Positions 1 to 64,000 of a DNA stretch of 64,000 nt are shown here, piece after piece (within the stretch, counting starts at the first letter, position 1; every line of letters starts with the position of its first letter). The stretch is taken from positions 141,572 to 205,571 of the forward strand of contig CAVOUW010000001.1 in NCBI GenBank assembly GCA_963699705.1, given 5' to 3'. The stretch is from an uncultured delta proteobacterium. GTDB lineage: Bacteria; Desulfobacterota; Binatia; Binatales; Binataceae. Under the pieces are notes generated by a model, which worked only from the letters and a program-made list of their open reading frames with translations, did no database searches and was not told the origin of the DNA. The position numbers and the translations under genes are program-made.

Positions 1-880
1 CAAGAGCTGACGCAACATCGCCGGGACTCCTTCGCGCCGCGATCATCGAGGCCGCGATCATCATCCGGCGCATCATCGGGATGATCTCGACTGCGAGAAT
101 CTCGAAGACGTCGCGGCCGAGCGCGAGCGCACGTCCCAACTGCGCCAGCGCCATCGATGCCCGTCCGCGCGAGACACTCTCAGCGAGCTCGAAAGCTTCG
201 GGCATTCGGCGCGCGCCCTCATCCAAATCTCCCGGCTGCACCTGCTTGCCGCGTTCGGCGAAAATCGTCACTTTGCCGAGCGTGTTGGCGACCGCCGCCA
301 GGTCTCCACCGTGGCGCGAAATAACCAGGTCGAGCGCGGCCGGCGACAACTTCAATCCCAGCGAATTTGCGAATGCGTTTACGTATTGCTCGATCTGGTT
401 GTCGAACGGACGCATGCAATTGACGAGCAGCGCCGCCTTTTCCGCGGCACGGCGGACCTTGGCGGGCGCGCTGTCTTTTTCGTAGAGCAGGATGAGATTG
501 CCGGGGCCGCGCGCCGACTCGATTGCGTCTACCAGCGCCGCTTCCGAGCCTCCACTACCCGACGCGCGCGTGTCGCCGCCGTCAGAATCGGTCGCAGTGT
601 CGGCTTTGTCGCGGCGCGACTTCAGGATTCGACACGCGATTGCGCGCCGGGGCGCGAACAAATCGGGAGCACCAAGTTCGTTGAGCACGACGCCGTAATC
701 GTCACCCGAACCGATTTGAAAACTCCGATATTGGTATCCTTCAGCGGCGAGCTTGCGCACGATCGAATCGAGAACGTACTCGCGCAGGAATGCGTGAGGG
801 CCGAAGATCAGCACTACCGGCGGGATGCGTCGATCTGCGCCAGCCCCTCGAATGTAGGCGAGCGCGGTTTCAAGCGGCAT
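1..880 (-). CDS. holA: DNA polymerase III delta subunit (HolA), 3' end truncated by window edge
   Basis: Hand translation of the minus strand from the ATG at ~880 gives MPLETALAYIRGAGADRRIPPVVLIFGPHAFLREYVLDSIV...NLILLYEKDSAPAKVRRAAEKAALLVNCMRPFDNQIEQYV...GDLAAVANTLGKV..., typical of the HolA clamp-loader delta fold. It runs off the window start. It is not in the ORF track because no stop lies inside the window. The position directly downstream of lptE matches the common lptE-holA order. Confidence 0.8.
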   Translation of the reverse strand, partial: MPLETALAYIRGAGADRRIPPVVLIFGPHAFLREYVLDSIVRKLAAEGYQYRSFQIGSGDDYGVVLNELGAPDLFAPRRAIACRILKSRRDKADTATDSDGGDTRASGSGGSEAALVDAIESARGPGNLILLYEKDSAPAKVRRAAEKAALLVNCMRPFDNQIEQYVNAFANSLGLKLSPAALDLVISRHGGDLAAVANTLGKVTIFAERGKQVQPGDLDEGARRMPEAFELAESVSRGRASMALAQLGRALALGRDVFEILAVEIIPMMRRMMIAASMIAARRSPGDVASAL

Positions 881-896
881 GGTGAAAATTGAAAGG

Positions 897-1502
897 CTAG
901 AAGCCTTCGGCCATCTGAGAGTAGAGGTTTTGCGCGAGCCGCTGCATCATCACGTCGCGGTAGGCCGACGTTTCCGCTTGCGCAGTCTGGATGTCGGTCA
1001 AATTTGCGACGTCGTTGGCGCGCAGGTTCTGCTGCAGGAAGGTTGGGGTCGTAGCCACGGTGGTCTGCGGCACGACTGGAGTGTGTTCGCCGGCGCTGAC
1101 GCTATGCGTCGTCCAGATTGTTTTCTTGGCGTGGAGATCTTTGAGTGACGCCGAAACCACGATGTTCTGGTTGTATTGGGTCGGCTCGAGCGCCGAGTTG
1201 AAGTTCGAAGGAACCGCGCTGACGAACCGAACGTCGCCCGACAGCTCGAGATCGGCGGCCGCCGCACTATCGACGACCTTGAGCCGGCGATGCAACGCGA
1301 TCTCATCCTTGATGTAGCGCATCACCTCATCGTTGACGCCGGTCACACGTGTGCTGTTGGTGAAGCGCGAAACGTAAATCGTGTCGGCACCACTCGGCAA
1401 CGCGTCGCCCGACGCGGCGAAGTGATAGCCGCACCCTGAAAGAAAAAGGCCCGCGACGATTACTAAGCCGAGCAGCCTACTCGGCCTTGGATAACGTGAC
1501 AT
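897..1502 (-). CDS. lptE: LPS-assembly lipoprotein LptE
   Basis: Track ORF 897..1544. The likely start is the internal Met (MSRYPRPSRLLGLVIVAGLFLSGCGYHF), which is preceded by GAAGGGTGAGG. There is a lipobox LSGC, and the LptE-like body sits between nusB and holA. Confidence 0.75.
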   Translation of the reverse strand: MSRYPRPSRLLGLVIVAGLFLSGCGYHFAASGDALPSGADTIYVSRFTNSTRVTGVNDEVMRYIKDEIALHRRLKVVDSAAAADLELSGDVRFVSAVPSNFNSALEPTQYNQNIVVSASLKDLHAKKTIWTTHSVSAGEHTPVVPQTTVATTPTFLQQNLRANDVANLTDIQTAQAETSAYRDVMMQRLAQNLYSQMAEGF

Positions 1503-1923
1503 CCTCACCCTTCTGCTTGAGCCCCAGCCGTCCCGCGATTTCATCCAGCACCCCGTTGACGAAGCGTCCCGACTCGATGTCGCCGTAACATTTCGCGAGC
1601 TCGATAGCTTCGTCGATGGTAACGCGGGTTGGAATGTCCTCCATCCTGAGCAATTCGTAAAGCGCGATGCGCATGATGTTGTGATCGACCCGCGACAGGC
1701 GCTTGACCGACCAATGCTCGAGCGCGTCCGCCAGATGCTTGTCGAGCGCGGGCTGCTCGCGGCGTACCCCTTCCATCAACTGGACGGCGAACTTGCGCGC
1801 GTCATCCTCGACCGGAAAACTTTCGAACAGCGCGGCCAGGTCGTCACTGCTGGCGCCGCCGCAGATATCAATCCGATATAACGCTTTGAGCGCGAGCTCG
1901 CGCCCCTGATGTCTAAGTCCCAT
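1477..1923 (-). CDS. nusB: transcription antitermination factor NusB
   Basis: 148 aa. GRELALKALYRIDI...VDHNIMRIALYELL... is the characteristic NusB signature. Confidence 0.9.
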   Translation of the reverse strand: MGLRHQGRELALKALYRIDICGGASSDDLAALFESFPVEDDARKFAVQLMEGVRREQPALDKHLADALEHWSVKRLSRVDHNIMRIALYELLRMEDIPTRVTIDEAIELAKCYGDIESGRFVNGVLDEIAGRLGLKQKGEDVTLSKAE

Positions 1924-1978
1924 AAAATATCCACAGTCGCGGGCGGCGCGGCAGGCGTCGGCGCAGCGGCTTACGTTT

Positions 1979-3190
1979 TCAAGTGATCAGCTTCAGTTCC
2001 GAGAACAGATGGCCGAGTTTTTCCTTTTTGGTTTTCAAGTACCCGATATTTCCGGCGTGCGGCGTGACTTCGATCGGCACGCGCGAGACGTTCACCCCGT
2101 AACGGCGCAGGCTTTCGATCTTGTGCGGATTGTTGGTAAGCAACTGCACTTCGCCGACCCCGAGGTCGCGCAAAATCTGCGCGCCGATCCCGTAGTCGCG
2201 CAGGTCTTCCTCGAAGCCGAGATGCAAATTCGCTTCGACGGTGTCCATCCCATTGTCCTGCAGCGCGTAGGCGCGAATCTTGTTGCCGAGCCCGATTCCG
2301 CGGCCTTCCTGATGGAGATAGATCACAACGCCGCGATCCGCCGCCATGATTCGGTCGAGCGCTTCCTGCAACTGCTCGCCGCAATCGCATCGCGCGGACG
2401 CAAACACATCGCCAGTAAGACACTCCGAATGGAGCCGCACCAGCGCGGTACGCCCACCGCCGACCTGACCTTTGATCAACGCCAGATGCTCGCGCCCATC
2501 GACGACGTTGCGGAAGACGACCGCATTGAGCATGCCGCCGTCGATCGGAAACGGTTGCTCGGATACGCGCTGGACCAGAACTTCATTGGTCAGGCGATGC
2601 GAAACCAGTTCCTTGACGTAAACTATCGGCAGAGAATGCTGCGCGGCGAATTCGCGGAGTTCCTTGAGACGCGCGGCCTCACCGTCCTCGCGCAGAATCG
2701 TGCACAGCGCCGCGACCGGACCCATCCCGGCCGAGCGCACGAGATCCACCGCTCCCTCGGCGCGTCCTATTCGCACCATCACGCCGCCGCTCAGCGCCAT
2801 CAACGGCAGGATGTGACCAGGCATGACGATATCGTCGTGTCGCGATTCTTCGAAGGCGACCACCGAAATCACGCGCGCGCGATCGCCGGCCGAGATGCCG
2901 GTGGTGGCGCCTTCGCGCGCGTCGATCAGCACGCCGGCCTGCTCGTTGGAATCGCCGTTGTCGGTCGAAGGTTGCAGCGGAATGCCAAGTGCGCGAAAAC
3001 GCTTTTCGGGAATCGCGACCGAGATGACGCCGCGAGCCTCGCGCGCCATGAAATTGATGTCGTCGGGGGTGATTTTCTCGGCCGCCATCACGAGGTCGCC
3101 CTCGGCGTCGTCGCGCTCCTCCGCGATCATCACGACCATCTTTCCGTCGCGTAAGGTGGAGAAAATTTCGTCTAGGGAAGCTGATTTCAT
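1979..3190 (-). CDS. ribBA: bifunctional 3,4-dihydroxy-2-butanone-4-phosphate synthase / GTP cyclohydrolase II (RibBA)
   Basis: 403 aa. The DHBP synthase N-domain ([19 protein letters not shown]) is followed by the GTP cyclohydrolase II zinc motif ([30 protein letters not shown]). Confidence 0.92.
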
Positions 3191-3254
3191 CTGATGCAGT
3201 TCAACGATGGCGATATTATCACCGGTTTGAGAGGCTAACCAGTCTGCGGTTGGC

Positions 3255-3312
3255 GCGGGATGCCAGCAACCTAACCCCTAACCCCTTCCCGAGCGGAAGG
3301 GGAACAAGAAAG
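3255..3312. repeat. module-A palindromic repeat (CCTAACCCCTAACCCCTTCCC-gagc-GGAAGGGG), reverse orientation
   Basis: A stem CCCCTTCC/GGAAGGGG of 8-9 bp is followed by TTAGGGGTTAGG on the opposite strand. The same unit recurs at 9975, 13025, 26395, 31478, 41850, 44828 and 53860. Confidence 0.8.
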
Positions 3313-3339
3313 AAAGGGCTCTTGAGGGACTCCGGACTC

Positions 3340-4462
3340 TTATCGGCGGACGCGGGCCTCTAACAGCGAGTCTTCGCCGACTGGGCGCGCGGACAAATCC
3401 GTGAGCGCGAGTGCGTCTCGCACGCTGCGGGATTTCATCCCTTCGATCGCTTGCAGGCCGGCGCCGAGGATTTTCGGGGCTACAAAGAACGCGATGCGAT
3501 CCACGATACCCGCGCTCAGAGCCGAGCCGGCGAGATTTGCGCCGCCTTCGATCAAGACGCGGCACCATCCGCGATGCCCAAACTCGAGCATCAGGCGATC
3601 CAGCTCGATGATGCCGCTGTGGGTCGCGACGGCGATGACCTCGACGCCGCGTCGCTCAAATCTCTCGCGGGCACGCGAGAGATTTGCCGGCGTGGTCACC
3701 AGGATGGTGACCGCGCGCGAGCGCTGCCGATACACCCGCGCGGTCGGCGCGGTGCGGAGTTGCGCGTCGATGACGACGCGCACCGGATCGCGGCCGCCGG
3801 CGACCCGCGCCGTCAGGCGCGGGTCGTCGGCGATCACGGTGCCGGCGCCGACCATAACGGCGTCGCATTCGCGACGCCATCGATGGACCAGTTCGCGCGA
3901 TTCGCGCGAACTGATCCATCGCGAATCGCCGCTGGCCGCGGCAATTCGCCCGTCTATCGACATCGCCAGCTTGAGGATGCCCAGTGGGCGTCCGAGTCGT
4001 AGCCGCGTGATGAATCCTTCGTTCAGACGGAGCGCTTCGCCTTCAAGCACTCCAACTCGTTACCGCGATTTTCGCGCCCTTGAGGATTGCGATTCCGCTT
4101 CCGCTGACGCGGGGGTCCGGATCAACGCATCCCACGACGACGCGCTTGACCTTCGCCGCGACCAGAGCGTTCGCGCACGGCGGCGTCTGTCCGAAATGCG
4201 CGCAAGGCTCGAACGACACGTACGCGGTCGCGCCGCGCGCGAACGCGCCCGCCTGCGCGAGCGCAACCGTCTCGCCGTGCGGACGCCCGCCGACGCCGGT
4301 GACACCGCGCCCAACGACTTTGTCGCCGCGCACAATCACGCATCCTACCGACGGATTTGGAGTGGTCAGCCCGAGTTGTTCCTGCGCCAGCGCGAGCGCC
4401 TCGCGCATGTAGCGCTGGTCCCGAATCGCGGCCGAATCAGGCGCCGTTGCCTTTCTTTTCAC
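3340..4462 (-). pseudogene. ribD: riboflavin biosynthesis RibD (deaminase plus reductase) interrupted by a +1 frameshift near 4043-4050, or an assembly indel
   Basis: Deaminase ORF 4043..4462 (HGETVALAQAG...VSFEPCAHFGQTPPC, a CDA zinc motif) ends ...AKIAVTSWSA at TGA. Reductase ORF 3340..4050 (GTG start; ...LKLAMSIDGRIAA...) is in the next frame and overlaps by 8 nt. Removing one nucleotide near 4048 restores a continuous linker IAVTVGVLEGEALRLNEGF. This matches the canonical fused RibD linker (E. coli-type ...IEVVSGVLEEEARALNRGF..., recalled from memory). Confidence 0.8.
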
Positions 4463-4940
4463 CGGCGCGGGAGGTAGGCGCTTGCTTGCGTTGATTGATG
4501 AGGTCTTCGAGTTCGTGCATGAACTCGTCGATATCTTTGAACTGGCGATAGACCGACGCGAAGCGCACGTACGCGACCTGATCGATCTTGTGCAACTCGT
4601 TCATCACCGCCGCACCAACCGCGCTGCTGGGGACCTCGCGTTCGCTCTGTTCGGTCATCGCGGTCTCGATGTTGTTGGCGATCTGCTCGATCGTTTCCAT
4701 CGAGACCGGCCGTTTCTCGCATGCGCGTTTGAGCCCGGCGATTATCTTGGCGCGGTCGAACGGTTCGCGGCGATCGTCTTTCTTGACGACCATCGGCGCC
4801 GCTTCCTCGACCCGCTCGTACGTAGTGAAGCGACGCTTGCACGACCCGCACGCGCGCCGACGCCGAATCAGCATGCCATCGTTCGCGAGCCGCGAATCGA
4901 TGACGCGATTTCCACGATGGCGGCAGAAGGGGCACCGCAT
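4437..4940 (-). CDS. nrdR: transcriptional repressor NrdR
   Basis: 167 aa. [17 protein letters not shown]...[16 protein letters not shown] is the NrdR zinc ribbon, and it is followed by an ATP-cone. Confidence 0.92.
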
Positions 4941-5017
4941 GGTCTAGCTTCGGGTCCGCGCGGCAAGTCGCCGCATTCCCGCCGATTTGCGACGAGCGAA
5001 TTTTGAGTCGCGGGGCT

Positions 5018-5257
5018 TCAGCTCTTGTGAGCCTCGATATAGGTGACGACGTCTTTAACGGTGCGGATCTTCTCGGCGTCTTCGTCGGAGATTTCGATGT
5101 TGAACTCCTCTTCGAGCGCCATCACCAGCTCGACGATATCGAGCGAATCGGCGCCGAGGTCCTCGATGAAGGAGGCCTCCGGAGTTACTTCGTCAGCGGC
5201 CACACCCAGCTGTTCGCTTATCTTCTCGCGAACTTTGGTTTCGATGTCTTGAGCCAT
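5018..5257 (-). CDS. acpP: acyl carrier protein
   Basis: 79 aa. [19 protein letters not shown] is the phosphopantetheine attachment motif (DSL). Confidence 0.93.
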
Positions 5258-5414
5258 CGTGCTCTAGTTCCTCCTGGCAGCGAGCCGTAGTTGGGCCGCC
5301 ATTCAATATTCTAACATTATCCCACTGCCACGCAGACCAGAGGTAACGGGCCGAGGGTCGGGATTAAATTATCAGGGGAGCATAAGGACTGAAAGGAGTG
5401 GACGCAAGGCGGAC

Positions 5415-6362
5415 TCAGGTTTTGGCAACGCGTCCCGGTTCCGATACCGCCTTCAACGACGCGAGGTCTTCAAGCGGACGGACGCGGATCGTCCGGTACA
5501 TCCGGCGCATCAGGCCCATCAGGACGCGGCCACATCCGAATTCGATCGCGTCGGTAACGCCACTGCGCGCGACCACTCCCATCGATTCTTCCCATCGCAC
5601 CGGCGAGGTTATCTGTTCGAGCAATAGCGGCACGACGCGGGAGCGATCGTGATTTATCTCCGCGGTAACGTTCGCGATCACTCCAAACTTGAACTCGCCG
5701 ACATTGAGCGCGCGCAGCATCGGTTCCATTCCGTCTCGCGCCGGCTGCATCAGCGGACAATGAAACGGTGCGCTGACTTTCAACTCGACCGACATCGACG
5801 CGCCCCTCTCTTTTGCTATTTCGAGCGCGCGGCGGACGGGAGCAGCGTGTCCAGCGATGACGACTTGGCCGGGCGCGTTGAGATTGGCGGGCAAGGCGAG
5901 CTGACCGTCTTTGGTGACCTCTGCGCAAATCTCACGTACTTGTTGAAGTTCGAGTCCGATCAGCGCCGCCATCGCGCCCTGCCCAGCCGGGACGGCTTCC
6001 TGCATCAGGCGTCCACGCTCGCGGACCGCGCGGACGGCGTCAGGAAATTCGATCGCACCGGCGGCGACCAGCGCGCTGTATTCGCCGAGACTATGGCCCG
6101 CCGCGATTTCCGGCTCGCCGCCGATTTCCTGGCGATAGACCCGCAGCGCCGCGATCGAAGCGGTGACAATCGCGGGTTGCGTGTTCGCGGTCAGACGAAG
6201 TTCGTCTTCGGGACCTTCGAAACAAAGTCTGGATAGCGGAAACCCGAGCGCGTCATCGGCCTCCATGAACGTATCGCGCGCGGCCGGGAAGTTGTCCACG
6301 AACTCCTTGCCCATCCCGACGCGCTGCGATCCTTGCCCAGGAAAAAGAAACGCCAGCTTCAT
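5415..6362 (-). CDS. fabD: malonyl-CoA:ACP transacylase FabD
   Basis: 315 aa. The N-terminus is FLFPGQGSQ and the active site is GHSLGEYSAL. Confidence 0.92.
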   Translation of the reverse strand: MKLAFLFPGQGSQRVGMGKEFVDNFPAARDTFMEADDALGFPLSRLCFEGPEDELRLTANTQPAIVTASIAALRVYRQEIGGEPEIAAGHSLGEYSALVAAGAIEFPDAVRAVRERGRLMQEAVPAGQGAMAALIGLELQQVREICAEVTKDGQLALPANLNAPGQVVIAGHAAPVRRALEIAKERGASMSVELKVSAPFHCPLMQPARDGMEPMLRALNVGEFKFGVIANVTAEINHDRSRVVPLLLEQITSPVRWEESMGVVARSGVTDAIEFGCGRVLMGLMRRMYRTIRVRPLEDLASLKAVSEPGRVAKT

Positions 6363-6376
6363 CTATCGCCGGCGCC

Positions 6377-7795
6377 TCACGAATCGCTCTTCGGCCGGTC
6401 CGGCGAATGCGCGTCCTCACCCTGCGAATGCAACTCGCCCGACTTGTGCGATTTGTCCGCGCCTGGCGCCGTACCGTTGGTTGTCACTGGCGTAGCAGCG
6501 GCGTCGCTGGTCTCGGCCCGCGCTTCATTCTTCAGCGGACCGCTGCCGCGCGGCCGCGAGTGCGTCGATTCGTAATTAGCGCGTTCAATTTTTGGATCAA
6601 CATGATGGTCCGCATGATTGTCCGCGCCGTGCTCCGGCGGCGGTTCGGCCAGCGAGCCCGTGCCGCTCGCCACGGGATGCGACTCGTCGTGCTTGACCGC
6701 CTCGCCTTCTTTCTCGCGACGATGCAACCGTCCCCGCATCTTGCCGAATAACGCGCGGATCCCTTTGCCCGGCGGGGGCTTGATCGGACCGACCGGCTGA
6801 ATCTTCCCGAGAATTTCCAGTATCTCGGCGTTCACGTGATGCACGAGTTGTTCGTTTGCCGCTGCACGAATCGCACTGCGAATCGCCTTCGGATTCGACG
6901 AACCGTGCGCGATGATCGAGACGCCGCTGACACCGAGCAGCGGCGCACCGCCGTATTCCGAAGGATCGAGCCGCTCGCGCATCGCGGTGAGATTTTTTCG
7001 CACCAGCAGATACGCCAGCCGCGTGCGCCAATTGCCGCCGAATACTCCACGCAAACTGCCGAGCAAAAATGACGAGAACCCTTCCATTGTCTTGAGCGCG
7101 ACGTTGCCGGTAAATCCGTCAGTGACGACCACGTCGGCTTTCGCGCGGTTGATGTCGCGGCCCTCGACGTACCCGATGTAGTGCACGTAGGTCGGCATCT
7201 GCTCGAGCATCGCGGCCGCGGCGCGCGTGTTGTCGTTGCCTTTCGAACTTTCCTCGCCGTTGGAAAGAATGCCGACGCGCGGGCGCGAAACGTTGCGCAC
7301 ATGGCGCCAGTACACGCTTCCCATCACAGCGAATTGCACCAGGTTGAGCGGCTTCACATCGACGTTGGCGCCTGCGTCGATCAGTAAGCTGAAGCCTTCA
7401 CTGGTCGGGACCAGCGACGCGATCGCCGGCCGATCGACGTAATTGAGATTGCCCAGGATCATCATCGACGCCGTCATCACGGCGCCCGAATTTCCGGCGC
7501 TGACAAAAGCGCTCGCGTCGCCGCGCTTGACCAGATCGAGTCCAACGTGAATCGAAGATCGCGGCTTAGACAGCACCGACTCGAGCGGCGAGTCGTCCAT
7601 CAGAACGACTTCGGGCGCGTGTTCGATTCGAATCGGCAGATTGGCGGCGTCATGATCGGCGAGTTCGTGCGCGAGTATCTCGCCGTCGCCGACCATCACG
7701 ACCTCAATACCGAAGTCGCGAGCGGCCAGGACGGCGCCCTCAACGGTCGCCTTGGGGGCCAGATCACCCCCCATCGCGTCGAGCGCGATTTTCAC
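6377..7795 (-). CDS. plsX: phosphate acyltransferase PlsX with a ~140 aa low-complexity C-terminal extension
   Basis: Track ORF 6377..7858. The likely start is GTG (VKIALDAMGGDLAP) at ~7795, immediately after the rpmF stop. The PlsX core runs to ~...VNAEILEILGK. A Pro/Gly/His/Glu/Ser-rich tail follows (PPPGKG...EPPPEHGADNHADHHV...SHKSGELHSQGEDAHSPDRPKSDS). Confidence 0.85.
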   Translation of the reverse strand: MKIALDAMGGDLAPKATVEGAVLAARDFGIEVVMVGDGEILAHELADHDAANLPIRIEHAPEVVLMDDSPLESVLSKPRSSIHVGLDLVKRGDASAFVSAGNSGAVMTASMMILGNLNYVDRPAIASLVPTSEGFSLLIDAGANVDVKPLNLVQFAVMGSVYWRHVRNVSRPRVGILSNGEESSKGNDNTRAAAAMLEQMPTYVHYIGYVEGRDINRAKADVVVTDGFTGNVALKTMEGFSSFLLGSLRGVFGGNWRTRLAYLLVRKNLTAMRERLDPSEYGGAPLLGVSGVSIIAHGSSNPKAIRSAIRAAANEQLVHHVNAEILEILGKIQPVGPIKPPPGKGIRALFGKMRGRLHRREKEGEAVKHDESHPVASGTGSLAEPPPEHGADNHADHHVDPKIERANYESTHSRPRGSGPLKNEARAETSDAAATPVTTNGTAPGADKSHKSGELHSQGEDAHSPDRPKSDS

Positions 7796-7812
7796 AGCCG
7801 TACTACCGGTGC

Positions 7813-7992
7813 CTATTCCTTGATCTCGGCCAGCTGGCGGCCGCGGTAGGCGCCACAATGACGACAGATGCGATGCGGCATCACGGGCTCACCGCACGAC
7901 GAGCAGGTGCCGGGATTGACGGCGCGGAGCGCATCATGCGCGCGGCGCATATTTTTTTTCGAATGCGAACTTCGGCGTTTGGGTGCTTGCAT
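7813..7992 (-). CDS. rpmF: 50S ribosomal protein L32
   Basis: Hand translation gives MQAPKRRSSHSKKNMRRAHDALRAVNPGTCSSCGEPVMPHRICRHCGAYRGRQLAEIKE. It has the L32 KRR..S..K motif and a CxxC...CxxC zinc ribbon. It is absent from the ORF track (59 aa) but lies in the expected yceD-rpmF-plsX position. Confidence 0.85.
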   Translation of the reverse strand: MQAPKRRSSHSKKNMRRAHDALRAVNPGTCSSCGEPVMPHRICRHCGAYRGRQLAEIKE

Positions 7993-8026
7993 GACGAATT
8001 ACTTCCTAATGTTAAAGTTGAGCTTA

Positions 8027-8560
8027 TCAGGAGCGCGGCAGTTTAAGCGACCGAATCGCGTCGAGGCGCGGATCGACGATTTCCACGCGGCAGTCGCAGG
8101 TGTTGCGATTCAGATTCAGCCCGCAATGCGGGCACAGGCCGCGGCAATCCTCCTGGCACAGCGGACGCGTCGGCAACGCGAGCAGGACTTGCTCGCGAAT
8201 CAGCGGGCTCAGGTCCACCTCGTCGCCCTCATACAATGAAAATTCCAAATCTTCAGCGCGCAGAGTGTCGTCGTCATATCCGATCGACTTGGGCGACAGC
8301 ACGAAGCGAAACGGACGGTCGCCCGCCGCGTCGAAATCCTCGGCGCATCGAGCACACACCGCGCCGGTCCGCGTCCTCAGTTGGCCTTCGAAGAACAGCT
8401 CGGTGCCGGCGCGATAAAACGATACCGACACTTCGACCGGGCCTTCGAGGTGATATTCGCGGATCGGTCCCTCGCCCAGGATACGGTTAATTTCCTGCTC
8501 CGGTTCGGCAAACGCCAGGAGTTTGGCATCCGCCGTTATGTCCTCGATTCGGATTTTCAC
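8027..8560 (-). CDS. yceD: YceD/DUF177 family protein (23S rRNA accumulation protein)
   Basis: 177 aa. The Cys-rich C-terminus is CQEDCRGLCPHCGLNLN..CDC. Its position upstream of rpmF is canonical. Confidence 0.8.
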   Translation of the reverse strand: MKIRIEDITADAKLLAFAEPEQEINRILGEGPIREYHLEGPVEVSVSFYRAGTELFFEGQLRTRTGAVCARCAEDFDAAGDRPFRFVLSPKSIGYDDDTLRAEDLEFSLYEGDEVDLSPLIREQVLLALPTRPLCQEDCRGLCPHCGLNLNRNTCDCRVEIVDPRLDAIRSLKLPRS

Positions 8561-8705
8561 TTTTCACGCCCACATGACGCCTTGGACGGGGATCGGGGAA
8601 CGGAAATTATTACATTTCGGTGGCGATCTTCAAATACACCGGTTGGCGCAATCGCAGATTTACCTGTAGCGTCGGAAAGATTTCATCACCGAAGGAAAAT
8701 TTCAG

Positions 8706-9962
8706 ATGGCAACCGAGCGTTTCACTTTTCCCGCGAATTTTCTTTGGGGCACCGCGACCGCCGCTCATCAAGTCGAGGGCAACAACGTCAACAGCGACTA
8801 CTGGCTTCTCGAGCATACGCCGGGGTCGCCGTTCTTCGAACCGTCGGGCGACGCGTGCGATCAGTATCATCTATACGCCGACGACATCGCGATGCTCGCG
8901 CGGCTCGGCTTCAACTCCTATCGCTTCTCGATCGAATGGGCCCGCGTCGAGCCGGAGCGTGGCGAGTTCTCACGCGCAGCGCTCGACCATTACCGGCGCG
9001 TGCTCGCATGCTGCCACGAGCACAAGATAACACCGGTCGTAACGTTTCATCATTTCACCTCGCCGCGATGGGTTACCGGCGACGGCGGATGGGAAGACAA
9101 AAGAACCGCCGAACTGTTCGCGAGATACTGCGAGCGCGCGGCGGCGCATCTCGGCGATCTGATCGGCGTCGCATGCACGATCAACGAGGCCAACCTCGGC
9201 GCCTACCAGTATCTGGTCGGCACGCTGCCGTTGAAGCTCGACCCGGAGCGCTTGCCATGGCTCTCAGACGCGGCCCGTCGTATCGGCGCCGATCCAAATC
9301 GTTTCGCGCCATTCCTGATGTGCGATCAGATGAACGCGCGCGACGTGATGCTCGAAGCGCATCGCCTTAGCACCGCGGCGCTGAAATCGTCGCGCGGCAA
9401 ATATCCAGTCGGAATTTGCCTCGCACTCGGAGATCTCCAGGCCATGCCCGGCGGCGAACAGCGTCGCGATCGGATCAAGGCCGAATGCCAGGATATTTTC
9501 TACGAAGCAGCGCGCGGCGACGATTTTGTTGGCGTCCAGACCTACACGCGCAACCGCATCAGCGCCGACGGCACGCTGCGCCCGGAACCCGGCGTCGAGA
9601 CCACGTTGATGGGTTACGAATTCTGGCCTGAAGCGCTCGAAGCGAACATCCGCCAGGCCAGCGCAGTCGCAAAAGTGCCGATCATTGTCACCGAGAACGG
9701 AATTGGCACCGACAAGGACGATCGCCGAATCGAGTACGTGCGCCGCGCCCTTAACGGTGTCGCGCGATGCGTCCGCGACGGCATCGACGTGCGCGGCTAC
9801 TTCTACTGGTCGCTGCTGGACAACTATGAATGGAACTCCGGCTACCGCCCAACCTTCGGACTGGTCGCGGTGGATCGTACGACTCAAGCGCGATCGATCA
9901 AGCCGAGTGCAGAATGGCTAGGCAACATCGCCCGCGCCAACGCGATGGATATCACCGACTGA
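8706..9962 (+). CDS. glycoside hydrolase family 1 beta-glucosidase
   Basis: 418 aa. It has the GH1 N-terminus FPANFLWGTATAAHQVEG, the acid/base TINEAN and the nucleophile IVTENGIG. Confidence 0.9.
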   Translation: MATERFTFPANFLWGTATAAHQVEGNNVNSDYWLLEHTPGSPFFEPSGDACDQYHLYADDIAMLARLGFNSYRFSIEWARVEPERGEFSRAALDHYRRVLACCHEHKITPVVTFHHFTSPRWVTGDGGWEDKRTAELFARYCERAAAHLGDLIGVACTINEANLGAYQYLVGTLPLKLDPERLPWLSDAARRIGADPNRFAPFLMCDQMNARDVMLEAHRLSTAALKSSRGKYPVGICLALGDLQAMPGGEQRRDRIKAECQDIFYEAARGDDFVGVQTYTRNRISADGTLRPEPGVETTLMGYEFWPEALEANIRQASAVAKVPIIVTENGIGTDKDDRRIEYVRRALNGVARCVRDGIDVRGYFYWSLLDNYEWNSGYRPTFGLVAVDRTTQARSIKPSAEWLGNIARANAMDITD

Positions 9963-9969
9963 CCAACTC

Positions 9970-10020
9970 TTAAATCCGGTTCCCCTTCCCGCGCGGGAAG
10001 GGGTTAGGGGTTAGGTTCTT
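9970..10020. repeat. module-A palindromic repeat (GGTTCCCCTTCCC-gcgc-GGGAAGGGGTTAGGGGTTAGGTTC)
   Basis: A 9-bp perfect stem with a 4-nt loop sits between the convergent GH1 and nth genes. On the opposite strand it supplies the last codons (EPNP) and the TAA stop of the nth ORF. Confidence 0.85.
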
Positions 10021-10684
10021 TGCGCCGCACCTTCCCCACGCCAATCCGCGGGCAATCGTTCGCGAATGCGCACACCTCGCACTGCGGCTTGCGCGCGATG
10101 CAAATCTGCCGGCCGTGCAGGATCAGCCGCATCGAGAATGGCGTCCAATCTTTCGGCGGCAGGATTTTCTGCATGTCGATCTCGATCTTCGCGGGATCAG
10201 TGTCCTTCGTGAATCCCAGCCGATACGTCAGCCGGCGCACGTGCGTATCGACCACGAACCCCGGCCGGCCGAAAACATGCCCGAGGATCACGTTCGCGGT
10301 CTTGCGCCCCACGCCCGGAATTTTCACCAGCGCGTCCATCTCGGACGGAACCTCGCCGCCGTAATCCTCGACAATCTTCTTCGCCGCGCCCATCAGCGAG
10401 CGCGTCTTCTGCCGAAAGAATCCGGTCCTGACGATTAACTCTTCGACGTGTCGCGGATCGGCCGCCGCCATCGCGCGCGCGTCTGGATACTCTTTGAATA
10501 GTCGCGGCGTTACCAGATTGACGCCGACGTCGGTGGACTGTGCGGAAAGAATCGTCGCCGCCAGGCATTGCCACGGCGTTTCGAAATCAAGGCTGATGCG
10601 CGCCTCGGGATAGAGCTTCGCCAGCCCGCGCGAGACGCGGCCTGCGCGCTTCTTCAAATCCGCGATCGATTCGCGCGCCGCCAT
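10004..10684 (-). CDS. nth: endonuclease III (Nth)
   Basis: 226 aa. It has the HhH-GPD motif (VKIPGVGRKTANVIL) and the 4Fe-4S cluster CxxxxxxCxxCxxxxxC (CIARKPQCEVCAFANDC). Confidence 0.92.
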   Translation of the reverse strand: MAARESIADLKKRAGRVSRGLAKLYPEARISLDFETPWQCLAATILSAQSTDVGVNLVTPRLFKEYPDARAMAAADPRHVEELIVRTGFFRQKTRSLMGAAKKIVEDYGGEVPSEMDALVKIPGVGRKTANVILGHVFGRPGFVVDTHVRRLTYRLGFTKDTDPAKIEIDMQKILPPKDWTPFSMRLILHGRQICIARKPQCEVCAFANDCPRIGVGKVRRKEPNP

Positions 10685-10697
10685 GGTTGTTCAATGC

Positions 10698-12329
10698 TTA
10701 CGCGACGACGCGCCGGCTCTGCTGCTCATGCGTGAAGCTCGCGACTTCGGCAGTCTCGCGCGCGCGATCCCATCCGAGCTCGGCCGCCATTATGCGCGCG
10801 ACTGCCGATGCCGCCGCTTCCGCTTCGACTGGCGATCGCCACGACAGCGACGTGCGCCGAATCAGAAAGTCGCCGACCGAATGCGCCATCTCATTGCCGA
10901 CCGCGTTGACGACCTCTGCTCCAATCGCCGGACAGTTGCGCGACAGCGGCTCGGCCAGCTCCGGCCGACGGGCCGCAATTCTTGCAATGATCGGCGCGCG
11001 GGTTCCATAACGCGCTTTCAGAATTTCCGCTGACGCGGCCGAAATACTTCGCATTGAGATCGTCGCGCCGCCACCAGAGTTGTCGCCGTCTGCGAGCGGA
11101 CGCGCGCCGGGAAATGGAGTCGTGAGCGTCGGGCAAACTCCCACTCGACGTCCCAATCCTTTCATCACTCGATCGACAATCTTCTGCGCAATCGCGCGAT
11201 GCGTGGTGAACTTTCCGCCGGCGACTGTGATTAGTCCCGACGTGCTTTCTAAAATAACTTCCTCGCGCGGCACCGACGACGGCGCTTCCTTGTCTTCCCT
11301 GACAAGAGCGCGCAGCCCCGCGAAACTAGTCGCCACGTCGGCGTTGGTTAGTTTGATTCCCGGCAGGCTCTCGGCCAGCACCGCGATCAGATATTCGACG
11401 TCGCCAATTTCCGTCCTGACGTTCGCGGGATCGGCGGCAAAATCCGTGTCGGTCGTACCCACCAGCACGTAGCGGTCATGCGGCATGACGAACACGATTC
11501 GCCCGCGCTCGTCGGCCAGCACGATCGATTCGCGCACCGGCAGAATCGTCCGTGCAAACACCAGGTGCACGCCCTTGGTCAATCGCACGCACGGCTTTGA
11601 GGCGGGATCGTCCATCCGGCGTATGTCGTCCACCCACGGGCCGGTCGCGTTCAGGAATTTTTTCGCACGAATTTCGCCGACGGCGCCGCCGATCAGATCG
11701 CGCACGCTCGCCGACGCGATCTTTCCGTCGATGAGGCCGAAACTTTCGACCGCCGTGTAGTTCGCGACCGCCGCGCCGTGCAAATCCGCGTCGAGCACGT
11801 TCTCGAAGGTCACGCGCGCATCGTCGGCCCACGCGTCGAAGTACATCGCGCCTCCGGTCAACCCTTCGCGGCTGAGCGCGGGCTCGGTCTCGCGCACCTC
11901 GGACGCATTCAGACTCGAATGCCACTCCTTGAACGGCATCCGTGCGAACAGGTCGTACAGCGTCAGTCCCATCGACATCGTGAACCGATTGAACCCGCGC
12001 CGGCGGTAAACCGGAAACAGAAATTGAATCGAATGCACCAAATGCGGCGCGGTCCGATGCCGCAATCGCTCCCGCTCGCGCAGCGCTTCATACACGAGTT
12101 TGAACTGCCCCTGCGGGAGGTAACGGAAGCCGCCGTGGATCAACTTCGACGATCGCGACGAGGTGGCGCCGGCAAAATCGCCGCGGTCAATCAACGCGAC
12201 CTTCAAGCCGCGCATCGACGCGTCACGCGCGACCGCAGCGCCATTGATCCCCGCGCCGAATACCGCGAGATCGAATTCCTCGTCGCGGAATCGCGCCAGG
12301 CTCTTTTCACGATTGAGAGTAGCCGCCAA
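10698..12329 (-). CDS. glpD: FAD-dependent glycerol-3-phosphate dehydrogenase (GlpD)
   Basis: The track ORF extends to 12398 and overlaps the upstream gene. The FAD fold FDLAVFGAGINGAAVARDAS.RGLKVALI...SSRSSKLIHGGFRYL aligns with the GlpD N-terminus. The true start is probably an internal TTG/GTG near 12329. The start is uncertain. Confidence 0.8.
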   Translation of the reverse strand: MAATLNREKSLARFRDEEFDLAVFGAGINGAAVARDASMRGLKVALIDRGDFAGATSSRSSKLIHGGFRYLPQGQFKLVYEALRERERLRHRTAPHLVHSIQFLFPVYRRRGFNRFTMSMGLTLYDLFARMPFKEWHSSLNASEVRETEPALSREGLTGGAMYFDAWADDARVTFENVLDADLHGAAVANYTAVESFGLIDGKIASASVRDLIGGAVGEIRAKKFLNATGPWVDDIRRMDDPASKPCVRLTKGVHLVFARTILPVRESIVLADERGRIVFVMPHDRYVLVGTTDTDFAADPANVRTEIGDVEYLIAVLAESLPGIKLTNADVATSFAGLRALVREDKEAPSSVPREEVILESTSGLITVAGGKFTTHRAIAQKIVDRVMKGLGRRVGVCPTLTTPFPGARPLADGDNSGGGATISMRSISAASAEILKARYGTRAPIIARIAARRPELAEPLSRNCPAIGAEVVNAVGNEMAHSVGDFLIRRTSLSWRSPVEAEAAASAVARIMAAELGWDRARETAEVASFTHEQQSRRVVA

Positions 12330-12342
12330 CGAATCCGACCGA

Positions 12343-12948
12343 TCAGTCTTCCGGATCTTCCTGGAACGAATAGCGCTCTTCGGTCCAGGGATCGGCATGG
12401 TTGTGATAGCCGCGCACTTCCCAGAATCCGCGCCGATCGATATCTGTAAATTCGATCGCGCGCACCCATTTTGCGCTCTTCCATCCGTAGAGCTTCGGCA
12501 CGATCAGCCGCAGCGGAAATCCGTGGTCAAGCTCGAGATCGCGCCCATCATGCCGATGCGCGAGCATCACATCGTCGGCGAGAAATTCATTTAACGGCAG
12601 GTTGGTCGTGTAATCACCGTCGCAATGGATAATCACGTGACGCGCTTCAGGACTCAGCTTCACCAGCTTCATCAGATCGACAATCCGGACGCCTTCCCAC
12701 GCATTGTCGAGCCGCGACCAGGTCGTCACACAATGAAAATCGGCGACCTCGCGCGACTGGGGCAGTGCGCGAAATTCTTCGTACGAAAATCGCAGCGGCT
12801 TCTCGAGCAGTCCAACTACTTTGAAATCCCAGGTTTTGGGATCGAAATGCGGAGTGGGACCGTAGGTCAGCACGGGAAATTTGTCGGTGAGGATTTGTCC
12901 TGGCGGGACCCGCGCGGCAAGGTCCTGCGAGGTGAGCGGCTTTGCCAT
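12343..12948 (-). CDS. molybdopterin-dependent oxidoreductase, sulfite-oxidase / MsrP(YedY)-like catalytic domain
   Basis: 201 aa. Motifs ...FHCVTTWSRLDNAWEGV... and ...LRLIVPKLYGWKSAKWV... are characteristic of the SO/YedY Moco-binding fold. No signal peptide is seen. Confidence 0.7.
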   Translation of the reverse strand: MAKPLTSQDLAARVPPGQILTDKFPVLTYGPTPHFDPKTWDFKVVGLLEKPLRFSYEEFRALPQSREVADFHCVTTWSRLDNAWEGVRIVDLMKLVKLSPEARHVIIHCDGDYTTNLPLNEFLADDVMLAHRHDGRDLELDHGFPLRLIVPKLYGWKSAKWVRAIEFTDIDRRGFWEVRGYHNHADPWTEERYSFQEDPED

Positions 12949-13014
12949 GATGGGTGACTATTATCTGACGGATAGATCTGGCGAAAGGGTCCATGTCGCG
13001 AAGTGAATCGCGCT

Positions 13015-13235
13015 CACGCGCGAAGAACCTAACCCCTAATCCCCTTCCGCGCGGGAAGGGGAACCAGAGAGTTTCATTTGGAGCGCGCCGCCTATCCCCC
13101 ACGCCCCCCTTTCATGAAAAGGGGAACAGAAAAGAGGCGGCGCGTTCTATCTTTCAACTTTTAACACTGGGTGCAGGGGTCACCCCTGCCGAAGGAAGCG
13201 TGAAACCCACCGCGGGTTTCACATTCAATTAGTGA
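13015..13235. repeat. composite mosaic repeat (modules A-B-C, reverse orientation)
   Basis: 13025-13065 is an A unit (CCTAACCCCTAATCCCCTTCC-gcgc-GGGAAGGGGAACC). 13085-13130 is a B-like unit (CCTATCCCCCACGCCCCCCTTTC-atga-AAAGGGGAAC). 13181-13232 is a C unit (GGTGCAGGGGTCACCCCTGCCGAAGGAAG-cg-TGAAACCCACCGCGGGTTTCA). The same three modules occur in the opposite order at 26268-26445 and 53655-53900. Confidence 0.85.
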
Positions 13236-14294
13236 TAACCCTTCCCTCACCCGCGCGACATCGCCTTGACGATTGCCGCTCGTTACCTCGCTCGTTGATG
13301 CTTTCCCGCCTACGTCGCGGGTCAGGACTTTGCCCGCGCGCAGCACCGACGCTGTTGCCGCGCGGATTTTGTCGCCGGCACTGCGATGTCCCAAATAGTC
13401 GAGCATCATCGCACTCGACAGGATCATCGCGATCGGATTCGCGACGCCTTTGCCCGCGATATCCGGCGCCGTCCCGTGCACCGCTTCGAAAATCGCGCCC
13501 TTGTCGCCGTAGTTCGCGCCCGGCACGAGTCCCAATCCTCCCACCAGCCCCGCGCACAAATCCGAAACGATATCGCCGTAGAGATTTTCCAGCAGCAGCA
13601 CGTCGAAAGATTCCGGATGCGTCACCAACCGCATGCAGGCCGCGTCAACGATTTGCTCCTGGTAGCGAATTTCCTTGTAGCCGGTTGATACCGCGCGCGC
13701 GCATTTCAAGAACAGGCCGTCCGATAGCTTCATTATGTTGGCTTTATGAATGGCGGTGACCGATTTGCGCCGATGCGTCCGCGCGTAGTCGAACGCGAAT
13801 TTCGCGATTCGCCGAGACGCGCGCGCCGTGATTACCTTGATACTCTCGACCACGCCGGGCGCGATCTCGTGCTCGATTCCCGAATACAGGTCCTCGGTAT
13901 TCTCGCGCACGACGATCAGATCGACGTTGCTGAACGGCGTATGCACTCCCGCAAAATTCATCGTCGGGCGCACGTTGGCGTAGAGGTCGAAGGTGCGCCG
14001 CAGATACACGTTGATCGAGCGCCATCCCTCGGCCACGCGCGTCTCGAGCGGCCCCTTGAGCGCGACTCCGGTACGTTTGAGCGATTTGATAAGCGCATCG
14101 GGCACTGGAGTTCCGAAGCGTCGAAACGCGTTCATCCCCGCCGCTTGGCGATCCCAAGCGATCGCGACGCCGGTCGCCTCGATCACCGCCAGCGCCGCGT
14201 TCACCACTTCCGGCCCGACCCCATCACCGGGAATCAACGTCACCGCGCGAGGGTGATTTTTCTGCGAGGCCGTAGTCTGGCTCTTCTTCTTCAA
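13161..14294 (-). CDS. isocitrate/isopropylmalate dehydrogenase family enzyme (NAD-IDH-like; could be tartrate/D-malate dehydrogenase)
   Basis: 377 aa. [12 protein letters not shown]...[20 protein letters not shown] is the ICDH/IPMDH fold. The last ~25 residues ([21 protein letters not shown]) are a read-through of the module-C repeat. The true C-terminus is probably earlier, or the repeat provides the stop. Confidence 0.8.
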
Positions 14295-15620
14295 CTAGTA
14301 GTTCACCAGCCCGACGAAAATGTCGCTAACGTTTGTCCCGCTCGGTCCTGTAACGAACAGTCCGCCCGACGCCTTGAAAAAGTTGTATGCGTCGTTGCGC
14401 GTCAATGCGGTCGCGGCGCTGACTCCAGCGCGCTCGCCTTCGACGATCGCCTCTGGCGACCCGAATGCGCCGGCGGCGTCGGTCGGCCCATCGATTCCGT
14501 CGGTGCCCGCGACCAGCGCCTCTACTCGACGCCCACCCCCGATTCGCGACAGTTCGATGCTCATCGCGAGTGCGCATTGCTGCGCGCGTCCGCCCTTCCC
14601 TGCTCCGCTCACCGTCACGACCGGCTCGCCGCCCGCCACCACGCACACCCGCTCCTGTGTGATCCCGCACATGTACTCCGCGAGGGCGCGACCCGCATCG
14701 TTCGCCTCGCCATGCAGCGGCTTCCCTCGATGAGGGTGATAGCCCAATGCGGCCGCGGCGCGCTCAGCCCCCTCCAGAGCCAGGTTGTTGTCGCCAATGA
14801 TTACGTTGGTCACGCGCTCGAGGATCGGATCTCCGACCTTCACCGTCGCGCCGACTTCGCCCGCCACCGCCCTCTCGAGATACGCACGCACTGGCTCCGG
14901 CGCGCGTCCCCACACGCTGCGTCGCTTGAGTACCGCGACCGCATCGCCGACGCTGCTCCAGTCGCCCGCAGTCAGCCCCGATCCGATGGTCGCCAAATCG
15001 TTGCCCGGCACATCTGACAGAATCAGGCCGAGCACGCGCGCGCCGCCGCAATGGCGCAGCAGTCGCCCGCCTTTCACCGCCGACAGATGGCGCCGCACTA
15101 TATTGAGTTCGCGAATCGACGCGCCTCCCTTGAGCAGCGCCTGGTTGATCGCAATCTTGTCCGCAAGCGTGAGCCCTTCAGCCGGCATCGTGAACATCGC
15201 CGACGCGCCGCCGCTGATTGCAACGATCACCAAGTCGTCCGTAGTCGCGCCATGGAGCATCTCGCACCCGAGCCGCGCAGCCTCCTCCGACGACTCGTCC
15301 GGCACCGGATGACCCGCTCCTCTTTTTAGTATTAGGGCCGGCTCCGTTGTCGCCGCGGATCCTTGCGGGATTATTGCGAGACCATTGACCAGCTTGCCGC
15401 CGATTCGTCGCTCGATCTCGTGTGCCATCGCAAGCGCCGCCTTGCCCACCGCAAGCAGCAGGATTCGCGACGCACCTGCAATCAATTCCGGAACCTGCTC
15501 TGCGCCTGGACAGCCACCGTCCATCGCGCGGCCGACCAGCCGCGCCGGATCAACCGCCGCAACCGCAGCGCGATAAATCTTTTCAAGGTCCGCCCGCGCC
15601 TGTAGCAGAGTGACGGGCAT
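14295..15620 (-). CDS. glycerate kinase (MOFRL family, glycerate 2-kinase / TtuD-like)
   Basis: 441 aa. The DUF4147 N-domain and the MOFRL C-domain (AGTDGIDGPTDAAGAF) are present. The stop directly abuts the start of the downstream dehydrogenase (14295/14294). Confidence 0.8.
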   Translation of the reverse strand: MPVTLLQARADLEKIYRAAVAAVDPARLVGRAMDGGCPGAEQVPELIAGASRILLLAVGKAALAMAHEIERRIGGKLVNGLAIIPQGSAATTEPALILKRGAGHPVPDESSEEAARLGCEMLHGATTDDLVIVAISGGASAMFTMPAEGLTLADKIAINQALLKGGASIRELNIVRRHLSAVKGGRLLRHCGGARVLGLILSDVPGNDLATIGSGLTAGDWSSVGDAVAVLKRRSVWGRAPEPVRAYLERAVAGEVGATVKVGDPILERVTNVIIGDNNLALEGAERAAAALGYHPHRGKPLHGEANDAGRALAEYMCGITQERVCVVAGGEPVVTVSGAGKGGRAQQCALAMSIELSRIGGGRRVEALVAGTDGIDGPTDAAGAFGSPEAIVEGERAGVSAATALTRNDAYNFFKASGGLFVTGPSGTNVSDIFVGLVNY

Positions 15621-15622
15621 GG

Positions 15623-16297
15623 CTAATTCTTGAGCGTGCGAATCTTCTCCGACGCATCCGCCACCAGCACCACATCAGCCATCGCGACGAACAATCCGGT
15701 GCCGACCACTCCCGGAATTGCGAGCAACTCGCGATCAACCCTCGCCGGACTCGCGATTGTCTTCACCGCGCAGTCGAGAATCAGGTTGCCGTTGTCGGTG
15801 ATGAACTCCTTGCCTTCGCTTTCGCGAACCCGCGGCTTCATCCCCATCGCTTTGATCTTCGCACTCACCAGCGGCACTCCGAACGGCACCACTTCGATCG
15901 GGATACTCCCGCGATCGCCCAGCCGCTTCACAATCTTCTCGTAACCGACCAGCACCACGAACCGCCGCGACGATGCCGCCACGATTTTTTCGCGCACCAG
16001 CGCGCCGCCGTATCCCTTGATCAGATTGAGCCGCGAATCGACCTCGTCAGCCCCGTCGAAATCAGTGTCGATCTTCCCAGCCTCAGCCAGCGTGACAATC
16101 GGGATCCCCACCGAGCGCGCCAACTCCTCAGCCGGGGTCGAAGTAGGCACGCCTCGCACATCGATTCCGCTAGCTCCCAGAGCCCGAATGAACGCACTAG
16201 CCGCACGCCCAGTCCCCAGACCAATCGTATGCCCCGGCTTAACAAACCGAAGCGCATACTGCCCAAGCGCCTCCAGCGATGCGTCGTCAGCAGGCAT
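15623..16297 (-). CDS. rpiA: ribose-5-phosphate isomerase A
   Basis: 224 aa. GLGTGRAASAFI...DGADEVD...KGYGGALVREKIV is the RpiA signature. Confidence 0.9.
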   Translation of the reverse strand: MPADDASLEALGQYALRFVKPGHTIGLGTGRAASAFIRALGASGIDVRGVPTSTPAEELARSVGIPIVTLAEAGKIDTDFDGADEVDSRLNLIKGYGGALVREKIVAASSRRFVVLVGYEKIVKRLGDRGSIPIEVVPFGVPLVSAKIKAMGMKPRVRESEGKEFITDNGNLILDCAVKTIASPARVDRELLAIPGVVGTGLFVAMADVVLVADASEKIRTLKN

Positions 16298-16520
16298 CAG
16301 CTAATCCTAAGTGCGCGCGTGGCCAACGCCGGACGCCAGAGCGTCCGTCGAGATTCTTCGCTCCAGCAGCCTCCGCTCGGAATGACGCGGGTGGTTGCGC
16401 GCTGCTTTTGTGGTCCTTTTTTTGTGTCATCCTGAGCGCAGCGAAGGATCTCGCGCACCCCGGCGCGTTTTGCCGCAACGTGATCGCAAGATAAGTTGTT
16501 CGCAGAGGAATCGAACGGCA

Positions 16521-16733
16521 TCATCGGCTCGGTCTGCGAGCGCGGCGCATCGCAGCGAGGTCACCCTCCCAGCGGAGTTGGCCACGCGCCGAGCGTATCA
16601 GCTTCTCTCGCTCCGCTGTCAGACGCACCATGATTTCGAGCGCGCGCTGGACAGTCGCGCTCTTCGTGCGCGCACCCGATACGCGCATAGCCTGCTTCAT
16701 CAGGCTCTCGTCAATATCGATAGTCGTCCGCAC
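16521..16733 (-). CDS. type II toxin-antitoxin system VapB-family antitoxin (DUF2191-like); the partner toxin is not intact
   Basis: The last 70 aa of track ORF 16521..17024 (VRTTIDIDESLMKQAMRVSGARTKSATVQRALEIMVRLTAEREKLIRSARGQLRWEGDLAAMRRARR) match the RTTIDIDD...G.K.....AL.EL......L...RG....GDL..MR pattern of this antitoxin family. A GTG start is proposed at ~16733. The upstream 100 aa of the ORF look like non-coding read-through. Confidence 0.65.
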   Translation of the reverse strand: MRTTIDIDESLMKQAMRVSGARTKSATVQRALEIMVRLTAEREKLIRSARGQLRWEGDLAAMRRARRPSR

Positions 16734-16863
16734 ACTCACTCTGATTACTCGATTCGCGTTTCGTTCTCCTGAACTAAAGTACGTTTCACGTGAAACCCTT
16801 TCGCCTAAAAAGGCGAGCAAATCGGGGCTATCTCCTCCGAAAAAAGCGAAAACTGCGACGCCT

Positions 16864-17493
16864 TTACGGCTTGCCGTTGCGGAGCAATTGCATAAATTCC
16901 TGGCGCGTCTCCGTGTTGGTGCGGAATACGCCCAGCATCGCCGACGTCGTGACGAAGGAATTCTGCTTCTCGACTCCGCGCATCCGCATGCACAGATGCT
17001 CGGCCTCGAGCACCACCGCGACACCGAGCGGATCGATCTCCGACATCAGCGTCTGCGCGATTTGCGTGGTCAGTCGCTCCTGTACCTGCAGTCGTCGCGC
17101 ATAGATCTCGACCATCCGCGCCAGTTTCGAAATGCCAACGATTTTCCGATTCGGCAGATACGCGACATGCGCCTTGCCCATGAACGGCAACAGGTGATGC
17201 TCGCACAGCGAATAAAAATCCAGATCCCTGCACAGGATCATTTCCTGGTAGTCCTGCTCGGAGAACAGCGCGCCGTTGATTTCTTTCTTCGGGTCCTTGG
17301 CGTAGCCACTGGTCAGGAACTCATAAGCCTTGACGACGCGCGCCGGCGTGCGCTCGAGGCCCTCGCGATCCGGATCTTCACCGATATGCCGCAGGATGAC
17401 GCGGACCGCGTCTTCGACCTTTGCGCTGCCCGACGCGCCATTCTTGTCGGCGCCGGCTTTCGCTCGCGAACCATTTGCCTGGGTGCGGTTCAT
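16864..17493 (-). CDS. folE: GTP cyclohydrolase I (FolE)
   Basis: The core is ...[50 protein letters not shown]... (the FolE catalytic Cys/His region). The start is proposed at MNRTQ. Confidence 0.9.
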
Positions 17494-18392
17494 TTTGCGA
17501 TCTCCTTGCGCCACCGGCTGAACTCAAGCGCCAGCTCGATTGCGAGTGACGGGCCGCCGCCGCTCATGATGATGAACCCACTGGCGTCGCGAGCCAACGA
17601 CTTCATCAGCGCCAGGTTCTCGCGGATCGACATCGCGCGCACTTCTTCTTCGCTCATCCCGGCGAATCTGTCCAGATGGCTACGCGCGCCGCTCAGGTCC
17701 TTCACGCGGTCGATCAGGTAATTGGCCATCGCCTCGCGCTTAACCGGCAGGATTCCAAGCATCGTCATGACTCCGAGGCTGTTGGCTTTCGAGACGAAGC
17801 GACGCGCGGTCTCCGCGTCGAAGATCGGCTGCGTGATCACGAAGCGCGCGCCCGCCGCGGCCTTGCGCTCGAGCAGTTCGAACTCGCGGTCAATATTCTT
17901 GCGATTTGGATTCGCGACCGACCCCGCGACGATCGACGGAATCGTCTTGAGGAACTGCTTGCCCTCGCCGGTGTCGCCGCGATTCAGCGCGCCGACGATC
18001 GCGAGTAGTCCGTCTGCGTCGATATCGTGCGATACGATTACGTTGCCGTCGGCGCCGGGTGGAATCTTGTCGCCGTTCAGCGCGACCACTGCGTCGATCC
18101 CAATCGCCGCCGCGCCCAGCAAATCGGATTTCAGTGCGAAGCGATTGCGGTCGCGACACGATACGTTCAGCACCACCGGGATTTTCAAGCGCTCTTTGAT
18201 AGCAGCGCCAAAAACCAGCGACGACATTTTAACTTTGCCCAGCGCATTGTCGGTGAGGTTGATCGCATCGACGTGGCCGGCCAGTTCGGCCAGTCGCTTG
18301 AGCAGTGGAGTCGGATTGATTCCGCGCGGCGGCGACACTTCGAGCCACAACGCAGGCGCGGCGGCATTCAGGCTGTCGAGGATTGAGGGCAA
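17490..18392 (-). CDS. methylenetetrahydrofolate reductase family protein (MetF-like)
   Basis: 300 aa. It shows the MTHFR TIM-barrel pattern (...EVSPPRG...[12 protein letters not shown]..., IIMSGGGP). It is adjacent to folE. Confidence 0.7.
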
Positions 18393-18431
18393 CGGATTTC
18401 TCCGCGGATTGCGCGAATCAGTCTGCGATCA

Positions 18432-19466
18432 TCACGCCTGGCGGCGCTCGGTCGCTTTGACCTTCTGATATTTGCGGTAGTCGTATCCGGTCGCCATCGC
18501 CATCAGCAGCGGCTCCATCCCGCCCTCGCGCTCGCGGCGCAGCACTCGCAGGCGATCGAAAAACTCGCGGAAGTCCTTGTCCACGCGATGCTTGCCGTCG
18601 ATCGGCGCCAGGAAAAAATCATGCAGACGCGTCACGGTGAAGCGCAGCGACGAAAATCGCAGCTCGTTGGGAAACGCGTCCCATTCCGCGAGCGACAGCG
18701 TCCGCACCGACTCGTAACCCGACAGCAGGTAGCGGAAACGGTCGAGCGAGTACGCCCCATCTACGAAGCATAGCGCGTTGACCGCGGTCGCGATGTCGAA
18801 AATAAATTTGCCGCGGCAGGCCGCGTCGAAGTCGAGCATCGCGGTCATCTTCTCGCCGCGAAACAGCAGGTTGTCCGAAAAAATGTCGCCGTGGATCACG
18901 CCCTTGGGCAGCTTGCCCTCGAGGTATCGCGTCAGGTACTCGACCTCGTCGTCGAGCGTGCGGCAGATTTTGCGGAAATAGTTCGGCAGCCGGTTGCGCA
19001 CGGTCAGGTACAGGTCGGCGATTCGCTCGAAACTGAAGCGGTTGTCGATTCCTTTTTTGTAAGCCTTGCCGATCACGTGCAGGTCGCCGAGTGCGTGGCC
19101 GATAGTCTCGAGCTGGCTCGGCTTCATCCGCGCCGGAGCGATCACCTTGCCTTCCTGGTACTTGAACAGCGACACGCAGCGGTTGTTGAAGTTGCGATAG
19201 TAGCGGCCCATCCGATCTTGCATCGGATGAGGGCACGGGAACGCGTGCTTGCGCAGGAACGACAGCAGATCGATCTCGCGCTTCAGCTCGTTCTCGCCCT
19301 TGACCTCGTCCACCCGCAGCAGGAATTTGCCTTTGGCGGCTTCGAGCACGTAGTTGGTATTGACCGATCCTTCGGGGATTCCGGTGGCACTGGTGATGCG
19401 GCCAAGGCCGTAGTCGTCCGCCAACTCTTTGAGAAACGGTTTGCTTAGCTCGGTATATACGGCCAT
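18432..19466 (-). CDS. thrB: homoserine kinase type II (ThrB2, APH-like phosphotransferase)
   Basis: The aminoglycoside-phosphotransferase-like fold is present (VIHGDIFSDNLLF, ...LDFDAAC...) with the ThrB2 N-terminus MAVYTELSKPFLKELADDYGLG. Confidence 0.8.
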   Translation of the reverse strand: MAVYTELSKPFLKELADDYGLGRITSATGIPEGSVNTNYVLEAAKGKFLLRVDEVKGENELKREIDLLSFLRKHAFPCPHPMQDRMGRYYRNFNNRCVSLFKYQEGKVIAPARMKPSQLETIGHALGDLHVIGKAYKKGIDNRFSFERIADLYLTVRNRLPNYFRKICRTLDDEVEYLTRYLEGKLPKGVIHGDIFSDNLLFRGEKMTAMLDFDAACRGKFIFDIATAVNALCFVDGAYSLDRFRYLLSGYESVRTLSLAEWDAFPNELRFSSLRFTVTRLHDFFLAPIDGKHRVDKDFREFFDRLRVLRREREGGMEPLLMAMATGYDYRKYQKVKATERRQA

Positions 19467-19628
19467 AGGGACGCGGGCGCGATAAATGAGGACTGTCAGC
19501 CCGCCAAGTCTAAGGGGTGACTGGCACCTCGTCAACTAGGGGCCACGAAACCCTTATAAAATGAGGGTTTCGTGAATTCTTCAATTTTCCAAGTTGCTAC
19601 AAACGTTTAGCGCGACTAAATCAATCGC

Positions 19629-20168
19629 ATGCCGACATCCAAAAAAATCGCTGCGAAAATTTCGAAGAAGCCCGCAACCGCGACCCCGAAAAGCGCGAGC
19701 GCCGCGCTCGAAGGAGAGAAGGCGCCCGTCTTCGAGCTGTTCGACGCCGACGGAAAATCCGTCGCGCTCAAAGATCTCATCGGCGCGAATAATCTCGTGC
19801 TCTACTTCTATCCCAAGGACATGACGCCCGGATGCACCACCCAAGCGTGCGGCTTTCGCGACAATATCGGGCCAATCAAAAAGCTCGGCGCGAAAGTCGT
19901 CGGCGTCAGCGGCGACTCGACCGACTCGCACGGAAAGTTCATCGCGAAGCACCATCTCAACTTCCCGCTGCTCGCCGATCCCGGCAACAAGGTCTGCAAG
20001 CTGTACGGCGTATATAAAATGAAATCGCTGTACGGGCGCGAGTTCATGGGAATCGAGCGTACTACTTTCGTGATCGACAAGGCGGGCGTCGTGCGGCGGG
20101 TGTTCCCAAAGGTCAAGGTGAACGGGCACACCGAAGAAGTGCTCGAGGCGCTTAAGGCGCTCGCTTGA
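19629..20168 (+). CDS. bcp: thioredoxin-dependent peroxiredoxin Bcp
   Basis: 179 aa. It has FYPKDMTPGCTTQACGFRD (peroxidatic Cys in the PxxxTxxC motif) and DSTDSHGKF. Confidence 0.9.
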   Translation: MPTSKKIAAKISKKPATATPKSASAALEGEKAPVFELFDADGKSVALKDLIGANNLVLYFYPKDMTPGCTTQACGFRDNIGPIKKLGAKVVGVSGDSTDSHGKFIAKHHLNFPLLADPGNKVCKLYGVYKMKSLYGREFMGIERTTFVIDKAGVVRRVFPKVKVNGHTEEVLEALKALA

Positions 20169-20175
20169 TTTTTAA

Positions 20176-20222
20176 AAAACGACGCGCCAGCTATCTGGCC
20201 GGCGCGTCGTTTACTATCTGGC
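20176..20222. terminator. bidirectional rho-independent terminator between convergent bcp and the phosphoesterase gene
   Basis: AAAAAACGACGCGCC-agctatctggcc-GGCGCGTCGTTTACTAT. The stem is ~11 bp GC-rich, with an A-run on one side and a T-run on the other. Confidence 0.7.
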
Positions 20223-20236
20223 GATCTGAGTACTGA

Positions 20237-21889
20237 CTACGGTCCACCCGTGGGTGGATTCACGAACGGGCAGTTGTGCTCGCCGACCACCGGCGCCGGG
20301 GCTGTCTCGATCACGGCGTTCAGCGATGGCGATTTGTTGAAGTCGAACATATCCTGCAGGCGGCTGGCGTTCGCATCGCGCAGCGTCAAATGCGATCCGT
20401 CGGGCAGAAACCGCTGCTCAATGAATGCCAGCATCGAAGTGTGATCGCCGACCATGTGCGAGACGTAGTGCGGTTTCGCGAACGGCGAGATCACGATGAA
20501 GGGCACTCGGAATCCGAGCTGATTGAAATTCGCGCATGCCGCCGGGTACGGCGCGGTCTCTTCGGCGAATGCCGGGCAGATGCTCGCGGCGTCGCTTTCG
20601 CTGAACTCGCAATTGGCACCGCCGCCGGGCAGCAGGCTGGTCGGCAGATTGGACAGGTCCTCGCACAGGCCTGGATCGATTCCGTCGGGATTGAGCGCTC
20701 CGCCTTGCGAAGCGGCCGGTGGCGCTACGTGATCATAGAATCCACCGTGCTCGTCGTAGGTCAGAAAGATGACCGAGTCTTTCCAGTTGGGTCCATTGCG
20801 GACAGCGTTGATGACTTGCGAGGTGACGAATTCGCCGGCGCGGATATCCCAAGGCGGATGTTCGTCGGTCTCGAACCCACCGCTCGGCCCGATAAATATC
20901 GGTCCAGCCGGGGTGTTCACCTGGCTCGGCAGGAACGAAGGATCGATGAACGATACTTGCGGCAGCGTGCCGTTGGCCGCATCGGTGAAAAAATTGTTGG
21001 CGGTCGGGTTGTAAGACTTGATCAGAACGTTATTGGAAAGTTGGCGGATATGGGCCGAAAGGAACGCAATATGGTCGCCGCGGAAGATCGGTGAGGTCGG
21101 CAGATCCTCGGCGTAGTTCAACCAGGTGATTCCCGACGCATCGAGCAGGTCGAAGATCGATCCTGTCGGCGGCATATAGCCATTGCTGTTGTTGATCAGG
21201 AAGGGGTTGGCCGGATTGACGCCCGGCGGAAAAATTTCGCTGGTCGTGGTATGGCCGAATGAGGTCGCCGCCATTTCGTACGAGCGGTTCGGGAAAGTCG
21301 GGCCGACGACGGAGCAGAAATAGCGATCATCGATCGCGAACGTCTGCGCCAGGCTGTAGTAGAACGGCAGATCATCCTGCGTGTAGTAGCCCATCGTGTC
21401 GTCGTCGGTCGCCGACTCGGTCCCGTCGATCTGCTCGGTAATATCGTTCTCGAGCACGAACCCGTCGTTGAGCGTTGACAGCAGCGCGTTGGCTGGATCC
21501 GAAAAGTTGGCCTCGTGATGGCTGGCGCCCCAGCCATGATCCAGGTCCGGGCCCGGACAGTAGTTCGTGTCGTGGAACGATGTGACGGTGCTGCCGTCAT
21601 CGTCGAGATTTGAGTTGGTGCAGTTCAGGTGGCCCATCGTGTCGAAGGAGCAGGTCAGACCGTCGACGCAACTGTGATCGCTGTTCTTGCAGGCGCCTCC
21701 GTGGTACGGGCTGCCGGGCGCGTACGGCAACGCGCCGAGATAGTTATCGAACGAATGGTTCTCCTGCATGATGATGATCACGTGATTGACCTTGTGAACG
21801 TTCCCCTCCGCGCGCGCGGTCGCCACCGAGAATCCGAGCGCGGCCACCGCGATGAGCAAGCTCAGCGCTGCAATACCTCTGCGTCTCAT
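20237..21889 (-). CDS. secreted phosphoesterase family protein (phospholipase C / acid phosphatase AcpA family)
   Basis: 550 aa. It has a signal peptide (MRRRGIAALSLLIAVAALGFSVATARA), the VIIIMQENHSFDNYLG motif and a C-terminal YDEHGGFYDHV motif. Confidence 0.85.
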   Translation of the reverse strand: MRRRGIAALSLLIAVAALGFSVATARAEGNVHKVNHVIIIMQENHSFDNYLGALPYAPGSPYHGGACKNSDHSCVDGLTCSFDTMGHLNCTNSNLDDDGSTVTSFHDTNYCPGPDLDHGWGASHHEANFSDPANALLSTLNDGFVLENDITEQIDGTESATDDDTMGYYTQDDLPFYYSLAQTFAIDDRYFCSVVGPTFPNRSYEMAATSFGHTTTSEIFPPGVNPANPFLINNSNGYMPPTGSIFDLLDASGITWLNYAEDLPTSPIFRGDHIAFLSAHIRQLSNNVLIKSYNPTANNFFTDAANGTLPQVSFIDPSFLPSQVNTPAGPIFIGPSGGFETDEHPPWDIRAGEFVTSQVINAVRNGPNWKDSVIFLTYDEHGGFYDHVAPPAASQGGALNPDGIDPGLCEDLSNLPTSLLPGGGANCEFSESDAASICPAFAEETAPYPAACANFNQLGFRVPFIVISPFAKPHYVSHMVGDHTSMLAFIEQRFLPDGSHLTLRDANASRLQDMFDFNKSPSLNAVIETAPAPVVGEHNCPFVNPPTGGP

Positions 21890-22109
21890 CGTTCGTATCC
21901 TCCTCGATTCGACGGGGTGATTGATTTGACTGCGCTACCCCCGAAGCAGCGCAGCCGTGCACAAAACAAAGTCGTGCGGAGGTGATGAAACGCCCGCCAG
22001 TGCTGAAACACAAGGCAAAATCGTGCGTGCGCGCAACAACGACGCGTTTAGACAAGTCTAGGCGGTTTAAATCGGATCGAACTTAAGATTTTGCAGAGTG
22101 CGGAGTGCC

Positions 22110-22985
22110 TTACGAAGCGGCAGCGCTAGTCGTTCCGAGCAGATTGTCGCGCAGGAATGCGCGCAGCTCGGGCTCAACACGCTTGCCGAGATCATGCGAG
22201 GCCTGCGGAAAGTAGAAGGTCTCGACCTTCGCGCCGTGCGCCCGCAACGCATCGGCGAGCTTGACTGCCTGCCGCACCGGCATCCGATTGTCCTGCTCGC
22301 CGTGCATGATCAGCACGCTGCATTCGAGCTTCGGCGGCAGATGGGCTATGACACTGCGCTCCTTCAGGATGCGCTTGCTCGGCCATACTTCGCGCAGGAT
22401 CGACAGCTTGGTGCGCAGAGTCGCTTCAGGCCACAGCGCCAGCGGATCGTAGCATCCCGATTCCAGGATCAGCGCGCGCGGACGCGAGTCGTAGTCCATC
22501 AGCAATCCCGCTGCGACTGCGCCATGCCCAAGTCCCCAGACCGCGAGCCGCGACGAATCGACGTCGGTGCGTCCCGCGAGAATGTCCAGCGCCTTGCGCG
22601 ACGCCAACACCGACGGCTGTCCGACGAAGCGGCTAGGTCCCGACGAATTGCCGTAGCCGGGAATACTCACGCACGCGACCTGGATTCCCATCGCGGCGAT
22701 TCCCTGGCTCATCTTGACGCATTGATCGACGTTGCCCTCGCCGCCATTGAGGACCAGCAGCCCGGGCCGCTTGCCCAGCTCGGCGCTGCGCGTCAGGTAT
22801 CCTTCTATATGGTAATTCTTGGGCCCCTCGGCGACGTCGAAGTTGAATTGATCGACATTTTTGTAGTTCGACGCGATTGACTTGCCGGGAATCCGGCAGG
22901 CGGCAATCGACATCGCGAGCACAATCGCCGCGGAAAAGAAGAAGCCCGAGAGTGCGGTTGATCTTCGTGTCGCGAGAGGATGCAT
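22110..22985 (-). CDS. alpha/beta-hydrolase fold protein (dienelactone-hydrolase-like), probable lipoprotein or signal-anchored
   Basis: Track ORF runs to 23030. The likely start is MHPLATRRSTALSGFFFSAAIVLAMSIAAC. The fold is DLH/S9-like, but the nucleophile elbow reads GLGHG with no Ser/Cys. The catalytic status is uncertain. Confidence 0.6.
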   Translation of the reverse strand: MHPLATRRSTALSGFFFSAAIVLAMSIAACRIPGKSIASNYKNVDQFNFDVAEGPKNYHIEGYLTRSAELGKRPGLLVLNGGEGNVDQCVKMSQGIAAMGIQVACVSIPGYGNSSGPSRFVGQPSVLASRKALDILAGRTDVDSSRLAVWGLGHGAVAAGLLMDYDSRPRALILESGCYDPLALWPEATLRTKLSILREVWPSKRILKERSVIAHLPPKLECSVLIMHGEQDNRMPVRQAVKLADALRAHGAKVETFYFPQASHDLGKRVEPELRAFLRDNLLGTTSAAAS

Positions 22986-23163
22986 CGATAACGAGGAATG
23001 AGAAACAGAACTTGGCAGATTGTCAGACATCGCTCCGTACCCTACACCTCCTGTCTATAATTAAAAACCGTCCAAAAATTCAGGGCAAGTCTCAAAACGG
23101 CAGGCGCATTGAATCGAAGTGGGGTTTCGCCGATACTTCTTGATTCCGTAAGCTCTTTTACGC

Positions 23164-23619
23164 GTGATGGCGGCAATGGCGACGCAGGCAGAAAAAACTG
23201 GTTCAGCATCAGCGGCAATTGATTTCGAAAAGAACGGAGGCGTCGTCGCCGCGATTGCTGTCGATCATTTGAGCCATCGCGTGCTGACCGTTGCCTACAT
23301 GAACCGCGAAGCTTTCGACGAGACGGTCGCGACTGGACGCGCGTGCTACTACTCGCGATCGCGCAAAAGGCTGTGGCGCAAGGGCGAGGAGTCGGGAAAT
23401 TTTCAAATCGTGCACGAGATTCGCATCGACTGCGATGCCGACGCGGTCGTAGTCGCCGTCGAGCAGCGCGGCGACGGGGCCGCATGCCACGAGGGCTACG
23501 AGTCATGCTTCTTTCGCAAGCTCGACAATGGATCGTGGAAAATCGTCGATCAGCGCAAAGTGGATCCCGCCAAGTACGGCCCCAACTACGGGCATCAGTC
23601 GAAAAAGTCGGCCGGTTGA
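23164..23619 (+). CDS. hisI: phosphoribosyl-AMP cyclohydrolase (HisI)
   Basis: 151 aa. [41 protein letters not shown]...CDADAV is the HisI signature. Confidence 0.88.
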
Positions 23620-23625
23620 TCTGCG

Positions 23626-24525
23626 ATGGCAGACCAAATTCTAAAATTCGGCATTCCGAAAGGAAGCCTCGAGGATCAGACGCTCGAGCTGATGCGCAAG
23701 TCCGGCTGGCGGATCACGGTCGGCTCGCGCTCGTACATCCCGACCGTCGACGACCCGACGCTGAGCTGCCGAATTCTGCGCCCGCAGGAGATGCCGCGCT
23801 ATATCGCCGACGGCTCGCTCGACGCCGGCATCACCGGCAGCGACTGGATCGTCGAGAACAATGTGACGCTGCACCAGGTCGAGAGCTTCATCTACGCCAA
23901 GGCGACGCTGACCCCCTCGCGGTGGGTGCTATGCGTGCGCGACGACTCCCCGGTCAAGCGGCTCGAGGATTTGCAGGGCAAGCGAATCGCGACCGAGCTG
24001 GTGCAGTTCGTCAAGCGCATCCTGTCCGAGCGCAAGGTCAAAGCAGAAGTCGAATTTTCATGGGGCGCGACCGAAGCCAAGGTCGCCGAGGGAATTATCG
24101 ACGCCGCGATCGACGTGACCGAGACCGGCTCGTCGCTGCGCGCCAACGGCCTGCGCATCGTCGAGGAACTGCTCGTCTCGAATCCGGTGCTGGTCGCTAA
24201 TCCGACTGCATGGGCGAATCCGTGGAAGCAGGCGAAGATTCGCCAGCTCGGCATCCTCATTCGCGGCGCGCTGGACGCGGAGAATCGCGTCGGCATCAAG
24301 ATGAACGTCGCGAAGGAGAATCTCGAAAAAGTGATCGCATTGCTGCCGTCAATCACGGCGCCGACAATCTCCCATCTCTACCCCTCGAAGGCGCTCAAGG
24401 GCGTCGAATGGCTGGCGGTCGAGACGGTGATCGCAGAACAAACAGTGCGCGAACTGTTCCCGAAGCTGCTCGAAGCCGGCGCCGTGGGAATAGTTGAGTT
24501 TCCGCTGAATAAGATCATCGGCTGA
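23626..24525 (+). CDS. hisG: ATP phosphoribosyltransferase, long form (HisG)
   Basis: 299 aa. FGIPKGSLEDQTLELM...DAGITGSDWIVE... plus a C-terminal regulatory domain. Confidence 0.9.
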   Translation: MADQILKFGIPKGSLEDQTLELMRKSGWRITVGSRSYIPTVDDPTLSCRILRPQEMPRYIADGSLDAGITGSDWIVENNVTLHQVESFIYAKATLTPSRWVLCVRDDSPVKRLEDLQGKRIATELVQFVKRILSERKVKAEVEFSWGATEAKVAEGIIDAAIDVTETGSSLRANGLRIVEELLVSNPVLVANPTAWANPWKQAKIRQLGILIRGALDAENRVGIKMNVAKENLEKVIALLPSITAPTISHLYPSKALKGVEWLAVETVIAEQTVRELFPKLLEAGAVGIVEFPLNKIIG

Positions 24526-24669
24526 GAATTGCCTCTCCCCTCGTGGGGAGAGATCGACGTGCTTCCGAGCGCGGCGGGTGAGGGACAACAATTCTTGAAT
24601 TTTCGCCTCGTTTCACTTCCCTCGAATTTGTGGCACAACAGAATCAATCACCACGTGGAGGTCGGCATC

Positions 24670-25365
24670 ATGGGTTTGCCCAACGGAGTCCATCACCTCG
24701 CTATCTGCACCAAAGACATCAAGAAGCAGATCGAATACTTCTCGCAAGTCGTCGGGATGGAGCTGGTCGCGCTCTACTGGATGCATGGCGTCGACAACAC
24801 CTTTCACGGCTTCATGAAGATGAGCGACAGTTCGTCGATCGCTTTCGTGCAGCATCCTGAGATCGCGAGCATTCAGCCGATCAAGGGCGTCTCGCACGCC
24901 GGGCATACCACGCAGAACGTTGCGCCGGGCGCGATGCAGCATCTGGCGCTCAACGTCGATAGCTACGCCGACCTGCTCGCGATTCGCGATCGCGTCCGCT
25001 CGCATGGGCATTGGGTGATGGGCCCGCTCGATCATGGTTTCTGCAAATCGATCTACCTCGCCGCGCCCGAGGGAATCATGCTCGAGTTCTCGACCTCCGA
25101 CGGCGGCTCGATCGACGCCGAAGCGTGGATCGATCCCGAAGTGCAAGCGCTGGCGGGAATCAATGCGGAGGAAGTCGAGAGATATAAACATCCGGCGTCG
25201 TTCGAATCGAAGGGCGGCACGGTTGCGCAGCCGCAGCCCGACCCGTCGAAGCCGCTGATGGACTATCCCGCCGACGATCGCATCTGGACGATGAGCGACG
25301 AGGAAGTGACGCGCCGGATGAGCAACACGACGCCGCCGGTGCAGAAGAAATCCAAAGCCGCGTGA
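24670..25365 (+). CDS. VOC (glyoxalase/extradiol-dioxygenase) family protein
   Basis: The start is proposed at MGLPNGVHHLAICTKDIKKQIEYF. Two VOC modules are present (HHLAI..., QHLALNV...). The upstream 47 codons of the track ORF cover a module-D repeat. Confidence 0.7.
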   Translation: MGLPNGVHHLAICTKDIKKQIEYFSQVVGMELVALYWMHGVDNTFHGFMKMSDSSSIAFVQHPEIASIQPIKGVSHAGHTTQNVAPGAMQHLALNVDSYADLLAIRDRVRSHGHWVMGPLDHGFCKSIYLAAPEGIMLEFSTSDGGSIDAEAWIDPEVQALAGINAEEVERYKHPASFESKGGTVAQPQPDPSKPLMDYPADDRIWTMSDEEVTRRMSNTTPPVQKKSKAA

Positions 25366-25381
25366 GCTGCGAATAGCGTCG

Positions 25382-26263
25382 ATGAAGACGCTCCGCACTG
25401 AGACGCGCAACGGCGTCGGTATCATCACGCTCACGCGCGCCGACGAGTACAACACGATCACGCCCGACCTTCGCGATGAGCTTGGCGACGCGATCGACCT
25501 GGCCGACGCCGATCACGACGTCCACGTAATCCTGCTGTGCGCGGAAGGTCCAGCATTCTGCGCCGGCTACGCACTCGCAGGATCGACGCGCGCGCAAGCC
25601 GGTGAAGGTTCGCGCAAGCGCGCGTGGGACTCGGTCGCCGATTACGGGATGATCTCGCAATACGTCAACGTGTACATGAAACTCTGGTACGCGCGGAAAC
25701 CGACTATCGCCGCCGTACACGGATGGTGTATCGGCGGCGGCACCGACATGGTGTTGTGCGCCGATTTGATAATCGCAGGCGAGTCCGCGTCGTTCGGCTA
25801 TCCACCGTCGCGCGTATGGGGCACGCCGACCACCGCGATGTGGGTCTATCGGATGGGCCTCGAACGCGCCAAGCGCTACCTGCTGACCGGCGACGAGATC
25901 CCCGCGCCGGAAGCCGCGCGCATCGGACTAATCCTGGAAGCGGTGCCCGACGACGAACTCGACGCGCGCGCGACCGCACTTGCCGAGCGAATGGCGCGAG
26001 TTCCCACGAATCAACTCGAGATGCTCAAGCTCCTATGCAATCACACCGCCGAAAATATGGGACTGGCGACGTCGCGGCTGGTCGGCTCGCTCTTCGACGG
26101 AATCGCCCGGCATACGCAGGAAGGCCTCGATTTCGTCGCGCGCGCACAAGCCGCAGGCTTTCGGCAAGCCGTCCGCGAGCGCGATGACCCATTCGGCGAC
26201 TACGGCTCAGGCCCGCGCTCAAAAAATCGCGCGGTCAAGAAAAGCGGCAAGAAAAAAACTTAA
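25382..26263 (+). CDS. enoyl-CoA hydratase/isomerase family protein
   Basis: 293 aa. GVGIITLTRADEYNTI...AAVHGWCIGGGTDMVLCADLIIA is the crotonase fold. Confidence 0.85.
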   Translation: MKTLRTETRNGVGIITLTRADEYNTITPDLRDELGDAIDLADADHDVHVILLCAEGPAFCAGYALAGSTRAQAGEGSRKRAWDSVADYGMISQYVNVYMKLWYARKPTIAAVHGWCIGGGTDMVLCADLIIAGESASFGYPPSRVWGTPTTAMWVYRMGLERAKRYLLTGDEIPAPEAARIGLILEAVPDDELDARATALAERMARVPTNQLEMLKLLCNHTAENMGLATSRLVGSLFDGIARHTQEGLDFVARAQAAGFRQAVRERDDPFGDYGSGPRSKNRAVKKSGKKKT

Positions 26264-26264
26264 T

Positions 26265-26450
26265 CTAATGTGAAACCCGCGGTGGGTTTCACGCTTCCTT
26301 CGGCAGGGGTGACCCCTGCACCAAGTGAGAGAAATTTCTGTTCCCCCTTTCCCTCGGGAAAGGGGGTGAGGGGGATAGGACGGGCGGAATGGTTGCCTCA
26401 ATCCGGTTCCCCTTCCCTCGAGGGAAGGGGTTAGGGGTTAGGTTGCCGGG
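26265..26450. repeat. composite mosaic repeat (modules C-B-A, forward)
   Basis: C is TGAAACCCGCGGTGGGTTTCA-cg-CTTCCTTCGGCAGGGGTGACCCCTGCACC. B is GTTCCCCCTTTCC-ctc-GGGAAAGGGGGTGAGGGGGATAGGAC. A is CCGGTTCCCCTTCCC-tcga-GGGAAGGGGTTAGGGGTTAGGTT. Confidence 0.88.
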
Positions 26451-26463
26451 AATCGACAGCCAT

Positions 26464-27198
26464 ATGATGATGCACTCAATGACCACCACCGACATTACCT
26501 TCCCCTCCCACGACGGGCGCCCGATGCGCGCTGCTTACGCCGCGCCCTCCGATTCGCAGAAACATCCCGGCGTTATCGTTATCCACGAAATCTTCGGGCT
26601 CAATGACGACATCAGGCGAATTACCGGGAGGGTTGCCGATCTTGGCTACGCCGCACTCGCGCCTGACCTCTATGATCGCGACGGCGCGCGCCTCATCTGT
26701 ATCGCGCGCACGATGATGACGCTGAATCGCGGCGATGGCGACGCGTTCAAGGACCTCGACGCGGCGCGCAGGTTTCTGCAGCAGCAGCCGGGCGTCGATT
26801 CGGCGCGTATCGGCGTCATCGGATTTTGCATGGGCGGCGGATTCGCGCTGATGTTCGCGGCGCGCGCTCCAATCGGCGTTGCCGCGACGTTCTACGGCGA
26901 CGTGCCCAAGACCACTGATCAATTGCGCGGCGTATGCCCGGTGCTCGGCGGCTACGGCGGACAGGACCGGCTATTCGTTGCGCAGGGACGCCGTCTCGAG
27001 ACGCTGCTTACTGAGATGGATGTCGATCACGACGTGAAAATCTACGACGATGCCGGCCACAGCTTCATGAGCCGTAACAGCGGTTTCTTGCCATGGATCG
27101 GGAAAATCGGCCCGATGAAGGCCGGCTACAATCCCGAGGCCGCCGAAGACAGTTGGAAGCGAATCGAAGCGTTCTTCGGCCGCCACCTCGGGCATTGA
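26464..27198 (+). CDS. dienelactone hydrolase family protein
   Basis: The start is proposed at MMMHSMTT. It has the Cys nucleophile elbow GFCMGGGFAL and the DLH fold. The first 25 codons of the track ORF are a read-through of repeat module A. Confidence 0.85.
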   Translation: MMMHSMTTTDITFPSHDGRPMRAAYAAPSDSQKHPGVIVIHEIFGLNDDIRRITGRVADLGYAALAPDLYDRDGARLICIARTMMTLNRGDGDAFKDLDAARRFLQQQPGVDSARIGVIGFCMGGGFALMFAARAPIGVAATFYGDVPKTTDQLRGVCPVLGGYGGQDRLFVAQGRRLETLLTEMDVDHDVKIYDDAGHSFMSRNSGFLPWIGKIGPMKAGYNPEAAEDSWKRIEAFFGRHLGH

Positions 27199-27206
27199 GG
27201 GAGGTG

Positions 27207-27455
27207 CTACTTACTCAAACCAACGGCGAGCCGGGATTTCGCGATCCGCTCGCGTGAGGCTACCAGCGCTTCCACGTTCTTGGCGCCGCGATAGCCCATC
27301 TGATCGGCAAGGTATTCGGCCAGCTTGCGTTCCGAGATATTCGGCTTCTGTTTGCGTTTGTCTTCGGCCAGCTCGGCGAGCGTAGTCCGCAGGGTATCTT
27401 CGGAGTCCCGCAGCGTCTCCAAAATCGGGGAAGGAATCACAGAATTTATCGGCAT
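27207..27455 (-). CDS. hypothetical small protein
   Basis: 82 aa from MPINSVIPSPILETLRDSEDTLRTTLAELAEDKRKQK.... It is a charged, helical-looking ORF with no recognisable family. Confidence 0.4.
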   Translation of the reverse strand: MPINSVIPSPILETLRDSEDTLRTTLAELAEDKRKQKPNISERKLAEYLADQMGYRGAKNVEALVASRERIAKSRLAVGLSK

Positions 27456-27644
27456 GCCATCACCTATGCTGCTAATCGTAGCATAATGCGTGAAAACTCG
27501 TGCATGCCGTAAGTCAAATGAATGCCCCAAGAATTCGTGAAACTTTCGGTTCCCTCAGCAACATTTTAGTGCGGATGAGCTTGCGTCAGCCAGCCGAAGG
27601 TGATTTGACGCGCTCACTATTACCAAGCATTGTGCTTTGCGACT

Positions 27645-30287
27645 ATGTCGCGATTCAGCCGCCTCGAATTCCTCGCGTCCCTACCGTTATGCGTACTGAG
27701 TGTTGCGATGATATTTCTCTCCTCGTGCGGTAACGACGGCAGTTCCGCAACGTCTGAGACCGCCGGCGCGTGCGCGCCGCTGCCACCCGCCGCCAATTCA
27801 GATTTCCTGGTTCATCTGACTCCCTTCATGAACCACCTTTGCTACCAGAAACAGAACTGGCAGCATGACGCGCAGGTGCGCACCAGCGACGGAGTTCATC
27901 CATACGTCAGGGTCTGGTACTCGCCGTTGCTGTTCGACTGGATCACCGTCAAGAACCGCACCGGGCCAGTGCCCGACGGCGCGATGGTCGTCAAGGAGCA
28001 GTTTCACAGCCCAACCGATCCGTTGGTCGAATGGACCGTGATGGTCAAAGATTCGAACCTGTCGTGGGACGGATGGTACTGGGCCGACCTGGTCAGTCCG
28101 ACACCGCGGAATCCGAATGCGGTTCCGACTCCGTCGCCGGGCAGTGGATGCGCCGAGCCGCAGGTCTTTTTCAACGGCGTTGGATTGTACTGCCTGAACT
28201 GTCATGCGTCGGCGATCGCCAATTCGGGAACCTATTCGAGTACTGCTTACCTGAATCCACCGAGCGTCGCCGCGCTCGCGGATGCCTCGGCGATGATCGA
28301 TGACATGCACAACGTTTCGTCGCGGCAGTCGGCGGAGATGTCCGCGGCCGAGCAAGCTCCGATGTTCGTCAATCGCGTACCGAATTCGGTTTTCAGCAAT
28401 CTTCGATCTTTGCCGTCCGCCTCGCCGCCGTGCATGGTCTCGCAAGCATTCGATCACGTGGTCCCGGCCGCGAAGTCGGCCGGCGGCCCCGAGGAGTTTC
28501 TCACCTCTGATCAATGCGCGAACTGTCACGATGCGACCGGGACGCTCGCCGGCTTCATCCCCAACATGATCTTCGGCGGGCAGAGTCCGACGCCCGCAAA
28601 CCTCTCGCAGTTCGGCGAATGGCGTTACTCGATGATGGGCCTGGCGGGACGCGACCCGATCTTCTTTGCCCAGCTCGAGACTGAGTCAACAGTGCATGGG
28701 CATTTGGCCGGCCACGCTGACGGCGCAGCTTTCGTTCAGGACTTCTGTCTTCGATGCCACGGCGTGATGGGTCAGCGTCAATTTCATATCGATAATGGCA
28801 ACGGGCCGAACACTTTGCTCACGCGCGCCGTGCTGCAGGATCCCAAATCCAAATACGGCGCACTCGCGCGCGACGGCGTCTCATGCGCGGTCTGCCATCA
28901 TATGACCGACGATAAACTTGCCGACCCGTCCACCGACACCGGCCTGTTCAAGGTTGGCCCCGCGAGCGAAGTTTACGGACCGTTCCCATCGGACACTGAT
29001 TCCACCGGCGCGAAGACCGGCGACAGCGTCATCCCGCTACCGATGCAGAACAGTATGGGCATCACGCCGATGGAAGGTTCCCAGGTCCAGAACGCCAGCC
29101 TGTGCGCGTCGTGCCACACGATCTTGTTGCCGGTGTTCGACGCCGACGGCAATCGGGTGATGGAAAACGGTGAGCCGAAATCCGAGTATGAGCAGACCAC
29201 TTTCTTCGAATGGCTGAATAGCGGCTTCATTACTATTCCGTGCCAGCAATGCCACATGCCCGACAGCTACCAGGGCAATCCGCTGCAATTCAAAATCGCG
29301 AATATCGAGGACGATACATTCCCCGCTGTGCCGGACCATGGACCATCGACGCGCCTGCCCGACGCCGATCTGATTATGGAAGCGCGCACTCCGTATCGGC
29401 GTCATCAACTGCTCGGGATCAACCTGTTCGCACTCGAGATGTTCGATCAGTTCCGCGCCGAGCTCGGGCTTTTCAAATTCGATCCGAACTTGCCCGGTCC
29501 TTTGGCCAAGCAGATCTTCAGCCAGAAGACCGCGGTCGCCGAAGCTGTGACGCAAGCCCAGACCGGCACCGCCAACGTCATGATTCTGTCGGCGACGAAA
29601 ATGAGCGGCGCGCTGCAGGCGGACGTCGAGGTGGATAATCTCGCGGGTCATAACTTTCCCTCTGGAGTGAGTTTTCGACGCGCGTTCTTGAACTTTCAGG
29701 TGCTCGACGCCGGTGGAAACGTGCTGTGGGCATCGGGCAATACCAACTCCGACGGCGTCATCGTCGACAACTCGGGCAATCCGCTAGCTACCGAATTCTT
29801 CAGCCCGGCTCAGCAGACCTATCAACCTCATTTCTGGACGGAGAATCCAATCACCAGCGACAACCAGGTCGCGATCTACGAAGAACTGGCGACCGATCCT
29901 GAAGGCCTGCTGACGACCAGCTTTTTAAGTCTCGACCACAAGGTCAAAGACAACCGCATTCAGCCTGTGGGAAGATCGTTCAACGGCCCCAACGCCGGCA
30001 TCACGGCTCCGGTAGGCACCGGCGCCGACCCCAGCTACAAAAACGGATGCGGCTGCAGCATGGTCCGCTACGAAATCCCGCTACCCACCAACGCCGTCGC
30101 AGTGAATGCGACGCTGTACTATCAAAGCATCCCGCCCTACTACCTACGCCAACGCTCCGAAGACGCCCACGGCCCCGACACCGCGCGCCTGATCACCTTC
30201 ACAAACCAACTAAACACCAGCCAGTACCCAGAAATCGCCAACTGGAAACTGAAAATCGCGACTTCAGGACCGGTGAATATCCGATAG
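27645..30287 (+). CDS. lipoprotein multihaem c-type cytochrome (at least 6 CxxCH)
   Basis: ~880 aa. It has a signal peptide with lipobox (MSRFSRLEFLASLPLCVLSVAMIFLSSCGN). The CxxCH motifs are CLNCH, CANCH, CLRCH, CAVCH, CASCH and CQQCH. Confidence 0.85.
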   Translation: MSRFSRLEFLASLPLCVLSVAMIFLSSCGNDGSSATSETAGACAPLPPAANSDFLVHLTPFMNHLCYQKQNWQHDAQVRTSDGVHPYVRVWYSPLLFDWITVKNRTGPVPDGAMVVKEQFHSPTDPLVEWTVMVKDSNLSWDGWYWADLVSPTPRNPNAVPTPSPGSGCAEPQVFFNGVGLYCLNCHASAIANSGTYSSTAYLNPPSVAALADASAMIDDMHNVSSRQSAEMSAAEQAPMFVNRVPNSVFSNLRSLPSASPPCMVSQAFDHVVPAAKSAGGPEEFLTSDQCANCHDATGTLAGFIPNMIFGGQSPTPANLSQFGEWRYSMMGLAGRDPIFFAQLETESTVHGHLAGHADGAAFVQDFCLRCHGVMGQRQFHIDNGNGPNTLLTRAVLQDPKSKYGALARDGVSCAVCHHMTDDKLADPSTDTGLFKVGPASEVYGPFPSDTDSTGAKTGDSVIPLPMQNSMGITPMEGSQVQNASLCASCHTILLPVFDADGNRVMENGEPKSEYEQTTFFEWLNSGFITIPCQQCHMPDSYQGNPLQFKIANIEDDTFPAVPDHGPSTRLPDADLIMEARTPYRRHQLLGINLFALEMFDQFRAELGLFKFDPNLPGPLAKQIFSQKTAVAEAVTQAQTGTANVMILSATKMSGALQADVEVDNLAGHNFPSGVSFRRAFLNFQVLDAGGNVLWASGNTNSDGVIVDNSGNPLATEFFSPAQQTYQPHFWTENPITSDNQVAIYEELATDPEGLLTTSFLSLDHKVKDNRIQPVGRSFNGPNAGITAPVGTGADPSYKNGCGCSMVRYEIPLPTNAVAVNATLYYQSIPPYYLRQRSEDAHGPDTARLITFTNQLNTSQYPEIANWKLKIATSGPVNIR

Positions 30288-30296
30288 TTTCGTAGT

Positions 30297-30515
30297 CTAG
30301 CTCTGCGGATCCTTCAGATGAGGGCGGGTCGCGTAGAAGTAATCCATGCCGGGGACGCCGCGCGGGGTTTCGTCGTCGAACAGGATTGAGACTACGCCGT
30401 AGAATGCGACGATGGTCCAGAAGGCGCCGGTGCCGATTGGAGGAATCGCTGCGGCCGTTGCGCTGAGTATCAGCGCCACGATCGAGTTTTGCAGTAGCCA
30501 GAGTTCATTCATCGG
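30297..30515 (-). CDS. small membrane protein (two predicted TM helices)
   Basis: MNELWLLQNSIVALILSATAAAIPPIGTGAFWTIVAFYGVVSILFDDETPRG.... A GGAG lies 9 nt upstream of the ATG. Confidence 0.55.
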   Translation of the reverse strand, partial: PMNELWLLQNSIVALILSATAAAIPPIGTGAFWTIVAFYGVVSILFDDETPRGVPGMDYFYATRPHLKDPQS

Positions 30516-30655
30516 TATCGCTCCAGATGAAGAACCGGTACCGGCTTCGCTTCCGCGAAGCTGTCCGGAGCCCAGCAGCCATGTCCTGCCGCTCGCGTTG
30601 CTCGCTTCGTCAGGATGACATGCGGCGCATGCATATCGCGAGGGGTGTCGTCTGA

Positions 30656-31441
30656 CTACTCTCCGGTCCAGTTTGGTTTTCGCTTTTGCGAGAATGCCAG
30701 CGGGCCCTCGACTGCGTCTTTCGATCTGAACAGCTTCGACTGCAAATCGTAATGCTTGGCAAGCGCTTCCTGGATCGGCAGCCCGAGGCCGGTCATCGCT
30801 GCCTCCTTGGAGGCTTGGACCGACAGCGGGGAGCATTCCATGATCTCACCGGCCCATTTTTCAGCCGTTGGGATCAGATCCTTCAACGGCACCACCTCGT
30901 TCGCGATTCCGTAGCGGAGCGCGTCGGCCGCTGTGATGTGTTTGCCCGTGAGCATCATGCCCATCGCGATCTTCAGCGGGATCTGGCGCGGCAGGCGATG
31001 TACGCCGCCCGCTGCGGCCATCAGGCCGACGCGCGGTTCCGGCAATCCGAAGCGCGCGTGCTCGGCAGCTATGATGATGTCGCATGAGAGCGCGATTTCG
31101 AATCCGCCGCCGAGCGCGAACCCGTTCACCGCCGCGATTATCGGCTTGTAGATGTCGTAGCGCGCGGTAATTCCGGCAAAGCCGCCCTTGCCGCGAATCG
31201 ACTTCTCCAGCTCGCCGCGATTCTCCGCGGTCCAGCGCAGATCGTTACCGGCCGAGAAGCCCTTGTCGCCCGCGCCGGTGACGATCGCGACCCAGGCAGA
31301 TTTGTCCGCGACGAAATCGTCCCACACGCTGTCCATCTCGACGTGACATGGCGGATGCAACGCGTTCATCCGCTCAGGCCGGTTGAAAGTGATGTAGGCG
31401 ATATGGTTGCGCTTCTCGTATTTGATGAATTTAAGGTCCAT
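30656..31441 (-). CDS. enoyl-CoA hydratase/isomerase family protein
   Basis: 261 aa. HIAYITFNRPERMNAL...AAVNGFALGGGFEIALSCDIIIA. Confidence 0.88.
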   Translation of the reverse strand: MDLKFIKYEKRNHIAYITFNRPERMNALHPPCHVEMDSVWDDFVADKSAWVAIVTGAGDKGFSAGNDLRWTAENRGELEKSIRGKGGFAGITARYDIYKPIIAAVNGFALGGGFEIALSCDIIIAAEHARFGLPEPRVGLMAAAGGVHRLPRQIPLKIAMGMMLTGKHITAADALRYGIANEVVPLKDLIPTAEKWAGEIMECSPLSVQASKEAAMTGLGLPIQEALAKHYDLQSKLFRSKDAVEGPLAFSQKRKPNWTGE

Positions 31442-31469
31442 GTTTTTCTCCGTGCTCCCTTGCTGTTTC

Positions 31470-31562
31470 TATCTCAGGAACCTAACCCCTAACCCCTTCC
31501 CGCGCGGGAAGGGGGACCGGATTAATGGTTACCCCTTCTCACCCGGGAAGGGGAACCGGATT
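31470..31562. repeat. module-A repeat (reverse) plus a second related hairpin
   Basis: GAACCTAACCCCTAACCCCTTCCC-gcgc-GGGAAGGGGGACCGG is followed by TTACCCCTTC-tcacccg-GGAAGGGGAACCGG. Confidence 0.85.
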
Positions 31563-31572
31563 ATTTAGTATT

Positions 31573-31806
31573 CTACTGCTCATCGAGGAGTTCGAAAAAT
31601 GCGTCGATGCTTTGCATCAACTGTCGCCGGATTTGTACTCGCGTGCCTTCTATCAGATGCATCGTGACGCGGCCGCTGGTGCCGTCGGCCAGGCTCACGC
31701 GCGCATCCTCGACGCCCGCGACGCTGCCCGGCTGGAAAATCCGCATCCCGTAAACCAGTGAGCCGCGCTGCGACCTCCCTTTCACTAGAGTCAGCTTACG
31801 CGCCAT
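31573..31806 (-). CDS. hypothetical small protein
   Basis: 77 aa: MARKLTLVKGRSQRGSLVYGMRIFQPGSVAGVEDARVSLADGTSGRVTMHLIEGTRVQIRRQLMQ.... It is beta-rich and OB-fold-like, and no family is recognised. Confidence 0.4.
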   Translation of the reverse strand: MARKLTLVKGRSQRGSLVYGMRIFQPGSVAGVEDARVSLADGTSGRVTMHLIEGTRVQIRRQLMQSIDAFFELLDEQ

Positions 31807-31893
31807 CGGGGTCTCCCTCGTTCATATTCGTTGGTCTATAGCATAACGTTGACAATCAGGGATGGCGCCCACAGAATCTCGCCGATGGATGGA

Positions 31894-32367
31894 ATGTCGA
31901 CAGTCACCCAGCTCTCGAAAAAACCTCGATTTCCCGGCCTTGTCCTGCTGGCGATAGCCTCGGCATCGCTGATCTTCGCCGGATGCGGCCTCGCTTACCA
32001 GGCTGGGACCCGAATCAAGGCGACGCGGATGTCGGATTCACTGCAGGTGGGGCAAACCTCGCCCCAAGTACACCATTCGTGGGGTGAACCGGATATCCGG
32101 ACCTATTTGCCGGGCGAGACCGAGGTCTGGAGCTACCCCTATAAGCCGAATAGTAACGATGTTACAGCCGCGCTGCTGTATACCTCGTCCAAGGACGGCG
32201 ACAAGGGGACCTTCCTCGATTTGAAGTTTGTGGAGGGTAAACTCGTCTCATGGCAGGAAGCCGAGCATACGCTGCCGCCGAAGGGGCATACCGGCATCGG
32301 TTTGGGGATAAACCAGGGGCCGATTGGGAACGGGACCCAGACGCAGCCTGGAGCGGTTCACTACTAG
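31894..32367 (+). CDS. lipoprotein with BamE/SmpA_OmlA-like domain
   Basis: It has a signal peptide with lipobox LIFAGCG, and a VGQTSPQVHHSWGEPD...EVWSYPY motif resembling SmpA/OmlA. The start is chosen among three in-frame Met codons. Confidence 0.65.
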   Translation: MSTVTQLSKKPRFPGLVLLAIASASLIFAGCGLAYQAGTRIKATRMSDSLQVGQTSPQVHHSWGEPDIRTYLPGETEVWSYPYKPNSNDVTAALLYTSSKDGDKGTFLDLKFVEGKLVSWQEAEHTLPPKGHTGIGLGINQGPIGNGTQTQPGAVHY

Positions 32368-32565
32368 CGCAGCGGGAGCTGCCAAGTGGGGGTGCCATGG
32401 GGAACGCATACTTGCAACGAGCCAGAATCATCGTGTCTAATTGAGCGCGGACATGGGGTATGGTGGTAAGTTCGGTGTGGTGGCATTGTCGTTGAAAATG
32501 ACTGCATATGAGTCGAATCAACGTCGCGTAGCGGCGGCGGCCAAGCTCGTCAGGAGACTTGCCTG

Positions 32566-34281
32566 ATGGCGACCGCGCGCAAGAGTTTCGAGGCAATTCT
32601 GCTCGACCGATCATGGGTCTCGGCCCAGGATCTTGACAAGGCGCGGCAGCGTAAAAAGCCCGGACAGGAATTGGCCGACGTGCTGGTCGAGATGGGTGCG
32701 CTGGAGCCCCAACGCCTCGCACGCGCACTCGCGCAGGAATATCGGCTGCCATTCCAGGCCCATATCGACGAAAACGCGCTCGATCCCAAGCTCGTTTCCA
32801 AGGTTCCGATCAACTACGCGAAGAAGAACCGCCTGCTGCCGCTCTCGAGCATCGACGGCACGGTGACTATTGCGATGGCCGATCCGGCCAACTTCGAGCC
32901 GCTCGACGATTTGCGAATCCTGTTCGGCGCGCAGATAAATGTGCTGATCGCGCCGGCCGAAGTAATCGCCGAGGCGATCAACCGCGCGTACGACCAGGCG
33001 TCGGCCACTTCAGCCGAGGATCTGATGATCGATCTGCAAGAAGAGCGGCTCGACGTGGTCGCCAACGAACTCGCATCGGAGCCGCTGGACTTGCTCGAGT
33101 CCGACGATTCGGCGCCGATCATCAAGCTCGTCAACGGCGTGCTGTCGCAGGCGGTCAAGGATCGCGCGTCGGACATCCACGTCGAAGTTTTCGAAAAAGA
33201 AATGGTGGTGCGCTTCCGCGTGGACGGCATGATGTACGACGTGCTGTCGCCGCCCAAGCGGTTTCAGCCCGCGATCACCTCGCGCGTCAAAGTTATGGCG
33301 GGCCTCAATATCGCCGAGAAGCGGCTGCCGCAGGACGGCAGAATCCGCCTGCGCATCGCCGGCCGCGATATCGACTTGCGCGTCTCGTCGATCCCGACCG
33401 CGTTCGGCGAGCGTATCGTGCTGCGACTGCTCGACCGCGCGCAGGCCGTGGAAGCCATCAACCTCGACCATCTCGGTTTTTCGGGAGACAATCTTCAGCG
33501 GCTCGATCGCTTAATCCGGCAGAGTCACGGGATCATCCTGGCGACCGGGCCGACCGGCTCGGGCAAATCGACGACGCTGTACGCGTGCCTGACCAGAATC
33601 AACTCGCCTGAAAAAAATATCATCACGATCGAAGATCCGATCGAGTACCAGTTGCGCGGCGTCGGCCAGATGCAAGTGAATCCGAAGATCGAGCTGACCT
33701 TCGCCAGCGGCCTTCGCTCGATACTGCGCCAGGATCCCGACGTGATCATGGTCGGCGAAATCCGCGACAGCGAAACCGCCGAAATCGCAATCCAGGCCGC
33801 GCTCACCGGCCATCTGGTATTCTCGACGCTCCACACTAACGACTCGTTCGGCGCGGTGACGCGCCTGGTCGATATGGGAATCGAGCCGTTCCTGGTTTCG
33901 TCGTCGATTCTCGCCGTGCTCGCACAGCGCCTGGTCCGCAAGCTCTGCGTCGATTGCCGCGAGCCTTACAAGGCCAGCGAAACCGAGCTCGCGCGAATCG
34001 GACTCAAGGGCGTCGATGCGGAGAACAAGATCTGCCGTCCCAAGGGATGCCGCAATTGCCGCAACACCGGCTATCGCGGCCGAATGGCGATCCAGGAACT
34101 GATGATCATGGACGACGAAATTCGCTCGCTCGTGATGCAGAACGCCGACGCCGCGACGCTGCGCCGCAAATGCACCAGCGTTGGGATGACGCTGCTGCGC
34201 CAGGACGGTGCGGCGCGCGTGTTGCGCGGCGAGACTTCGATCGAAGAGTTGCTGCGGGTCACGCAGGAAGACATCGACTAG
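32566..34281 (+). CDS. gspE: type II secretion system ATPase GspE
   Basis: 571 aa. It has the N1/N2 domains, Walker A GPTGSGKST, the Asp box and a tetra-Cys zinc motif (CVDC...CRNCRNTGYRGR). Confidence 0.9.
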   Translation: MATARKSFEAILLDRSWVSAQDLDKARQRKKPGQELADVLVEMGALEPQRLARALAQEYRLPFQAHIDENALDPKLVSKVPINYAKKNRLLPLSSIDGTVTIAMADPANFEPLDDLRILFGAQINVLIAPAEVIAEAINRAYDQASATSAEDLMIDLQEERLDVVANELASEPLDLLESDDSAPIIKLVNGVLSQAVKDRASDIHVEVFEKEMVVRFRVDGMMYDVLSPPKRFQPAITSRVKVMAGLNIAEKRLPQDGRIRLRIAGRDIDLRVSSIPTAFGERIVLRLLDRAQAVEAINLDHLGFSGDNLQRLDRLIRQSHGIILATGPTGSGKSTTLYACLTRINSPEKNIITIEDPIEYQLRGVGQMQVNPKIELTFASGLRSILRQDPDVIMVGEIRDSETAEIAIQAALTGHLVFSTLHTNDSFGAVTRLVDMGIEPFLVSSSILAVLAQRLVRKLCVDCREPYKASETELARIGLKGVDAENKICRPKGCRNCRNTGYRGRMAIQELMIMDDEIRSLVMQNADAATLRRKCTSVGMTLLRQDGAARVLRGETSIEELLRVTQEDID

Positions 34282-34305
34282 ATCCGCGTTTAAGTTTTTT
34301 CACCG

Positions 34306-35535
34306 ATGCCAGTATTTGCTTATCGAGGTCTTGGCGCCGACGGTCGCTCCGTCAACGGCGTAGTTGACGCCGACAGCGCGCGCACCGCACGCGGCAAGTT
34401 GCGCGCGTCGGGGATTTTTCCGACCGACCTCAACGAGGAGTCCAACGCCGCGCAACGCTCGGCCGCCAAGCGCGAGTGGCTGCCCTCGCTCTGGCGGCGC
34501 AAGATGCCGGCCTCGGATCTCGCGCTGCTGACGCGGCAGTTGAGCGCGTTGCTCGGCGCGGGCGTGCAGCTGGTCGATGCGCTCAGCGCGCTCGCCGATC
34601 AATCGTCGCGCGCCGCGACCAAGCGGATGCTCTCTCAAGTGCGCGAGCGCGTGCGCGAGGGCTCGTCGCTGGCCGACGCGCTGACCAATCATCGCGACGT
34701 CTTTTCAGACCTCTACATCGGGATGGTGCGTGCCGGCGAGCAGGCTGCCGCGCTCGAGGCCGTTCTTGATCGGCTGGCCGAGTACAGCGAGCGCCAGAAT
34801 GAATTCGTAACCAAGGTTCGCGGCGCGCTGACCTATCCGATCATCATGATGTGCGTCGGCACCGGAATCATGGCGTTCCTGGTGGCGTACGTGGTGCCGC
34901 AGGTCGCGACGATTTTCCAGCAGCAACATGCCGCCTTGCCCTTGGCGACGCGAATCCTGATCACCTTTTCCGGTCTCGTCACCGGCTACTGGATTCCGCT
35001 TGGCCTGCTGCTGGTCGGTATCGTCGCAGGATTCACCGCCGCGATGGCGACGCCGCGCGGCCGCCGCATCTACGACACCGCGATCCTGAAGGTGTATTAC
35101 ATCGGCCCGACCATGATTCGAATTATCTGCGCCCGCTTCGCACGGACGCTCGCAACTCTGCTCGCCAGCGGCGTCCAGTTGCTTCCCTCGCTCGACGCGG
35201 TCAAAGGCGTGGTGACCAACGGTCTGCTCAAGGACGCCGTCGAGCAGAGCCGCGAAAGTATCCGCGAGGGCCACGGCATGGCGCAGACGCTCGCGCGCAG
35301 CGGTCTTTTTCCGCCGCTGCTGATCGAGATGATCCGCGTTGGCGAGCGTTCCGGCGAACTTGAGCGGATGCTCGAGCGGGTCGCCGACAACTACGAGCGC
35401 GAAGTCTCGCACTCGCTCAGCCAGATGACCACCGTGCTCGAACCGGTGATGACGCTGGCGATGGCCGCTGTTATCGTGTTCATGATGCTTGCGGTGCTGA
35501 TGCCAATCTTCCAGCTCAACCAGTTGATGCAATGA
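34306..35535 (+). CDS. gspF: type II secretion system inner-membrane platform protein GspF
   Basis: 409 aa. Duplicated GspF domains are present (LLGAGVQLVDAL..., ...LLASGVQLLPSL...) with 3 TM segments. Confidence 0.9.
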   Translation: MPVFAYRGLGADGRSVNGVVDADSARTARGKLRASGIFPTDLNEESNAAQRSAAKREWLPSLWRRKMPASDLALLTRQLSALLGAGVQLVDALSALADQSSRAATKRMLSQVRERVREGSSLADALTNHRDVFSDLYIGMVRAGEQAAALEAVLDRLAEYSERQNEFVTKVRGALTYPIIMMCVGTGIMAFLVAYVVPQVATIFQQQHAALPLATRILITFSGLVTGYWIPLGLLLVGIVAGFTAAMATPRGRRIYDTAILKVYYIGPTMIRIICARFARTLATLLASGVQLLPSLDAVKGVVTNGLLKDAVEQSRESIREGHGMAQTLARSGLFPPLLIEMIRVGERSGELERMLERVADNYEREVSHSLSQMTTVLEPVMTLAMAAVIVFMMLAVLMPIFQLNQLMQ

Positions 35536-35573
35536 TGAATGAAAAAGTGAAAAATGCGCCGGAGGTAACTGCG

Positions 35574-36003
35574 ATGAAATCACGCCGATACAATCAGGAT
35601 GGTTTCACCCTGATTGAAATCATGGTGGTCATCCTCATCCTCGGCCTGCTCGCGACCATCGTCGTCCAGAGCCTTCGCGGCGCCGCCGACAAGGCCAAGA
35701 CGCACCAAGGCGCAGGCCGACATGGCCGAGCTCAAGACCGCACTCGATCGTTACTACCTCGACAACGGCTTCTACCCGACCACCGACCAGGGCTTGAGTT
35801 CGCTGGTTTCGCCGCCGAGCAGCGGACGCACGCCCGCCAACTACGAGGCTGGCGGTTACATCGAGCGCCTGCCGACGGATCCATGGGGCAATCAGTACTT
35901 CTACCAGAGCGATGGGAACTCCTACGCGCTGAAGTCGTTCGGCAAAGGCGGCACCGAAAGCCAGGACACTTCGGGCGTTATAGACGCCAGCCAATCGAAT
36001 TGA
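35574..36003 (+). pseudogene. gspG: major pseudopilin GspG, split by a +1 frameshift near 35700 (or an assembly indel)
   Basis: Frame 1 gives the prepilin N-terminus MKSRRYNQDGFTLIEIMVVILILGLLATIVVQSLRGAADKAKTHQ... and then becomes Arg-rich nonsense. Frame 2 (track ORF 35614..36003) gives ...KAQADMAELKTALDRYYLDNGFYPTTDQGLSSLV...GGYIERLPTDPWGNQYFYQS.... This matches the GspG body. Deleting one C in CACCAAGG rejoins them as ...ADKAKTHKAQADMAELK.... Confidence 0.8.
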
Positions 36004-36015
36004 CGGCGTTATGAA

Positions 36016-36612
36016 GTGGAGCCCGACTCAGCTTGCCCGTGCTCCATCGCGATCGCGCGCGAGCGGCGAGTCAATTTCGTGACATCCGTATCGCCCGGCT
36101 TCACGCTGCTCGAACTCGCGGTCGTGATTTTTATCATGGGCCTGATGCTGACCTTGGCGCTGCCGTATCTCGGTGGATTCCGCCAGGCGGCGCTGAAAAG
36201 CCAGGCGCGCCGGCTCGCGGGACGCGCGACTTACATGTACGACGAGGCTACCGGCCACAAACTCGTGCTGCGGCTCATCTTCGATATGGACAACAACGGC
36301 TACGCGGTCGCGCAACTCGATCCCTATGCGGTCAAGCCGGTGTTCGCGCCTGACAACAGCATGTCGGGACACCCGGTGATGTTGCCGGCGGCGATTCGGA
36401 TTCGCGACGTCACTGTCGAGGGCATCGGCACCGTCAATCGCGGCACTACCGCGACCACTTTTTATCCCGAGGGTTACGTCGATGCGACCGTGGTCCATCT
36501 CGAGGACGCATCCGGCGACGTGATGACGCTCGAAATTTCTCCGCTGACCGGCCAGGTGGCAATTATCAACGGCGACGTGATGCCCACGGGAATGCAGGTG
36601 ACCCCAAGGTGA
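36016..36612 (+). CDS. gspH: minor pseudopilin GspH
   Basis: It has the prepilin-type N-terminus GFTLLELAVVIFIMGLML. The real start is probably an internal GTG just before it. Confidence 0.75.
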   Translation: MEPDSACPCSIAIARERRVNFVTSVSPGFTLLELAVVIFIMGLMLTLALPYLGGFRQAALKSQARRLAGRATYMYDEATGHKLVLRLIFDMDNNGYAVAQLDPYAVKPVFAPDNSMSGHPVMLPAAIRIRDVTVEGIGTVNRGTTATTFYPEGYVDATVVHLEDASGDVMTLEISPLTGQVAIINGDVMPTGMQVTPR

Positions 36613-37019
36613 ATCTGCTTCGCCGCGCGCCAGGATTTACCCTGCTAGAAGTGATGGTCGCGATTGCGATCCTCGGGATCGCGCTGCTCGGCCTGCTCGG
36701 GCTGCATCATCAGAGCCTGCAATCGGTGATCCGCGCGCAGCAATCGACCCGCGCCTCGATGCTCGCGCAGGCCGTCATGACCGAAGCTGAGCTCGAGCGA
36801 TATCCGGATCTCGGCCGCAGTAGCGGCGATTTCGAATCTTCCTTCCCCCGCGAGTTCCCGGATTTCCGGTGGGAGCGCGAGGTGGCCGCATCTGGGATGT
36901 TTCCCGACGTGCGCAAGGTCAAGGTCGTGATTCGCTACGGTCCGAAGCTTTTGCAGAGCTTCTCGCTGGTCGAGTTCATGCACTCGCCGGTGCCGCCCGA
37001 TCCGAATGAGCTCCAATGA
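36609..37019 (+). CDS. gspI: minor pseudopilin GspI
   Basis: MNLLRRAPGFTLLEVMVAIAILGIALLGL. It is 136 aa and shares a 4-nt overlap with gspH. Confidence 0.8.
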   Translation: MNLLRRAPGFTLLEVMVAIAILGIALLGLLGLHHQSLQSVIRAQQSTRASMLAQAVMTEAELERYPDLGRSSGDFESSFPREFPDFRWEREVAASGMFPDVRKVKVVIRYGPKLLQSFSLVEFMHSPVPPDPNELQ

Positions 37020-37690
37020 CCAACCAACGAAAACGCATCGCCACGCATCGCGCGCCACGCGGCTTCACCCTCATCGAGATGATGCTCGCGATTGGCGTGA
37101 TGGCGCTGATCCTCGCGATGCTGGCCAGCTCGTTCAGCACCATCGCGCATAGCAAGGTGCACGCCGAAGGACGGCTGATGGTCGATCGCGAAGGACGCGC
37201 CCTGCTCTGGCAACTTACCAAGGAACTGCGCAACGCGGTGCAGACTCCGTATACCGCCAGCAACGTCGCGCTGTTCGGCGCCGGACACATGGCCGGCGGC
37301 GCGGCGGTCGATACACTCACGCTGTCCACCTTCAGCGGCGGCCATCGACGCGCACTCACCGGGATGACGCCCGAGACGATAGTTACTTACAATCTGACCG
37401 CGAATCCCGACCAACAGGGTTGGTTCGTGCTGAATCGCTCGCAGCAAAGTGGATTGCTGACCAGCAACGCCACGCCGCAAACAACGGTGCTCGCGGACAA
37501 TATACTCTCGCTTCATTTTCGCTATTTCGACGGCCAGAAGTGGGGCGAGAGTTGGGAGTCGCCCAGTCAGCCGCGCGGACGGCAGTTGCCGGTCGCAGTG
37601 GCGGTCCAGATTCAGATGGCAGCGCCCGGCGGCCGCGTGATGGACTTCGCGACCCAGGTCACCCTGCCAATGGCAATACAGCAATGGTAA
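37016..37690 (+). CDS. gspJ: minor pseudopilin GspJ
   Basis: RGFTLIEMMLAIGVMALILAML. It is 224 aa and shares a 4-nt overlap with gspI. Confidence 0.8.
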   Translation: MTNQRKRIATHRAPRGFTLIEMMLAIGVMALILAMLASSFSTIAHSKVHAEGRLMVDREGRALLWQLTKELRNAVQTPYTASNVALFGAGHMAGGAAVDTLTLSTFSGGHRRALTGMTPETIVTYNLTANPDQQGWFVLNRSQQSGLLTSNATPQTTVLADNILSLHFRYFDGQKWGESWESPSQPRGRQLPVAVAVQIQMAAPGGRVMDFATQVTLPMAIQQW

Positions 37691-38631
37691 AGCAGCTGCG
37701 AAAGAACGAGCGCGGCGTCGCGCTGCTGGCGGTTCTGCTCGGAATCGCGCTGATGACGTTGATCGTCGTGGACTTCGCCCTGACCTCGGGACTCGGATTC
37801 GTGTCGGCGGCGAATCAGGCCAACGAACTGCGCGCCAGCTACCTCTCGCGCTCGGCGGTCAATATCGGTCTCGCCCTGTTGGCGGCGGACGCGCGCGCGG
37901 ACACCAAGACGCCGACTCCGATCGACGCCTTGACCGACGTGTGGGCGGTGCCGTTCCCGCCGATGCCGCTGGAGGGCGGCACTGTCTCGTTGTCGATTGT
38001 GGATGAAGGGCGCAAGATCAATCTCAACGCGATGGTCCAGAACGGTCAGCCCAATCTGCCTGCGATCCAGAAGGTGCAGCGGCTGTTCACCATACTCGAC
38101 GTGAAACCCGAGCTGGTTCAAGGTATCATCGACTGGATCACGCCGAACAATGGCACCGGGCTTGGCGGCGGAATCGGGGATTACTACGCGGGATTAAAGC
38201 CGCCATATCAGCCGCGCTACGGCGCGATGCCGACGATTGGTGATTTGTCGATGGTGCAGGGATTCAACGAGGCAATTTTCAACCGGGTCAGCCCGTTTCT
38301 GACCGTGATGCCCGAGACCGCGGTCAACGCCAACACCGCCGCGCCGCAAGTGCTGGCCGCGCTGGAGCCGGAGTTGACCGAGGATCAGAAAATTGTGCTG
38401 GCGATAATCGACGCGCGCACGATTCGCCCGTTTACCCAGCCGACCGACATCGGAAACCTCCCGGACCTCGGTGAAATCGGACAGCGCCTTCAGAAGGACG
38501 TGATGATGCGCAGCCAATATTTTACGATTACCGGAACCGGCGTCTATGCGGGCGCGCGCAAAATCATTACCGCAACTTTCCATCGCGAGACCACCGGTAT
38601 CGGCACCCTCGCAGCTTGGCACGAAGACTAG
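37684..38631 (+). CDS. gspK: minor pseudopilin GspK
   Basis: ATG at 37684 (MVKQLRKNERGVALLAVLLGIALMTLIVVDF). It is ~315 aa with GspK-like helix-hairpin-helix-like regions. The track ORF begins upstream, inside gspJ. Confidence 0.8.
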   Translation: MVKQLRKNERGVALLAVLLGIALMTLIVVDFALTSGLGFVSAANQANELRASYLSRSAVNIGLALLAADARADTKTPTPIDALTDVWAVPFPPMPLEGGTVSLSIVDEGRKINLNAMVQNGQPNLPAIQKVQRLFTILDVKPELVQGIIDWITPNNGTGLGGGIGDYYAGLKPPYQPRYGAMPTIGDLSMVQGFNEAIFNRVSPFLTVMPETAVNANTAAPQVLAALEPELTEDQKIVLAIIDARTIRPFTQPTDIGNLPDLGEIGQRLQKDVMMRSQYFTITGTGVYAGARKIITATFHRETTGIGTLAAWHED

Positions 38632-38662
38632 GATCGAGGACTAGGGTCAATCAGGTCGCCGA

Positions 38663-40157
38663 ATGGCTCAACGAATACTTGCACTCGAGCTGGGAGCCGA
38701 TCGCGTACGCGCGGCGATGGCCGAGCGCTCGTGGAATTCCTTCACCCTCGCCGGCACCTTCGACAAGGTTCGCGCCGATGACGAGGCCGACCTGAGCGGC
38801 GCGCTCGCGCGCCTCGTGGTCGAAGCCGGGCAGCCCGATATCGTCATCTCGGCCCTGCCCGCCGACCGCGCCGTCAAACGCTTGCTCGAACTGCCGTTCA
38901 AAGACGCGCGCCGCCTGCATCAGGTGGTCCCGTTCGCTCTGGAAGAGCATCTGCCGTTCCCGGTGGATAACGGCACTGTCGCATTCACGCGCGTCGGCCG
39001 CGAGGCCGATCACACGCTGGTGATGGCCGCGATGGTGCGCAAGACCGATCTTCAGCAGCATCTTGATCTGCTGCAAAAGGCGGGACTCGATCCGAAGACC
39101 GTCACGCTCGCGCCACTGGCGCTGGCCGCGATGTTCACGCGCAACAAGAATGGCAACGGCGCCAAGCCGATGGCGCACCTCGTCGTCGAGGGCGACGAGT
39201 CGTCCACGTCGGTCGTGCTGGTCGATCTCGGAGGCACCCCGCGCGTGCTGCGTTCGATGCAAGGCGGCTTGATGATGTCCGACGGATCGGTGGTCTCCAA
39301 TGAAGCCGCCGCGCCGATTCTCAATTCGGTGCGTCAAACCCTGCTCGCCAACGGCGAAGATGCGGACCAGACCGAGGTGATCGTCGCGGGCGCGGCGGCG
39401 GCGTATCCGAAAGTGCGCGGACATGCTGTCGGACTCGCTCGCGATGTCGGTGCGCGACGGCGGCGCGTTCGACTACACCGGCATCTTCGAGGGCAGCGTT
39501 CCCAACACCGGCAAGTATTCATCGTGCCTCGCGATGCTGCTCGGCGAGATGCCGACCAAGCCGATCGATCTGATCAATTTCCGCCAGGGCGAGTTCATGT
39601 TTCGCGGACGCGTCCGCGGCGATCTCAGCCCGTTCTACACCTCGGGCATTCTCGCGGCGGCCGTGCTGGGCGTGGTCATACTTCATTTCGCGCTCGGCGT
39701 GTCCGCCAATCTTCATCGCCTCCACAAAGTCGATGCGGAAATTGCCGCAGTCGCCGGACCGGTCCTCGGCGAAACCGATCCCGCCAACGCCAAGGCGCAG
39801 TTGCAGACCGGAATCGCCAGGATGAACAAGCGGCTCAACCTCATCGGCGGCAACATGACTCATTCGCCGCTCGATACCCTGGTCGCGGTGTCGCGCGCAT
39901 TGCCGCCGCGCTTTCCAGTCCAGATGGCCGACGTAACGATCGACTCGCAAGGACTTCGCGTAACCGGACAGGCGGATTCGTTCTCGACCGTCGATCAAGC
40001 CAAGCGTGCGCTCGACCAAAGCGGCTTCTTCGGCGCGATCGAAGTCGCGCACGCGAAGGCCGGCTCCGGCTCCGATGCGAGCAAAGTTGATTTTCGGATG
40101 GACGCAAATTTCAAGGACGCGGTGCCGTCAGCTGATCGCGGCGACCTCGAAGAATAA
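38663..40157 (+). pseudogene. gspL: GspL, split by a +1 frameshift in the GCGGCGGCGGCG run near 39395-39420 (or an assembly indel)
   Basis: Frame A (38663..~39420) is the cytoplasmic actin-like GspL domain (MAQRILALELGADRVRAA...) and then ~220 codons of Arg-rich nonsense. Frame B (39423..40157) carries the TM helix (ILAAAVLGVVILHFALGV) and the periplasmic GspL C-domain. The two halves together make a normal-length GspL. Confidence 0.78.
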
Positions 40158-40801
40158 TGCTGAGAGAATGGATCGACAATTTGAGCGCGCGACTGAGGGA
40201 TTTGATCCGCCCGTGGCTCAAGCAGGCTTCGACGCGCGTCGATCCACTGATCGCACAGGCGCGCGGCCGCTACCAGAAGCTCGAACCGCGCGAACGCATC
40301 CTGGTGCAGATTGCCGGCGTACTGGTCGCGATTTTTCTCCTCTACAATCTTGTCTACACGCCGATCGTTGACCTGAGTTCCGGGCTCGAAGATAAAATCG
40401 CGCAGCGTCAACAGGATCTCGCCGACGTTCGCCGCCTCGCCGGCACCTACGCGCAGCTCAAAGCCAATCTCGCCAATGCCGAGAAGCACACGGTGCCATT
40501 GGGCAAGGATTTCTCGCTGTTCTCCGTCGTCGAAGCCTCGATGACCAAGAGTGTCGGCCGCGACAAGATTGGCTCGATCACGCCCGGCTCCGATCGTAAA
40601 CTCACCGACGGCTTCACCGAATACAGCGTGCAGTTGAAGCTCGCCAACGTGAATCTCGCGCAGTTGGTCGACGCGCTCTACGGCATCAACACCTTGCCGA
40701 TGCCGATTGGGGTCTCGAATATTCGCATCCAGCGCCGCACTCCGGACACGCATTCCTACGACGTTGACCTGACTTGTGTCGCGCTCACCAAGAACACTTG
40801 A
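40157..40801 (+). CDS. gspM: type II secretion system protein GspM
   Basis: 214 aa. It has an N-terminal TM (ILVQIAGVLVAIFLLYNLVY) followed by a periplasmic domain. It sits in the gspL-gspM-gspN position. Confidence 0.7.
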   Translation: MLREWIDNLSARLRDLIRPWLKQASTRVDPLIAQARGRYQKLEPRERILVQIAGVLVAIFLLYNLVYTPIVDLSSGLEDKIAQRQQDLADVRRLAGTYAQLKANLANAEKHTVPLGKDFSLFSVVEASMTKSVGRDKIGSITPGSDRKLTDGFTEYSVQLKLANVNLAQLVDALYGINTLPMPIGVSNIRIQRRTPDTHSYDVDLTCVALTKNT

Positions 40802-41660
40802 CGTGCGCGCGACTCCGCCGGCGCCGCAATACAATCGACCCCGCTTCCTTCGAACCGCCTACACAATCGTCGGTCTCACCCTGTTCGCCGCGTACCTGGT
40901 TTCCACCTTCCCCTACTCCCAAACTCTGACCAAGGTCCTCGCACCGATGGGCCTCGAGGTCTCCAGTGCCAGCCAGCGAGCTCACTTCCCCTTCGGCGCG
41001 CAGTTGTCGGACGTCCGCTTGATCTCGACCCGTAACGCGGCGATCAACCTGCTGGTCGAAAGCCCGGCGGTCACGATCGCGCCGTCGTATCTCTCGATGC
41101 TCACGATGCATCCTGGCGTTCGCGTGAAAGCCGCGCTCTACGACGGCGTGGTGAACGTCACGATCCGCCCCACCAAACTCGGCACCGCCATCAGCTACGA
41201 CCTCGACTCGGTGGAACTCGCGCGTCAACAGTTATTGACCATAGTGGGCGCCAGCGCCGCCGGCGCGCTCTCCGGAACCGGCAACTTGCTGCTGTCCCCC
41301 GATAACCTCGCGGAAAGCGGCGACGGCCTCCTGAGCGCCGCCGGCCTGACGTTCACCTCGGCGCTGACAAGCGCACCAATCCGCCTCGGCGACGGCCATT
41401 CAAAATTCAAACTGGATCAAGGCACATTGACAATCGAGCAACTAACAACCACCGGTGGCGACTTAACCCTAACAGCCGAAGGCACAATCCAGCTCGCCCC
41501 CGACCCTGCGCAAAGCGACCTGGCAATCCAATTCACGCTCTCAATCGCCCCCGCCGCCGCCTCTCATCTCGCACTACTACTCGCAATCCTGCCCCACCCC
41601 CCCGGCCCCCAGCCCTACCACCTGACCGGCACCCTGGCGCCCCCCGAATCAGCTAACAGC
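40776..41660 (+). CDS. gspN: type II secretion system protein GspN (the 3' end of the ORF reads into the repeat cluster)
   Basis: It has an N-terminal TM (AYTIVGLTLFAAYLV) and a periplasmic GspN-like domain. The track ORF continues to 41885, but its last ~75 codons are repeat read-through (PIPVPVGKGARGIG...PLFPLPCGKG...). The true stop is uncertain. Confidence 0.6.
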
Positions 41661-41900
41661 GAGAAACTCCAAATCACCCTTTTTCCAATTCCGGTCCCCG
41701 TCGGAAAGGGGGCGAGAGGGATAGGACAGCGCGTAGCGATGACTGTTCCCGCTGTTGCCCTTTCCTTGCGCGTTGGGATGACTTTTCCCTTGTTCCCCCT
41801 TCCTTGTGGAAAGGGGGTGAGGGGGATAGGACGACGCGATTCTGACCAAACTCCGGTTCCCCTTCCCACTATGGGAAGGGGTTAGGGGTTAGTTCCTCGA
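41640..41900. repeat. repeat cluster: a degenerate B, then B, then A modules
   Basis: 41690-41730 is CCGGTCCCCGTC-GGAAAGGGGGCGAGAGGGATAGGAC. 41795-41840 is GTTCCCCCTTCCTTGT-GGAAAGGGGGTGAGGGGGATAGGAC. 41850-41898 is CCGGTTCCCCTTCCC-actat-GGGAAGGGGTTAGGGGTTAG. Confidence 0.85.
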
Positions 41901-42141
41901 CTCTTTCGCGACGCCCACACCGTCACTTTTTACTGAACTTTTAAGCCTGATCAACCGACTCTATGTGCTGTAGTGTTGCCAATGAACCTGGCTCAACGCC
42001 CTCCATTCGCCCCACTCGCCCGAAATCGGTGAACATCCCGGTTACGGCAAAAAGCAATTTCTGACGTAACGAAGCTACCCTTGGTAGAGGACCAGTCCCC
42101 ACAACCACTACATATGGTTGAGCTGCGCCGTCGAGGGCATC

Positions 42142-42900
42142 TCAGGCCGGCGCGGATTTGAAAAATTCCAGCACAGCTTTCACGTATTGCGGGTCGCTCG
42201 GCGCGCTCAGATGATCCCGCCCTTCGAGCATCACCAGTTTGCTGCCCGGTATCGCGTTGTGCAGCAGCTTCGGATCGCCGACCAGCAAATCCTTCGTCCC
42301 AATCACGATCATCACCGGAACGCGAATCTTCTTCGCCGCAATTTGCTCGGCCGAGAAATCCTCGCGATTCGACGCCATGATCGCCGCCAATGCCTTCATA
42401 TCGTTGCCTGTGGCCTCGGCAAACTGGCGAAATTCACGCGCGCGCTGCTGCTTCACTTCCGAAATATCCTTCGCGAGGAGCGCATCGACGATTGGTTTGC
42501 GATCGAACGACGGCGCGCTCGCCGATGCTGCGCCGATTCCGCCCAGTACCGCCGCCCGCAGACGGTCCGGATGGAGCATCAGGAGGCCGGTCACGATTCG
42601 ACCGCCCATCGAGTAGCCCATGATCAACGTGCGCTTGATTCCGAGATGATCCATCAGACGAATCACGTCGTCGCCCATCGTCTCGCCGGCGTACGCATCG
42701 GAATCGTGCGGCTTGCCGCTCTTGCCGTGACCGCGGCAATCGAGCGCGACGACGCGGTAGTGCTGCGCGAGCGGTTCGAACCATCCAGCGCCCCAGTTAT
42801 GCTCCGCGCGCGACGCAAAGCCGTGCACCAGCATCACCGGCTCGCCCTTGCCGTGTTCCTCGAAATAAATCTGCACGCCATTGGAATCGAAGTACGCCAT
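42142..42900 (-). CDS. alpha/beta hydrolase
   Basis: 252 aa. PVMLVHGFASRA..., nucleophile GYSMGG. Confidence 0.85.
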   Translation of the reverse strand: MAYFDSNGVQIYFEEHGKGEPVMLVHGFASRAEHNWGAGWFEPLAQHYRVVALDCRGHGKSGKPHDSDAYAGETMGDDVIRLMDHLGIKRTLIMGYSMGGRIVTGLLMLHPDRLRAAVLGGIGAASASAPSFDRKPIVDALLAKDISEVKQQRAREFRQFAEATGNDMKALAAIMASNREDFSAEQIAAKKIRVPVMIVIGTKDLLVGDPKLLHNAIPGSKLVMLEGRDHLSAPSDPQYVKAVLEFFKSAPA

Positions 42901-42963
42901 CGTTCAACACTCCTGCCTGGATTATGCTTGCAGCCATAATCGAATAGCCGCACAATCTGCGCA

Positions 42964-43974
42964 ATGCCATCAAACCAAAAGCTCGGACTTCAGACTAACG
43001 TCGGCGTTGGCGCCGACGCGCTGGCCAGTCGCCTCGCACTCATCCGTGAGGCCGAAGATCTCGGCTACACCTCATTGTGGATCGCGGAAGTCAGCGGTCC
43101 TGACGCGTTCGTCAGCCTCGCCGCGCTCGCGGTCAACACGCGCAAGGCCGAGCTGTCCACTGGCGTCATCCCGATTCAGATTCGCACGCCGGGCGCGATG
43201 GCGATGGGATTCCTCACCATCAACGAACTGTCCGGCGGCCGCGCGATCGCGGGACTCGGAGTGTCGAGTCCGATAATCGTCGAGCGATGGCACGGCGCGT
43301 CGTATCGCAAGCCGGTCACCGCGATGCGCGAATGCGTCACGATCATGCGGCAGTTGTTCACCGAGGGCCGCTCGAAATTCCAGGGCGAAGTGTACAAGTC
43401 CGACTTCAAGCTGAGCATGCGTATCACCGCGCCGCATCCGCCGAAAATTTATCTCGCGGGCCTCAACGCTCCGATGCTCCGACTCGCCGGCGAAGTCGCC
43501 GACGGCGTCCTGATGAACTACTCGCCGCCCGAGGCAATCGCGCCGATGGTGAATCACATTGCCGAAGGCGCCAAAGCCGCAGGCCGCGATCCGTCGGCCG
43601 TCGATGTCGGCATCTACATCCGCATGTGCATCACCGACGACGAAGACAAAGCAGTCGATTCGTTTCGTCGCGAGCTGGCCGGCTACGCATTCGTGGACAG
43701 CTACAATAAGATGTTCGCGCGCTACGGACTCGCGGCGGAGTTCGACGAGGTGCGCCGGCTCTGGAAAGAAGGCAAGCGCGACGAGGCTCCCAGAGCCATC
43801 TCGGAGGCGTCATGCCGCAAAATTGCAGTCTTCGGCAACGCCAAAGCCGGCCGCGACTTCGCCGCGAAATTCCGCGCCGCCGGCGTCACGCATCCTGTAG
43901 TGTTTCCGATCGGTCCGCCCGCCACATCGTCGCGCGATTATCCCAACACGATGCGCGCGCTGGCGGGAGTTTAG
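42964..43974 (+). CDS. LLM-class (luciferase-like) flavin/F420-dependent oxidoreductase
   Basis: 336 aa. LGYTSLWIAEVSG... is the TIM-barrel LLM signature. Confidence 0.8.
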   Translation: MPSNQKLGLQTNVGVGADALASRLALIREAEDLGYTSLWIAEVSGPDAFVSLAALAVNTRKAELSTGVIPIQIRTPGAMAMGFLTINELSGGRAIAGLGVSSPIIVERWHGASYRKPVTAMRECVTIMRQLFTEGRSKFQGEVYKSDFKLSMRITAPHPPKIYLAGLNAPMLRLAGEVADGVLMNYSPPEAIAPMVNHIAEGAKAAGRDPSAVDVGIYIRMCITDDEDKAVDSFRRELAGYAFVDSYNKMFARYGLAAEFDEVRRLWKEGKRDEAPRAISEASCRKIAVFGNAKAGRDFAAKFRAAGVTHPVVFPIGPPATSSRDYPNTMRALAGV

Positions 43975-44047
43975 GCGACGGCTGAGGAGCGGCGAAGAAT
44001 CTTCAATCGCGCGCGAAAAATAATCGCGCGCTGTATTCGGACCCTCG

Positions 44048-44078
44048 CCTTTGATCCTCTCCCTTCGAGGGGAGAGGT
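44048..44078. repeat. module-D palindrome CCTCTCCC-ttcga-GGGGAGAGG
   Basis: The same unit occurs at 24534-24556 (CCTCTCCCCTCGTGGGGAGAG) and 53913-53938 (CCTCTCCCGAAGGGAGAGG). Confidence 0.75.
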
Positions 44079-44095
44079 AGTACAGGAGAAAAATA

Positions 44096-44824
44096 ATGGC
44101 TGAGACTTTTGTTTTGGTGCATGGCGCTTGGCATGGCGCGTGGTGCTGGGCGGCTGTGATTAATCAACTCGAAAAATTGGGAGACCGGGCGTACGCAGTG
44201 GATTTGCCGGGGCATGGGATGAATCGGGCGGACCGCGCGAAGGTTACGCTGCAGAGCTACGTCGATAGCGTCGCGGAGTTTATCGAGCGGCACGACCTGA
44301 AGAACGTCGTGCTCGCGGGGCATAGCTTAGGTGGGCTTACGATTCCCGGGGTCGCGGCGAAAATTCCGTCGCGGATAAAGCGCGTGGTGTGGGTCACGGC
44401 GCTGGTGGCGCTCGACGGGCAGCCGATCGTTGATCCGGCGACGTCGCCGTTGGCGGCGGCCGCAGACACGGTGCCGGAGCGATCGATTCCGATCGAGATG
44501 ATGGGGAAGGAGTTTCTCGACGGGCTCAGCAACGACATGGCGCCGGCGGTAAAAGAATACGTGCTGTCGGCGCTGGGTCCGCAACCGATCGCGCCGATGA
44601 TTACGCCGGTCGCGATGGCGCCCTACTTCGCTACTGGAATTCCCAGCAGCTATATCGTTTGCGATGACGACAAGACGCCGGTCGCTGGCGCACCGAACTG
44701 GCATCCGTATTTCTCGAGCAGGCTGAAGAATCCGACGCTCAAGTTCGTGAAGAGTGGGCATGAGGTGATGTTCACGCATCCGGTGGAATGCGCGCGGGCG
44801 CTGCACGAATTGGCGGTGGAGTGA
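44096..44824 (+). CDS. alpha/beta hydrolase (esterase, methylesterase/SABP2-like)
   Basis: 242 aa. FVLVHGAWHGAWCW, nucleophile GHSLGG. Confidence 0.85.
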   Translation: MAETFVLVHGAWHGAWCWAAVINQLEKLGDRAYAVDLPGHGMNRADRAKVTLQSYVDSVAEFIERHDLKNVVLAGHSLGGLTIPGVAAKIPSRIKRVVWVTALVALDGQPIVDPATSPLAAAADTVPERSIPIEMMGKEFLDGLSNDMAPAVKEYVLSALGPQPIAPMITPVAMAPYFATGIPSSYIVCDDDKTPVAGAPNWHPYFSSRLKNPTLKFVKSGHEVMFTHPVECARALHELAVE

Positions 44825-44825
44825 C

Positions 44826-44920
44826 GCGAGGAACCTAACCCCTAACCCCTTCCCGAGCGGGAAGGGGGACCGGAAATTTTGGAGTAACCTCTTCCCATAG
44901 TGGGAAGGGGACCAGAAAAA
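44826..44920. repeat. module-A repeat (reverse) plus a second related hairpin
   Basis: GAACCTAACCCCTAACCCCTTCCC-gagc-GGGAAGGGGGACCGG is followed by CTCTTCCCA-tagt-GGGAAGGGGACC. This is the same arrangement as at 31470-31562. Confidence 0.85.
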
Positions 44921-44921
44921 A

Positions 44922-46067
44922 TTAGAGCGGGTAACGCGTCAGGAGGCCGCGGGCTATTACCAGGGCTTGGATTTCGTTGGTGCCTTCGCCGATCATCATC
45001 AGCGGGGCGTCGCGGTAAAATCTTTCGACTGGGAAGTCGGCCATGAAGCCGTAGCCGCCCAGCACGCGCATCGCGTCGAGCGAGATTTTCGCGCAGGCTT
45101 CCGAGGCGAAGAGCTTTGCCATCCCGGCTTCGACATCGCATCGTTCGTGGGCGTCTTTTTTTCGGGCGGCATTTGCGACCAGCAGGCGCGCGGCCTCGAC
45201 GCGTGTCGCCATGTCGGCGAGCAGCAGTTGGACTGCTTGATGCTGGCAGATTGGTTTGCCGAATGCGGTGCGTTGTTGCGAGTAGCGGATGGCGGTCTCG
45301 AACGCGGCCTGCCCTACTCCGACTGCGCGCGCGGCGACGTTGATGCGTCCGACTTCGAGCGCGCTCATCACTTGTTTGAAGCCTGCACCTTCGACGCCGC
45401 CGATCAGGTGAGTCGCGGGAACGGTGACGTCGTCGAACAGGACTTCGCAGGTGTCGATTCCTTTGTAGCCCAGCTTGTCGAGGTTGCGGCTGACTGTGGG
45501 ACCGCGATCGCTTTTTTCGACGGCGAACATGCTGATGCCGGCATACGCGGGATCGGCGTGGGGATTGGTCTTGGCAGCGACGGCGAGCATCGTGCCGTGG
45601 CGCGCGTTGGTGATGAACATCTTCGAGCCGGCGAGGAGGTAGTCGTCGCCACGGCGAACTGCGGTCGTGCGAATCGATTGCACATCGCTGCCGGCGTGCG
45701 GCTCGGTGAGCGCGAGGCCGCCGCGCTTTTCGCCGCGCGCCATCGCAGGCAGGAAATATGTTTTCTGGGCGTCGGTGCCGTGATTGGCAATGACGTAGGC
45801 CATGATGAGATGGCTGTTGATCACGCCGGCGAGGGACATCCAGCCGCGAGAGAGCTCTTCCATCACGCGCGCGTAGGTCAGAAAGCTGAGGCCGAGGCCG
45901 CCGAAGTCGGTGGGGATGGTGGCGCCGAAGAGGCCGAGATCGCGCATCGTCGCGACCATCGCGTGCGGATACTCGTCGCGATGTTCGAGAGCGGAGGCGT
46001 TGGGGATGACGTCGCGATCGACGAAGCGGCGTACGGCGGCGACTATTTCGTGATCTACTTCATTCAT
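44922..46067 (-). CDS. acyl-CoA dehydrogenase
   Basis: 381 aa. The ACAD N/M/C domains and the catalytic-base region ...GGYGFMADFPVERFYRDA are present. Confidence 0.9.
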   Translation of the reverse strand: MNEVDHEIVAAVRRFVDRDVIPNASALEHRDEYPHAMVATMRDLGLFGATIPTDFGGLGLSFLTYARVMEELSRGWMSLAGVINSHLIMAYVIANHGTDAQKTYFLPAMARGEKRGGLALTEPHAGSDVQSIRTTAVRRGDDYLLAGSKMFITNARHGTMLAVAAKTNPHADPAYAGISMFAVEKSDRGPTVSRNLDKLGYKGIDTCEVLFDDVTVPATHLIGGVEGAGFKQVMSALEVGRINVAARAVGVGQAAFETAIRYSQQRTAFGKPICQHQAVQLLLADMATRVEAARLLVANAARKKDAHERCDVEAGMAKLFASEACAKISLDAMRVLGGYGFMADFPVERFYRDAPLMMIGEGTNEIQALVIARGLLTRYPL

Positions 46068-46092
46068 TGTTTTGGACTCATGGGGCCGAGAC

Positions 46093-47748
46093 TTAACGTT
46101 TGCGTATCAGGTCGAAGAAAACGTCTCCGCGGACGATTTCGAACTGAGCTCCGAGCGACGCCGCGAGCGTGTTGACGTCGGTCGGTGTCATGTTCCATGC
46201 GTCCACCAGAATCGCCGCGAAGAGGGCGTGATCGCCGTTCCAGGACTCGCGGATCAGCGCAGCAGCATTCTGTCCCTGCATGACTGAGCTGATGATGGCC
46301 TGACTCATCACGGGAAGGCCCGCCAGTCTTTGCAAAGAAGTGGAATTGAACCGCCAGTTACACAGCACGCCAAGCGGGTGCGCGTAACGTGAATAGTCTC
46401 GCGCAACCTTAGTCGTCAAATCGGCGTTCGATCCCCTGGAAGTGAGATTCAGAACATCGATCAGCTTCAATCCGGCGCGCGCCATGTACTGGCCGGTCCG
46501 CCTGGTGAAGGTCGGGAGAGCGGCCGAATGCCAGTCGCCGGGATAGGTGTACCCCGCTCCGGACGGGCCGGCCACAAGAAGGTCGTTCGGGGTCTGCGTA
46601 CTCTGGTAGTAGTGGAGCATGATTGGCGCGGCGTCGAGAAGGAGTGGGCTGATACTCCAATTGAGGGGCACCGTGCCGCGATTCGGATCGTCCCAGATGC
46701 TCCGGAGGCGATGCTGGTCGTACTGCAGATTGTCGCCGTCGCTGAAAGTGAAGGTCAGGTAGATTTTCTTCTCGAGCCTGGGCGTCGTAACGTGCGGCTG
46801 CGATTGACTGATGGATGCGGGCACGCCGCCGAGCACGGTAGCATTGTCGAGGAAGTCGGCAGCGCCTACTACGACGCCGTTTTGCGAGCATAGCGTTACA
46901 CCGGAGGACTCGTGTCCTCCCACGAACCATCCGATGTAAGGGGTATCGGGCGCGACCTTTTGCAGAATCTGAGCGAACAGCGCAGCTTCCTCGGGAACCT
47001 CCGGGTCAAGCCAGAACACCAGCGATTTCGTGGCGACGATGTAATCTCGCAGGTTGGGAGTTGTGGGACTAATCGCTGTCAGCAGGCGCGGCGTTAGCTG
47101 GGTCCAATAATTGTCGATAAGCCAGTTGTAGGCGTCCAGCTTGGTCGTGAATTTACCGCGCAAATCGGCAAGGATTGGCAGCTCGTACTGGCTCGCCAGA
47201 TCGGCAGTCGCAATCACGCCGCCCATCACACCGGCCAGGCTGGTGGCAACGTTGGCGGCATCGGGAAGGATGGGATCGTAGATGACGGCGCCGGCCGCCT
47301 CACCACCGTATTTGCTGATGAGGCTGAGCGGATCGGTAGTTACGCTGTTGGAGATACCTGTGGTCTGCAGCCAGGTGTGGTCGGTGTCGTCGCCGCTCAG
47401 AAACAGGTAAATCCGGGGCTCGGTGCGATTGACGATTCCCTGCAGACTCGTCAGCAGCAGTTGTTGGTCGCTGGTGAGGGACGTGATGTCGGCTGCGTCA
47501 AGTGAAACGGGCGCGGCAAACGATGGCAGTGCTTGATTCGGCGGCCAGCTAATTCCGGAAGCATCGGCGGCCGAACGATGAGCGACGAAGGAGAGCCTCT
47601 TCGCCGTCGCCATCAGCGGCGATAGTACCGCGTACGCACACACTGCCGCCGCTGCCCCGATGAGCGTGCGGCGAGAGATCTTCCTCGAAGCGGAGCGGCT
47701 TGCGCCTTCAGTCTGCACAGGGATCTGGACGGAGCGTAGCGGAGGCAA
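46093..47748 (-). CDS. Tat-exported GxGYxYP-family protein (putative glycoside hydrolase)
   Basis: 551 aa. It has the twin-arginine motif SRRTLIGAAAAVCAYA and the family-defining GPSGAGYTYP motif. Confidence 0.75.
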   Translation of the reverse strand: MPPLRSVQIPVQTEGASRSASRKISRRTLIGAAAAVCAYAVLSPLMATAKRLSFVAHRSAADASGISWPPNQALPSFAAPVSLDAADITSLTSDQQLLLTSLQGIVNRTEPRIYLFLSGDDTDHTWLQTTGISNSVTTDPLSLISKYGGEAAGAVIYDPILPDAANVATSLAGVMGGVIATADLASQYELPILADLRGKFTTKLDAYNWLIDNYWTQLTPRLLTAISPTTPNLRDYIVATKSLVFWLDPEVPEEAALFAQILQKVAPDTPYIGWFVGGHESSGVTLCSQNGVVVGAADFLDNATVLGGVPASISQSQPHVTTPRLEKKIYLTFTFSDGDNLQYDQHRLRSIWDDPNRGTVPLNWSISPLLLDAAPIMLHYYQSTQTPNDLLVAGPSGAGYTYPGDWHSAALPTFTRRTGQYMARAGLKLIDVLNLTSRGSNADLTTKVARDYSRYAHPLGVLCNWRFNSTSLQRLAGLPVMSQAIISSVMQGQNAAALIRESWNGDHALFAAILVDAWNMTPTDVNTLAASLGAQFEIVRGDVFFDLIRKR

Positions 47749-47850
47749 GTCGATGTGGTCAAACTTCCTCGCATAGAGGTTGCGTCGGGGGACATGGTGG
47801 AGTAAGTGTCAGATTGACGCAAAGTATTTGGCTGTTAGAGGATTGAGGTC

Positions 47851-48861
47851 ATGGAAGCTGGAAATATCGCGATTGATAGTACCGCGCTGCGGGAGAAGTT
47901 GGCGGTGCTGGGGAATGAGAGTTATTCGGCGGAGATTTGCGAGCGTTATGCTCGGATGATTGGGGAGATTCGTGAGCTGAAGAAAGAGCGGCGGGCGGTG
48001 ATTCTGGCGCATAACTATCAGCGGCCGGAGATTTTCGAGGTCGCGGATTTTATCGGCGACTCGCTGGAGCTGGCGCGTAATGCTCGCGACGTGCGCGACG
48101 CGGACGTGATCGTGTTTTGCGGCGTGCATTTTATGGCCGAGACGGCGAAGGTGTTCAATCCCGACCGCAAGGTGCTGCTGCCCGATCTGAAGGCCGGGTG
48201 TTCGCTGGCCGATAGCGTTACGGCTGAGGCGTTGGCTGAGCGCAAGGAAGAGTTGCTCAAGATTTATCCGGATTTGAAAGTTGTGTCGTATGTCAATTGC
48301 ACGGCGGATGTGAAGGCGCTGTCGGATGCGTGCTGCACCTCGGCGAATGCCGCCAAGATCGTCGAGAGGATCGATTCGCAGAATGTCTTGTTCGTGCCGG
48401 ATCAGAATCTTGCGAATTACGTGCAGTCGCAGACGAAGAAGCGGGTGATTTCGTGGGACGGCAACTGCTACGTGCATCATCAGATAACTCCTGACGAGGT
48501 GAACAAGGTCAAGCGCGCGATTCCCGGAATCAAGGTGATTGCGCATCCGGAATGCCGGCGCGACGTGCTCGCGCTGGCGGATGCGGTGTTGTCGACCAGC
48601 GCGATGGTCGCATACGCGAAGAGCAGCGACGCGGATAAATTCCTGGTGGTGACGGAGTGCGGGCTGTCGGATCGGTTGCTGATGGAGATTCCTGACAAGC
48701 ATTTTTACAAGGCGTGCAAGCTATGCCGGTTCATGAAGATGATCACGCTCGAGGGGACGCTCGATTCGCTGCGCCATCTGCGGTACGAAATCGAGCTGAC
48801 CGAGGAAGTGCGCGAGGGCGCGAAGCGGGCGCTGGAGCGCATGCTCGAGTTGAGCGTGTGA
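47851..48861 (+). CDS. nadA: quinolinate synthase NadA
   Basis: 336 aa. ...VILAHNYQRPEI...HFMAETAK...NCYVHH... shows the three-repeat NadA fold with cluster cysteines. Confidence 0.9.
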   Translation: MEAGNIAIDSTALREKLAVLGNESYSAEICERYARMIGEIRELKKERRAVILAHNYQRPEIFEVADFIGDSLELARNARDVRDADVIVFCGVHFMAETAKVFNPDRKVLLPDLKAGCSLADSVTAEALAERKEELLKIYPDLKVVSYVNCTADVKALSDACCTSANAAKIVERIDSQNVLFVPDQNLANYVQSQTKKRVISWDGNCYVHHQITPDEVNKVKRAIPGIKVIAHPECRRDVLALADAVLSTSAMVAYAKSSDADKFLVVTECGLSDRLLMEIPDKHFYKACKLCRFMKMITLEGTLDSLRHLRYEIELTEEVREGAKRALERMLELSV

Positions 48862-48965
48862 GCGGGAGAGCGCAGATCGGTGAGTCCAGGGCGGGCACGG
48901 CGGCCCGCCCCACTGCGGAGTCGGGCACACTGGCCCGCCCCACTGGCGAAAAGCTCGCGCGGCCG

Positions 48966-49604
48966 ATGGTCGCGGTCGATACGGTGCTATTCGCGATCAA
49001 TGACGGACGCTTGCAGACCTACCTGGTCGAGTTGGCGCACGGGCCGGGTCGCGGGCGCTGGGCGTTTCCGGGCGGGCTGGTGCGCGTGGGCGAGTTGCTC
49101 GACGACGCGGCGCGGCGCGAGCTTCATGCTTCGACGGGACTGCGCGGGGCGTACCTCGAGCAGTTGTTCACGTTCGGAGATCCGTCGCGCGATCCTCGCG
49201 CGCACGTGGTGTCGGTCGCATACATGGCGCTGATCCCCGACGTGAAGGCGGTCGGTTCGTCGTGCGACAAGTACGCGAACGGCCGGTGGTACGAAGTCAC
49301 GCGCCTGCCCGAGCTGGCGTACGATCATTCGCTGATGGCGGGCTATGCGGTGAAGCGGCTGAAGTCGAAGCTCGAGTACACCAACATCGCGTATGCGTTG
49401 TTGCCGCGCGAGTTCACGTTTGCCGAGTTCGAGGAGCTGTACTCGCTAATTTTGGGGCGTCCGCTCGATCGGCGGAATTTTCGCCGCAGCATTCTCGCGA
49501 TGGGGATGTTGAAACGGCTGCCGCATACGCGCCGCGGACCGCATCGGCCGGCCGCACTGTACAGTTTCGCGAATCAAAGCCTAAGGTTCATCGAGATGCT
49601 ATAA
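48966..49604 (+). CDS. nrtR: Nudix-related transcriptional regulator NrtR (Nudix domain plus C-terminal winged helix)
   Basis: The start is proposed at MVAVDTVLFAI. It has a Nudix fold with a degenerate box (GRWAFPGGLVRVGELLDDAARRELHASTG) and a ~90-aa C-terminal wHTH-like domain. The track ORF extends 84 codons upstream through a repeat-rich leader. Confidence 0.7.
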   Translation: MVAVDTVLFAINDGRLQTYLVELAHGPGRGRWAFPGGLVRVGELLDDAARRELHASTGLRGAYLEQLFTFGDPSRDPRAHVVSVAYMALIPDVKAVGSSCDKYANGRWYEVTRLPELAYDHSLMAGYAVKRLKSKLEYTNIAYALLPREFTFAEFEELYSLILGRPLDRRNFRRSILAMGMLKRLPHTRRGPHRPAALYSFANQSLRFIEML

Positions 49605-49626
49605 TTTCGGGTCTCAGGGGAGAGTC

Positions 49627-50049
49627 ATGTTCAAGGGCATCAACAGAATTGTCGCATTTAGTGTCGCCGCTATTTTGGTGGTGGCGATCGGCGCTGCTGC
49701 TTACATTTCGAACAATTCGCAAACCTCCGACGCGCGGCTGGCCGCATCGGGCGATCCGGCGGCGAAATTGCGCATCACGCTCGACCCGGCGAATTTCCAG
49801 GGCACGGTGCGCGAGGCCTACGAAGTAGCGGAGAAGGATCCCGCGCTGCTGGCGCAACTGCACTGCTACTGCGGATGCGACGTTACTGACGGGCACAAGA
49901 ATCTGCTCGACTGTTTTCGCGACACTCACGGCAGCACGTGCGCGATTTGCTGCGGTGAGGCGCGCGATGCCGAGAAGATGGCGACGGCTGGCATGCCGGT
50001 CGAGCAAATTCGCGACGCACTGCGGGCGCGCTACGCGCACGGGAGCTGA
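49627..50049 (+). CDS. membrane-anchored cysteine-rich protein (putative metal-binding), hypothetical
   Basis: 140 aa. It has an N-terminal TM (IVAFSVAAILVVAIGAAAYI) and the cluster HCYCGCD...C...CAICCGE. Confidence 0.5.
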   Translation: MFKGINRIVAFSVAAILVVAIGAAAYISNNSQTSDARLAASGDPAAKLRITLDPANFQGTVREAYEVAEKDPALLAQLHCYCGCDVTDGHKNLLDCFRDTHGSTCAICCGEARDAEKMATAGMPVEQIRDALRARYAHGS

Positions 50050-50051
50050 GC

Positions 50052-50708
50052 TTGGTTGGACTGATCTCCGCGTACATCGAACATTTCACCTACCTTGGGT
50101 TGTTCGTAGTTCTGATGCTGTGCGGACTTGGATTGCCAATACCTGAGGACGTGGCGCTGCTCGCGGGCGGCTACCTGGTGCATCGCGGGATCACGCGCTA
50201 TCCGATCACGCTGGCGGTGTCGTTGCTGGGGGTGGTCGCGGGCGACAACTCGCTATTTTTCATGGGACGGCGCTTCGGATCGGGACTGGTGCGCTATTTC
50301 TCGATTGGACGACCGGGGCGAAAGCATCAGATAGAGCGGATCGAGGCCTTCATGCAGCGCCACGGGCATCGCGCGATTTTTTACGCGCGCTTCCTGGCCG
50401 GTCTGCGCGCGCTGGTTTATCTGTCGGCGGGATCTTTCGGCGTGCGGCCGAGCGTGTTCCTGTTCTACGATTTGCTGGGAGCGCTGATATCGGTGCCGAT
50501 CGTGGTGACGCTCGGCTATGTTTTCGGCCATCAGCTGGAATGGATCGTCAAATATATCGGCGGCTTCGAGCGGCTGATCGTGGTGGTCGCGGTGCTGAGC
50601 GTTGCGGTTTACGCGACGCGGATGTTTGTGCTGCGCAAGACTGTTGCGCCGGCCGCTACCGAGCCGGCCGCCAACGAGTCTGCAGCCAAGACTGAGTTGC
50701 CCGAATAA
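50052..50708 (+). CDS. DedA/SNARE-associated (VTT domain) membrane protein
   Basis: 218 aa. LGLPIPEDVALLAGGYL... is the DedA signature. Confidence 0.85.
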   Translation: MVGLISAYIEHFTYLGLFVVLMLCGLGLPIPEDVALLAGGYLVHRGITRYPITLAVSLLGVVAGDNSLFFMGRRFGSGLVRYFSIGRPGRKHQIERIEAFMQRHGHRAIFYARFLAGLRALVYLSAGSFGVRPSVFLFYDLLGALISVPIVVTLGYVFGHQLEWIVKYIGGFERLIVVVAVLSVAVYATRMFVLRKTVAPAATEPAANESAAKTELPE

Positions 50709-50739
50709 TTTGGCGCGCCGACACGCGCGCCTGACGAAA

Positions 50740-52245
50740 ATGGAATCGTACTTTCCCGCGCTGAACCTCAAGGCGAAGCTGATCGTGCTGGTGGTCGGAC
50801 TGCTCGCGCTGACGCTTGGCGCGGAGGTGTGGGTCAGCCTTGGGACGCAGGCGGAAATTGTCTCGACGACGCAGGAGCGGGTCAAAGACCTCGCGCGCGT
50901 GATCCAGATCGGCGTGCAGGAATTGACTGCGGTGCGCGACACCGATCGCGATCAGCTCCATCATTATGTGGACAATCTGCACACACAGGGGCTCGAAGTA
51001 TCGATCGCGTCGAGCGAAAATCTGATCCTCAACAGCTCTAATCCACAATTGATCGGTGCGGCGCTGCGGCCCAAGCAGGCCGAGTGGCTGACGCCCGAGC
51101 AACTGAAGCATCCGGATGCGCTGGTGACGGTTCCGGCCAGCAAGCTGGGGCTCGCGCCGGAGACCACAGTCTACCTGATCCCGGTCGAGGTCGAGGACCA
51201 TCTGCTGGGGTATGTGCAGGTGGTGGCGAATTTTGGCGATTTCGCGCAGCCGCTGGCGCAGAGCCGCACGCGTGAGTTGTTGTTTGCGTTTGCGATCTTC
51301 GCAATCGGACTCGTCTTCGCGTATATCCTGGCCGATCGGTACGTGAAGCCGATTCACGCGGTCGCGAATGCGGCGCAGAATTTCGCGGCGCGCGGGTTGG
51401 AGCCGGTGCCGGAGGCGCATCGACGCGACGAGATCGGCTTGTTGACGCGCAGCTTCAACGAAATGGTCGGGCAGTTGAGGCGTGCACGCGAGCGCGAGCA
51501 GGAACTGAACCGGCTCGAGCGATTCACGGCGCTGGGTCAGCTGGCCGGCGGCCTGGCGCATGAAATCAAGAATCCGCTGAATTTTATCAGCCTCGCGCTC
51601 GATCAGTTGCGCGCGCGTTACGCGCCGCAGCAGCCGAACGATCGCGAAGCGTTTCTGCGTCAGCTGGTCATCATGAAGAACGAGATGCGGCGTCTGGCCG
51701 ACCTGGTGCAAAGCTTTCTGCATTACGGGAAGCCGATTGAAATTTTCCCGGCGCCGACCGACGTGCGTCAGCTGGTGGATGAAGTCGTGGCGCTGTCGGA
51801 ATCCAAAATGAAGAGCCAGGGAATCGAGCTGGTCGAGGAATGCAACGAAGCGTCGCCGATTCTCAAGGTGGACGCGGAGAAGCTGCGCGCGTGCTTTATC
51901 AACGTCGTCGCCAACGCGATACAGGCGATGCCCGATGGCGGCACGATGCGAATCACGTTTCGGCGGATTGCCGACGGCTCGATGGTGATTAGCTTTTCGG
52001 ACACTGGCGCGGGGATTGAAGCGGGAGTCGCAGGCCATGTGTTCGAGCCGTTCTTCACCACTAAGCGCGACGGAATCGGACTTGGGCTGTTTCTGTCGAA
52101 AGCGATTGTCGAGACCCATGGCGGTACAATAGATCTCGGGCCGAATCCGGACGGACACGGAACCACTTTGACTTTCACCTTTCCGCCGAGCGCGGTAGTA
52201 AACGGAAAAATCCATCATGACGCAGGCCTCAGTACTGGTCGTTGA
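50740..52245 (+). CDS. sensor histidine kinase (two TM segments, HAMP, HisKA, HATPase)
   Basis: The start is proposed at MESYFPALNLKAKLIVLVVGLLALTL. It has the H-box LAHEIKNPLN, the G1 box DTGAGI and the G2 box GLGLGL. The track ORF starts 46 codons earlier, inside dedA. Confidence 0.85.
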   Translation: MESYFPALNLKAKLIVLVVGLLALTLGAEVWVSLGTQAEIVSTTQERVKDLARVIQIGVQELTAVRDTDRDQLHHYVDNLHTQGLEVSIASSENLILNSSNPQLIGAALRPKQAEWLTPEQLKHPDALVTVPASKLGLAPETTVYLIPVEVEDHLLGYVQVVANFGDFAQPLAQSRTRELLFAFAIFAIGLVFAYILADRYVKPIHAVANAAQNFAARGLEPVPEAHRRDEIGLLTRSFNEMVGQLRRAREREQELNRLERFTALGQLAGGLAHEIKNPLNFISLALDQLRARYAPQQPNDREAFLRQLVIMKNEMRRLADLVQSFLHYGKPIEIFPAPTDVRQLVDEVVALSESKMKSQGIELVEECNEASPILKVDAEKLRACFINVVANAIQAMPDGGTMRITFRRIADGSMVISFSDTGAGIEAGVAGHVFEPFFTTKRDGIGLGLFLSKAIVETHGGTIDLGPNPDGHGTTLTFTFPPSAVVNGKIHHDAGLSTGR

Positions 52246-53638
52246 AGATAACGACCTCGAACGGCAGATAACCGCCGACACGTTGCGCGAAGAAGGATTC
52301 GCGGTCGAAGAGGCGGCGGTCGGCAAGCGCGCGATCGAGTTGCTCGCGCTGTCGCGCTTCGACGTCGTGCTGACGGACCTGATGATGCCGGGGATGTCGG
52401 GCGAAGAGCTGCTCGCGAAAGTGCGCGGCGCGTATCCCGGCAGCCAGGTGGTGGTGCTGACGGCGCATGGATCGACCGATAGCGTCGTGCAAGCGATGAA
52501 GGCGGGCGCGTTCGACTACCTCGAGAAGCCGACGGACCGCGAGAAGCTGGTGACTCGCGTCGCCAAGGCGGCGGAGTTCGCGAACCTGCAGCAGGAAAAT
52601 CAGCTGCTGAAGCGGCGGCTCGAAGGCACATTCGAAATCGAGGGCATCATCGGGCAGGATCCTGCGATCCAGGAAGTGATTCGGCTGGTTCGCCGCGTCG
52701 CGCCGTCGAATTCGACAGTGCTGATCCAGGGTGAGAGCGGAACCGGGAAGGAGATCGTGGCCAAAGCGATCCATCGGCTGTCGCCGCGCGCGGCACGTCA
52801 GTTCGTCGCGATCAACTGCTCGGCGATTCCCGAGAACCTGATCGAAAATGAGCTGTTCGGGCATGAGCGCGGCGCATTTACCGGCGCCACCGAACGTAAA
52901 ATCGGGCTGTTCGAGAGCGCGGACAAATCGACGCTGTTTCTCGACGAGATTGCGGACCTGCCGCAGGGGATGCAGGCGAAGATTCTGCGGGTGCTGCAGG
53001 AGAAGGAGTTGCGGCGGGTCGGCGGCAACGATTCGTTTCGGATCGACGTGCGGCTGGTGGCGGCGAGCAATCGCAATATTGTGGAAGAAGTCGGCGAGGG
53101 CCGCTTCCGTGAAGATTTGTATTATCGAATCAACGTCGTCACGGTGACGCTGCCGCCGCTGCGTGACCGGCGCGGCGACATCCCGCTGCTGGCGAATCAC
53201 GCGCTTGCAAAATTCGGGCATCTGGCGGAAGGACGCGTGAAAGAGATCGGACGCGAGGCGATGGAAGTGCTGCTCGACTACTCGTGGCCGGGCAACGTGC
53301 GTCAGCTGGAGTCGGCGATCGAGCGCGCGATCCTGCTGTGCGAAGGCGACAAGGTGATGCCGCGCGATCTGCCGGAGGAAGTTCTGTCGCGCAAGACGCC
53401 GGGACGCAGCGGCGATCGTCAACGCGGCGACAAATACGAGATTCCGAGCGAGGGCTTCAATTTCGAGACCTTCGAGCGCGACGCGATCCTGCAGGCGCTC
53501 GAGCGCAACGATTGGGTAATCGCGAAGGCAGCGAAGATGCTCGCGATGAGTTATCGGACATTGCAATACAGGATCGACAAGTTCGGATTGAAGCGCGGAG
53601 AACAACCGAAGCCGCCACCACCGGCGGAGATCAAGTAG
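52217..53638 (+). CDS. sigma-54-dependent response regulator (NtrC family)
   Basis: 473 aa. It has a REC domain (DLMMPGMSG), a sigma-54 AAA+ domain (GESGTGKE, GAFTGA, ESADKSTLFLDEI) and a C-terminal Fis-type HTH. Confidence 0.92.
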   Translation: MTQASVLVVEDNDLERQITADTLREEGFAVEEAAVGKRAIELLALSRFDVVLTDLMMPGMSGEELLAKVRGAYPGSQVVVLTAHGSTDSVVQAMKAGAFDYLEKPTDREKLVTRVAKAAEFANLQQENQLLKRRLEGTFEIEGIIGQDPAIQEVIRLVRRVAPSNSTVLIQGESGTGKEIVAKAIHRLSPRAARQFVAINCSAIPENLIENELFGHERGAFTGATERKIGLFESADKSTLFLDEIADLPQGMQAKILRVLQEKELRRVGGNDSFRIDVRLVAASNRNIVEEVGEGRFREDLYYRINVVTVTLPPLRDRRGDIPLLANHALAKFGHLAEGRVKEIGREAMEVLLDYSWPGNVRQLESAIERAILLCEGDKVMPRDLPEEVLSRKTPGRSGDRQRGDKYEIPSEGFNFETFERDAILQALERNDWVIAKAAKMLAMSYRTLQYRIDKFGLKRGEQPKPPPPAEIK

Positions 53639-53649
53639 AAAGGGAAGAA

Positions 53650-53940
53650 GCCACTTTATTTAATTTGAAACCCACGGTGGGTTTCAAACTTCCTTCGGCA
53701 GGGGTGACCCCTGCACCCAGTGAAAAGAAATCGCAAAATGGCGAAGACGCCCTTTTGCTCTGAGGTTCTTCTCCTGTGTCATTCTTTTCTGTTCCCCCTT
53801 TCCTGCTGGAAAGGGGGTGAGGGGATAGGACGGGGGGAATAGTTGTCTCAAATCCGGTTCCCCTTCCCGCTCGGGAAGGGGTTAGGGGTTAGGTTCTTTC
53901 GCGCGCGCCGGAGGCGCGTCCTCTCCCGAAGGGAGAGGTG
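53650..53940. repeat. composite mosaic repeat (modules C-B-A plus D, forward)
   Basis: C is TGAAACCCACGGTGGGTTTCA-aa-CTTCCTTCGGCAGGGGTGACCCCTGCACC. B is GTTCCCCCTTTCC-tgct-GGAAAGGGGGTGAGGGGATAGGAC. A is CCGGTTCCCCTTCCC-gctc-GGGAAGGGGTTAGGGGTTAGGTTC. D is CCTCTCCCGAAGGGAGAGG. Confidence 0.88.
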
Positions 53941-53945
53941 TCGGC

Positions 53946-54320
53946 TCAGTCTGCCGCCCAACCAGTCGGTAGATAAATCCAGCATTCGATTTTACGACCG
54001 TCGGCGGCGACTACCGCTATTCGCTCGCGGGTGTACAGTGTCGGGACTTCTTCGTATCGGTCGAGGATCGCAAGGTCGCGCGCGCTGAGACCTTCGAGAA
54101 TTGCGCCGTCGGTGACGGCCTCCGCTTGCTTTGCGATAAAATAGTAGCGGCGGTGGCCACGCACATAACCAGGAAGGCGCGCGGGGCTCGCTTCGATCGT
54201 GCGCCCTAGCAGGCGTTGGCGTTCGGCGGGATCCATCAGGGAGCCGTACACGAATAGCAGTTGGTCGTCGTTTTCCACCGTCGTCAATTCCGGTTTTTCC
54301 TTGAGTTCAGAATGACACAA
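53946..54320 (-). CDS. gamma-glutamylcyclotransferase-like (AIG2/GGCT) family protein
   Basis: 124 aa with the LLFVYGSLM motif. Confidence 0.75.
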   Translation of the reverse strand: MCHSELKEKPELTTVENDDQLLFVYGSLMDPAERQRLLGRTIEASPARLPGYVRGHRRYYFIAKQAEAVTDGAILEGLSARDLAILDRYEEVPTLYTRERIAVVAADGRKIECWIYLPTGWAAD

Positions 54321-54379
54321 CGCATAGTCGGTTGCCGCACCTGCGTTTGTTATGTTAGCTCCTATGCTGCCTGAGGTAT

Positions 54380-54859
54380 TTGATGATTATGTTGCGGATA
54401 TTTTCTACGCGGGCCGCGATTGGGCTGCTTGCCGTGTTTGTTATCGGATGCTCGACCGTCAAGAGCGGCTCGTTGACTCCCGGGATGACGCCGGATCAAA
54501 CCGTGCAGTCGATGGGTGAGCCCGACCTCAAAGACAGTATCGCGGATCCCAATCACAATGGGGCCAGCGTGTTGCGATATGTCTGGCTCGAACCGGGCAA
54601 GGCGGCAATCTTTGGATCCGACAATCACGTCGCCAGCGTGCAGGATGTCGAGACCAACACCAAGCAGAAGGTCGAGGAGCAGGCTCATGCTGAGGCAGTG
54701 GCGTCCGGCCCGCCGCAGCGGTTCGATCCGATCGAGACGCCGCTCGACTATATATTCTACCCGGTGAAAGCTGGCGCCGTTTATCTTGGCGCCGGTATGA
54801 ATTGCGTGGCAGGCGGAAGCTGTCAGAAGCCGCAGCTTCCCAACCCGTCCTCGGGCTAG
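54380..54859 (+). CDS. lipoprotein, BamE/SmpA_OmlA-like
   Basis: Lipobox VIGCST, then GMTPDQTVQSMGEPD.... Confidence 0.6.
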   Translation: MMIMLRIFSTRAAIGLLAVFVIGCSTVKSGSLTPGMTPDQTVQSMGEPDLKDSIADPNHNGASVLRYVWLEPGKAAIFGSDNHVASVQDVETNTKQKVEEQAHAEAVASGPPQRFDPIETPLDYIFYPVKAGAVYLGAGMNCVAGGSCQKPQLPNPSSG

Positions 54860-54899
54860 CCGGAATTCAGTCTTCAGCACCCACCGTGTAATATTTACC

Positions 54900-55236
54900 G
54901 GTCGGTCGGTAACATCTAGGACAGTTTACGGCGTCAGATTGTTATCGAACGTATAATTTTGCGTTTGTTTTTCTAACTCTAGCCGCCGAAGCAGTCGCCT
55001 CTGTGGACTTTATGTTCATATTTGTGCGACTGTTGGTCTTGGCGCCGAAACCTGAACGCTCGCTCAGACGTACAAATATTTTAATCAGGTTAGGTGATAT
55101 CGAAATTAACGCACGAAAGGAATCTGGAAAGGGGAAGCGCAAGTTGTGAGGAATTGGTTTTTGGCGCGTCACTAATGATCGGACCAAGGTTTCAATACCT
55201 GGCCGGTAACATTTACTTACGCAACCCCCTATTGGC
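54900..55236. promoter_or_regulatory. AT-rich intergenic island upstream of an XRE-family regulator
   Basis: ~330 bp of markedly lower GC than the flanks. It contains a direct repeat of CGGTAACAT (GGTCGGTAACATCTAGG ... GGCCGGTAACATTTACTT) and several A/T tracts. Confidence 0.5.
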
Positions 55237-55257
55237 ATGAGTGGCGGAAGACGAACT

Positions 55258-55692
55258 ATGAAGAAAGAAACTCTCGGTCAGGTGCTCAAACAGCGACGCG
55301 GCGCGTATGCCTACACACAGCGTGAACTCGCCCGCAAACTCGGCGTCAAGGCGAGCCACGTCGCATACCTCGAAAATGGACGGCGGCGCCCTTCCCTTTC
55401 GCTGTTGTCACGGATTGCGGATACGCTCGAACTCGACAAGCGGCGGCTGTTCCTGCTCGCGCATCCGGAGGCGCATTGGATCGTCGGCGAGCGGCGCGAA
55501 GCCTCGCCTGCCAAGCGGCGTGAGGATGCGTGGCGGAAGTTTGCGGGGGATCGCGGAACGCTCGCGCGCCACAAAGTGACAGAACGGGAGCTCAAGGTCC
55601 TGAAGACTGTGAACATGCTCGGTCGCGTATCGTCGCCAGGCCAATTCCTGTTCATTCTCAATTCGATTCGGCAGGCGGTCGAAGAGGAATAG
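55258..55692 (+). CDS. XRE-family helix-turn-helix transcriptional regulator
   Basis: LGQVLKQRRGAYAYTQRELARKLGVKASHVAYLENGRRRPSLSLLSRIADTLELD is the XRE HTH. The start is MKKETLGQ, or 7 codons upstream. Confidence 0.85.
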   Translation: MKKETLGQVLKQRRGAYAYTQRELARKLGVKASHVAYLENGRRRPSLSLLSRIADTLELDKRRLFLLAHPEAHWIVGERREASPAKRREDAWRKFAGDRGTLARHKVTERELKVLKTVNMLGRVSSPGQFLFILNSIRQAVEEE

Positions 55693-55708
55693 TCCTCAGC
55701 GCCCGATT

Positions 55709-56551
55709 TCAATTTCCTTTTGCGGGCGGCACGCCGATTCCCTTGAGGAACTCGCTGCGCGCGACCATCGGGTCGCGCGCAGCTACTTTGTTGTAGGCCG
55801 TCATCAGGGTTCGCGCGTCCTGCGAGCACATCAGCTGCGTCATCTCCATCCGCTCGACGTAAAGTCCGGATTCGAGGTCGCGGTCGGCGCCCAGATAGAC
55901 TGCCCGTTTGATTGCAGCCACGGATCGCGGCGGGCGACTGGCTAGCGTGCGCGCCCATTCCATCGCGAATGGCATCAGCTTCTCTGGTGCGAGCACGCGA
56001 TTTACCATTCCCATGTGTTCGGCTTCGCGAGGATTGTAAACATTGCCGAACAGCAGGACCTCGAGCGCCCTGCCGCGGCCGATTAGTCGTGGCAGGCGTT
56101 GCGTGCCGCCGCCTCCGGGCAAAATTCCGAGCACCGCTTCGGGCAGGCCTATCTGGTAAGGGCCGTCCGCCGCGAGACGAAAGTCGCACGACAGCGCGAG
56201 CTCGTAGCCGCCGCCCATGCAGTCGCCGTTAATCGCCGCGATGACCGCCTTGGGCATCAGCATGATCCGGTCGAGCATGCGATGGAACCCTGCGGACGCG
56301 GCGGGAAAAGTCTGCGCACAAGTCGCGGGATCGTCGGCCATCGCGGCCAGTTCGTCCACGCTGTAGTGCGTGATGAATTTTCCATCGACGCCGCCGGTAA
56401 GAATGATCGCGCGCGTGTTGGCGTCGCTTTCGGCGCGTCCCACAAGCTCCAGCAGCTCCTGCGACATCGGCGCCGTCATATAGTTCATCGGCGGATTGTG
56501 GATGGTCCAGACTTGAACTTGTTCGTGCTGATCGACAGTAAAATGCTTCAT
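55709..56551 (-). CDS. enoyl-CoA hydratase/isomerase family protein
   Basis: The start is proposed at MKHFTVDQ. ...AAINGDCMGGGYELALSCDFRLAA... is the crotonase fold. Confidence 0.85.
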   Translation of the reverse strand: MKHFTVDQHEQVQVWTIHNPPMNYMTAPMSQELLELVGRAESDANTRAIILTGGVDGKFITHYSVDELAAMADDPATCAQTFPAASAGFHRMLDRIMLMPKAVIAAINGDCMGGGYELALSCDFRLAADGPYQIGLPEAVLGILPGGGGTQRLPRLIGRGRALEVLLFGNVYNPREAEHMGMVNRVLAPEKLMPFAMEWARTLASRPPRSVAAIKRAVYLGADRDLESGLYVERMEMTQLMCSQDARTLMTAYNKVAARDPMVARSEFLKGIGVPPAKGN

Positions 56552-56653
56552 GGTTTTTTCTCCGCAAACCGGCGAATAACCCCAGTGGCGTGCTGTTGTC
56601 AATGCAGTTGAGGAGGCGCATGCGATGGTCTAGGCTCAGTAGTGGAAGTTTCG

Positions 56654-56920
56654 ATGAAGATCGATATCGACCTCAAGTCCGGATTTCTGCAAAATCTCAA
56701 GCGTGAAGTGCTCGACTCGCTCAACACCGAAGAGCGCGCGATCATCGAGGTCTCGACCGGCGAGATGGGCAACAAGCCCGACGCAGTGAAGCTCGGATGG
56801 CTTAAGATGCGGACCAAGGAAACCTGGACCAAGCAGCGCTACACCAAGGCTCTCGGCCGCACGATGGAAAAATTGCGCGAAGCGGTCGCGGCGGCTGAGA
56901 AGAACAAGAGCGGCGACTGA
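56654..56920 (+). CDS. hypothetical small protein
   Basis: MKIDIDLKSGFLQNLKREVLDSLNTEERAIIEVSTGEMGNKPDAVKLGWLKMRTKETWTKQRYTKALGRTMEKLREAVAAAEKNKSGD. No family is recognised. Confidence 0.45.
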   Translation: MKIDIDLKSGFLQNLKREVLDSLNTEERAIIEVSTGEMGNKPDAVKLGWLKMRTKETWTKQRYTKALGRTMEKLREAVAAAEKNKSGD

Positions 56921-56928
56921 GAGTCCGG

Positions 56929-58128
56929 TCAAGGCTCGATTCGCGCGACTCGGCGCTTGCCAACTTCGAGCACTTTGTGCTCGCCCGGAACGAAACGAAA
57001 ATTCACGTCGGTTATCGTGTGACCGTCGACGCGCACTGCGCCCTGACTCACCAGGCGCCGCGCCTCGCTGGTGGACGGCGTGAACTGTAGCTGCTTCATC
57101 AGCTCGCAAATCCAGAGGTCCTCGGCGATTCGGTAAACCTGCGCGCTGGCGGGAACTTCACGGCGCTGGTGCTTGCTCTCGAAATATTCCTCGGCGCGAG
57201 TTGCCGCCGGCGCGCCGTGGTATTCGGTGACGATAGTGCGGGCGAGACGTTTCTTCGCTTCCATCGGATGCATCCCGCCCGACTTCACCGCCACGATTTC
57301 TTCAAGCGTCGCGTTTGTCAGCAGCTCGTAGTATCGCACCATCAGCTTGTCGGGCACCGACATCAGCTTGCCGTACATGTCCTCGGGCTTGTCGGTCAGG
57401 CCAACGTAATTGCCGAGCGACTTGGACATTTTGCGGACACCGTCGAGACCCTCGAGCAGCGGCATCGTCATCACCGCTTGCGGCGCCTGTCCGTAATGTC
57501 GTTGCAGCTCGCGGCCGACCAGCATGTTGAACTTCTGATCGGTGCCGCCAATCTCAAGATCCGCTTCCAGCGCGACGGAGTCGTAACCCTGAATCACAGG
57601 ATAGAGCAGCTCGTGCAGGAACAGCGGCTCTTCAGCTGCGAGGCGCTTCTCGAAATCGTCGCGTTCGAGCAGTCGGGCGACACTGACTTTCGCGGCGATC
57701 TCGATCAGCTTGGCCACGCCCAGTTCATTCATCCACTCGCTGTTGAAACGAACTTCAGTACTTTCGCGATCGAGAATCTTGAAGGCTTGTGTGCGATAGG
57801 TTTCCGCGTTGCGCTCGATTTGTTCGCGTGACAGCGGCTTTCGGGTCTCGTTGCGTCCGGTGGGATCGCCGATCATCGCTGTGAAATCACCAACCAGGAA
57901 AATTACGGTGTGGCCCGCATCCTGAAAGTCGCGCAGCTTCTTTAACGTCAGGCTATGACCAAGATGCAGATCGGGCGCCGTCGGATCCATCCCAAGCTTG
58001 ATCCTGAGCGGACGGCCAAGCGCAAGCTTTGCAGCTAGCTCCTGCGGAGAAATGACTTCGGTGGCACCGCGGACAAGCGCCGCAGCCTCTTCATTTGCCT
58101 GATTTTCGTTCACGTTCCGCTTCGTCAA
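56929..58128 (-). CDS. tyrS: tyrosyl-tRNA synthetase
   Basis: 399 aa. It has the HIGH motif (PDLHLGHSL), KMSKS (VRKMSKSLGNYV) and a C-terminal S4 domain. Confidence 0.93.
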   Translation of the reverse strand: MTKRNVNENQANEEAAALVRGATEVISPQELAAKLALGRPLRIKLGMDPTAPDLHLGHSLTLKKLRDFQDAGHTVIFLVGDFTAMIGDPTGRNETRKPLSREQIERNAETYRTQAFKILDRESTEVRFNSEWMNELGVAKLIEIAAKVSVARLLERDDFEKRLAAEEPLFLHELLYPVIQGYDSVALEADLEIGGTDQKFNMLVGRELQRHYGQAPQAVMTMPLLEGLDGVRKMSKSLGNYVGLTDKPEDMYGKLMSVPDKLMVRYYELLTNATLEEIVAVKSGGMHPMEAKKRLARTIVTEYHGAPAATRAEEYFESKHQRREVPASAQVYRIAEDLWICELMKQLQFTPSTSEARRLVSQGAVRVDGHTITDVNFRFVPGEHKVLEVGKRRVARIEP

Positions 58129-58232
58129 GTCCGTTCGCCCAAGAGCCAGTGAGCAGTGGCTCTCAAGCGTACAGGAATCCCGGCGGCGCGGAATAGCCCG
58201 CTAACGCCGCTCTTGCAATCAAATCCGGCTAC

Positions 58233-58721
58233 TTATCCGCGTTCCGCTGCGCGGCTGCCATGCAGACGCCGATGTTTGCCGACGGCGATCATTCCGCGCC
58301 GCATGCGCGCGGTTCTCACATGGCGGCCCGGGATCATTCCGAGCTCGCGCAGACCCTGTTTTACAACGCCGAGTGCGCGTTCGTGGATCATGCGAACCTC
58401 GCGCAGCCGAAACTCACGCTGCGGAAACTCCAGCCGTCCAGCCTTGCAGGTGTGCGCGAGTGTGCGCCGATGCACACCGAAGCAGGTCGGTCCGTATATT
58501 TCGCTGAGCAGCCACAGCGCGATCTCATCGAGACCCCGCATACACCAACCGATGCATTGGTAGTCGTCGATCGCGTTGGCCGCGGTCCTGCATGCATCCG
58601 CCGGCAGCTCGTCCGCCATCAGTCGTCTGGTCCGCCCGCTGTGAAGCAACTCGCGCAAGCGGAAATAAAAGCGTAGAGCCTCTTCCGCTCTCCTGAAGCG
58701 AATCTTGTGTTCCTCAGACAT
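58233..58721 (-). CDS. hypothetical protein
   Basis: 162 aa: MSEEHKIRFRRAEEALRFYFRLRELLHS.... No family is recognised. It lies just downstream of an AT-rich tandem-repeat region. Confidence 0.4.
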   Translation of the reverse strand: MSEEHKIRFRRAEEALRFYFRLRELLHSGRTRRLMADELPADACRTAANAIDDYQCIGWCMRGLDEIALWLLSEIYGPTCFGVHRRTLAHTCKAGRLEFPQREFRLREVRMIHERALGVVKQGLRELGMIPGRHVRTARMRRGMIAVGKHRRLHGSRAAERG

Positions 58722-58978
58722 CGCAGTCCTTTCCCTAAGGTGAAAAATTAGGAGACCCTACGAAGCGCGCGACGATGCCAGTCCCAGACTTCTCTCATCG
58801 GCACGAACAGCGCTGCTATTCGAGCGGGACGCGAAATTATCCGCACTAAACGCGACGAGGGTTCCAATGTTTTGATGCTTATCGCGGCACACGCTGTAAA
58901 GTCAACAGAATGATTACACTTCAAGACATTTTGTTACATTCAAGTCATTTTGTTAGTGTGCTAAGCGTTCAGTGTCAT
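58722..58978. promoter_or_regulatory. AT-rich intergenic region with a tandem direct repeat
   Basis: ACTTCAAGACATTTTGTTACATTCAAGTCATTTTGTTAG contains two ~19-nt tandem copies of TTCAAGNCATTTTGTTA. Confidence 0.5.
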
Positions 58979-59662
58979 TTAGCCACGCTGGTTGTAGCGG
59001 TTCATGGCGGCGGCGAGTCCTTCCGCGGCAATGGCTTCCACTGCGCTCGCCGCGCGATCGAGGATCGGGGCGAGCGCTTGCCGTTCGGCGGCTGTCATCG
59101 GGCGCAGCAGGTAGTCCTTATTTTCTTCGGTTTTCGGCTGTCGGCCGGGTTCCATTTCGACGGTGAAGCCGGGTGGGCGGCCGATTCCAATTCTGACGCG
59201 AATGAAGTCGGTGGTTCCAAGCGACTCGGCGATTGAACGCACGCCGCGGTTGCCCGCGTCGCCGCCGCCCTGCTTCATTCTGAGCCGCCCGGCTTCGAGG
59301 TCCAGCTCGTCATGCACCACGATCAATTGCTGAGGAGCAATTTTGAAATATCCGAGCAAGTCCGAAATGCATTCGCCGGTGAGGTTGTAAAAGGTTTGCG
59401 GCTTGACGAGTATTGCGGGCTTTTCGGCCAGCGTGATTTCAGCCGTGATGCCTTTGAATCTGCGGCGGCTCAGATCGACACCCTTTGCTTTCGCGATTCG
59501 ATCGATCGTCATGAAGCCAGCATTGTGGCGCGAGCGCGAGTATTCTTCGCCGGGATTTCCCAGTCCTGCGACCACCCATTGAATCGATGAACGCGATTCG
59601 GAGTCGGATTTCCTGCCGCGCGATGCACGAAAATTACCGAACAGACGCTTGATCGCCGCCAT
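58979..59662 (-). CDS. pth: peptidyl-tRNA hydrolase
   Basis: VVAGLGNPGEEYSRSRHNAGFM...HDELD... shows the Pth signatures. The start is proposed at MAAIKRL. Confidence 0.9.
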   Translation of the reverse strand: MAAIKRLFGNFRASRGRKSDSESRSSIQWVVAGLGNPGEEYSRSRHNAGFMTIDRIAKAKGVDLSRRRFKGITAEITLAEKPAILVKPQTFYNLTGECISDLLGYFKIAPQQLIVVHDELDLEAGRLRMKQGGGDAGNRGVRSIAESLGTTDFIRVRIGIGRPPGFTVEMEPGRQPKTEENKDYLLRPMTAAERQALAPILDRAASAVEAIAAEGLAAAMNRYNQRG

Positions 59663-59675
59663 CGAATTCAAACGC

Positions 59676-60758
59676 TCATCGGTGAGCGCTGCGTTTCGAT
59701 TTGAAGGGAGCGCGAACCAGCGGCGCGAGCGCCTTGAACAGCGCGTTCATTTCGGCCGGAGTGCCAATCGAGATCCGGAGCGCATCCTGGAGCAGCGGCG
59801 TCGCGAAATGCCGGACCAGGATTCCCGCGCGGCGCAACCCGCGCGTGACCGGCGCCATGTCGCGTCCCGGCATCCGCGCCAACACAAAATTCGCCTGCGA
59901 ATGCGGCACTTCGAAGCCGAGCTTGCGCAGCCGCCCCTCGGTTTGCGCGCGGGTCCGGATTACCTTGGCGACATTGCGGCGCATCCAGGCGGCGTCGCGC
60001 AGCGCTTCGGCTCCAACAGCAAGTGCGACGCGGCTCAAGTTGTACGAATCCTTGACCTTCATCAACGCGTCGATCACGGTCGGATGGGCAAAGCAGAGGC
60101 CGAGGCGCATCCCGGCGAGCGAGTAGGATTTCGACAGCGTGCGCAGAACCACTACGTTACGATGGCGTCGCACGAGACCTAGAGCGTTCGCGCCAGCGAA
60201 ATCGACGTAAGCCTCGTCGATCACGAGCAACCTGCCGTCGAGGCGTTTCGCGAGCGCGCCCAGGCTCCGACTCGGTGTCAAAGTGCCGGACGGGGAATTC
60301 GGACTGCACACGATCGTGAGATTGGCGCGCGCGTCCGCCAGCGAGTCGAGCGGCAGCGCGAAGTCGGGATCGAGCGGGATATGAACGATTCGCGCCTCCT
60401 GCACCAGCGCCAGGGTGTCGTAGAGCGAATAAGTCGGCACCGCGTAGGCGACGGTGTCACCTTCGCCAAGAGTCGCGCGAAACACCATCGCGAGCAATTC
60501 GTCGGAGCCGTTGCCTGCGAGAATCATGTTTTGTGGAATCGAGTAAATTTTCGCTGCGCTCGCCACGAATTCATCGGCGCGCGGCGCCGGATACAGGCGC
60601 AGCGCCGACCCTGCCATCACTTTCGCAACTGCGCGGCGCACTCGCGGCGACGGTGGATATGGGTTTTCGTTGGTGTTCAGCTTGATCAGCCGCTGACCGG
60701 GACGCGGCTGCTCGCCGGGCCGATACGCCGCCATGTTTTTGATCGATTCGCGGAACAT
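59676..60758 (-). CDS. hisC: histidinol-phosphate aminotransferase
   Basis: The start is proposed at MFRESIKNMAAYRPG. It has KLNTNENPYPPSP and the PLP lysine region TLSKSYSLAGMRLG. Confidence 0.88.
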   Translation of the reverse strand: MFRESIKNMAAYRPGEQPRPGQRLIKLNTNENPYPPSPRVRRAVAKVMAGSALRLYPAPRADEFVASAAKIYSIPQNMILAGNGSDELLAMVFRATLGEGDTVAYAVPTYSLYDTLALVQEARIVHIPLDPDFALPLDSLADARANLTIVCSPNSPSGTLTPSRSLGALAKRLDGRLLVIDEAYVDFAGANALGLVRRHRNVVVLRTLSKSYSLAGMRLGLCFAHPTVIDALMKVKDSYNLSRVALAVGAEALRDAAWMRRNVAKVIRTRAQTEGRLRKLGFEVPHSQANFVLARMPGRDMAPVTRGLRRAGILVRHFATPLLQDALRISIGTPAEMNALFKALAPLVRAPFKSKRSAHR

Positions 60759-60765
60759 CAGTGAA

Positions 60766-61809
60766 TTATGTATCGAGCGGCAGCTTGATTCGACTGCCAG
60801 AGCGCGACGAACGATAGCAGGCCTCGACTGCTTCGACTGCGCGCAGCCCGTCATTGCCGTCGGGCGAGGGTTTCGCGCGGCCTTGAATCGCAGCGATAAA
60901 GTTTTCGGCGAGTGCTCGCGAGGGAGCGAGCAAATCGTGCGGGTCGAAACGCGCCATCACGTCTTCGCGCGAAAATCCCGGGACCGGACTGCCGTCAGAT
61001 TTCAGAATCGAGATGTCGTTGCGCGGATAACCGGCCATCACCCTGCCCTCGCTCCCGTAAATCTCGATCGCGGACAGCGGCGGCATACTGCTCCAACTGG
61101 CCTCGACGACGCCGATCGCACCGGACTTGAAATGAAGAATCATCGCTCCCGTATCATCAACTTCGATCTGCTTGGCGAGGGTTCCGACCTGCCCCGAGAC
61201 CGAATCGATTTCGCCCATAAACCAGATCGCGAGGTCGGCGACGTGAACACCAAGATCGAGCATCGCGCCGCCGCCCGCTTCCGAAGCCGTCGTGAACCAT
61301 TTCTGTCCCGGCGCCCACAATTGAGGTCCGCCGTGCGAAAGCCGGTCGCGAATGAAATGAGGTTGGCCGATCGCTCCGCTCGCGAGCGCATCCTTGATAG
61401 CGCGCTCGATTCCACCGAAGCGCCGTTGCATCGCAACCATCAGCACGCGGCCAGCTTTCGCTGCCGCATCGACCATCTTGCGCGCCTCGGCGGCGGTCGG
61501 AGCCATCGGCTTTTCCACCAGCACGTGCGAGCCAGCGTTGAGCGCCTTGACCGTAAATTCGCAATGCAAATTGTTCGGCGTGAAAATTCCGACCGCGTCG
61601 GGACGCTCACGCGCCAGCATATCGTCGAAGTTGGAATAGACTTTGGTCCGGTTGACAGCGTCGGACGAAAGTGAGTGCGCAAGGCGTTCGGCTTTGTCGG
61701 CGGTGCGGCTTTGTATCGCGACGATTCGCACGTCCGCGACGCTCGCGAGCGCAGGAATATGAGCACGTTCGGTAATCGCCCCGGCGCCGGCAATCGCAAT
61801 CCTGATCAT
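60766..61809 (-). CDS. Gfo/Idh/MocA family NAD(P)-dependent oxidoreductase
   Basis: The start is MIRIAIAGAGAITERAHIPAL (Rossmann), overlapping the cutA stop by ATGA. ...VLVEKPMA... is the conserved EKP motif. Confidence 0.85.
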   Translation of the reverse strand: MIRIAIAGAGAITERAHIPALASVADVRIVAIQSRTADKAERLAHSLSSDAVNRTKVYSNFDDMLARERPDAVGIFTPNNLHCEFTVKALNAGSHVLVEKPMAPTAAEARKMVDAAAKAGRVLMVAMQRRFGGIERAIKDALASGAIGQPHFIRDRLSHGGPQLWAPGQKWFTTASEAGGGAMLDLGVHVADLAIWFMGEIDSVSGQVGTLAKQIEVDDTGAMILHFKSGAIGVVEASWSSMPPLSAIEIYGSEGRVMAGYPRNDISILKSDGSPVPGFSREDVMARFDPHDLLAPSRALAENFIAAIQGRAKPSPDGNDGLRAVEAVEACYRSSRSGSRIKLPLDT

Positions 61810-62135
61810 CGGCGGTGGCCGCGGGGAGGACCGGTAGTGTCGAGCATCCACTGGATGTACGGCGGCGAGCCGCGATCTGCATTCAGCGCGAGGACCTCCG
61901 GAACTTCGTAAGTATGCATCTCGCGGACGCGCGTCTCGACCTTCATATAAAGCAGCGCGCGCGTCTTTATGATGAGGAGATACTCGCGATCGTCTTTGAC
62001 GCCGTCGCGCCATCGATAGATCGAGCGCACCGGCCCGACGATATTCACGCATGCAGCGAGCCGTTCAGTGACCAGCGTGCGCGCGATCTGGACGGCCTGC
62101 TCTTCGCTTTCAGTGGTGACGAGAATCACGCGCAT
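61806..62135 (-). CDS. cutA: divalent-cation tolerance protein CutA
   Basis: MRVILVTTESEEQAVQIARTLVTERLAACVNIVGPVRSIYRWRDGVKDDREYLLIIKT. Confidence 0.85.
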   Translation of the reverse strand: MRVILVTTESEEQAVQIARTLVTERLAACVNIVGPVRSIYRWRDGVKDDREYLLIIKTRALLYMKVETRVREMHTYEVPEVLALNADRGSPPYIQWMLDTTGPPRGHRR

Positions 62136-62160
62136 TTTATGAGGGGTTCGTGCCGGCATC

Positions 62161-62409
62161 TCAGGTCTTAACCTCGCGCGCCAGGCGTTGGCGCAACTCC
62201 GCGGGAGTACATCGATACTTGAACGCCTTGCGATCGTTCACGAACAGAACCGGCACTTCGATTCCGAACCGCGCTTCAAGTTCGGGGTCGCCGTCTATCT
62301 CAACGCGCTGGAGGTGTGCGTCGAATTTCGGCAGTTCGGCCGCAATCACCGCTTCCATCTCGTGGCACAACTCGCAGTCGTTCCTAGTGTAGAGGATCAG
62401 CTCGATCAC
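62161..62409 (-). CDS. glutaredoxin-like / thioredoxin-fold protein
   Basis: 82 aa. CELC (CxxC) motif, LILYTRNDCELCHEM. Confidence 0.7.
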   Translation of the reverse strand: MIELILYTRNDCELCHEMEAVIAAELPKFDAHLQRVEIDGDPELEARFGIEVPVLFVNDRKAFKYRCTPAELRQRLAREVKT

Positions 62410-62418
62410 CGGCGTACT

Positions 62419-63128
62419 CTAGCGATCGTGACGGAGGACTCCAAGCCGCACGAGGACAGATTCGGTCGCAGGACATGGCGACGCGTTCGTGCGACGCCGC
62501 GTTCGCGCCAACATTCGCAGATGGGCCGCGAGCAGCAGCACGTCCCCCCATCGATCGACGTCGTACCATGCCGGGCCGAGCGCGTACGGAATGCCGGCGC
62601 GTTTGAGACGCTTGATCGTTGAATCGAATACGCTGCCTGTGCCCCATTGGACGGCGTTGAAAATCGGAGGCATCGGGCCGCGCACACCGACTGCGTAGTA
62701 GCCCCCGTCGAGGCTTGGCGCGATCACGACGTGGCGGCGTCGAAGCGCTTCGAGACTGACTGCGAGCAACTCAGTTGGAAGCGACGGCGTGTCTGTACCG
62801 ATTAACAGCGCGCCGGTGGATAAAAACGGTTCGAGTGCGCGAGCCATGCGATTGCCGAGCGATCCGCTTCCTTGATCGATCAGGTCCGCATCAAAGCGGC
62901 GCGCGAGCCGCTGGAAATATTTGCTGCGCGCACCGTCAGGCGCGCTGGCCGCGATAACGATGGGCGACGGGTGCACCGAAACTGCCTTGGCGAGCGCGTC
63001 GCGGATGAACGCGTCGGACAAAGCTGCCGCTGCGGCCGGCGTGATCGCGCCGATCAGCCGCGTCTTCACCTGATGAGCGATCGGCTCGCGGCAAAATACG
63101 ATCAGCGCCGGCCGCGATTCTAAGCGAC
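62419..63128 (-). CDS. DUF2064/TIGR04282-family glycosyltransferase-like protein
   Basis: The GTG start overlaps the stop of the upstream AsmA-like gene (AAGTGAGT). RPALIVFCREPIAHQVKTRL...AFIRDAL... is the family N-terminus. The first ~270 codons of track ORF 62419..63948 are rejected as an alternate frame of the upstream gene. Confidence 0.65.
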
Positions 63129-64000
63129 TCACTTGATCGTGTTGGGACGGATGATGTTTATCGGCAATCCCAGCGTTTTCTTGAGGAAGTTCGCCACCGA
63201 CGCAATCGGCATCGGATAGATCGACGGATCGCTCACCGGGCCTTTGACGTGAAAGTAGGCGGCGACCATTTTGCCCGTGCCAGCACCAAGGCGGTCGCCA
63301 ATCAGTGGAATGTGGTTCAAGACCCAATCGACGGTGTCGAACGGAAACATGCCGACCTCCATGTCGAGAGTGCCAGCACCGAACTGAACGCTGCCGCTCG
63401 CAGTAATATCCATCACCGGGCCTTTCAGTACAAAATTGTCGGTATAGAAAAGGCCGCCGTGTCCCTTGAAATCGGTGAAGATGGTTTTGAACGGGACACC
63501 GGCGACGCGCGGGTCCGGAATCTGCGCGCTCAGCCAATTCTTGATGTCGATAAAACTGAGCAGTCGCGAAAGCAGCGTAAACTTGTTGAGAGTACCGTCT
63601 CGCACTGTGATCGTCATATCGCCGGCAAGGGTCTCGAAAAAGTTGGTGTCCGTGTTGGCCCACAAATCGGTGGCCAGAAAGAGGTGGCCGAGTAATGGCG
63701 AATGCTTGTTCTTGCCACTCAGCATAAAGAGCGGCGCGGGATCCATGTCGGTGGAGCTGCCCATGATGTGGATCCAGTTGTCTGGGGCTCGGCCGACGAG
63801 CTCGAGCTTCATCTGTCCGCGATAGGCGGTTGCGCTCATGTTGTAAATGCGCCAGTCGCCTTGCGGGCTGCGGGTGAAATCGGTCTTGACGTCGGTCATC
63901 TGAAAGCTGGCAAGGTTTGCGGCGCGCGATTCGATGTGGCCGAAGCATGGGACTGGAAAATTAATCGGCGGCGTGGCCGGCGACCACGGCATCCGCACGA
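63129..64000 (-). CDS. AsmA/TamB-like outer-membrane biogenesis protein, C-terminal part (5' end outside window)
   Basis: The 289-aa C-terminal region (...FKGHGGLFYTDNFVLKGPVMDITASGSVQFGAGTLDMEVGM...) resembles the AsmA_2/DUF3971 C-terminal domain. It is an open frame to the window end. Confidence 0.55.
   Translation of the reverse strand, partial: VRMPWSPATPPINFPVPCFGHIESRAANLASFQMTDVKTDFTRSPQGDWRIYNMSATAYRGQMKLELVGRAPDNWIHIMGSSTDMDPAPLFMLSGKNKHSPLLGHLFLATDLWANTDTNFFETLAGDMTITVRDGTLNKFTLLSRLLSFIDIKNWLSAQIPDPRVAGVPFKTIFTDFKGHGGLFYTDNFVLKGPVMDITASGSVQFGAGTLDMEVGMFPFDTVDWVLNHIPLIGDRLGAGTGKMVAAYFHVKGPVSDPSIYPMPIASVANFLKKTLGLPINIIRPNTIK

Follow-up and report, generated by a model that had tools for sequence, protein, structure and literature searches.

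The ribD locus as assembled

The 64-kb stretch of DNA analysed here (the window) comes from a Candidatus Binatus / Binataceae bacterium of a soil-type metagenome. The genes around ribD are arranged in the order lptE, nusB, ribBA, ribD, nrdR, acpP, fabD, plsX, rpmF and yceD, within which nrdR-ribD-ribBA-nusB (1477–4940) forms a riboflavin-operon context that has the same layout in L001, the closest strain found. Neither ribE (riboflavin synthase) nor ribH (lumazine synthase) adjoins these four genes, and an Rfam search of the whole window matched no RNA element, FMN riboswitches included. The features of the locus are as follows.

4437..4940, minus strand: nrdR, upstream of ribD in the same operon; syntenic with the ATP-cone gene of L001
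4043..4462, minus strand: 5′ part of ribD, deaminase ORF; PF00383, 66.4 bits; TIGR00326 positions 1–117
4054..4060, minus strand: ACGAGTT, the seven-base string containing the extra base; relatives have six bases, ACGACT (L002, L003) or GCAGTT (L001)
4043..4050, minus strand: apparent start/stop overlap of 8 nt, GTGCTTGA; linker codons GTG-CTT-GAA (Val-Leu-Glu)
3340..4050, minus strand: 3′ part of ribD, linker helix and reductase ORF; PF01872, 167.4 bits; TIGR00326 positions 121–341
1979..3190, minus strand: ribBA (DHBP synthase / GTP cyclohydrolase II), downstream neighbour of ribD
1477–1923: nusB, after ribBA

An earlier note on this DNA had described ribD as split by a one-nucleotide frameshift into deaminase and reductase ORFs overlapping by 8 nt. 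Both ORFs were recovered on the minus strand, each with its own domain match, and they overlap at 4043–4050. The deaminase ORF begins at GTG 4462 (139 aa; the alternative start, ATG 4408, gives 121 aa) and stops at a TGA occupying 4043–4045 on the plus strand, the coordinates that the note had given. It contains both zinc-ligand motifs (H-x-E and P-C...C), as HGE and EPCAHFGQTPPC, and its last five residues, TSWSA, are out of frame. The reductase ORF runs from GTG 4050–4048 to 3340 (236 aa) and carries the C-terminal, DHFR-like RibD_C reductase domain, which also matches TIGR00227 at 184 bits. Upstream of this GTG the reductase frame stays open as far as a TAA at 4062–4060, and before and across the GTG it reads R-V-G-V-L-E-G-E-A, the conserved RibD linker.

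An intergenic repeat of about 55 nt, one copy of which lies between ribD and ribBA, occurs in the window in both orientations. It comprises a G+C-rich hairpin, CCCCTTCCC-nnnn-GGGAAGGGG, followed by TTAGGGGTTAGG, and by its letters looks like a REP or terminator-like element. Copies are located at 3261–3316, 9968–10021, 13019–13074, 26395–26448, 31472–31527, 41845–41898, 44825–44880 and 53846–53899, with longer composite copies at 26258–26448 and 53653–53899.

One base separates the two halves of RibD

Bifunctional RibD/RibG proteins such as those of E. coli (2g6v) and B. subtilis (2b3z) combine the same deaminase and reductase domains and zinc-site motifs as the window; in the window, however, the domains lie in different frames as assembled, and one base must go before they can be read together. 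The ORFs as assembled thus lack the single frame of a bifunctional RibD and its whole-protein score: against TIGR00326 (eubact_ribD; curated cut-off 156.35 bits) the deaminase ORF scores 147.9 bits, below the cut-off, and the reductase ORF 169.7 bits, each covering part of the model. Deleting one base regains the fused linker, as the earlier note had proposed, and gives a fused RibD that scores 337.8 bits over positions 1–341. Because a one-base deletion restores the full fused-family match, the split requires exactly one extra base. Deletion of any single base within 4054–4061 yields a 373-residue protein; the extra base may therefore sit anywhere in that interval, and comparison with relatives places it best at G4058 or A4057. 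The reconstructed RibD aligns unbroken, end to end, with solved structures, the E. coli enzyme 2g6v among them.

Two polypeptides for the two activities are also known in nature, in archaea, fungi (Rib2/Rib7) and plants; in archaea and fungi each activity has an enzyme of its own (PMC3668577). Taken by itself, the reductase ORF matches monofunctional reductases, including 2azn (M. jannaschii), 6p8c and TIGR01508 (130 bits). Naturally separate genes are, however, old, conserved and independently expressed, whereas the split in the window is present in one assembly and lacks translation signals of its own.

ribD is fused in relatives

Related loci were drawn from a species-representative genome collection; every one is a Candidatus Binatus / Binataceae MAG, and many have names of the form MFDxxxxx.bin... 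contig_N. The comparison with orthologues that the earlier note had called for shows a fused ribD in these relatives. L001, which corresponds to ENA contig_201 and is 98.9% identical in DNA to window 1–14405 (14.4 kb), encodes an intact, fused RibD of 355 aa that is 98% identical to the reconstructed window protein. RibD is fused in all 120 of the 120 best database protein matches (335–403 residues), and ribD is recovered by tblastn as one single segment in 76 of 82 loci. Truncated RibD fragments on long ENA contigs are also among the protein-search matches. The split itself is not conserved in related genomes: five other loci with a broken ribD break at other sites. Both split-ORF products are singletons, found only on one 466,535-bp contig (NCBI, ENA), and neither peptide searches nor exact look-ups of the eight possible repaired proteins returned an independent copy of this allele across the junction. 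The junction reads as follows.

Window: GCG GTA ACGAGTT GGA GTG
L001: GCG GTA GCA GTT GGA GTG
L002 (a short-read MAG) and L003: GCG GTA ACG ACT GGA GTG

The stretch immediately 3′ of the junction, GGAGTGCTTGAAGG, is the same in the intact gene of L001; it holds both the apparent start codon GTG and the CTT-GAA from which the apparent stop TGA is read. Because this stretch is identical in intact L001, the start/stop overlap is a by-product of Val-Leu-Glu codons and not an adaptation. Inspection by eye revealed no Shine-Dalgarno sequence at a functional distance from the reductase GTG, where a GGAG abuts the GTG and a GAG lies 5 nt upstream.

Further +1 frameshifts in the window

The ribD lesion has company. 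The earlier note had counted three +1 events in the window, which proved too low: at least four were identified, each consisting of one extra base in a gene whose counterparts in relatives are intact, at ribD (about 4058), an Iso_dh-family dehydrogenase gene (about 13277), gspG (35700) and gspL (39421–39423). None of the four sites contains a long homopolymer. The three beyond ribD are as follows.

13277, minus strand: extra G near the 3′ end of the Iso_dh-family dehydrogenase gene; ORF as assembled 13161..14294
35700, plus strand: extra A in gspG, gene 35532..36014
39419..39425, plus strand: GGACATG in a gspL-like gene, 38663..40157; relatives have GGACTG or GGCATG

In the Iso_dh-family gene, the conserved 10-residue C-terminus, intact in L001 and more than 20 other loci, is lost and replaced by a 38-residue read-through tail that runs into an intergenic repeat. 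The gspG ORF as assembled (160 aa) looks complete, and its frameshift was found solely through comparison with a second related locus, L123; its last ~100 residues, two thirds of the gene, are out of frame. With A35700 deleted, GspG is 156 aa long and regains the T2SSG domain (95 bits) missing from the assembled ORF. The gspL-like gene is split into ORFs 38663..40090 and 39423..40157, its third-position GC changes frame at about 39370–39430, and the junction is crossed in one frame by 32 of 32 relatives from JGI short-read metagenomes. A Pfam screen of about 40 further same-strand ORF pairs that overlap or adjoin found separate, complete genes, gspL excepted.

The extra bases resemble merged alleles

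The comparison of alleles covered three of the four +1 sites, those in ribD, Iso_dh and gspL (for gspG a single allele was available), and at each the assembly reads as a merge, one base too long, of two alleles that occur in relatives.

ribD: ACGACT (L002/L003) and GCAGTT (L001); window ACGAGTT
Iso_dh: ACGAGCGCAATC and ACGGCGGCAATC; window ACGAGCGGCAATC
gspL: GGACTG and GGCATG; window GGACATG; L123 has GGCACTG, the other possible merge

Such strings could arise as follows. In the RibD linker, the two codons after Val-135 would be hypervariable among co-occurring strains; the alleles observed there include ACG-ACT, GCA-GTT and ACG-GTG. If reads from two such haplotypes were placed against each other as ACGA-CT and GC-AGTT, with gaps that compensate, a polisher or consensus working column by column could retain both gap columns and so emit the seven-base ACGAGTT in place of six bases. 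The shifted frame would then meet a TGA five codons on, generated from the normal CTT-GAA, and the normal GTG valine codon just upstream would come to resemble a start codon. A consensus drawn from such a two-haplotype pile-up predicts both gspL merges exactly, whereas it is very unlikely that real insertions would have arisen twice, independently, at one gspL codon and both times have imitated a merge of those two alleles. We infer this pile-up mechanism, and with it a strain-mixed assembly for the window. Because the pattern is one of merged alleles, it points to strain mixture rather than homopolymers as the source of such errors.

Two of the sites also share a sequence. There are exactly two copies of the 9-mer GGTAACGAG in the window (expected 0.14), on the minus strand at 4056–4064 and 13279–13287, and both sit at +1 sites (ribD and Iso_dh). 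The pairing may be coincidental, or it may reflect a consensus bias tied to this k-mer. Truncated forms of the motif, GGTAACG including GGTAACGG, occur elsewhere without an indel, and a motif-specific systematic error was rejected on that count.

Frameshifts in the sister assembly

Both L001 (98.9%) and L123 (99.1–99.4% identical to the window) are loci of one sister assembly, ENA ERZ25039470 contig_201, which has lesions of its own. L001 carries a one-base deletion at 3983 in nth, splitting endonuclease III into 3728–4018 and 4018–4407; nth is intact in the window and in a Logan contig. In L123, an insertion at 5917 in gspF fuses gspF to gspG in one 569-aa ORF, gspG has its own +1 at 6330, some 75 nt beyond the site in the window, and gspL is frameshifted at the same codon as in the window, around 9975–9985, where it carries the GGCACTG given above. 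Look-ups of nth and nusB led only to the sister contig and to two short Logan contigs of run ERR10755948; these Logan contigs are 99.5–99.9% identical to the window and show no indels, and ribD lies outside their span.

Between window 1–14405 and L001, the transition/transversion ratio is about 1.1 (75 to 66), and several indels have clustered substitutions within 12 nt. Because of this low ratio and the substitutions clustered around indels, the comparison suggests that part of the divergence between the two may be consensus error as well.

Frameshifts are in excess in long-read assemblies of the clade

Sequencing platforms were contrasted by aligning 14 neighbourhood proteins with tblastn to all fetched loci. 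Across 31 MFD/Flye "contig_" loci, the aligned coding sequence (323 kb) contained 41 adjacent frame changes, of which 32 are net +1; 26 short-read MAG loci gave at most four in 175 kb, two of which resemble alignment noise. For ribD itself, a frameshifted gene is present in 5 of 30 MFD-named loci, against none of ~21–25 short-read loci, and the five other MFD MAGs concerned (L031, L047, L050, L056 and L057) are broken at six different sites.

The MFD MAGs come from the Microflora Danica long-read catalogue, which is Nanopore-only and was assembled with Flye and polished with one round of Medaka (PMC12313526); its authors inspected it for Nanopore-associated errors (PMC12313526). Indels that cause frameshifts are a known weakness of Nanopore consensus sequences (PMC9262707), and tools such as proovframe and Kastor exist for their repair. 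From contig size, taxon, the near-identical sister contig of MFD type and the error pattern, we infer that the window's assembly is very probably likewise long-read and Nanopore-only.

The lesions in the window resemble those of Nanopore-only MAGs made with Flye and Medaka, in which a one-base indel cuts a conserved gene into two adjacent ORFs, and in which such indels are many per assembly, while short-read assemblies of that clade lack them; PMC9262707 describes the problem, and PMC12313526 acknowledges it for the MFD catalogue. The resemblance is incomplete. The published accounts stress homopolymers, whereas the events in the window lie outside long homopolymers; three of the four are located at multi-nucleotide polymorphic codons, and the bias towards insertion is strong (the 32 of 41 at MFD loci). 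Long homopolymers are the classic context of Nanopore error, and their absence from the four sites counts against the artefact reading.

Weighing the explanations

Several independent lines, all of them circumstantial, indicate that the split in ribD is probably a consensus artefact at a polymorphic site, with a probability of roughly 0.86 on the sequence comparisons made here. The lesion is confined to one assembly, similar lesions are found in the same window, and frame changes are in excess in long-read assemblies of the clade. The earlier note had left the choice open between an assembly indel and a genuine mutation, inactivating or splitting the gene. The indel gains from the uniqueness of the allele, the other +1 events, the allele merge and the Nanopore excess, whereas nothing specific was found in favour of the genuine option.

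A genuine recent split of ribD is accordingly unlikely, although it would not be senseless. If the frameshift were recent and real, ribD could work as two cistrons, with the reductase translationally coupled through the GTG that overlaps the TGA. The 8-nt overlap has a geometry suited to coupling. The cut also coincides exactly with the boundary of the two domains, the place at which a protein would best withstand being divided: aligned to E. coli RibD (2g6v), it comes after the final strand of the deaminase fold and before the linker helix. There is, moreover, no crosstalk between the RibD domains, and in E. coli the place of RibD can be taken by monofunctional enzymes (PMC3668577). We nevertheless consider this arrangement improbable, given that it is seen in a single assembly, that its GTG and TGA are pre-existing linker codons also present in intact L001, that no Shine-Dalgarno sequence was seen by eye at a usable distance, and that its signature is common to three +1 events that make no functional sense, such as a gspG deprived of its globular domain. 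To take the extra base as real and the newly split gene, with its two coupled working cistrons, as a first step of gene fission is very improbable. So, to our reading, is a genuine inactivating mutation, under which the organism would rely on riboflavin uptake or on a second ribD elsewhere. The deposited sequence does contain a frameshift, as a pseudogene would, but this is one lesion with no further decay: both domains reach full-strength family scores, the adjoining ribBA is intact, the reconstructed protein is nearly that of the sister strain, and no second ribD copy exists within the 64-kb window. The artefact signature and the platform statistics weigh against a pseudogene too.

Programmed +1 frameshifting of the prfB type, which would deliver full-length RibD from the sequence as it stands, has in its favour that the frames are related by +1 and that the upstream frame ends at UGA soon after the shift window. 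Against it, the window has no conserved shift site, slippery codon or stimulatory element of the prfB kind: 4054–4061 contains no CUU-UGA-type slippery or hungry codon and is preceded by no Shine-Dalgarno stimulator, the extra base is present in no relative, so that the shift site is not conserved, and in other MAGs the breaks in ribD fall at six unrelated sites. With neither conservation nor a shift site, programmed frameshifting was rejected; its probability is close to negligible. Against the artefact reading stands the type II secretion operon, where gspF, gspG and gspL are all frameshifted in one or both of the window and its sister; genuine decay of the operon would be another way to read these lesions.

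Implications

Taken as a consensus artefact, the ribD split has small biological weight, and its weight lies in quality control. The window and the surrounding Nanopore-only Binataceae MAGs carry about one frameshift per 8–16 kb of coding sequence, mostly single-base insertions. At this load, counts of pseudogenes, split genes and missing pathways will mislead, for example by suggesting auxotrophy for riboflavin or a lost type II secretion system. Such errors can be spotted from sequence comparison alone by their allele-merge pattern. For ribD the finding is an ordinary one, because the apparent split comes from one extra assembled base that is most likely a consensus error; most likely, too, the organism's ribD is an ordinary fused gene for a bifunctional enzyme and its riboflavin pathway is normal.

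Follow-up and report, generated by a model that had tools for sequence, protein, structure and literature searches.

Triplex-motif repeats in intergenic DNA of an uncultured Binatota genome, their association with DUF559 nuclease genes, and a separate structured element at gene 3' ends

Work on the BoxC and PIT repeats of Escherichia coli reportedly goes back to Bachellier in the 1990s and to Hoyne and Maher in 2000. The E. coli BoxC repeats, later PIT elements, were then described as triplex motifs (TM; TMECO in E. coli), and the layout of arm, loop, arm, linker and mirror-image block is the same under all these names (Holder et al., 2015; PMC4666352). The E. coli genome holds 23 TMECO copies and keeps BoxC distinct from REP, and TM repeats have been found in more than 260 genomes, being very numerous in cyanobacteria (PMC4666352). 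They lie between genes, at unstable loci, and favour neither strand; transposases and integrases are never found near them, according to Holder et al. (PMC4666352). TMECO adopts an intrastrand triplex in vitro as judged by CD and NMR, and stable triplex formation in vivo could not be demonstrated by the same authors (PMC4666352). A switch between G4 and hairpin has also been proposed for E. coli BoxC (bioRxiv 032615).

Here we describe repeats in a 64-kb stretch of DNA (the window; 60.8% G+C) from a member of the uncultured phylum Binatota, for which an earlier note had listed four hairpin-forming modules, A to D. All listed copies are present, at about ten intergenic sites with none expected by chance, and their coordinates were right to within about 10 nt (Table 1). 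The chance expectation was taken from 100 dinucleotide-preserving shuffles, none of which matched the A, B or C core. The 21-nt A core GGGAAGGGGTTAGGGGTTAGG has eight matches, six of them exact, at 3270(-), 9995(+), 13028(-), 26422(+), 31481(-), 41873(+), 44834(-) and 53873(+). The B core occurs within three mismatches at 26357, 41808 and 41703(+), a fourth copy (53790-53831) differs by one indel and a further one (13089-13129, minus strand) is degenerate, so that the window totals eight A and five B copies per 64 kb. The C core lies at 13170(-), 26294(+) and 53689(+), and module C extends further in both the 5' and 3' directions than previously described. Module D consists of three short hairpins with the same stem at 24532, 44056 and 53920, only the 44056 copy having a tail. 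Two A-like hairpins without the long tail, absent from the earlier note and termed E here, are each found directly 5' of an A copy.

Table 1. Repeat modules in the window (positions are those of the window; a dot marks hairpins given without strand).
Feature	Position	Strand	Remarks
Module A, solo	3268..3308	-	Inside rib operon between ribD and ribBA; exact core; flanks by Pfam
Module A, solo	9975..10018	+	Between GH1 gene and nth; tail gives nth stop
Module A	13025..13066	-	Part of inverted C-B-A composite
Module B, degenerate	13089..13129	-	Part of inverted composite
Module C	13156..13236	-	Hairpin 1, linker, hairpin 2; directly 3' of Iso_dh gene; G-rich leader to about 13258
Module D	24532..24553	.	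Hairpin CCTCTCCCC/GGGGAGAG, without third-strand tail
Module C	26258..26336	+	From 5 nt before enoyl-CoA hydratase stop codon (26261-26263); hairpin 1 at 26270-26292, hairpin 2 at 26302-26319, no third hairpin
Module B	26339..26381	+	Pyrimidine arm, loop, GGAAAGGGGG, linker TGA, GGGGGATAGG; 10/10 mirror triads
Module A	26402..26445	+	CCCCTTCCC, loop, GGGAAGGGG, linker TTA, GGGGTTAGG; 8/9 mirror triads
Module A	31478..31521	-	100% conserved in orthologous L044 spacer
Module E	31531..31562	-	A-like hairpin, short TAACC tail; 37-nt indel, absent from ortholog L044
Module B, degenerate	41689..41727	+	
Module B	41790..41832	+	
Module A	41850..41893	+	One core mismatch; end unit of B'-B-A cluster after type II secretion genes
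Module D	44042..44077	-	Hairpin; weak third-strand-like tail on minus strand
Module A	44831..44874	-	Between convergent hydrolase and acyl-CoA dehydrogenase genes
Module E	44885..44911	-	Hairpin GGGAAGAGG, then TTACTCC
Module C	53653..53775	+	Alternative third hairpin GCAAAATGGCG..CGCCCTTTTGC; starts 15 nt after sigma-54 activator stop; kept in ortholog L096
Module B	53790..53831	+	Missing in ortholog L096
Module A	53853..53896	+	Missing in ortholog L096
Module D	53920..53938	.	Hairpin CCTCTCCC GAA GGGAGAGG, tail-less

Full-length alignment agrees with the claim that the same C-B-A composite occurs three times. The composites (26258-26445, 53653-53896 and, inverted, 13025-13236) measure 180-250 bp and can be aligned end to end with an insert of variable size between C and B; no similarity reaches past 'ACTTAAT...' at one end or '...TTAGGTT' at the opposite end. 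The pneumococcal BOX elements (boxA-boxB(n)-boxC) are likewise modular, with fixed order, variable module number, stable predicted folds and no known transposase. They have no sequence relation to the modules described here, which, in contrast to BOX, are found singly as well and fall into two unrelated families. The repeats leave their mark on gene annotation as well. The nth stop codon (10004-10006) lies within an A tail, and the first 25 codons of the DLH open reading frame are read-through of an A copy, as its Pfam domain begins only at residue 48; a supply of stop codons to adjacent genes had been pointed out before. Once the repeats are recognised, recurrent spurious extensions of ORFs, PFPRGKGLGVR for example, find an explanation.

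Modules A and B fall within the established BoxC/PIT/TM class and are not a new kind of repeat, because they share the architecture and the mirror rule of BoxC, PIT and TMECO. In both, the hairpin (pyrimidine arm, loop, purine arm) is followed by a 3-nt linker and a G-rich third strand that is the mirror image of the purine arm. The 5' arm is all-pyrimidine and the 3' arm all-purine in A (CCCCTTCCC/GGGAAGGGG), in B (CCCCCTTTCC/GGAAAGGGGG) and in D (CCTCTCCC/GGGAGAGG). The mirror rule places G opposite G, and A or T opposite A. Pairing the purine arm of A with its third block GGGGTTAGG across the linker TTA gives 8 of 9 triads, pairing that of B with GGGGGATAGG across TGA gives 10 of 10, and TMECO, also with a 3-nt linker, gives 9 of 9, the non-G positions shifting in concert across the three. 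Over 167 elements the mirror score was 0.785, as against 0.63 with shuffled tails. The tailed D copy is a TM-class member too, and the other two D copies (24532 and 53920) and the E elements are hairpins only, lacking the mirror third block. A and B are variants of one architecture, a point missed in the earlier note, and module C, counted there in the same mosaic family, is a family apart from A, B and D.

A profile of 150 A copies (core with at most one mismatch) gave a conserved span of CCGGTTCCCCTTCCC, a loop of 4-7 nt and GGGAAGGGGTTAGGGGTTAGGTT, about 46 nt in all, with no conserved flank around it. Like BoxC/PIT/TMECO, A and B are about 40-46 nt long, multi-copy, intergenic and without strand bias; their copies are near-identical, their turnover is raised and cyanobacteria are rich in them. 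They differ from TMECO in the stem, which is CCCTCTCCC there versus CCCCTTCCC and CCCCCTTTCC here, in their host phylum and in forming fixed-order composites behind module C. The shared class membership also means that the repeats cannot be called entirely different from E. coli elements, as the earlier note had it. A G-quadruplex reading of the A tail was considered and is less likely, the mirror rule giving the better fit; (TTAGGGG)n strings were found only in in-vitro G4 literature.

In a scan with one genome per species, the exact A core was present in at least 117 stretches, and dozens of Binatia species carry it. Nearly all of the matches listed are metagenome-assembled genomes (MAGs) labelled Candidatus Binatus, Binataceae or 'uncultured delta proteobacterium' (Binatota). 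Among the matches listed, an identical A hairpin with its tail also occurs in the genomes of seven heterocystous cyanobacteria (35-41% G+C) and of Gemmata sp. IIL30 (65% G+C), where a second, different hairpin precedes A in the opposite orientation. Four other matches listed are plain GGGGTTA heptamer arrays and not A. Scans of viral contigs yielded few matches, one of them a real phage-like contig, and identified no vector.

Comparison of orthologous sites revealed gain and loss of the elements. Parts of the window have orthologous counterparts of 84-88% identity in two stretches from related genomes, L044 and L096, which places the window in a Binatia genome. L096 retains C but lacks the B and A of 53790-53896, and the E hairpin at 31531-31562 forms a 37-nt indel relative to L044, where the adjoining A is 100% conserved and the rest of the spacer about 75-85% identical. 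Five further pairs of filled and empty sites were found among the orthologous comparisons, as were swaps in which one species has C, or a D-type element, at the site where another has A. Nine orthologous comparisons gave no target-site duplication or clean empty site for solo copies, the spacers being too diverged. The repeats form a real, expanded and modular intergenic family with turnover in dozens of Binatia species, and compensatory changes support the hairpins, in line with the reading of the earlier note.

Two of the Binatia loci, L043 and L092, contain inverted A pairs about 400 nt apart that enclose the same small open reading frame; the two loci are alike in this unit alone, with unrelated flanks and different surrounding genes. 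The enclosed frame encodes a DUF559 protein (PF04480, E 1e-30 to 1e-41), and the scores at L043, L092 and two further loci, L064 and L112, were 105-140 bits against a cut-off of 20.6. The D...ExDG...H core (D61, E72, D74 and H78) is invariant. Structural relatives are the DUF559 structure 3HRL (8e-14) and, more distantly, the Vsr-like homing endonuclease I-Bth0305I (3R3P, 4e-4). From Vsr and I-Bth0305I the protein differs in being free-standing, about 110-130 aa long, with no intron or intein location and no adjoining cytosine methyltransferase gene. Each of the four DUF559 genes in the Binatia loci lies between inverted TM-type repeats: L064, from the same MAG as L044, the closest relative of the window, has the arrangement [B+][A+] gene [A-][B-], and L112 has D-type flanks. 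The last codons of DUF559 (..PNP*) are the reverse complement of the A tail, and in many lineages the right-hand repeat encodes the C-terminus of the protein. The window itself has no DUF559 gene and all its copies are solo, which is why this link was invisible to the earlier reader.

We also collected 80 metagenome DUF559 loci by protein similarity alone, in order to avoid ascertainment through the repeats; they have 40-64% identity to the query and 42-70% G+C. Significant inverted repeats across the gene were found in 36 of the 64 loci with adequate flanks. A detector for elements with a stem of at least 7 bp, a pyrimidine 5' arm and a G-rich 16-nt tail gave a density of 4.18/kb within 250 nt of DUF559 versus 0.11/kb more than 500 nt away on the same contigs, a 38-fold difference. 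At least one adjacent element was present at 53 of 63 DUF559 genes, and elements on both sides at about 34 of 63, a count in which the four loci from Binatia genomes were included. For control genes the figure was 17 of 758 (odds ratio about 50), even in Binatia loci enriched in A. The left and right repeats are cognate, with a similarity of 0.87 within a locus as opposed to 0.70 between loci. The geometry is constant, the medians placing a TM(-) at about -139, the end of a TM(+) at about -42, then the gene, the start of a TM(-) at about +4 and that of a TM(+) at about +67, so that DUF559 typically sits inside an alternating TM-/TM+ array.

The association was seen in 10 of 10 loci examined from cultured organisms (nine organisms, E. 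coli twice). The organisms named are Picosynechococcus PCC 7002, Pseudanabaena, Synechocystis B12, Sinorhizobium meliloti, Neisseria gonorrhoeae, Deinococcus, Sphingomonas, Photobacterium, Azospirillum and E. coli H240, and E. coli ycjD is counted among the ten loci. In Sphingomonas parapaucimobilis, a TM-DUF559 unit lies between sufB and sufC, which are adjacent in most relatives; in Azospirillum, a GIY-YIG gene occupies the same spot. The ycjD gene of E. coli K-12 terminates in a degenerate repeat; 170 nt downstream of it lies a TMECO copy, one of 23 in the genome, for which we estimate a chance of about 0.4%. Published TM work reports no associated gene, in contrast to the DUF559 genes flanked here and at E. 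coli ycjD, and neither ycjD nor DUF559 is mentioned by Holder et al. (PMC4666352). Among open-access DUF559 papers searched by title, none deals with flanking repeats. One paper reports an enrichment of DUF559 genes among the targets predicted for 'programmed inversion', which is an indirect sighting of the inverted repeats.

The explanation we favour, at slightly better than even confidence, is that two unrelated repeat families pile up at gene 3' ends, one being the TM-class modules A and B, spread by DUF559, and the other module C. The association of DUF559 with the repeats across phyla is a correlation, from which we infer a role for the nuclease. A single strand of A or B would be able to fold as a hairpin or as an intrastrand purine-motif triplex, and the two modules would act at the DNA level. 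The copies in the window are solo, non-autonomous ones; in related genomes the same A and B sequences stand, inverted, at the two ends of minimal units whose sole gene is that of a DUF559 endonuclease (YcjD-family, Vsr-like PD-(D/E)xK). This nuclease may recognise the folded repeat or its YTAGG-like linker and nick there, and recombination or gene conversion and repair initiated by the nick could then copy, homogenise and delete repeats. The scheme would be analogous to REP-RAYT, albeit with another enzyme and another DNA structure.

The main rival is that DUF559 is a mere homing gene at pre-existing repeat clusters: TM repeats would spread on their own account, as structure-prone DNA, by slippage or through selection as recombination or pausing sites, and DUF559 would be a homing-type parasite inserting into their clusters. 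Its usual position inside alternating arrays would suit such a parasite, as would the tail-to-tail A doublets that exist without a gene, for example at L072, the presence of another type of nuclease at the sufB-sufC spot of Azospirillum, and the 23 TMECO copies in E. coli against one ycjD. The similarity of DUF559 proteins also does not correlate with that of their flanking repeats (r=0.04), which argues against tight co-evolution of the two. The absence of a DUF559 gene from the window and of clean insertion boundaries likewise weighs against a tight partnership. Against the homing reading stand the cognate left and right repeats of a unit and the encoding of the protein C-terminus by the right repeat in many lineages, which suggests a long-standing unit over random insertion. 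Moreover, solo copies are near-identical across species and phyla, so that a homogenising or copying activity is needed. We therefore regard DUF559 as a mere homing parasite as rather unlikely, though it is the alternative that survives best.

Far less probable is the reading that all modules, including A and B, work at the RNA level as intrinsic terminators or as 3' stabilisers of the upstream mRNA, a role suggested in the earlier note. In the window, all eight A copies are co-oriented with an upstream gene, and the hairpins are very stable (z about -3.9). The loci of the larger sample were selected for an exact A core and their genes predicted by a crude method based on GC3, which makes the orientation counts approximate and limits the strength of negative findings. 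There, A lies inside called genes in 6 of 139 copies and prefers convergent spacers (39 copies) to divergent ones (16), the background counts being 151 and 157, so that promoter-bearing divergent spacers are depleted, as the RNA-level reading would have it. However, 29 copies are co-oriented only and 41 anti-oriented only, which is no bias, and the co-orientation in the window is therefore not general. A and B have no U-tract, one A copy sits within the rib operon, and a consensus terminator and promoter scan called no module, terminator-like sites being as frequent as in shuffles. E. coli PIT elements were likewise without promoter or terminator activity in earlier work, as far as it is cited by Holder et al. 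(PMC4666352). A terminator role for A and B is thus not supported, and of the proposed RNA-level roles only that of module C, which alone behaves like a 3'-UTR element, is retained within the favoured explanation.

Module C, a structured element confined to Binatia, is about 80-130 nt long. Aligning 59 copies shows an AT-rich leader ACTTTATTnAATG, often after a G-rich stretch; hairpins 1 and 2 follow, joined by a linker, and then CACCCAGTG and a third hairpin of one or the other of two kinds. Compensatory double changes occur in both main hairpins, and a pair that joins the hairpin 1 loop to the linker preceding hairpin 2 is G-C in 26 and C-G in 12 sequences. In total, 24 cells show a change on both sides, compared with 6.9 in shuffles. 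C lies just 3' of a co-oriented stop codon in 41 of 49 copies and is anti-oriented only in 2 (binomial p about 3e-6), and convergent gene pairs often have one C each. To judge from this placement and the conserved fold, C most likely acts at the mRNA 3' end, where it may serve 3'-end formation or protection. It bears no U-tract terminator signature, never occurs in DUF559 loci and has no match in the open-access literature that we searched. At gathering thresholds, Rfam had 0 matches in the window; the best sub-threshold hit for C and the composite, also at permissive E-values, reached 19.6 bits against a threshold of 71. An integron attC site, the remnant of a group II intron and a ribozyme (pistol or other) were considered for C and rejected: no R'/R'' core is present, Rfam gives no signal and the flanks are housekeeping genes. 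A long-range pairing of the G-rich leader with CTTCCTTC showed no covariation and was dropped.

We consider it highly improbable that A and B are strict REP elements moved by a REP-associated tyrosine transposase (RAYT), with their clusters as BIMEs. REP/REPIN-RAYT and BIMEs of Gammaproteobacteria and the repeats described here are both short, palindromic and intergenic, run to hundreds of copies and lack target-site duplications, and in REP-RAYT, too, inverted repeat copies of alternating orientation bracket a single or low-copy enzyme gene. The clustering of A and B and their preference for gene 3' ends would also fit REP. Yet the profile, with CCGG at its 5' and TTAGGGGTTAGGTT at its 3' side, has no GTAG/CGTC-type head, and A and B follow the triplex mirror rule like BoxC. 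A phmmer search with E. coli RayT found no match in six-frame ORFs of the window and 118 loci, about 1 Mb in all, and covered less than 1% of the genomes concerned. Rather than RAYT genes, the repeats flank DUF559 genes: where REP systems combine an HUH/Y1 transposase with a GTAG head, the counterpart here would be a Vsr-like PD-(D/E)xK protein and a mirror-repeat tail. The BIME/REP mosaic to which the modules had been likened is apt for their organisation.

Whenever C and A lie within 300 nt of each other, they follow the order C->(B)->A on one strand (18 of 18 pairs in the loci and 3 of 3 in the window), a regularity for which the favoured explanation does not account. Although this fixed order and the size of the composite would suit a MITE, that is, an internally deleted DDE or IS200/IS605-type insertion sequence moving as one piece, such a mobile unit, also raised in the earlier note, is extremely improbable, given that terminal inverted repeats, target-site duplications and, in the loci, a transposase were not seen, that the modules are found far oftener apart than together, and that B and A are absent from an orthologous site where C is kept.

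Returning to the favoured explanation of TM-class repeats spread by DUF559 beside a separate module C, we tentatively extend it beyond Binatota, with somewhat less than even confidence. TM repeats, including A and B, may be the cis-acting ends or targets of widespread, so far unrecognised minimal selfish elements that consist of DUF559 only, and the hundreds of solo repeats may be their non-autonomous derivatives. Such a partnership would resemble REP-RAYT, with a PD-(D/E)xK nuclease and hairpin or triplex DNA, and would span E. coli, cyanobacteria, Neisseria, rhizobia, Deinococcus and Binatota. Independently of this, C may represent a new RNA motif with a conserved structure in 3' UTRs. The proposal would provide a candidate enzyme for a repeat class known since the 1990s from hundreds of bacterial genomes, and a possible role for a large 'domain of unknown function' family with a solved structure. 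Since ycjD of E. coli is arranged in the same way, a model organism is at hand for testing the idea directly. Module C, for its part, is a candidate structured motif of 3' UTRs in a soil phylum that is uncultured.

The sufB-sufC spacer was occupied by a DUF559 gene with flanking repeats in Sphingomonas parapaucimobilis and by a GIY-YIG nuclease gene in Azospirillum lipoferum 4B (locus H35), while it was empty in most relatives. The presence of different nuclease genes in the two species and of an empty spacer in most relatives suggests that small selfish nuclease genes have a hot spot in this spacer. Part of the 3' coding end of the DUF559 gene was also directly repeated just beyond the gene, over 23 nt for ycjD of E. 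coli K-12 and over about 80 nt, including hairpins, at the Binatia locus L112. These direct repeats hint at recurring recombination at the 3' end of the DUF559 gene.

Within the window, an A copy lies between two genes of the riboflavin operon, and A is thus tolerated inside a probable transcription unit. Repeats in the order B', B, A form a cluster just past the last ORF of the type II secretion genes. Orthologous copies of A differ in how many heptamers their tails contain, with two at L105, three at L035 and four at L081. The GGGGTTA heptamer was also observed in long tandem arrays in Acidobacteriota and other MAGs.

A recurrent further module, TTCTTTTCCTGTGTCATTCT(A/T)GAGCGAAGCGAAGAATCC, was observed 3' of C, of which the window holds only a partial copy. 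At L064 and L070, which come from two species, about 250 nt separate B(-) from B(+), and this spacer retained 70% identity.

Outside Binatia, cyanobacteria and Gemmata carry the identical A element together with an oppositely oriented second hairpin whose sequence differs (ACCTCTCYC-N6-GRGAGAGG, then CTTTAAAA); the two make up a doublet, about 110 nt long, whose tails point outward. A copies were also found in intergenic spacers of a phage-like contig with 59% G+C (L124, an IMG/VR contig bearing portal and terminase genes; also L123). A contig of this kind may act as a vehicle of horizontal spread.

Coordinates and loci of the repeats and associated genes
Feature	Location	Remarks
DUF559 gene in sufB-sufC spacer	L216, NZ_CP155753.1 112192-113366	S. 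parapaucimobilis
DUF559 3' direct repeat	L214:5330-5480 (3' end of ycjD, E. coli K-12); L112:5995-6490	
A in riboflavin operon	window 3268-3308	between ribD (3340-4050) and ribBA (1979-3190)
Type II secretion gene cluster	window 32566-41650	T2SSE, T2SSF, N-methyl pseudopilin, T2SSK (Pfam)
Heptamer arrays	L048:3048-3194; L090:6028-6216; L005; L080	
Module 3' of C	window 53765-53790; L077:6990-7060; L096; L065; L085; L030	
B(-)/B(+) spacer	L064:5840-6050; L070:7240-7450	
A/second-hairpin doublet	L009, L012, L017, L039, L045, L046, L052, L057, L073, L086, L103, L056	cyanobacteria and Gemmata
A on phage-like contig	L124:1456, 7089, 9477

Follow-up and report, generated by a model that had tools for sequence, protein, structure and literature searches.

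A Binataceae cytochrome lipoprotein predicted to join a cytochrome P460-like haem domain to a pentahaem core

Introduction

Haem domains of the cytochrome P460/c'-beta kind handle hydroxylamine and nitric oxide. The fold of cytochromes P460 and c'-beta is stated in a recent review to be unique to those two families (PMC11928373). In cytochromes P460 a lysine is cross-linked to the haem (NeP460 Lys70, McP460 Lys78, NsP460 Lys106; residue numbers as in Table 2 of PMC11928373). The c'-beta proteins carry Phe or Met at the corresponding position, and NsP460, which has Ala in place of the distal carboxylate, is cross-linked yet inactive (PMC11928373). Multihaem proteins of the PHC family are described in the literature as a five-haem cap with an Ig-like stem; they include the catalytic MccSep and fusions to gas-binding truncated haemoglobins. 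MccSep has a haem-ligating Cys and a catalytic Sec/Cys, conserved along with the five haem motifs (bioRxiv 10.1101/2025.11.18.688581). Bacteria of the family Binataceae possess pmoABC-type monooxygenases able to make hydroxylamine and are reported to lack both hao and the P460 family PF16694 (PMC9938248; PMC8262859).

Here we analyse a cytochrome gene from a member of the Binataceae. The literature searched contained no description of this protein, be it as a P460-multihaem fusion, as a hexahaem-P460 protein or as a Binatota cytochrome.

Results

The gene and its export signal

The window (the whole stretch of Binataceae DNA analysed, 64,000 nucleotides) contains a forward-strand reading frame, 27630/27645..30287, in which a start at ATG 27645 yields a protein of 880 aa. 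This start is backed by a database protein of 880 aa that is 100% identical (P0001) and by the N-termini of close homologues.

27645..30287, forward strand: complete gene for a hexahaem c-type cytochrome lipoprotein (880 aa; ORF list, six CxxCH motifs, database homologues)
27645..27728, forward strand: Sec signal peptide with lipobox L-S-S-C28 (sequence motif; equivalent lipoboxes in close homologues)
30285-30287, forward strand: stop codon of the cytochrome gene

The protein has exactly six CxxCH motifs, at aa 183, 291, 368, 414, 487 and 533, and a motif scan of its 880 aa found no CxxCK. The same was true of the non-canonical haem motifs CxxxCH and CxxxxCH. Even a single CxxCH arises in only 1.2% of composition-preserving shuffles of the sequence. 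The N-terminus reads MSRFSRLEFLASLPLCVLSVAMIFLSS immediately before C28, comprising a basic n-region, a hydrophobic core and the lipobox, and C28 is predicted to be the lipidated residue. At the equivalent site close Binataceae homologues have LCAC, FCAC or FCGC. Thus, the lipoprotein of about 880 aa with six CxxCH motifs proposed by the first-pass annotation was recovered in every element (reading frame, lipobox and motif count), the lipobox signal peptide being borne out by both the motif and the homologue comparison. Most members of the wider family have type-I (ordinary cleavable) signal peptides with no lipobox, as expected of soluble periplasmic proteins, and the idea of a lipid anchor as a family-wide trait was dropped for that reason.

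The N-terminal domain resembles cytochrome P460

Scanning the window protein against Pfam and NCBIfam produced matches at the level of haem motifs only. Neither collection gave an NrfA or HAO family match above threshold, and the Pfam, NCBIfam and PDB searches brought up no well-characterised enzyme family as a close homologue, the outcome that the first-pass annotation had named as one that would make the protein ordinary. The protein also fell below the Pfam threshold for PF16694; one relative (P0090) passed the gathering cut-off of 27 bits with a score of 27.8, and four others came near the threshold. PDB searches with the single sequence or with a profile of close homologues missed the P460 relationship or saw it below threshold only. 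Significance was reached only with a diverse profile of the domain, which matched McP460 of Methylococcus capsulatus (9hrk/6hiu) in hmmsearch at E=4.7e-7, the 90 aligned positions taking in the haem motif, with weaker matches to McCP-beta (~3e-3), NsP460 (0.014) and NeP460 (0.02). The full-length family profile reached McP460 at 8.5e-8. The hhalign probability of the domain against the P460/c'-beta superfamily was 95%, and its best Foldseek match was cytochrome c'-beta 7EAD (probability 0.99, E=0.057). AF2 modelled aa 40-160 with pLDDT of ~80-90. Going by these comparisons, aa ~43-200 are assigned to the cytochrome P460/c'-beta superfamily, with haem 1 predicted on C183/C186/H187.

27771..28244, forward strand: haem domain of the cytochrome P460/c'-beta fold, aa ~43-200 (profile, hhalign and Foldseek matches; Pfam match in a relative)
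27993..27995, forward strand: codon of K117, aligned with the haem-cross-linking lysine of cytochromes P460 (McP460 Lys78)
28191..28205, forward strand: haem 1 motif CLNCH, aa 183-187 (C-terminal end of the P460-like domain; 100% conserved)

In the alignment CLNCH pairs with the McP460 haem motif CMGCH. K117 falls on McP460 Lys78 in three independent alignments, and a lysine occupies this position in 112 of 117 diverse family members (95%). T131 aligns with the distal carboxylate of the hydroxylamine-oxidising P460 proteins (NeP460 Glu96, McP460 Asp102), so that the carboxylate is absent; across the family the position is T54, A41, S7, V6, I2. The sequence H85-P86-Y87 lies in the region of the distal capping residue (Phe/Arg) as judged by eye, since the significant alignments begin after that loop. 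H85 is conserved in 98% of the family and M133 in 91%; Y92 is invariant.

The pentahaem core and the C-terminal region

28245..28430, forward strand: Ala/Ser/Pro-rich linker, aa ~201-262 (poorly conserved; pLDDT <50 for aa 206-258)
28431..29324, forward strand: alpha-helical pentahaem core, aa ~263-560 (motif scan; Foldseek and profile matches to 5ZE8)
28515-28529, 28746-28760, 28884-28898, 29103-29117 and 29241-29255, forward strand: the five CxxCH motifs of the core (motif scan)
29325..30284, forward strand: C-terminal region, aa ~561-880 (Ig-like beta-sandwich from aa ~640, plus a conserved insert)
29637-29687, forward strand: invariant motif NLAGHNFPSGVSFRRAF, aa 665-681, containing H669 (HMM alignment to 5ZE8 residues 291-338)

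AF2 models of the cytochrome, which include no haems, had a mean pLDDT of 64-66. When the whole model was submitted to Foldseek, the one significant match was 5ZE8, the cytochrome c552 of Thermochromatium tepidum, to which the core aligned with E=9.7e-9, probability 1.00 and a TM-score of 0.59 normalised to the target. The family profile matched the same structure at E=4.7e-10, with NLAGHNFPSGVSFRRAF...LW placed on 5ZE8 residues 291-338. Other hits of the whole-model search (Brr2, adenovirus knob, antibodies; E>0.08) were dismissed as noise, and armadillo-repeat matches in the PDB (E>0.1) as low-complexity artefacts. PF22113 (MtrC/MtrF domain II/IV) was matched by relatives above its gathering cut-off of 30 bits in two cases out of eight (P0099, 33.4; P0093, 32.2), the rest scoring 24-28, and the matches span haem-motif stretches only.

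These results assign aa ~263-560, by sequence and modelled fold, to a PHC-type cap predicted to hold five c-haems like that of T. tepidum cytochrome c552. The segment from aa ~640 to 880 is likewise assigned to the Ig-like domain that trails the PHC cap, and it supplies the histidine of the invariant GHxxPxG motif, H669. AF2 placed beta strands of the C-terminal region at aa 644-696 and 805-827, and a conserved insert of ~100 aa (aa ~700-800) was poorly modelled. H587, H669, R678 and R679 are 100% conserved. Conserved cysteines outside the haem motifs were not found in the core across the family, C263, C802 and C804 each occurring in 2% of diverse members. A redox or metal site formed by the CGC triplet (C802-G803-C804) together with C66, C169 and C263 was considered and rejected as a pattern of the close clade that the family does not conserve. 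Together, the profile searches, AF2 models and Foldseek comparisons led to known modules for both the N-terminal domain and the core.

A large family in soil bacteria

The cytochrome of the window is not an orphan. Exhaustive HMMER searching at E<=1e-3 retrieved 1,982 cluster representatives, of which 503 also passed E<=1e-30. The ~2,000 clusters are defined at 50% identity, and species-representative genomes contain 594 loci or more. The family is large, unnamed and uncurated, its members appearing in public records as "hypothetical protein". Its main hosts are Binataceae and Acidobacteriota, and the host taxa are mainly aerobic soil heterotrophs. The family's abundance in Acidobacteriota, for which no hydroxylamine source of their own is known, counts against hydroxylamine as the substrate.

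Exactly six CxxCH motifs were found in 116/116 full-length representatives, and each of the six is 100% conserved in these diverse relatives. Representatives that escaped the N-domain profile were nearly all truncated fragments. Invariant residues other than ligands include R336, D337, E347, R409, E516, Q517, E522, R586, N593, R678, R679 and K768. Four methionines are conserved (M308, M331, M467 and M538), and only two histidines outside the motifs, H587 and H669, qualify as invariant distal candidates for the core.

Gene context

27207..27455, reverse strand: 82-aa gene of unassigned function, divergently transcribed; linked to the cytochrome gene in close relatives only
30297..30512, reverse strand: convergent gene, conserved in related loci, for a 71-aa protein that has two hydrophobic segments

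The cytochrome gene had been described as flanked by hydrolases. This holds upstream, where the Pfam scan identified a dienelactone hydrolase gene (26389-27198), separated from the cytochrome gene by the opposite-strand gene for 82 aa; the downstream enzyme (30656-31441) is instead an enoyl-CoA hydratase of the crotonase family. The 82-aa protein has no Pfam match and is 90-98% identical in 10 related loci; its gene was not found beside distant members of the cytochrome family. The small two-TM membrane protein noted immediately downstream on the opposite strand corresponds to the 71-aa frame, of which a 179-aa entry in the mechanical ORF list is an over-extended version. Its stop codon and that of the cytochrome gene are 9 nt apart. 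The protein is conserved in 10 related loci; identity is 77-89% in nine related loci, and the linkage to the cytochrome gene does not extend to the wider family. Genes of a type II secretion system (GspE/F/G...K) lie 2 kb downstream, at 32566-38631, and are syntenic in close relatives.

The reported absence of porin, cytochrome b and maturation genes nearby was confirmed, none of these (ccm genes included) being found among the 29 window ORFs scanned against Pfam, a set beside which stand ~35 smaller ORFs. Neither an adjacent outer-membrane porin nor further multihaem cytochrome genes were seen among the ORFs scanned, and no such cluster recurs at 79 related loci, where a porin was linked to the cytochrome gene in 0 of 79. 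The neighbourhoods of these homologues revealed no conserved partner. Genes met repeatedly encode a CoA-transferase, a MacB/FtsX permease, a bestrophin-like protein, an ABC transporter, a histidine kinase and a cNMP-binding protein, which share no common theme. Because the neighbourhood is not conserved, context provides no functional clue; that it favours no substrate counts against a hydroxylamine or N-oxide chemistry.

Some close orthologues have a GMC oxidoreductase gene next to the cytochrome gene. In three of them (L001, L008, L022) this 614-aa protein starts 4 nt past the cytochrome stop codon, and in a fourth (L009) its gene ends 15 nt before the cytochrome start. The neighbouring GMC protein carries a twin-arginine signal and a lipobox (SRREFLRK...IAGC). 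The gene occurs in only 4 of ~12 syntenic loci and is absent from the window and from the vicinity of all more distant members. A Tat-exported flavoprotein encoded 4-15 nt away in four close orthologues points to a partner-cytochrome role and counts against the cytochrome being an oxidoreductase itself.

Discussion

The overall architecture, a haem domain of the P460/c'-beta fold fused to a PHC-type pentahaem cap and an Ig-like domain, is well supported. Of the earlier proposal of a redox enzyme or conduit with a novel architecture, the extracytoplasmic location and stand-alone character stood and the domain combination is undescribed in the literature searched, but the parts have precedent.

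We tentatively favour, at a little under an even chance, a stand-alone oxidoreductase of the periplasm with six haems, which in this Binataceae lineage has a lipid anchor and in which a P460-like ligand-binding haem would connect to a chain of five others. As a separate matter, it is somewhat probable that the protein acts as an enzyme and not as a passive wire; the invariant charged residues outside the haem motifs fit an enzyme better. Sec would export the oxidoreductase, C28 would receive the lipid, and the cytochrome c maturation system would attach the six haems. Haem 1 would serve as the small-molecule binding or catalytic site, probably five-coordinate, with K117 at the place where P460 enzymes form the lysine-haem cross-link, a covalent link that is here putative. 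Through the branched chain of five haems, haem 1 would exchange electrons with a soluble partner in the periplasm. The four conserved methionines, together with the presence of only two invariant distal histidines, suggest several His/Met haems of higher potential, which would suit delivery of electrons to an aerobic chain. The likeliest chemistry would be to bind hydroxylamine, NO or a related small N-oxide and to oxidise or detoxify it, although this specific assignment, taken by itself, is rather unlikely. If hydroxylamine were the substrate, another residue would have to replace the proton-relay carboxylate, H85 and Y92 being speculative candidates. The replacement of the distal carboxylate (T131; T/A/S in the family), which NH2OH oxidase activity requires, speaks against the favoured reading, and H85 or M133 as a sixth ligand could make haem 1 an ordinary electron-transfer haem.

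That last possibility belongs to a different role, unlikely but to be taken seriously, as a dedicated electron-transfer subunit or hub that would link periplasmic flavin or quinoprotein dehydrogenases (such as the GMC enzyme) to the aerobic chain, the P460-like domain being a non-catalytic sixth redox centre. The GMC gene adjoining the cytochrome gene in L001, L008, L022 and L009 is in keeping with it, as is the export signal of the GMC product, which implies the same compartment and membrane anchor; His/Met haems would be those of partner cytochromes of periplasmic dehydrogenases, and haem 1 could take H85 or M133 as its sixth ligand. Yet the GMC gene is confined to 4 of the ~12 syntenic loci, missing from the window and from distant members, and the 79 loci offer no other recurring neighbour for this role. 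Furthermore, a protein of 880 aa in which dozens of charged residues beyond the haem sites are invariant exceeds the need of a wire, and 95% of the family have a lysine where the P460 cross-link forms. Alternatively, the active site could lie in the PHC core, at the equivalent of MccSep haem 2, the substrate being a sulfur compound (polysulfide or thiosulfate) or something else and the P460-like domain serving as electron entry or exit. The only solved relative of the core is the low-potential c552 of T. tepidum, for which a role in sulfur metabolism has been suggested, and MccSep, whose authors compare its structure and haems with that protein, is a polysulfide reductase with the same cap-plus-stem layout and its active site at haem 2. 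Two invariant non-motif histidines only in the core would leave room for an open or unusual coordination site, and poor modelling, as seen for the conserved aa 700-800 insert, is common in loops that contact ligands or haems. However, the haem-ligating Cys and the catalytic Sec/Cys of MccSep have no counterpart here, the core having no family-conserved cysteine outside the motifs, the remaining axial positions could be filled by the conserved methionines, and the hosts are mainly aerobic soil heterotrophs, not sulfur respirers. We consider such a site improbable.

An outer-surface conduit like MtrC/OmcA, exported as a lipoprotein by the downstream type II secretion system and exchanging electrons with minerals or humics, seems very improbable. 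A lipobox with Gly at +2, the Gsp genes at 32566-38631, syntenic in close relatives, and the weak PF22113 matches (2/8 above cut-off) could be read in its favour. It is disfavoured because most members have cleavable signal peptides and no lipobox, because no porin is linked in 79 loci and because charged residues outside the motifs are invariant. Outside the Binataceae syntenic block neither a type II system nor a porin nor a periplasmic decahaem partner is adjacent, the PF22113 matches are limited to haem-motif stretches, and six haems with a P460-fold domain are unlike the MtrC design.

Whatever its function, the P460 fold with its cross-link lysine kept is permanently fused to a five-haem chain in ~2,000 clusters, which come from phyla that rank among the most abundant in soil. 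Should haem 1 prove a genuine P460 cofactor, the protein would represent a second, independent route to an HAO-like enzyme, and a published puzzle, how pmoABC-bearing Binataceae without hao and P460 handle hydroxylamine (PMC9938248), would become testable. It is doubtful that the family is a so far overlooked hydroxylamine/NO oxidoreductase, widespread among soil bacteria, that matches HAO in function and is made from a lysine-cross-linked P460 domain and a PHC wire. Were it so, the cytochrome would be the "missing" hydroxylamine-detoxifying enzyme of the CuMMO-bearing Binataceae, which would have been reported without P460 because the domain lies below the Pfam threshold in this lineage, and an unaccounted biological source or sink of NO/N2O in Acidobacteriota-rich soils. 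If the protein is only a wire, the PHC family is still extended to aerobic soil bacteria, and the domain combination is still analogous to the truncated-haemoglobin fusions of cable bacteria. Acidobacteriaceae bacterium KBS 83, a cultured host of a homologue, provides a practical route to study.

Comparison with known systems

With P460/c'-beta proteins the N-terminal domain shares the beta-sheet fold, the motifs PDGAxxVK(E), MVKD and (G/D)GW, and a C-terminal CxxCH. Among the members compared (McP460, 6HIU/9HRK; NeP460, 2JE3; NsP460, 6AMG; McCP-beta, 6HIH; TtCP-beta, 7EAD), its sequence is closest to a true P460, McP460, and not to c'-beta, and it keeps Lys at the cross-link position. Here the cross-link itself is putative, the proton-relay carboxylate is missing (T131), and the loop from the GGW motif to CxxCH is ~16 residues longer than in P460/c'-beta proteins. 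The known proteins are small (~135-195 aa), single-haem, single-domain homodimers (PMC11928373), whereas the domain here takes up the N-terminal ~160 of 880 aa in a protein with six haems.

The PHC proteins (5ZE8; Geobacter MccSep/ExtKL/Gsu2801; sPHC/lPHC of cable bacteria; PtdA) have in common with this cytochrome a helical cap with five CxxCH motifs followed by an Ig-like beta-sandwich with GHxxP(T/S)G...FR. That family, too, holds a catalytic member, MccSep, and combines with a gas-binding haem domain in the truncated-haemoglobin fusions of cable bacteria. The present cytochrome is about twice as large, with its extra N-terminal P460-like haem domain and a conserved insert of ~100 aa in the C-terminal domain. 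It has no Cys/Sec catalytic pair as in MccSep, no porin or Ext/Ptd gene cluster beside it, and aerobic soil bacteria as hosts. Its conserved methionines suggest His/Met haems, in contrast to the bis-His coordination reported for four of the five MccSep haems and to the low potential reported for T. tepidum c552.

Similarity to NrfA is weak and local (around haems 5-6, aa 462-539, E~0.01), consistent with a haem-packing core common to many multihaem enzymes; the CxxCK active-site motif and any Pfam/NCBIfam match are lacking, and the overall architecture is unrelated. With HAO and related octahaem enzymes there is no sequence or family match, and the haems number six, not eight. The candidate cross-link would be Lys-haem, as in cytochrome P460, whereas that of HAO is Tyr-haem. 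Although HAO and this cytochrome are built from unrelated modules, we infer that their design logic may match, with a single modified P460-type haem that binds the ligand and supplies a chain of electron-transfer c-haems within the same polypeptide.

An exported cytochrome with six haem attachment sites

The cytochrome gene lies in a window of about 60% G+C. The features of the locus, numbered from the start of the window, are as follows.

upstream, in order: genes for an S9-type alpha/beta hydrolase, HisI and HisG, a glyoxalase-fold protein, an enoyl-CoA hydratase and a dienelactone hydrolase
27207-27455, minus strand: 82-aa protein, between the dienelactone hydrolase gene and the cytochrome and divergent from the latter
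27630/27645-30287, plus strand: cytochrome ORF; the ATG at 27645 gives 880 aa
30297-30512, minus strand: convergent gene for a 71-aa protein with two hydrophobic segments
downstream of the 71-aa gene, in order: a second enoyl-CoA hydratase, a small lipoprotein and a type II secretion cluster
32566-38631, plus strand: the type II secretion cluster (GspE, GspF, GspG, minor pseudopilins, GspK), 2 kb downstream of the cytochrome

The ATG at 27645 is supported by the N-termini of close homologues, which read M(S/L/P)RFSR..., and an 880-aa database entry is 100% identical to the window protein. The six CxxCH motifs described in the first-pass annotation were recovered exactly (aa 183, 291, 368, 414, 487 and 533), and CxxxCH and CxxxxCH, motifs of the non-canonical kind that it advised looking for, are absent from the protein, as is CxxCK. 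At least one CxxCH occurs in just 1.2% of same-composition shuffles of the cytochrome, and the six motifs are invariant across 116 diverse relatives. The lipobox signal peptide also bore inspection: its n-region is basic, a hydrophobic core follows, and the lipobox reads LSS-C28. Outside the Binataceae subclade only a minority of members has a lipobox; most of the family has type-I signal peptides, and taken as a whole it is thus periplasmic and soluble. The product is shown to be exported and to carry six sites for the attachment of c-type haem.

Six additional cysteines, a C-G-C motif among them, are invariant or nearly so in relatives at least 53% identical. C66, C169, C263, C802 and C804 (aa 66, 169, 263 and 802-804 correspond to nt ~27840, 28149, 28431 and 30048-30056) lack conservation across the wider family, and C43 is retained in ~77% of diverse members. 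The extra cysteines probably form clade-specific disulfides.

The first haem lies in a P460/c'-beta-fold domain

The window protein reached no Pfam threshold in the scan. Several relatives matched PF16694 (cytochrome P460) over nearly the entire profile, and one of them, the database relative P0090, exceeded the gathering score (27.8 bits vs 27). A profile of close homologues found the P460 of Methylococcus capsulatus (McP460) in the PDB at E~0.6 only. A profile built from 33 diverse N-terminal domains gave the following matches.

PDB matches of the diverse N-domain profile
McP460 (9HRK/6HIU): E=4.7e-7, 32.9 bits, 90 positions through the haem motif
M. capsulatus cytochrome c'-beta (6HIH): E ~3e-3
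Nitrosomonas sp. AL212 P460 (NsP460; 6AMG): E=0.014
N. europaea P460: E=0.02

The full-length diverse profile matched McP460 at E=8.5e-8, and hhalign paired the McP460 fragment with the domain at 95% probability. The AF2 model of the isolated domain found its best PDB match in a Thermus thermophilus protein, the beta-sheet cytochrome c' 7EAD (probability 0.99, E=0.057, TM 0.50 normalised to the target). Thus the domain belongs, at domain level, to the P460/c'-beta superfamily.

In all alignments K117 (PDGAMVVKE) pairs with Lys78 of McP460 (PDGAILVK), the haem-cross-linking residue (numbering per Table 2, PMC11928373). This lysine is kept in 112 of 117 diverse members, whereas c'-beta proteins have Phe or Met at the position. 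T131 aligns with the proton-accepting carboxylate (Glu96 / Asp102) typical of hydroxylamine-oxidising P460s; across the family the position is Thr, Ala or Ser, similar to the Ala carried there by NsP460, which is cross-linked but inactive. Other conserved residues of the domain are H85 (98%), Y92 (100%), W144 (99%) and M133 (91%). Haem 1 is thereby assigned, from profile and residue matches, to a P460/c'-beta-fold domain in which the position of the cross-link lysine is kept.

Haems 2 to 6 lie in a pentahaem core

The full-length AF2 model averages a pLDDT of 64, with better values in the N-terminal domain and in some of the haem core, and low ones at aa 206-258 (a linker) and aa 715-772. Its sole significant PDB match is the pentahaem low-potential c552 of Thermochromatium tepidum (5ZE8; E=9.7e-9, TM 0.59 normalised to the target). 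Sequence profiles agreed (E=1e-6; for the diverse profile, 4.7e-10), most strongly over NLAGHNFPSGVSFRRAF...LW, where the Ig-like domain opens. The core is thus a member of the pentahaem cytochrome (PHC) family, with haems 2-6 in the PHC cap followed by an Ig-like domain. PHC relatives in the literature likewise combine a helical five-haem cap with an Ig-like beta-sandwich stem; they include T. tepidum c552, MccSep, ExtKL, Gsu2801, PtdA and the sPHC/lPHC of cable bacteria, some of which carry fused truncated haemoglobin domains. Around haems 5-6 the protein also bears a weak local resemblance to NrfA (E~0.01), consistent with a common multihaem packing core.

Among histidines that could serve as distal ligands, only H587 and H669 are invariant, and H729 is 81% conserved. 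M308, M331, M467 and M538 are 93-99% conserved, and these methionines suggest that several core haems may be His/Met-ligated.

Size, hosts and layout of the family

A word-indexed search returned 2,966 matches. Exhaustive HMMER searching of 1.84 billion cluster representatives gave 1,982 hits at E<=1e-3, of which 503 pass E<=1e-30, and at least 594 loci were found in a scan with one genome per species. These belong chiefly to Binataceae MAGs, many named 'uncultured delta proteobacterium', and further to Acidobacteriaceae (including a cultured host, Acidobacteriaceae bacterium KBS 83, with the homologue UPI0003756991), Bryobacteraceae, Pyrinomonadaceae, Thermoanaerobaculia and a few proteobacterial MAGs. 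The nearest relatives (79-92% identity) are from Candidatus Binatus/Binataceae, which places the window in this lineage. In public databases members are labelled 'hypothetical protein', 'mono/diheme cytochrome c family protein' or 'cytochrome c553'.

Each of the 116 full-length representatives carries exactly six CxxCH motifs, and almost all of them match the N-terminal domain profile. Representatives that lack a match are mostly truncated fragments. The six-haem layout is therefore stable and family-defining rather than a sporadic fusion.

Two differing members occur in single MAGs (locus pairs L006 and L027, L013 and L018, L026 and L032), so the family is paralogous within genomes; the L006 and L027 proteins are 87% and 59% identical to the window protein. 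In one locus (L073:7001-9648) an orthologue of 75% identity by tblastn is broken into three shorter ORFs, either a pseudogene or the result of assembly frameshift errors.

Gene neighbourhood and variation at the locus

The first-pass annotation placed the gene between hydrolases. This holds upstream, where the dienelactone hydrolase lies; the downstream enzyme is an enoyl-CoA hydratase. The small two-TM protein reported downstream corresponds to the 71-aa gene; a 179-aa ORF at 30297-30836 (minus strand) was rejected as an over-extension overlapping the enoyl-CoA hydratase gene, the 71-aa gene being the conserved one. The 82-aa protein, MPINSVIPSPILETLRDSEDTLRTTLAELAEDKRKQKPNISERKLAEYLADQMGY..., which a mechanical ORF list stretches to 107 aa, matches no Pfam family and shows 90-98% identity across 10 related loci, conserved beyond any neighbour.

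As had been noted, porin, cytochrome b and ccm maturation genes are absent from the 29 window ORFs checked, as are nitrogen- and sulfur-cycle genes; the other ORFs scanned are housekeeping genes. With ORFs called and clustered at 79 loci, no gene family accompanied the cytochrome outside the syntenic block of close Binataceae, and recurrent neighbours at more distant loci had no shared theme. Gene context carries no functional signal.

A ~235-aa cyclic-nucleotide-binding-domain protein is encoded in each of the loci L076, L079, L080 and L083 (Pyrinomonadaceae and other Acidobacteriota), and its gene is the sole recurrent neighbour in that clade; in the last three of these loci it lies directly upstream of the cytochrome homologue and divergent from it.

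Two loci from Binataceae/'Acidiferrales' MAGs (L013:2957-5686 and L016:6917-9526) were compared with window positions 27207-30512. Their flanks (HisG, glyoxalase, both enoyl-CoA hydratases, dienelactone hydrolase, the 82-aa and 71-aa genes) share 90-97% identity with the window, whereas the cytochrome between the two small genes is only 64-66% identical and runs in the opposite direction with respect to them. The pattern resembles a cassette exchange in which a paralogue took the place of the cytochrome at a fixed site. Same-orientation orthologues of the cytochrome are 79-92% identical, against 90-99% for the enzyme-coding neighbours; the 71-aa gene alone diverges about as much as the cytochrome (77-89%).

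Possible function

Many invariant charged residues lie away from the haem sites (R336, D337, E347, R409, E516, Q517, E522, R586, R678, R679, K768), which favours an enzyme over a wire; we think the cytochrome is probably, if by no great measure, an enzyme. Haem 1 would be the ligand-binding or catalytic centre, and the branched five-haem chain would deliver electrons to a soluble periplasmic carrier or take them from it. In full, a stand-alone periplasmic oxidoreductase, with a P460-like haem 1 wired to five haems and acting on a small N-oxide/hydroxylamine-type substrate, is a possible though not quite probable description. By analogy, the most plausible substrates would be hydroxylamine, NO or related small molecules, since all P460/c'-beta proteins characterised so far bind such compounds. 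Binataceae carry pmoABC-type monooxygenases able to make hydroxylamine, and are reported to be without hao and PF16694 (PMC9938248, PMC8262859); the domain falling below the Pfam threshold in this lineage would account for that finding. Against this chemistry count the missing canonical carboxylate and the abundance of the family in Acidobacteriota that lack an obvious internal source of hydroxylamine, and hydroxylamine/NO chemistry as such appears doubtful.

A role as partner cytochrome for periplasmic dehydrogenases is somewhat less likely still. Within the close clade, a gene for a 614-aa GMC oxidoreductase follows the cytochrome by 4 nt in three loci (L001:10663-12504, L008 and L022) and precedes it by 15 nt in a fourth (L009). 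This flavoprotein, which bears both a lipobox and a twin-arginine signal, may in some cases be a redox partner. The gene is absent from the window, where at the corresponding site (~30288-30296) just 9 nt separate the cytochrome stop from the convergent 71-aa gene. It is quite improbable that catalysis takes place in the PHC core, perhaps on sulfur compounds. Geobacter MccSep is a polysulfide reductase with its active site at haem 2, where a Cys ligand and selenocysteine are found, and the family is not MccSep-like since its core is without conserved non-motif Cys. Least probable is a surface conduit secreted by the type II system, whose cluster is syntenic in close relatives and unlinked to the cytochrome family elsewhere.

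Comparison with known systems

Close kinship with a well-characterised family would have made the protein ordinary. MccSep, NrfA, HAO and the NH2OH-oxidising P460s were each found to differ from it in a defining feature, and the same is true of porin-cytochrome systems. In a 2025 review (PMC11928373) the P460/c'-beta fold is taken to be limited to small stand-alone proteins. The architecture of the cytochrome is well supported, and it joins two known modules, a P460/c'-beta-fold domain and a PHC module, in a combination previously undescribed in the literature searched.

Follow-up and report, generated by a model that had tools for sequence, protein, structure and literature searches.

A single-base frameshift in gspG of an uncultured Binatus lineage is probably a consensus error of a strain-mixed metagenome assembly

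The 64-kb window, by which we mean the whole stretch of DNA that was analysed, carries a type II secretion system (T2SS) gene cluster with the order gspE-F-G-H-I-J-K-L-M-N at 32566-41656, or from 31831 when an unassigned 178-aa ORF upstream of gspE (31831-32367), which gave no Pfam or NCBIfam match, is counted with it. The genes for the secretion ATPase, gspE (32566-34281; TIGR02533, 716 bits against a cut-off of 630), and for the inner-membrane platform protein, gspF (34306-35535; TIGR02120, 446 bits against a cut-off of 424), are intact, as are gspI (36609-37019), gspJ (37016-37690), gspK (37687-38631) and gspM (40157-40801; PF04612, NF040576), all of them on the forward strand. On the same strand, a gspH-like minor pseudopilin gene (36011-36612) is one base short near 36014 and has its ATG out of frame, gspL (38663-40157) is split by a +1 insertion, and gspN (40803-41885) overruns its natural stop as an ORF. 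No gspD (secretin), gspC or gspO (prepilin peptidase) was found in the scanned parts of the 64-kb window. Just 5′ of the T2SS region lies an 885-aa ORF (27630-30287, forward strand) with weak matches to multihaem cytochrome c families (Cytochrome_C7, Cytochrome_CBB3).

Between gspF and the gspH-like gene lies gspG, the subject of this analysis. On inspection of the sequence, a GGAGG at 35561-35565 stands 8 nt before the ATG at 35574; a second, in-frame ATG further upstream at 35532, which the gspF stop codon overlaps, is chosen by some gene callers. Translated from 35574, the first frame reads MKSRRYNQDG/FTLIEIMVVILILGLLATIVVQSLRGAADKAK (the slash marking the end of the leader), a typical prepilin N-terminus, and the 5′ segment of the gene (35574-35699, forward strand) comprises the leader MKSRRYNQDG, the cleavage/methylation motif GFTLIE and the hydrophobic N-helix, continuing to ...GAADKAK. 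The prepilin motif MKSRRYNQDG/FTLIEIMVV... scores 32.6 bits against TIGR02532 (cut-off 16.3) and 35.5 bits against PF07963. Beyond about 35700 the same frame turns into arginine-rich nonsense that ends at a stop at 36012-36014, and the body of GspG (...KAQADMAELKTALDRYYLDNGFYPTTDQGL...IDASQSN) is found in the next frame, where the 3′ segment with the T2SSG domain (TKAQADMAELKTALDRYYLDNG...IDASQSN; 35701-36003, forward strand) closes with its own stop at 36001-36003.

As deposited, gspG is therefore not a single uninterrupted ORF, its frame changing at about 35700. A frame plot based on the codon usage of the window's long ORFs places the switch between 35687 and 35704, and the two frames are rejoined by removal of any single base from about 35699 to about 35710, giving the junction peptide ...DKAKRTKAQADMAELK.... 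The rejoined protein of 142 residues scores 140.9 bits against the GspG equivalog TIGR01710 (profile positions 2-123 of 134), for which the cut-off is 88.85 bits, and also matches PF08334 (95.8 bits) and PF07963; the unrepaired fragments reach 41.0 and 81.8 bits against TIGR01710, each below that cut-off. Its closest proteins are the intact GspG of Candidatus Binatus and Binataceae MAGs, at 77-98% identity. An earlier note on this DNA had placed gspG in a T2SS operon and had read the break as a +1 frameshift that splits the leader and N-helix from the body; the first is borne out by the TIGR01710 match of the repaired protein and by the neighbouring genes, and the second, a net +1 insertion in the deposited sequence, is seen alike in the ORFs, in the frame plot and in the effect of a single-base repair. 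In function this is an ordinary GspG, encoded in an ordinary gsp cluster of an uncultured Binatus lineage.

The shift is confined to the window. At the gspG site all 22 aligned relatives have one base fewer (6 nt against 7), and a gapped pattern scan of JGI metagenome contigs returned a 6-nt spacer in eight of eight (ACGACC, CGCACC, CGGACC, AACACC or AGGACC), the window alone having 7 nt (ACGCACC). In tblastn searches, GspG crosses this position without a change of frame in 48 of 48 loci from Binataceae. The comparison with gspG orthologues that the earlier note had proposed recovers the shift in none of these 48 loci and in none of the 22 aligned relatives. The window sequence AAGACGCACC, which by alignment to relatives holds the surplus base within 35699-35703 on the forward strand, corresponds to AAGCGCACC in the loci L095 and L083, to AAACGCACC in L099 and to AAGACGACC in L001 and L094.

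The exact placement of the surplus base can be narrowed with the help of these alleles. Across 20 aligned GspG proteins, the junction coincides with the sole hypervariable codon (T/K/N/H/R) within an otherwise invariant stretch, and the codons of the relatives here are AAG/AAA-CGC-ACC or AAG-ACG-ACC. Natural alleles are recovered by removing G35699, A35700 or C35703; the identity of the base remains ambiguous among these, being G35699 or A35700 when judged by the nearest haplotypes and C35703 when judged by the ACGACC allele. Removal of one C near 35705, the repair put forward previously, does restore the frame, but its placement does not hold, since it yields K-T-H-K where the relatives have K-x-T-K: deletion of C35705 or C35706 gives His at a position occupied by Thr in at least 90% of relatives. 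Nor is there a C-run at the insertion, as had been claimed, the longest homopolymer at the site being 2 nt. Judging from the aligned sequences, the extra base is best placed at 35699-35703 and not in the CC at 35705-35706.

Two sequences are near-identical to the window, yet derive from other genomes. The first, contig_201 (ENA ERZ25039470, 111,690 bp; loci L095, L096 and L097), is 99.2-99.3% identical to the window across about 50 kb (99.3% over 21 kb for L095) and reads GCC-AAG-CGC-ACC at the gspG site, where it is intact. The second, L099, is a 1207-bp Logan assembly of run ERR10755948, which matches window positions 35494-36700 at 99.7% identity. The differences are four substitutions and just two indels, of 1 nt each; one lies at the gspG site (GCC-AAA-CGC-ACC in L099) and the other at the gspH start, and both restore the genes. 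The GspG encoded by L099 (P0243) is intact and agrees in 142 of 142 residues with the window protein minus G35699 or A35700, the 3′ segment of the window being 100% identical to it in amino acids. The nearest proxy for the raw reads thus has an uninterrupted gspG, which speaks against the authenticity of the frameshift that the earlier note had implied. Over the 142-residue coding sequence all gspG substitutions relative to L095 and L099 are synonymous, and the absence of any amino-acid difference from P0243 gives no sign of relaxed constraint, although with so few substitutions this is a weak test.

The two haplotypes also suggest where the extra base may have come from. With AAGCGC in L095, AAACGC in L099 and AAGACGC in the window, the haplotypes differ by a synonymous G/A SNP, and the window has both alleles in tandem. 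There are three SNPs in gspG between L095 and L099, and about 6 of the 1291 possible single-base insertions would mimic this tandem-allele pattern. Under a looser allele-hybrid definition, in which relatives with the ACGACC allele were omitted, 5.7% of random insertions qualify; because this simulation was too permissive and lacked the ACGACC relatives, the argument is made from the narrower count.

The earlier note had described the operon as otherwise intact. This is wrong, because further private indels affect gspL, gspH and gspN. Including the one in gspG, six window-private 1-nt indels were identified in the 64 kb, two of them in the housekeeping genes ribD and isocitrate dehydrogenase, and most lie at or beside positions that are variable among relatives. 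In gspL, at 39421-39423, the window reads GGACATG, against 6 nt in nine relatives (GGCATG, GGAATG or GGACTG). The site in contig_201 also has 7 nt, of a different sequence (GGCACTG), and both longer versions combine GGCATG with GGACTG, two alleles that occur naturally. The repaired GspL of 497 aa is full-length and scores 82.7 bits against TIGR01709, above the cut-off of 65, over residues 35-456; the exact repaired GspL, like 156-aa forms of GspG, had no match in the protein collection searched. At the gspH start, near 36014, the window has ATGA-AGTG where all close relatives have ATGAGAGTG or ATGAAAGTG, and the base lost is a G/A polymorphic base; the ATG at 36011 is disconnected, leaving an in-frame GTG at 36016 as the only possible start of a gene whose product in relatives has 200 aa. 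In gspN, a 1-nt deletion near 41635 shifts the final seven codons, the relatives ending in ...APRIS followed by a stop, and the ORF skips the natural TAA at 41654-41656 to run 76 codons to 41885 through an intergenic repeat. The gspN of L095 gives a match to TIGR04411 over positions 5-280 of 280.

The lesions outside the cluster are of the same kind. On the reverse strand, a window-private extra base near 4058 breaks ribD (3340-4462) into two ORFs, one for the deaminase (4043-4462) and one for the reductase (3340-4050); in the 99.3%-identical contig_201, ribD is a single gene of 355 aa. Also on the reverse strand, the gene for NAD-dependent isocitrate dehydrogenase (13161-14294) has a window-private extra G near 13276, by which the canonical C-terminal helix AIVKAMSRG* is swapped for an out-of-frame tail of 38 residues; the lengths of PDB homologues fit the contig_201 version. 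Four other suspects raised by the frame plot, near 1500 (NusB / LptE), near 16900 (FolE / VapB-like), at 23620 (HisI / HisG) and near 63150 (AsmA-like / DUF2064), were rejected as pairs of adjacent genes.

Some variation of a different nature was observed in passing. Three copies of a short G-rich intergenic repeat, GGAAAGGGGGYGAGRGGGATAGGAC, are present in the window (26357-26381, 41703-41733 and 41808-41838), where none would be expected by chance, and dispersed intergenic repeats of 40-80 nt, for example at 3268-3305, 9968-10028, 13158-13229, 26258-26335, 44825-44874 and 53853-53903, may be REP- or MITE-like elements. The repeat-bearing DNA 3′ of gspN (41657-42045) spans about 390 nt, compared with about 136 nt in contig_201, a structural difference between the two. 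Within a PCYCGC-domain gene (49627-50049, forward strand), the patch 49671-49752 differs from contig_201 by about 15 substitutions and a compensating indel pair, although the rest of the alignment is 99.3% identical, and could reflect local recombination or misassembly.

Sister assemblies with Flye-style contigs carry indels of their own. In contig_201, private indels are found in gspF, in gspG (at the equivalent of window position 35774), in hisG, and in the genes for phospholipase C and an HhH-GPD protein, the one in gspF leading to the call of a 569-aa GspF-GspG fusion (L095, 1596-3305). Among GTDB representatives the nearest is L001, a Microflora Danica MAG, in which 8 kb contain at least 10 private 1-nt indels; one of them, at the equivalent of window position 35948, shifts the C-terminal end of its gspG (4037-4466). 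Out-of-frame residues, RYRRQPI, also close a further GspG, P0024, which is encoded on a contig of 1.87 Mb. By the same alignment comparison, no unbalanced private 1-nt indel was found within gspG in relatives with short-read-style contig names (k127_/k141_, NODE_, Ga..., scaffold or Logan). For the Microflora Danica MAGs, Nanopore reads alone were assembled with Flye and polished with one round of Medaka, and the role of microdiversity was stressed by their authors (PMC12313526). Because sister assemblies bear their own frameshifts in gspF and gspG, GspG annotations in such long-contig Binataceae MAGs are unreliable.

Taken at the level of the sequences compared here, the extra base in gspG is in our view probably a consensus or polishing error of a strain-mixed metagenome assembly, to which we assign a probability of roughly 0.85. 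We suggest the following scenario. The metagenome contig would have been assembled from a mixture of reads, contributed by several strains that occur together and are almost identical. At the gspG site these strains would have either AAG-CGC or AAA-CGC, AAG-ACG being found in relatives a little further away, and the consensus would have retained both alleles in tandem, thereby creating a spurious 1-nt insertion. More generally, at strain-variable positions such a consensus may keep both alleles, giving an insertion, or neither, giving a deletion. Collapsed microdiversity of this kind would explain why each assembly has indels of its own, why they sit at polymorphic sites, why housekeeping genes are hit as well, and why GspG shows zero amino-acid divergence. 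The observations on which this reading draws are that the gspG indel occurs in a single assembly, being missing from the nearest haplotypes and all orthologues, that further isolated 1-nt indels occur on the same contig, housekeeping genes included, and that the sites are strain-polymorphic in gspG, in the gspL merge and at the G/A base of gspH. Against it speak the position of the insertion outside any homopolymer, unlike the classic long-read error, the origin of L095 and L099 in genomes that are near-identical to that of the window but distinct from it, and the concentration of four of the six private indels in the T2SS cluster. The contig would then come from an error-prone, probably Nanopore-only, assembly, whose reads presumably would not back the insertion. 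In the organism itself, an uncultured member of Candidatus Binatus (Binataceae), gspG is most likely ordinary and intact, and encodes the major pseudopilin of gspEFGHIJKLMN.

The principal alternative is that the frameshift is genuine and very recent, that this Binatus strain has lost type II secretion, and that gspG, gspH, gspL and gspN are decaying. The distribution of the lesions gives this some plausibility, as four of the six private indels fall inside the 9.3-kb T2SS cluster, which makes up 14.5% of the window; given the first indel, the probability of such clustering is about 0.02 by a rough estimate, and the pattern is the one expected of real operon decay. The power of detection is, however, far higher in the cluster, where up to about 20 relatives could be compared, than elsewhere, where there was one error-prone comparator or none. 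It is also true that the gspG insertion is not in a homopolymer, and that the nearest comparators are different haplotypes, so that strain-private lesions are possible. Against this, the same type of lesion is present in the housekeeping genes ribD and isocitrate dehydrogenase, GspG is without amino-acid change relative to P0243, and the inserted sequence consists of both SNP alleles in tandem. In addition, different indels occur in the same genes of sister long-contig assemblies and short-read-style contigs are without an unbalanced gspG indel, and one operon decaying independently in three lineages would be unparsimonious. We regard a genuine loss as unlikely. Its more specific form, in which the strain is in the first steps of T2SS loss, with four independent indels (in gspG, gspH, gspL and gspN) preceding any amino-acid divergence and sister strains in similar habitats keeping the T2SS, is likewise unlikely. 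Were the frameshift authentic, neither gspG nor gspL would be functional and, as the earlier note had said, the strain could not secrete by this system; this would be a modest example of secretion being lost at strain level, in a soil phylum that is uncultured, with no new mechanism involved.

A programmed +1 ribosomal frameshift, or transcriptional slippage, setting the dosage of the major pseudopilin seems highly improbable. The two frames do overlap without an intervening stop, so that a shifted ribosome could in principle yield full-length GspG, but the shift is absent from 48 of 48 relatives, the site is without a 0-frame stop or a rare hungry codon, the 0-frame being open to 36014, and on inspection of 35685-35715 the codons GCC-AAG-ACG-CAC-CAA offer no P-site re-pairing in the +1 frame; slippage is further disfavoured by homopolymers of at most 2 nt at the site. 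An equally improbable proposal, that of a phase-variable contingency locus toggling the T2SS through repeat slippage, has nothing in its favour beyond an indel in a surface-structure gene and meets a site without homopolymer or tandem repeat, at which the sole repeat is a 5-nt CCAAG flanking it and the length is constant across 30 independent contigs. With no slippery site, no repeat and no conserved shift, programmed frameshifting and phase variation are rejected.

If the gspG insertion is a consensus error, as we consider probable, its meaning is that of a data-quality flag: the T2SS and some core metabolism (ribD, isocitrate dehydrogenase, gspL and gspG) would be under-reported in the contig of the window and in sister long-contig Binataceae MAGs, unless these are re-polished or annotated in a frameshift-aware manner. 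Two SNP alleles in tandem at a strain-polymorphic site would provide a recognisable signature of this error.

Comparison with known systems places the gene and its lesion in different categories. With GspG as defined by TIGR01710 and PF08334, the window shares the GFTLIE leader, Glu+5, the hydrophobic N-helix and the T2SSG globular domain, and its gene likewise lies between gspF and gspH; it differs in that the ORF as deposited is broken by the one surplus base at 35699-35703. With programmed +1 frameshifting of the prfB/RF2 type it has in common that a full-length product would need a +1 shift, but the window is without a conserved shift site, an in-frame stop or a suitably spaced Shine-Dalgarno-like stimulator upstream. 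The lesion also resembles the residual indels of Nanopore-only Flye and Medaka MAGs, a problem that strain microdiversity aggravates; these are the same isolated, ORF-breaking 1-nt lesions, private to each assembly, differing between sister assemblies of one species, located at positions polymorphic between co-occurring haplotypes and absent from short-read-style contigs; the difference is that the error in the window is not of the homopolymer type, and the platform is one that we infer. The gspG frameshift is not novel, and belongs with the indel errors of long-read metagenomes.
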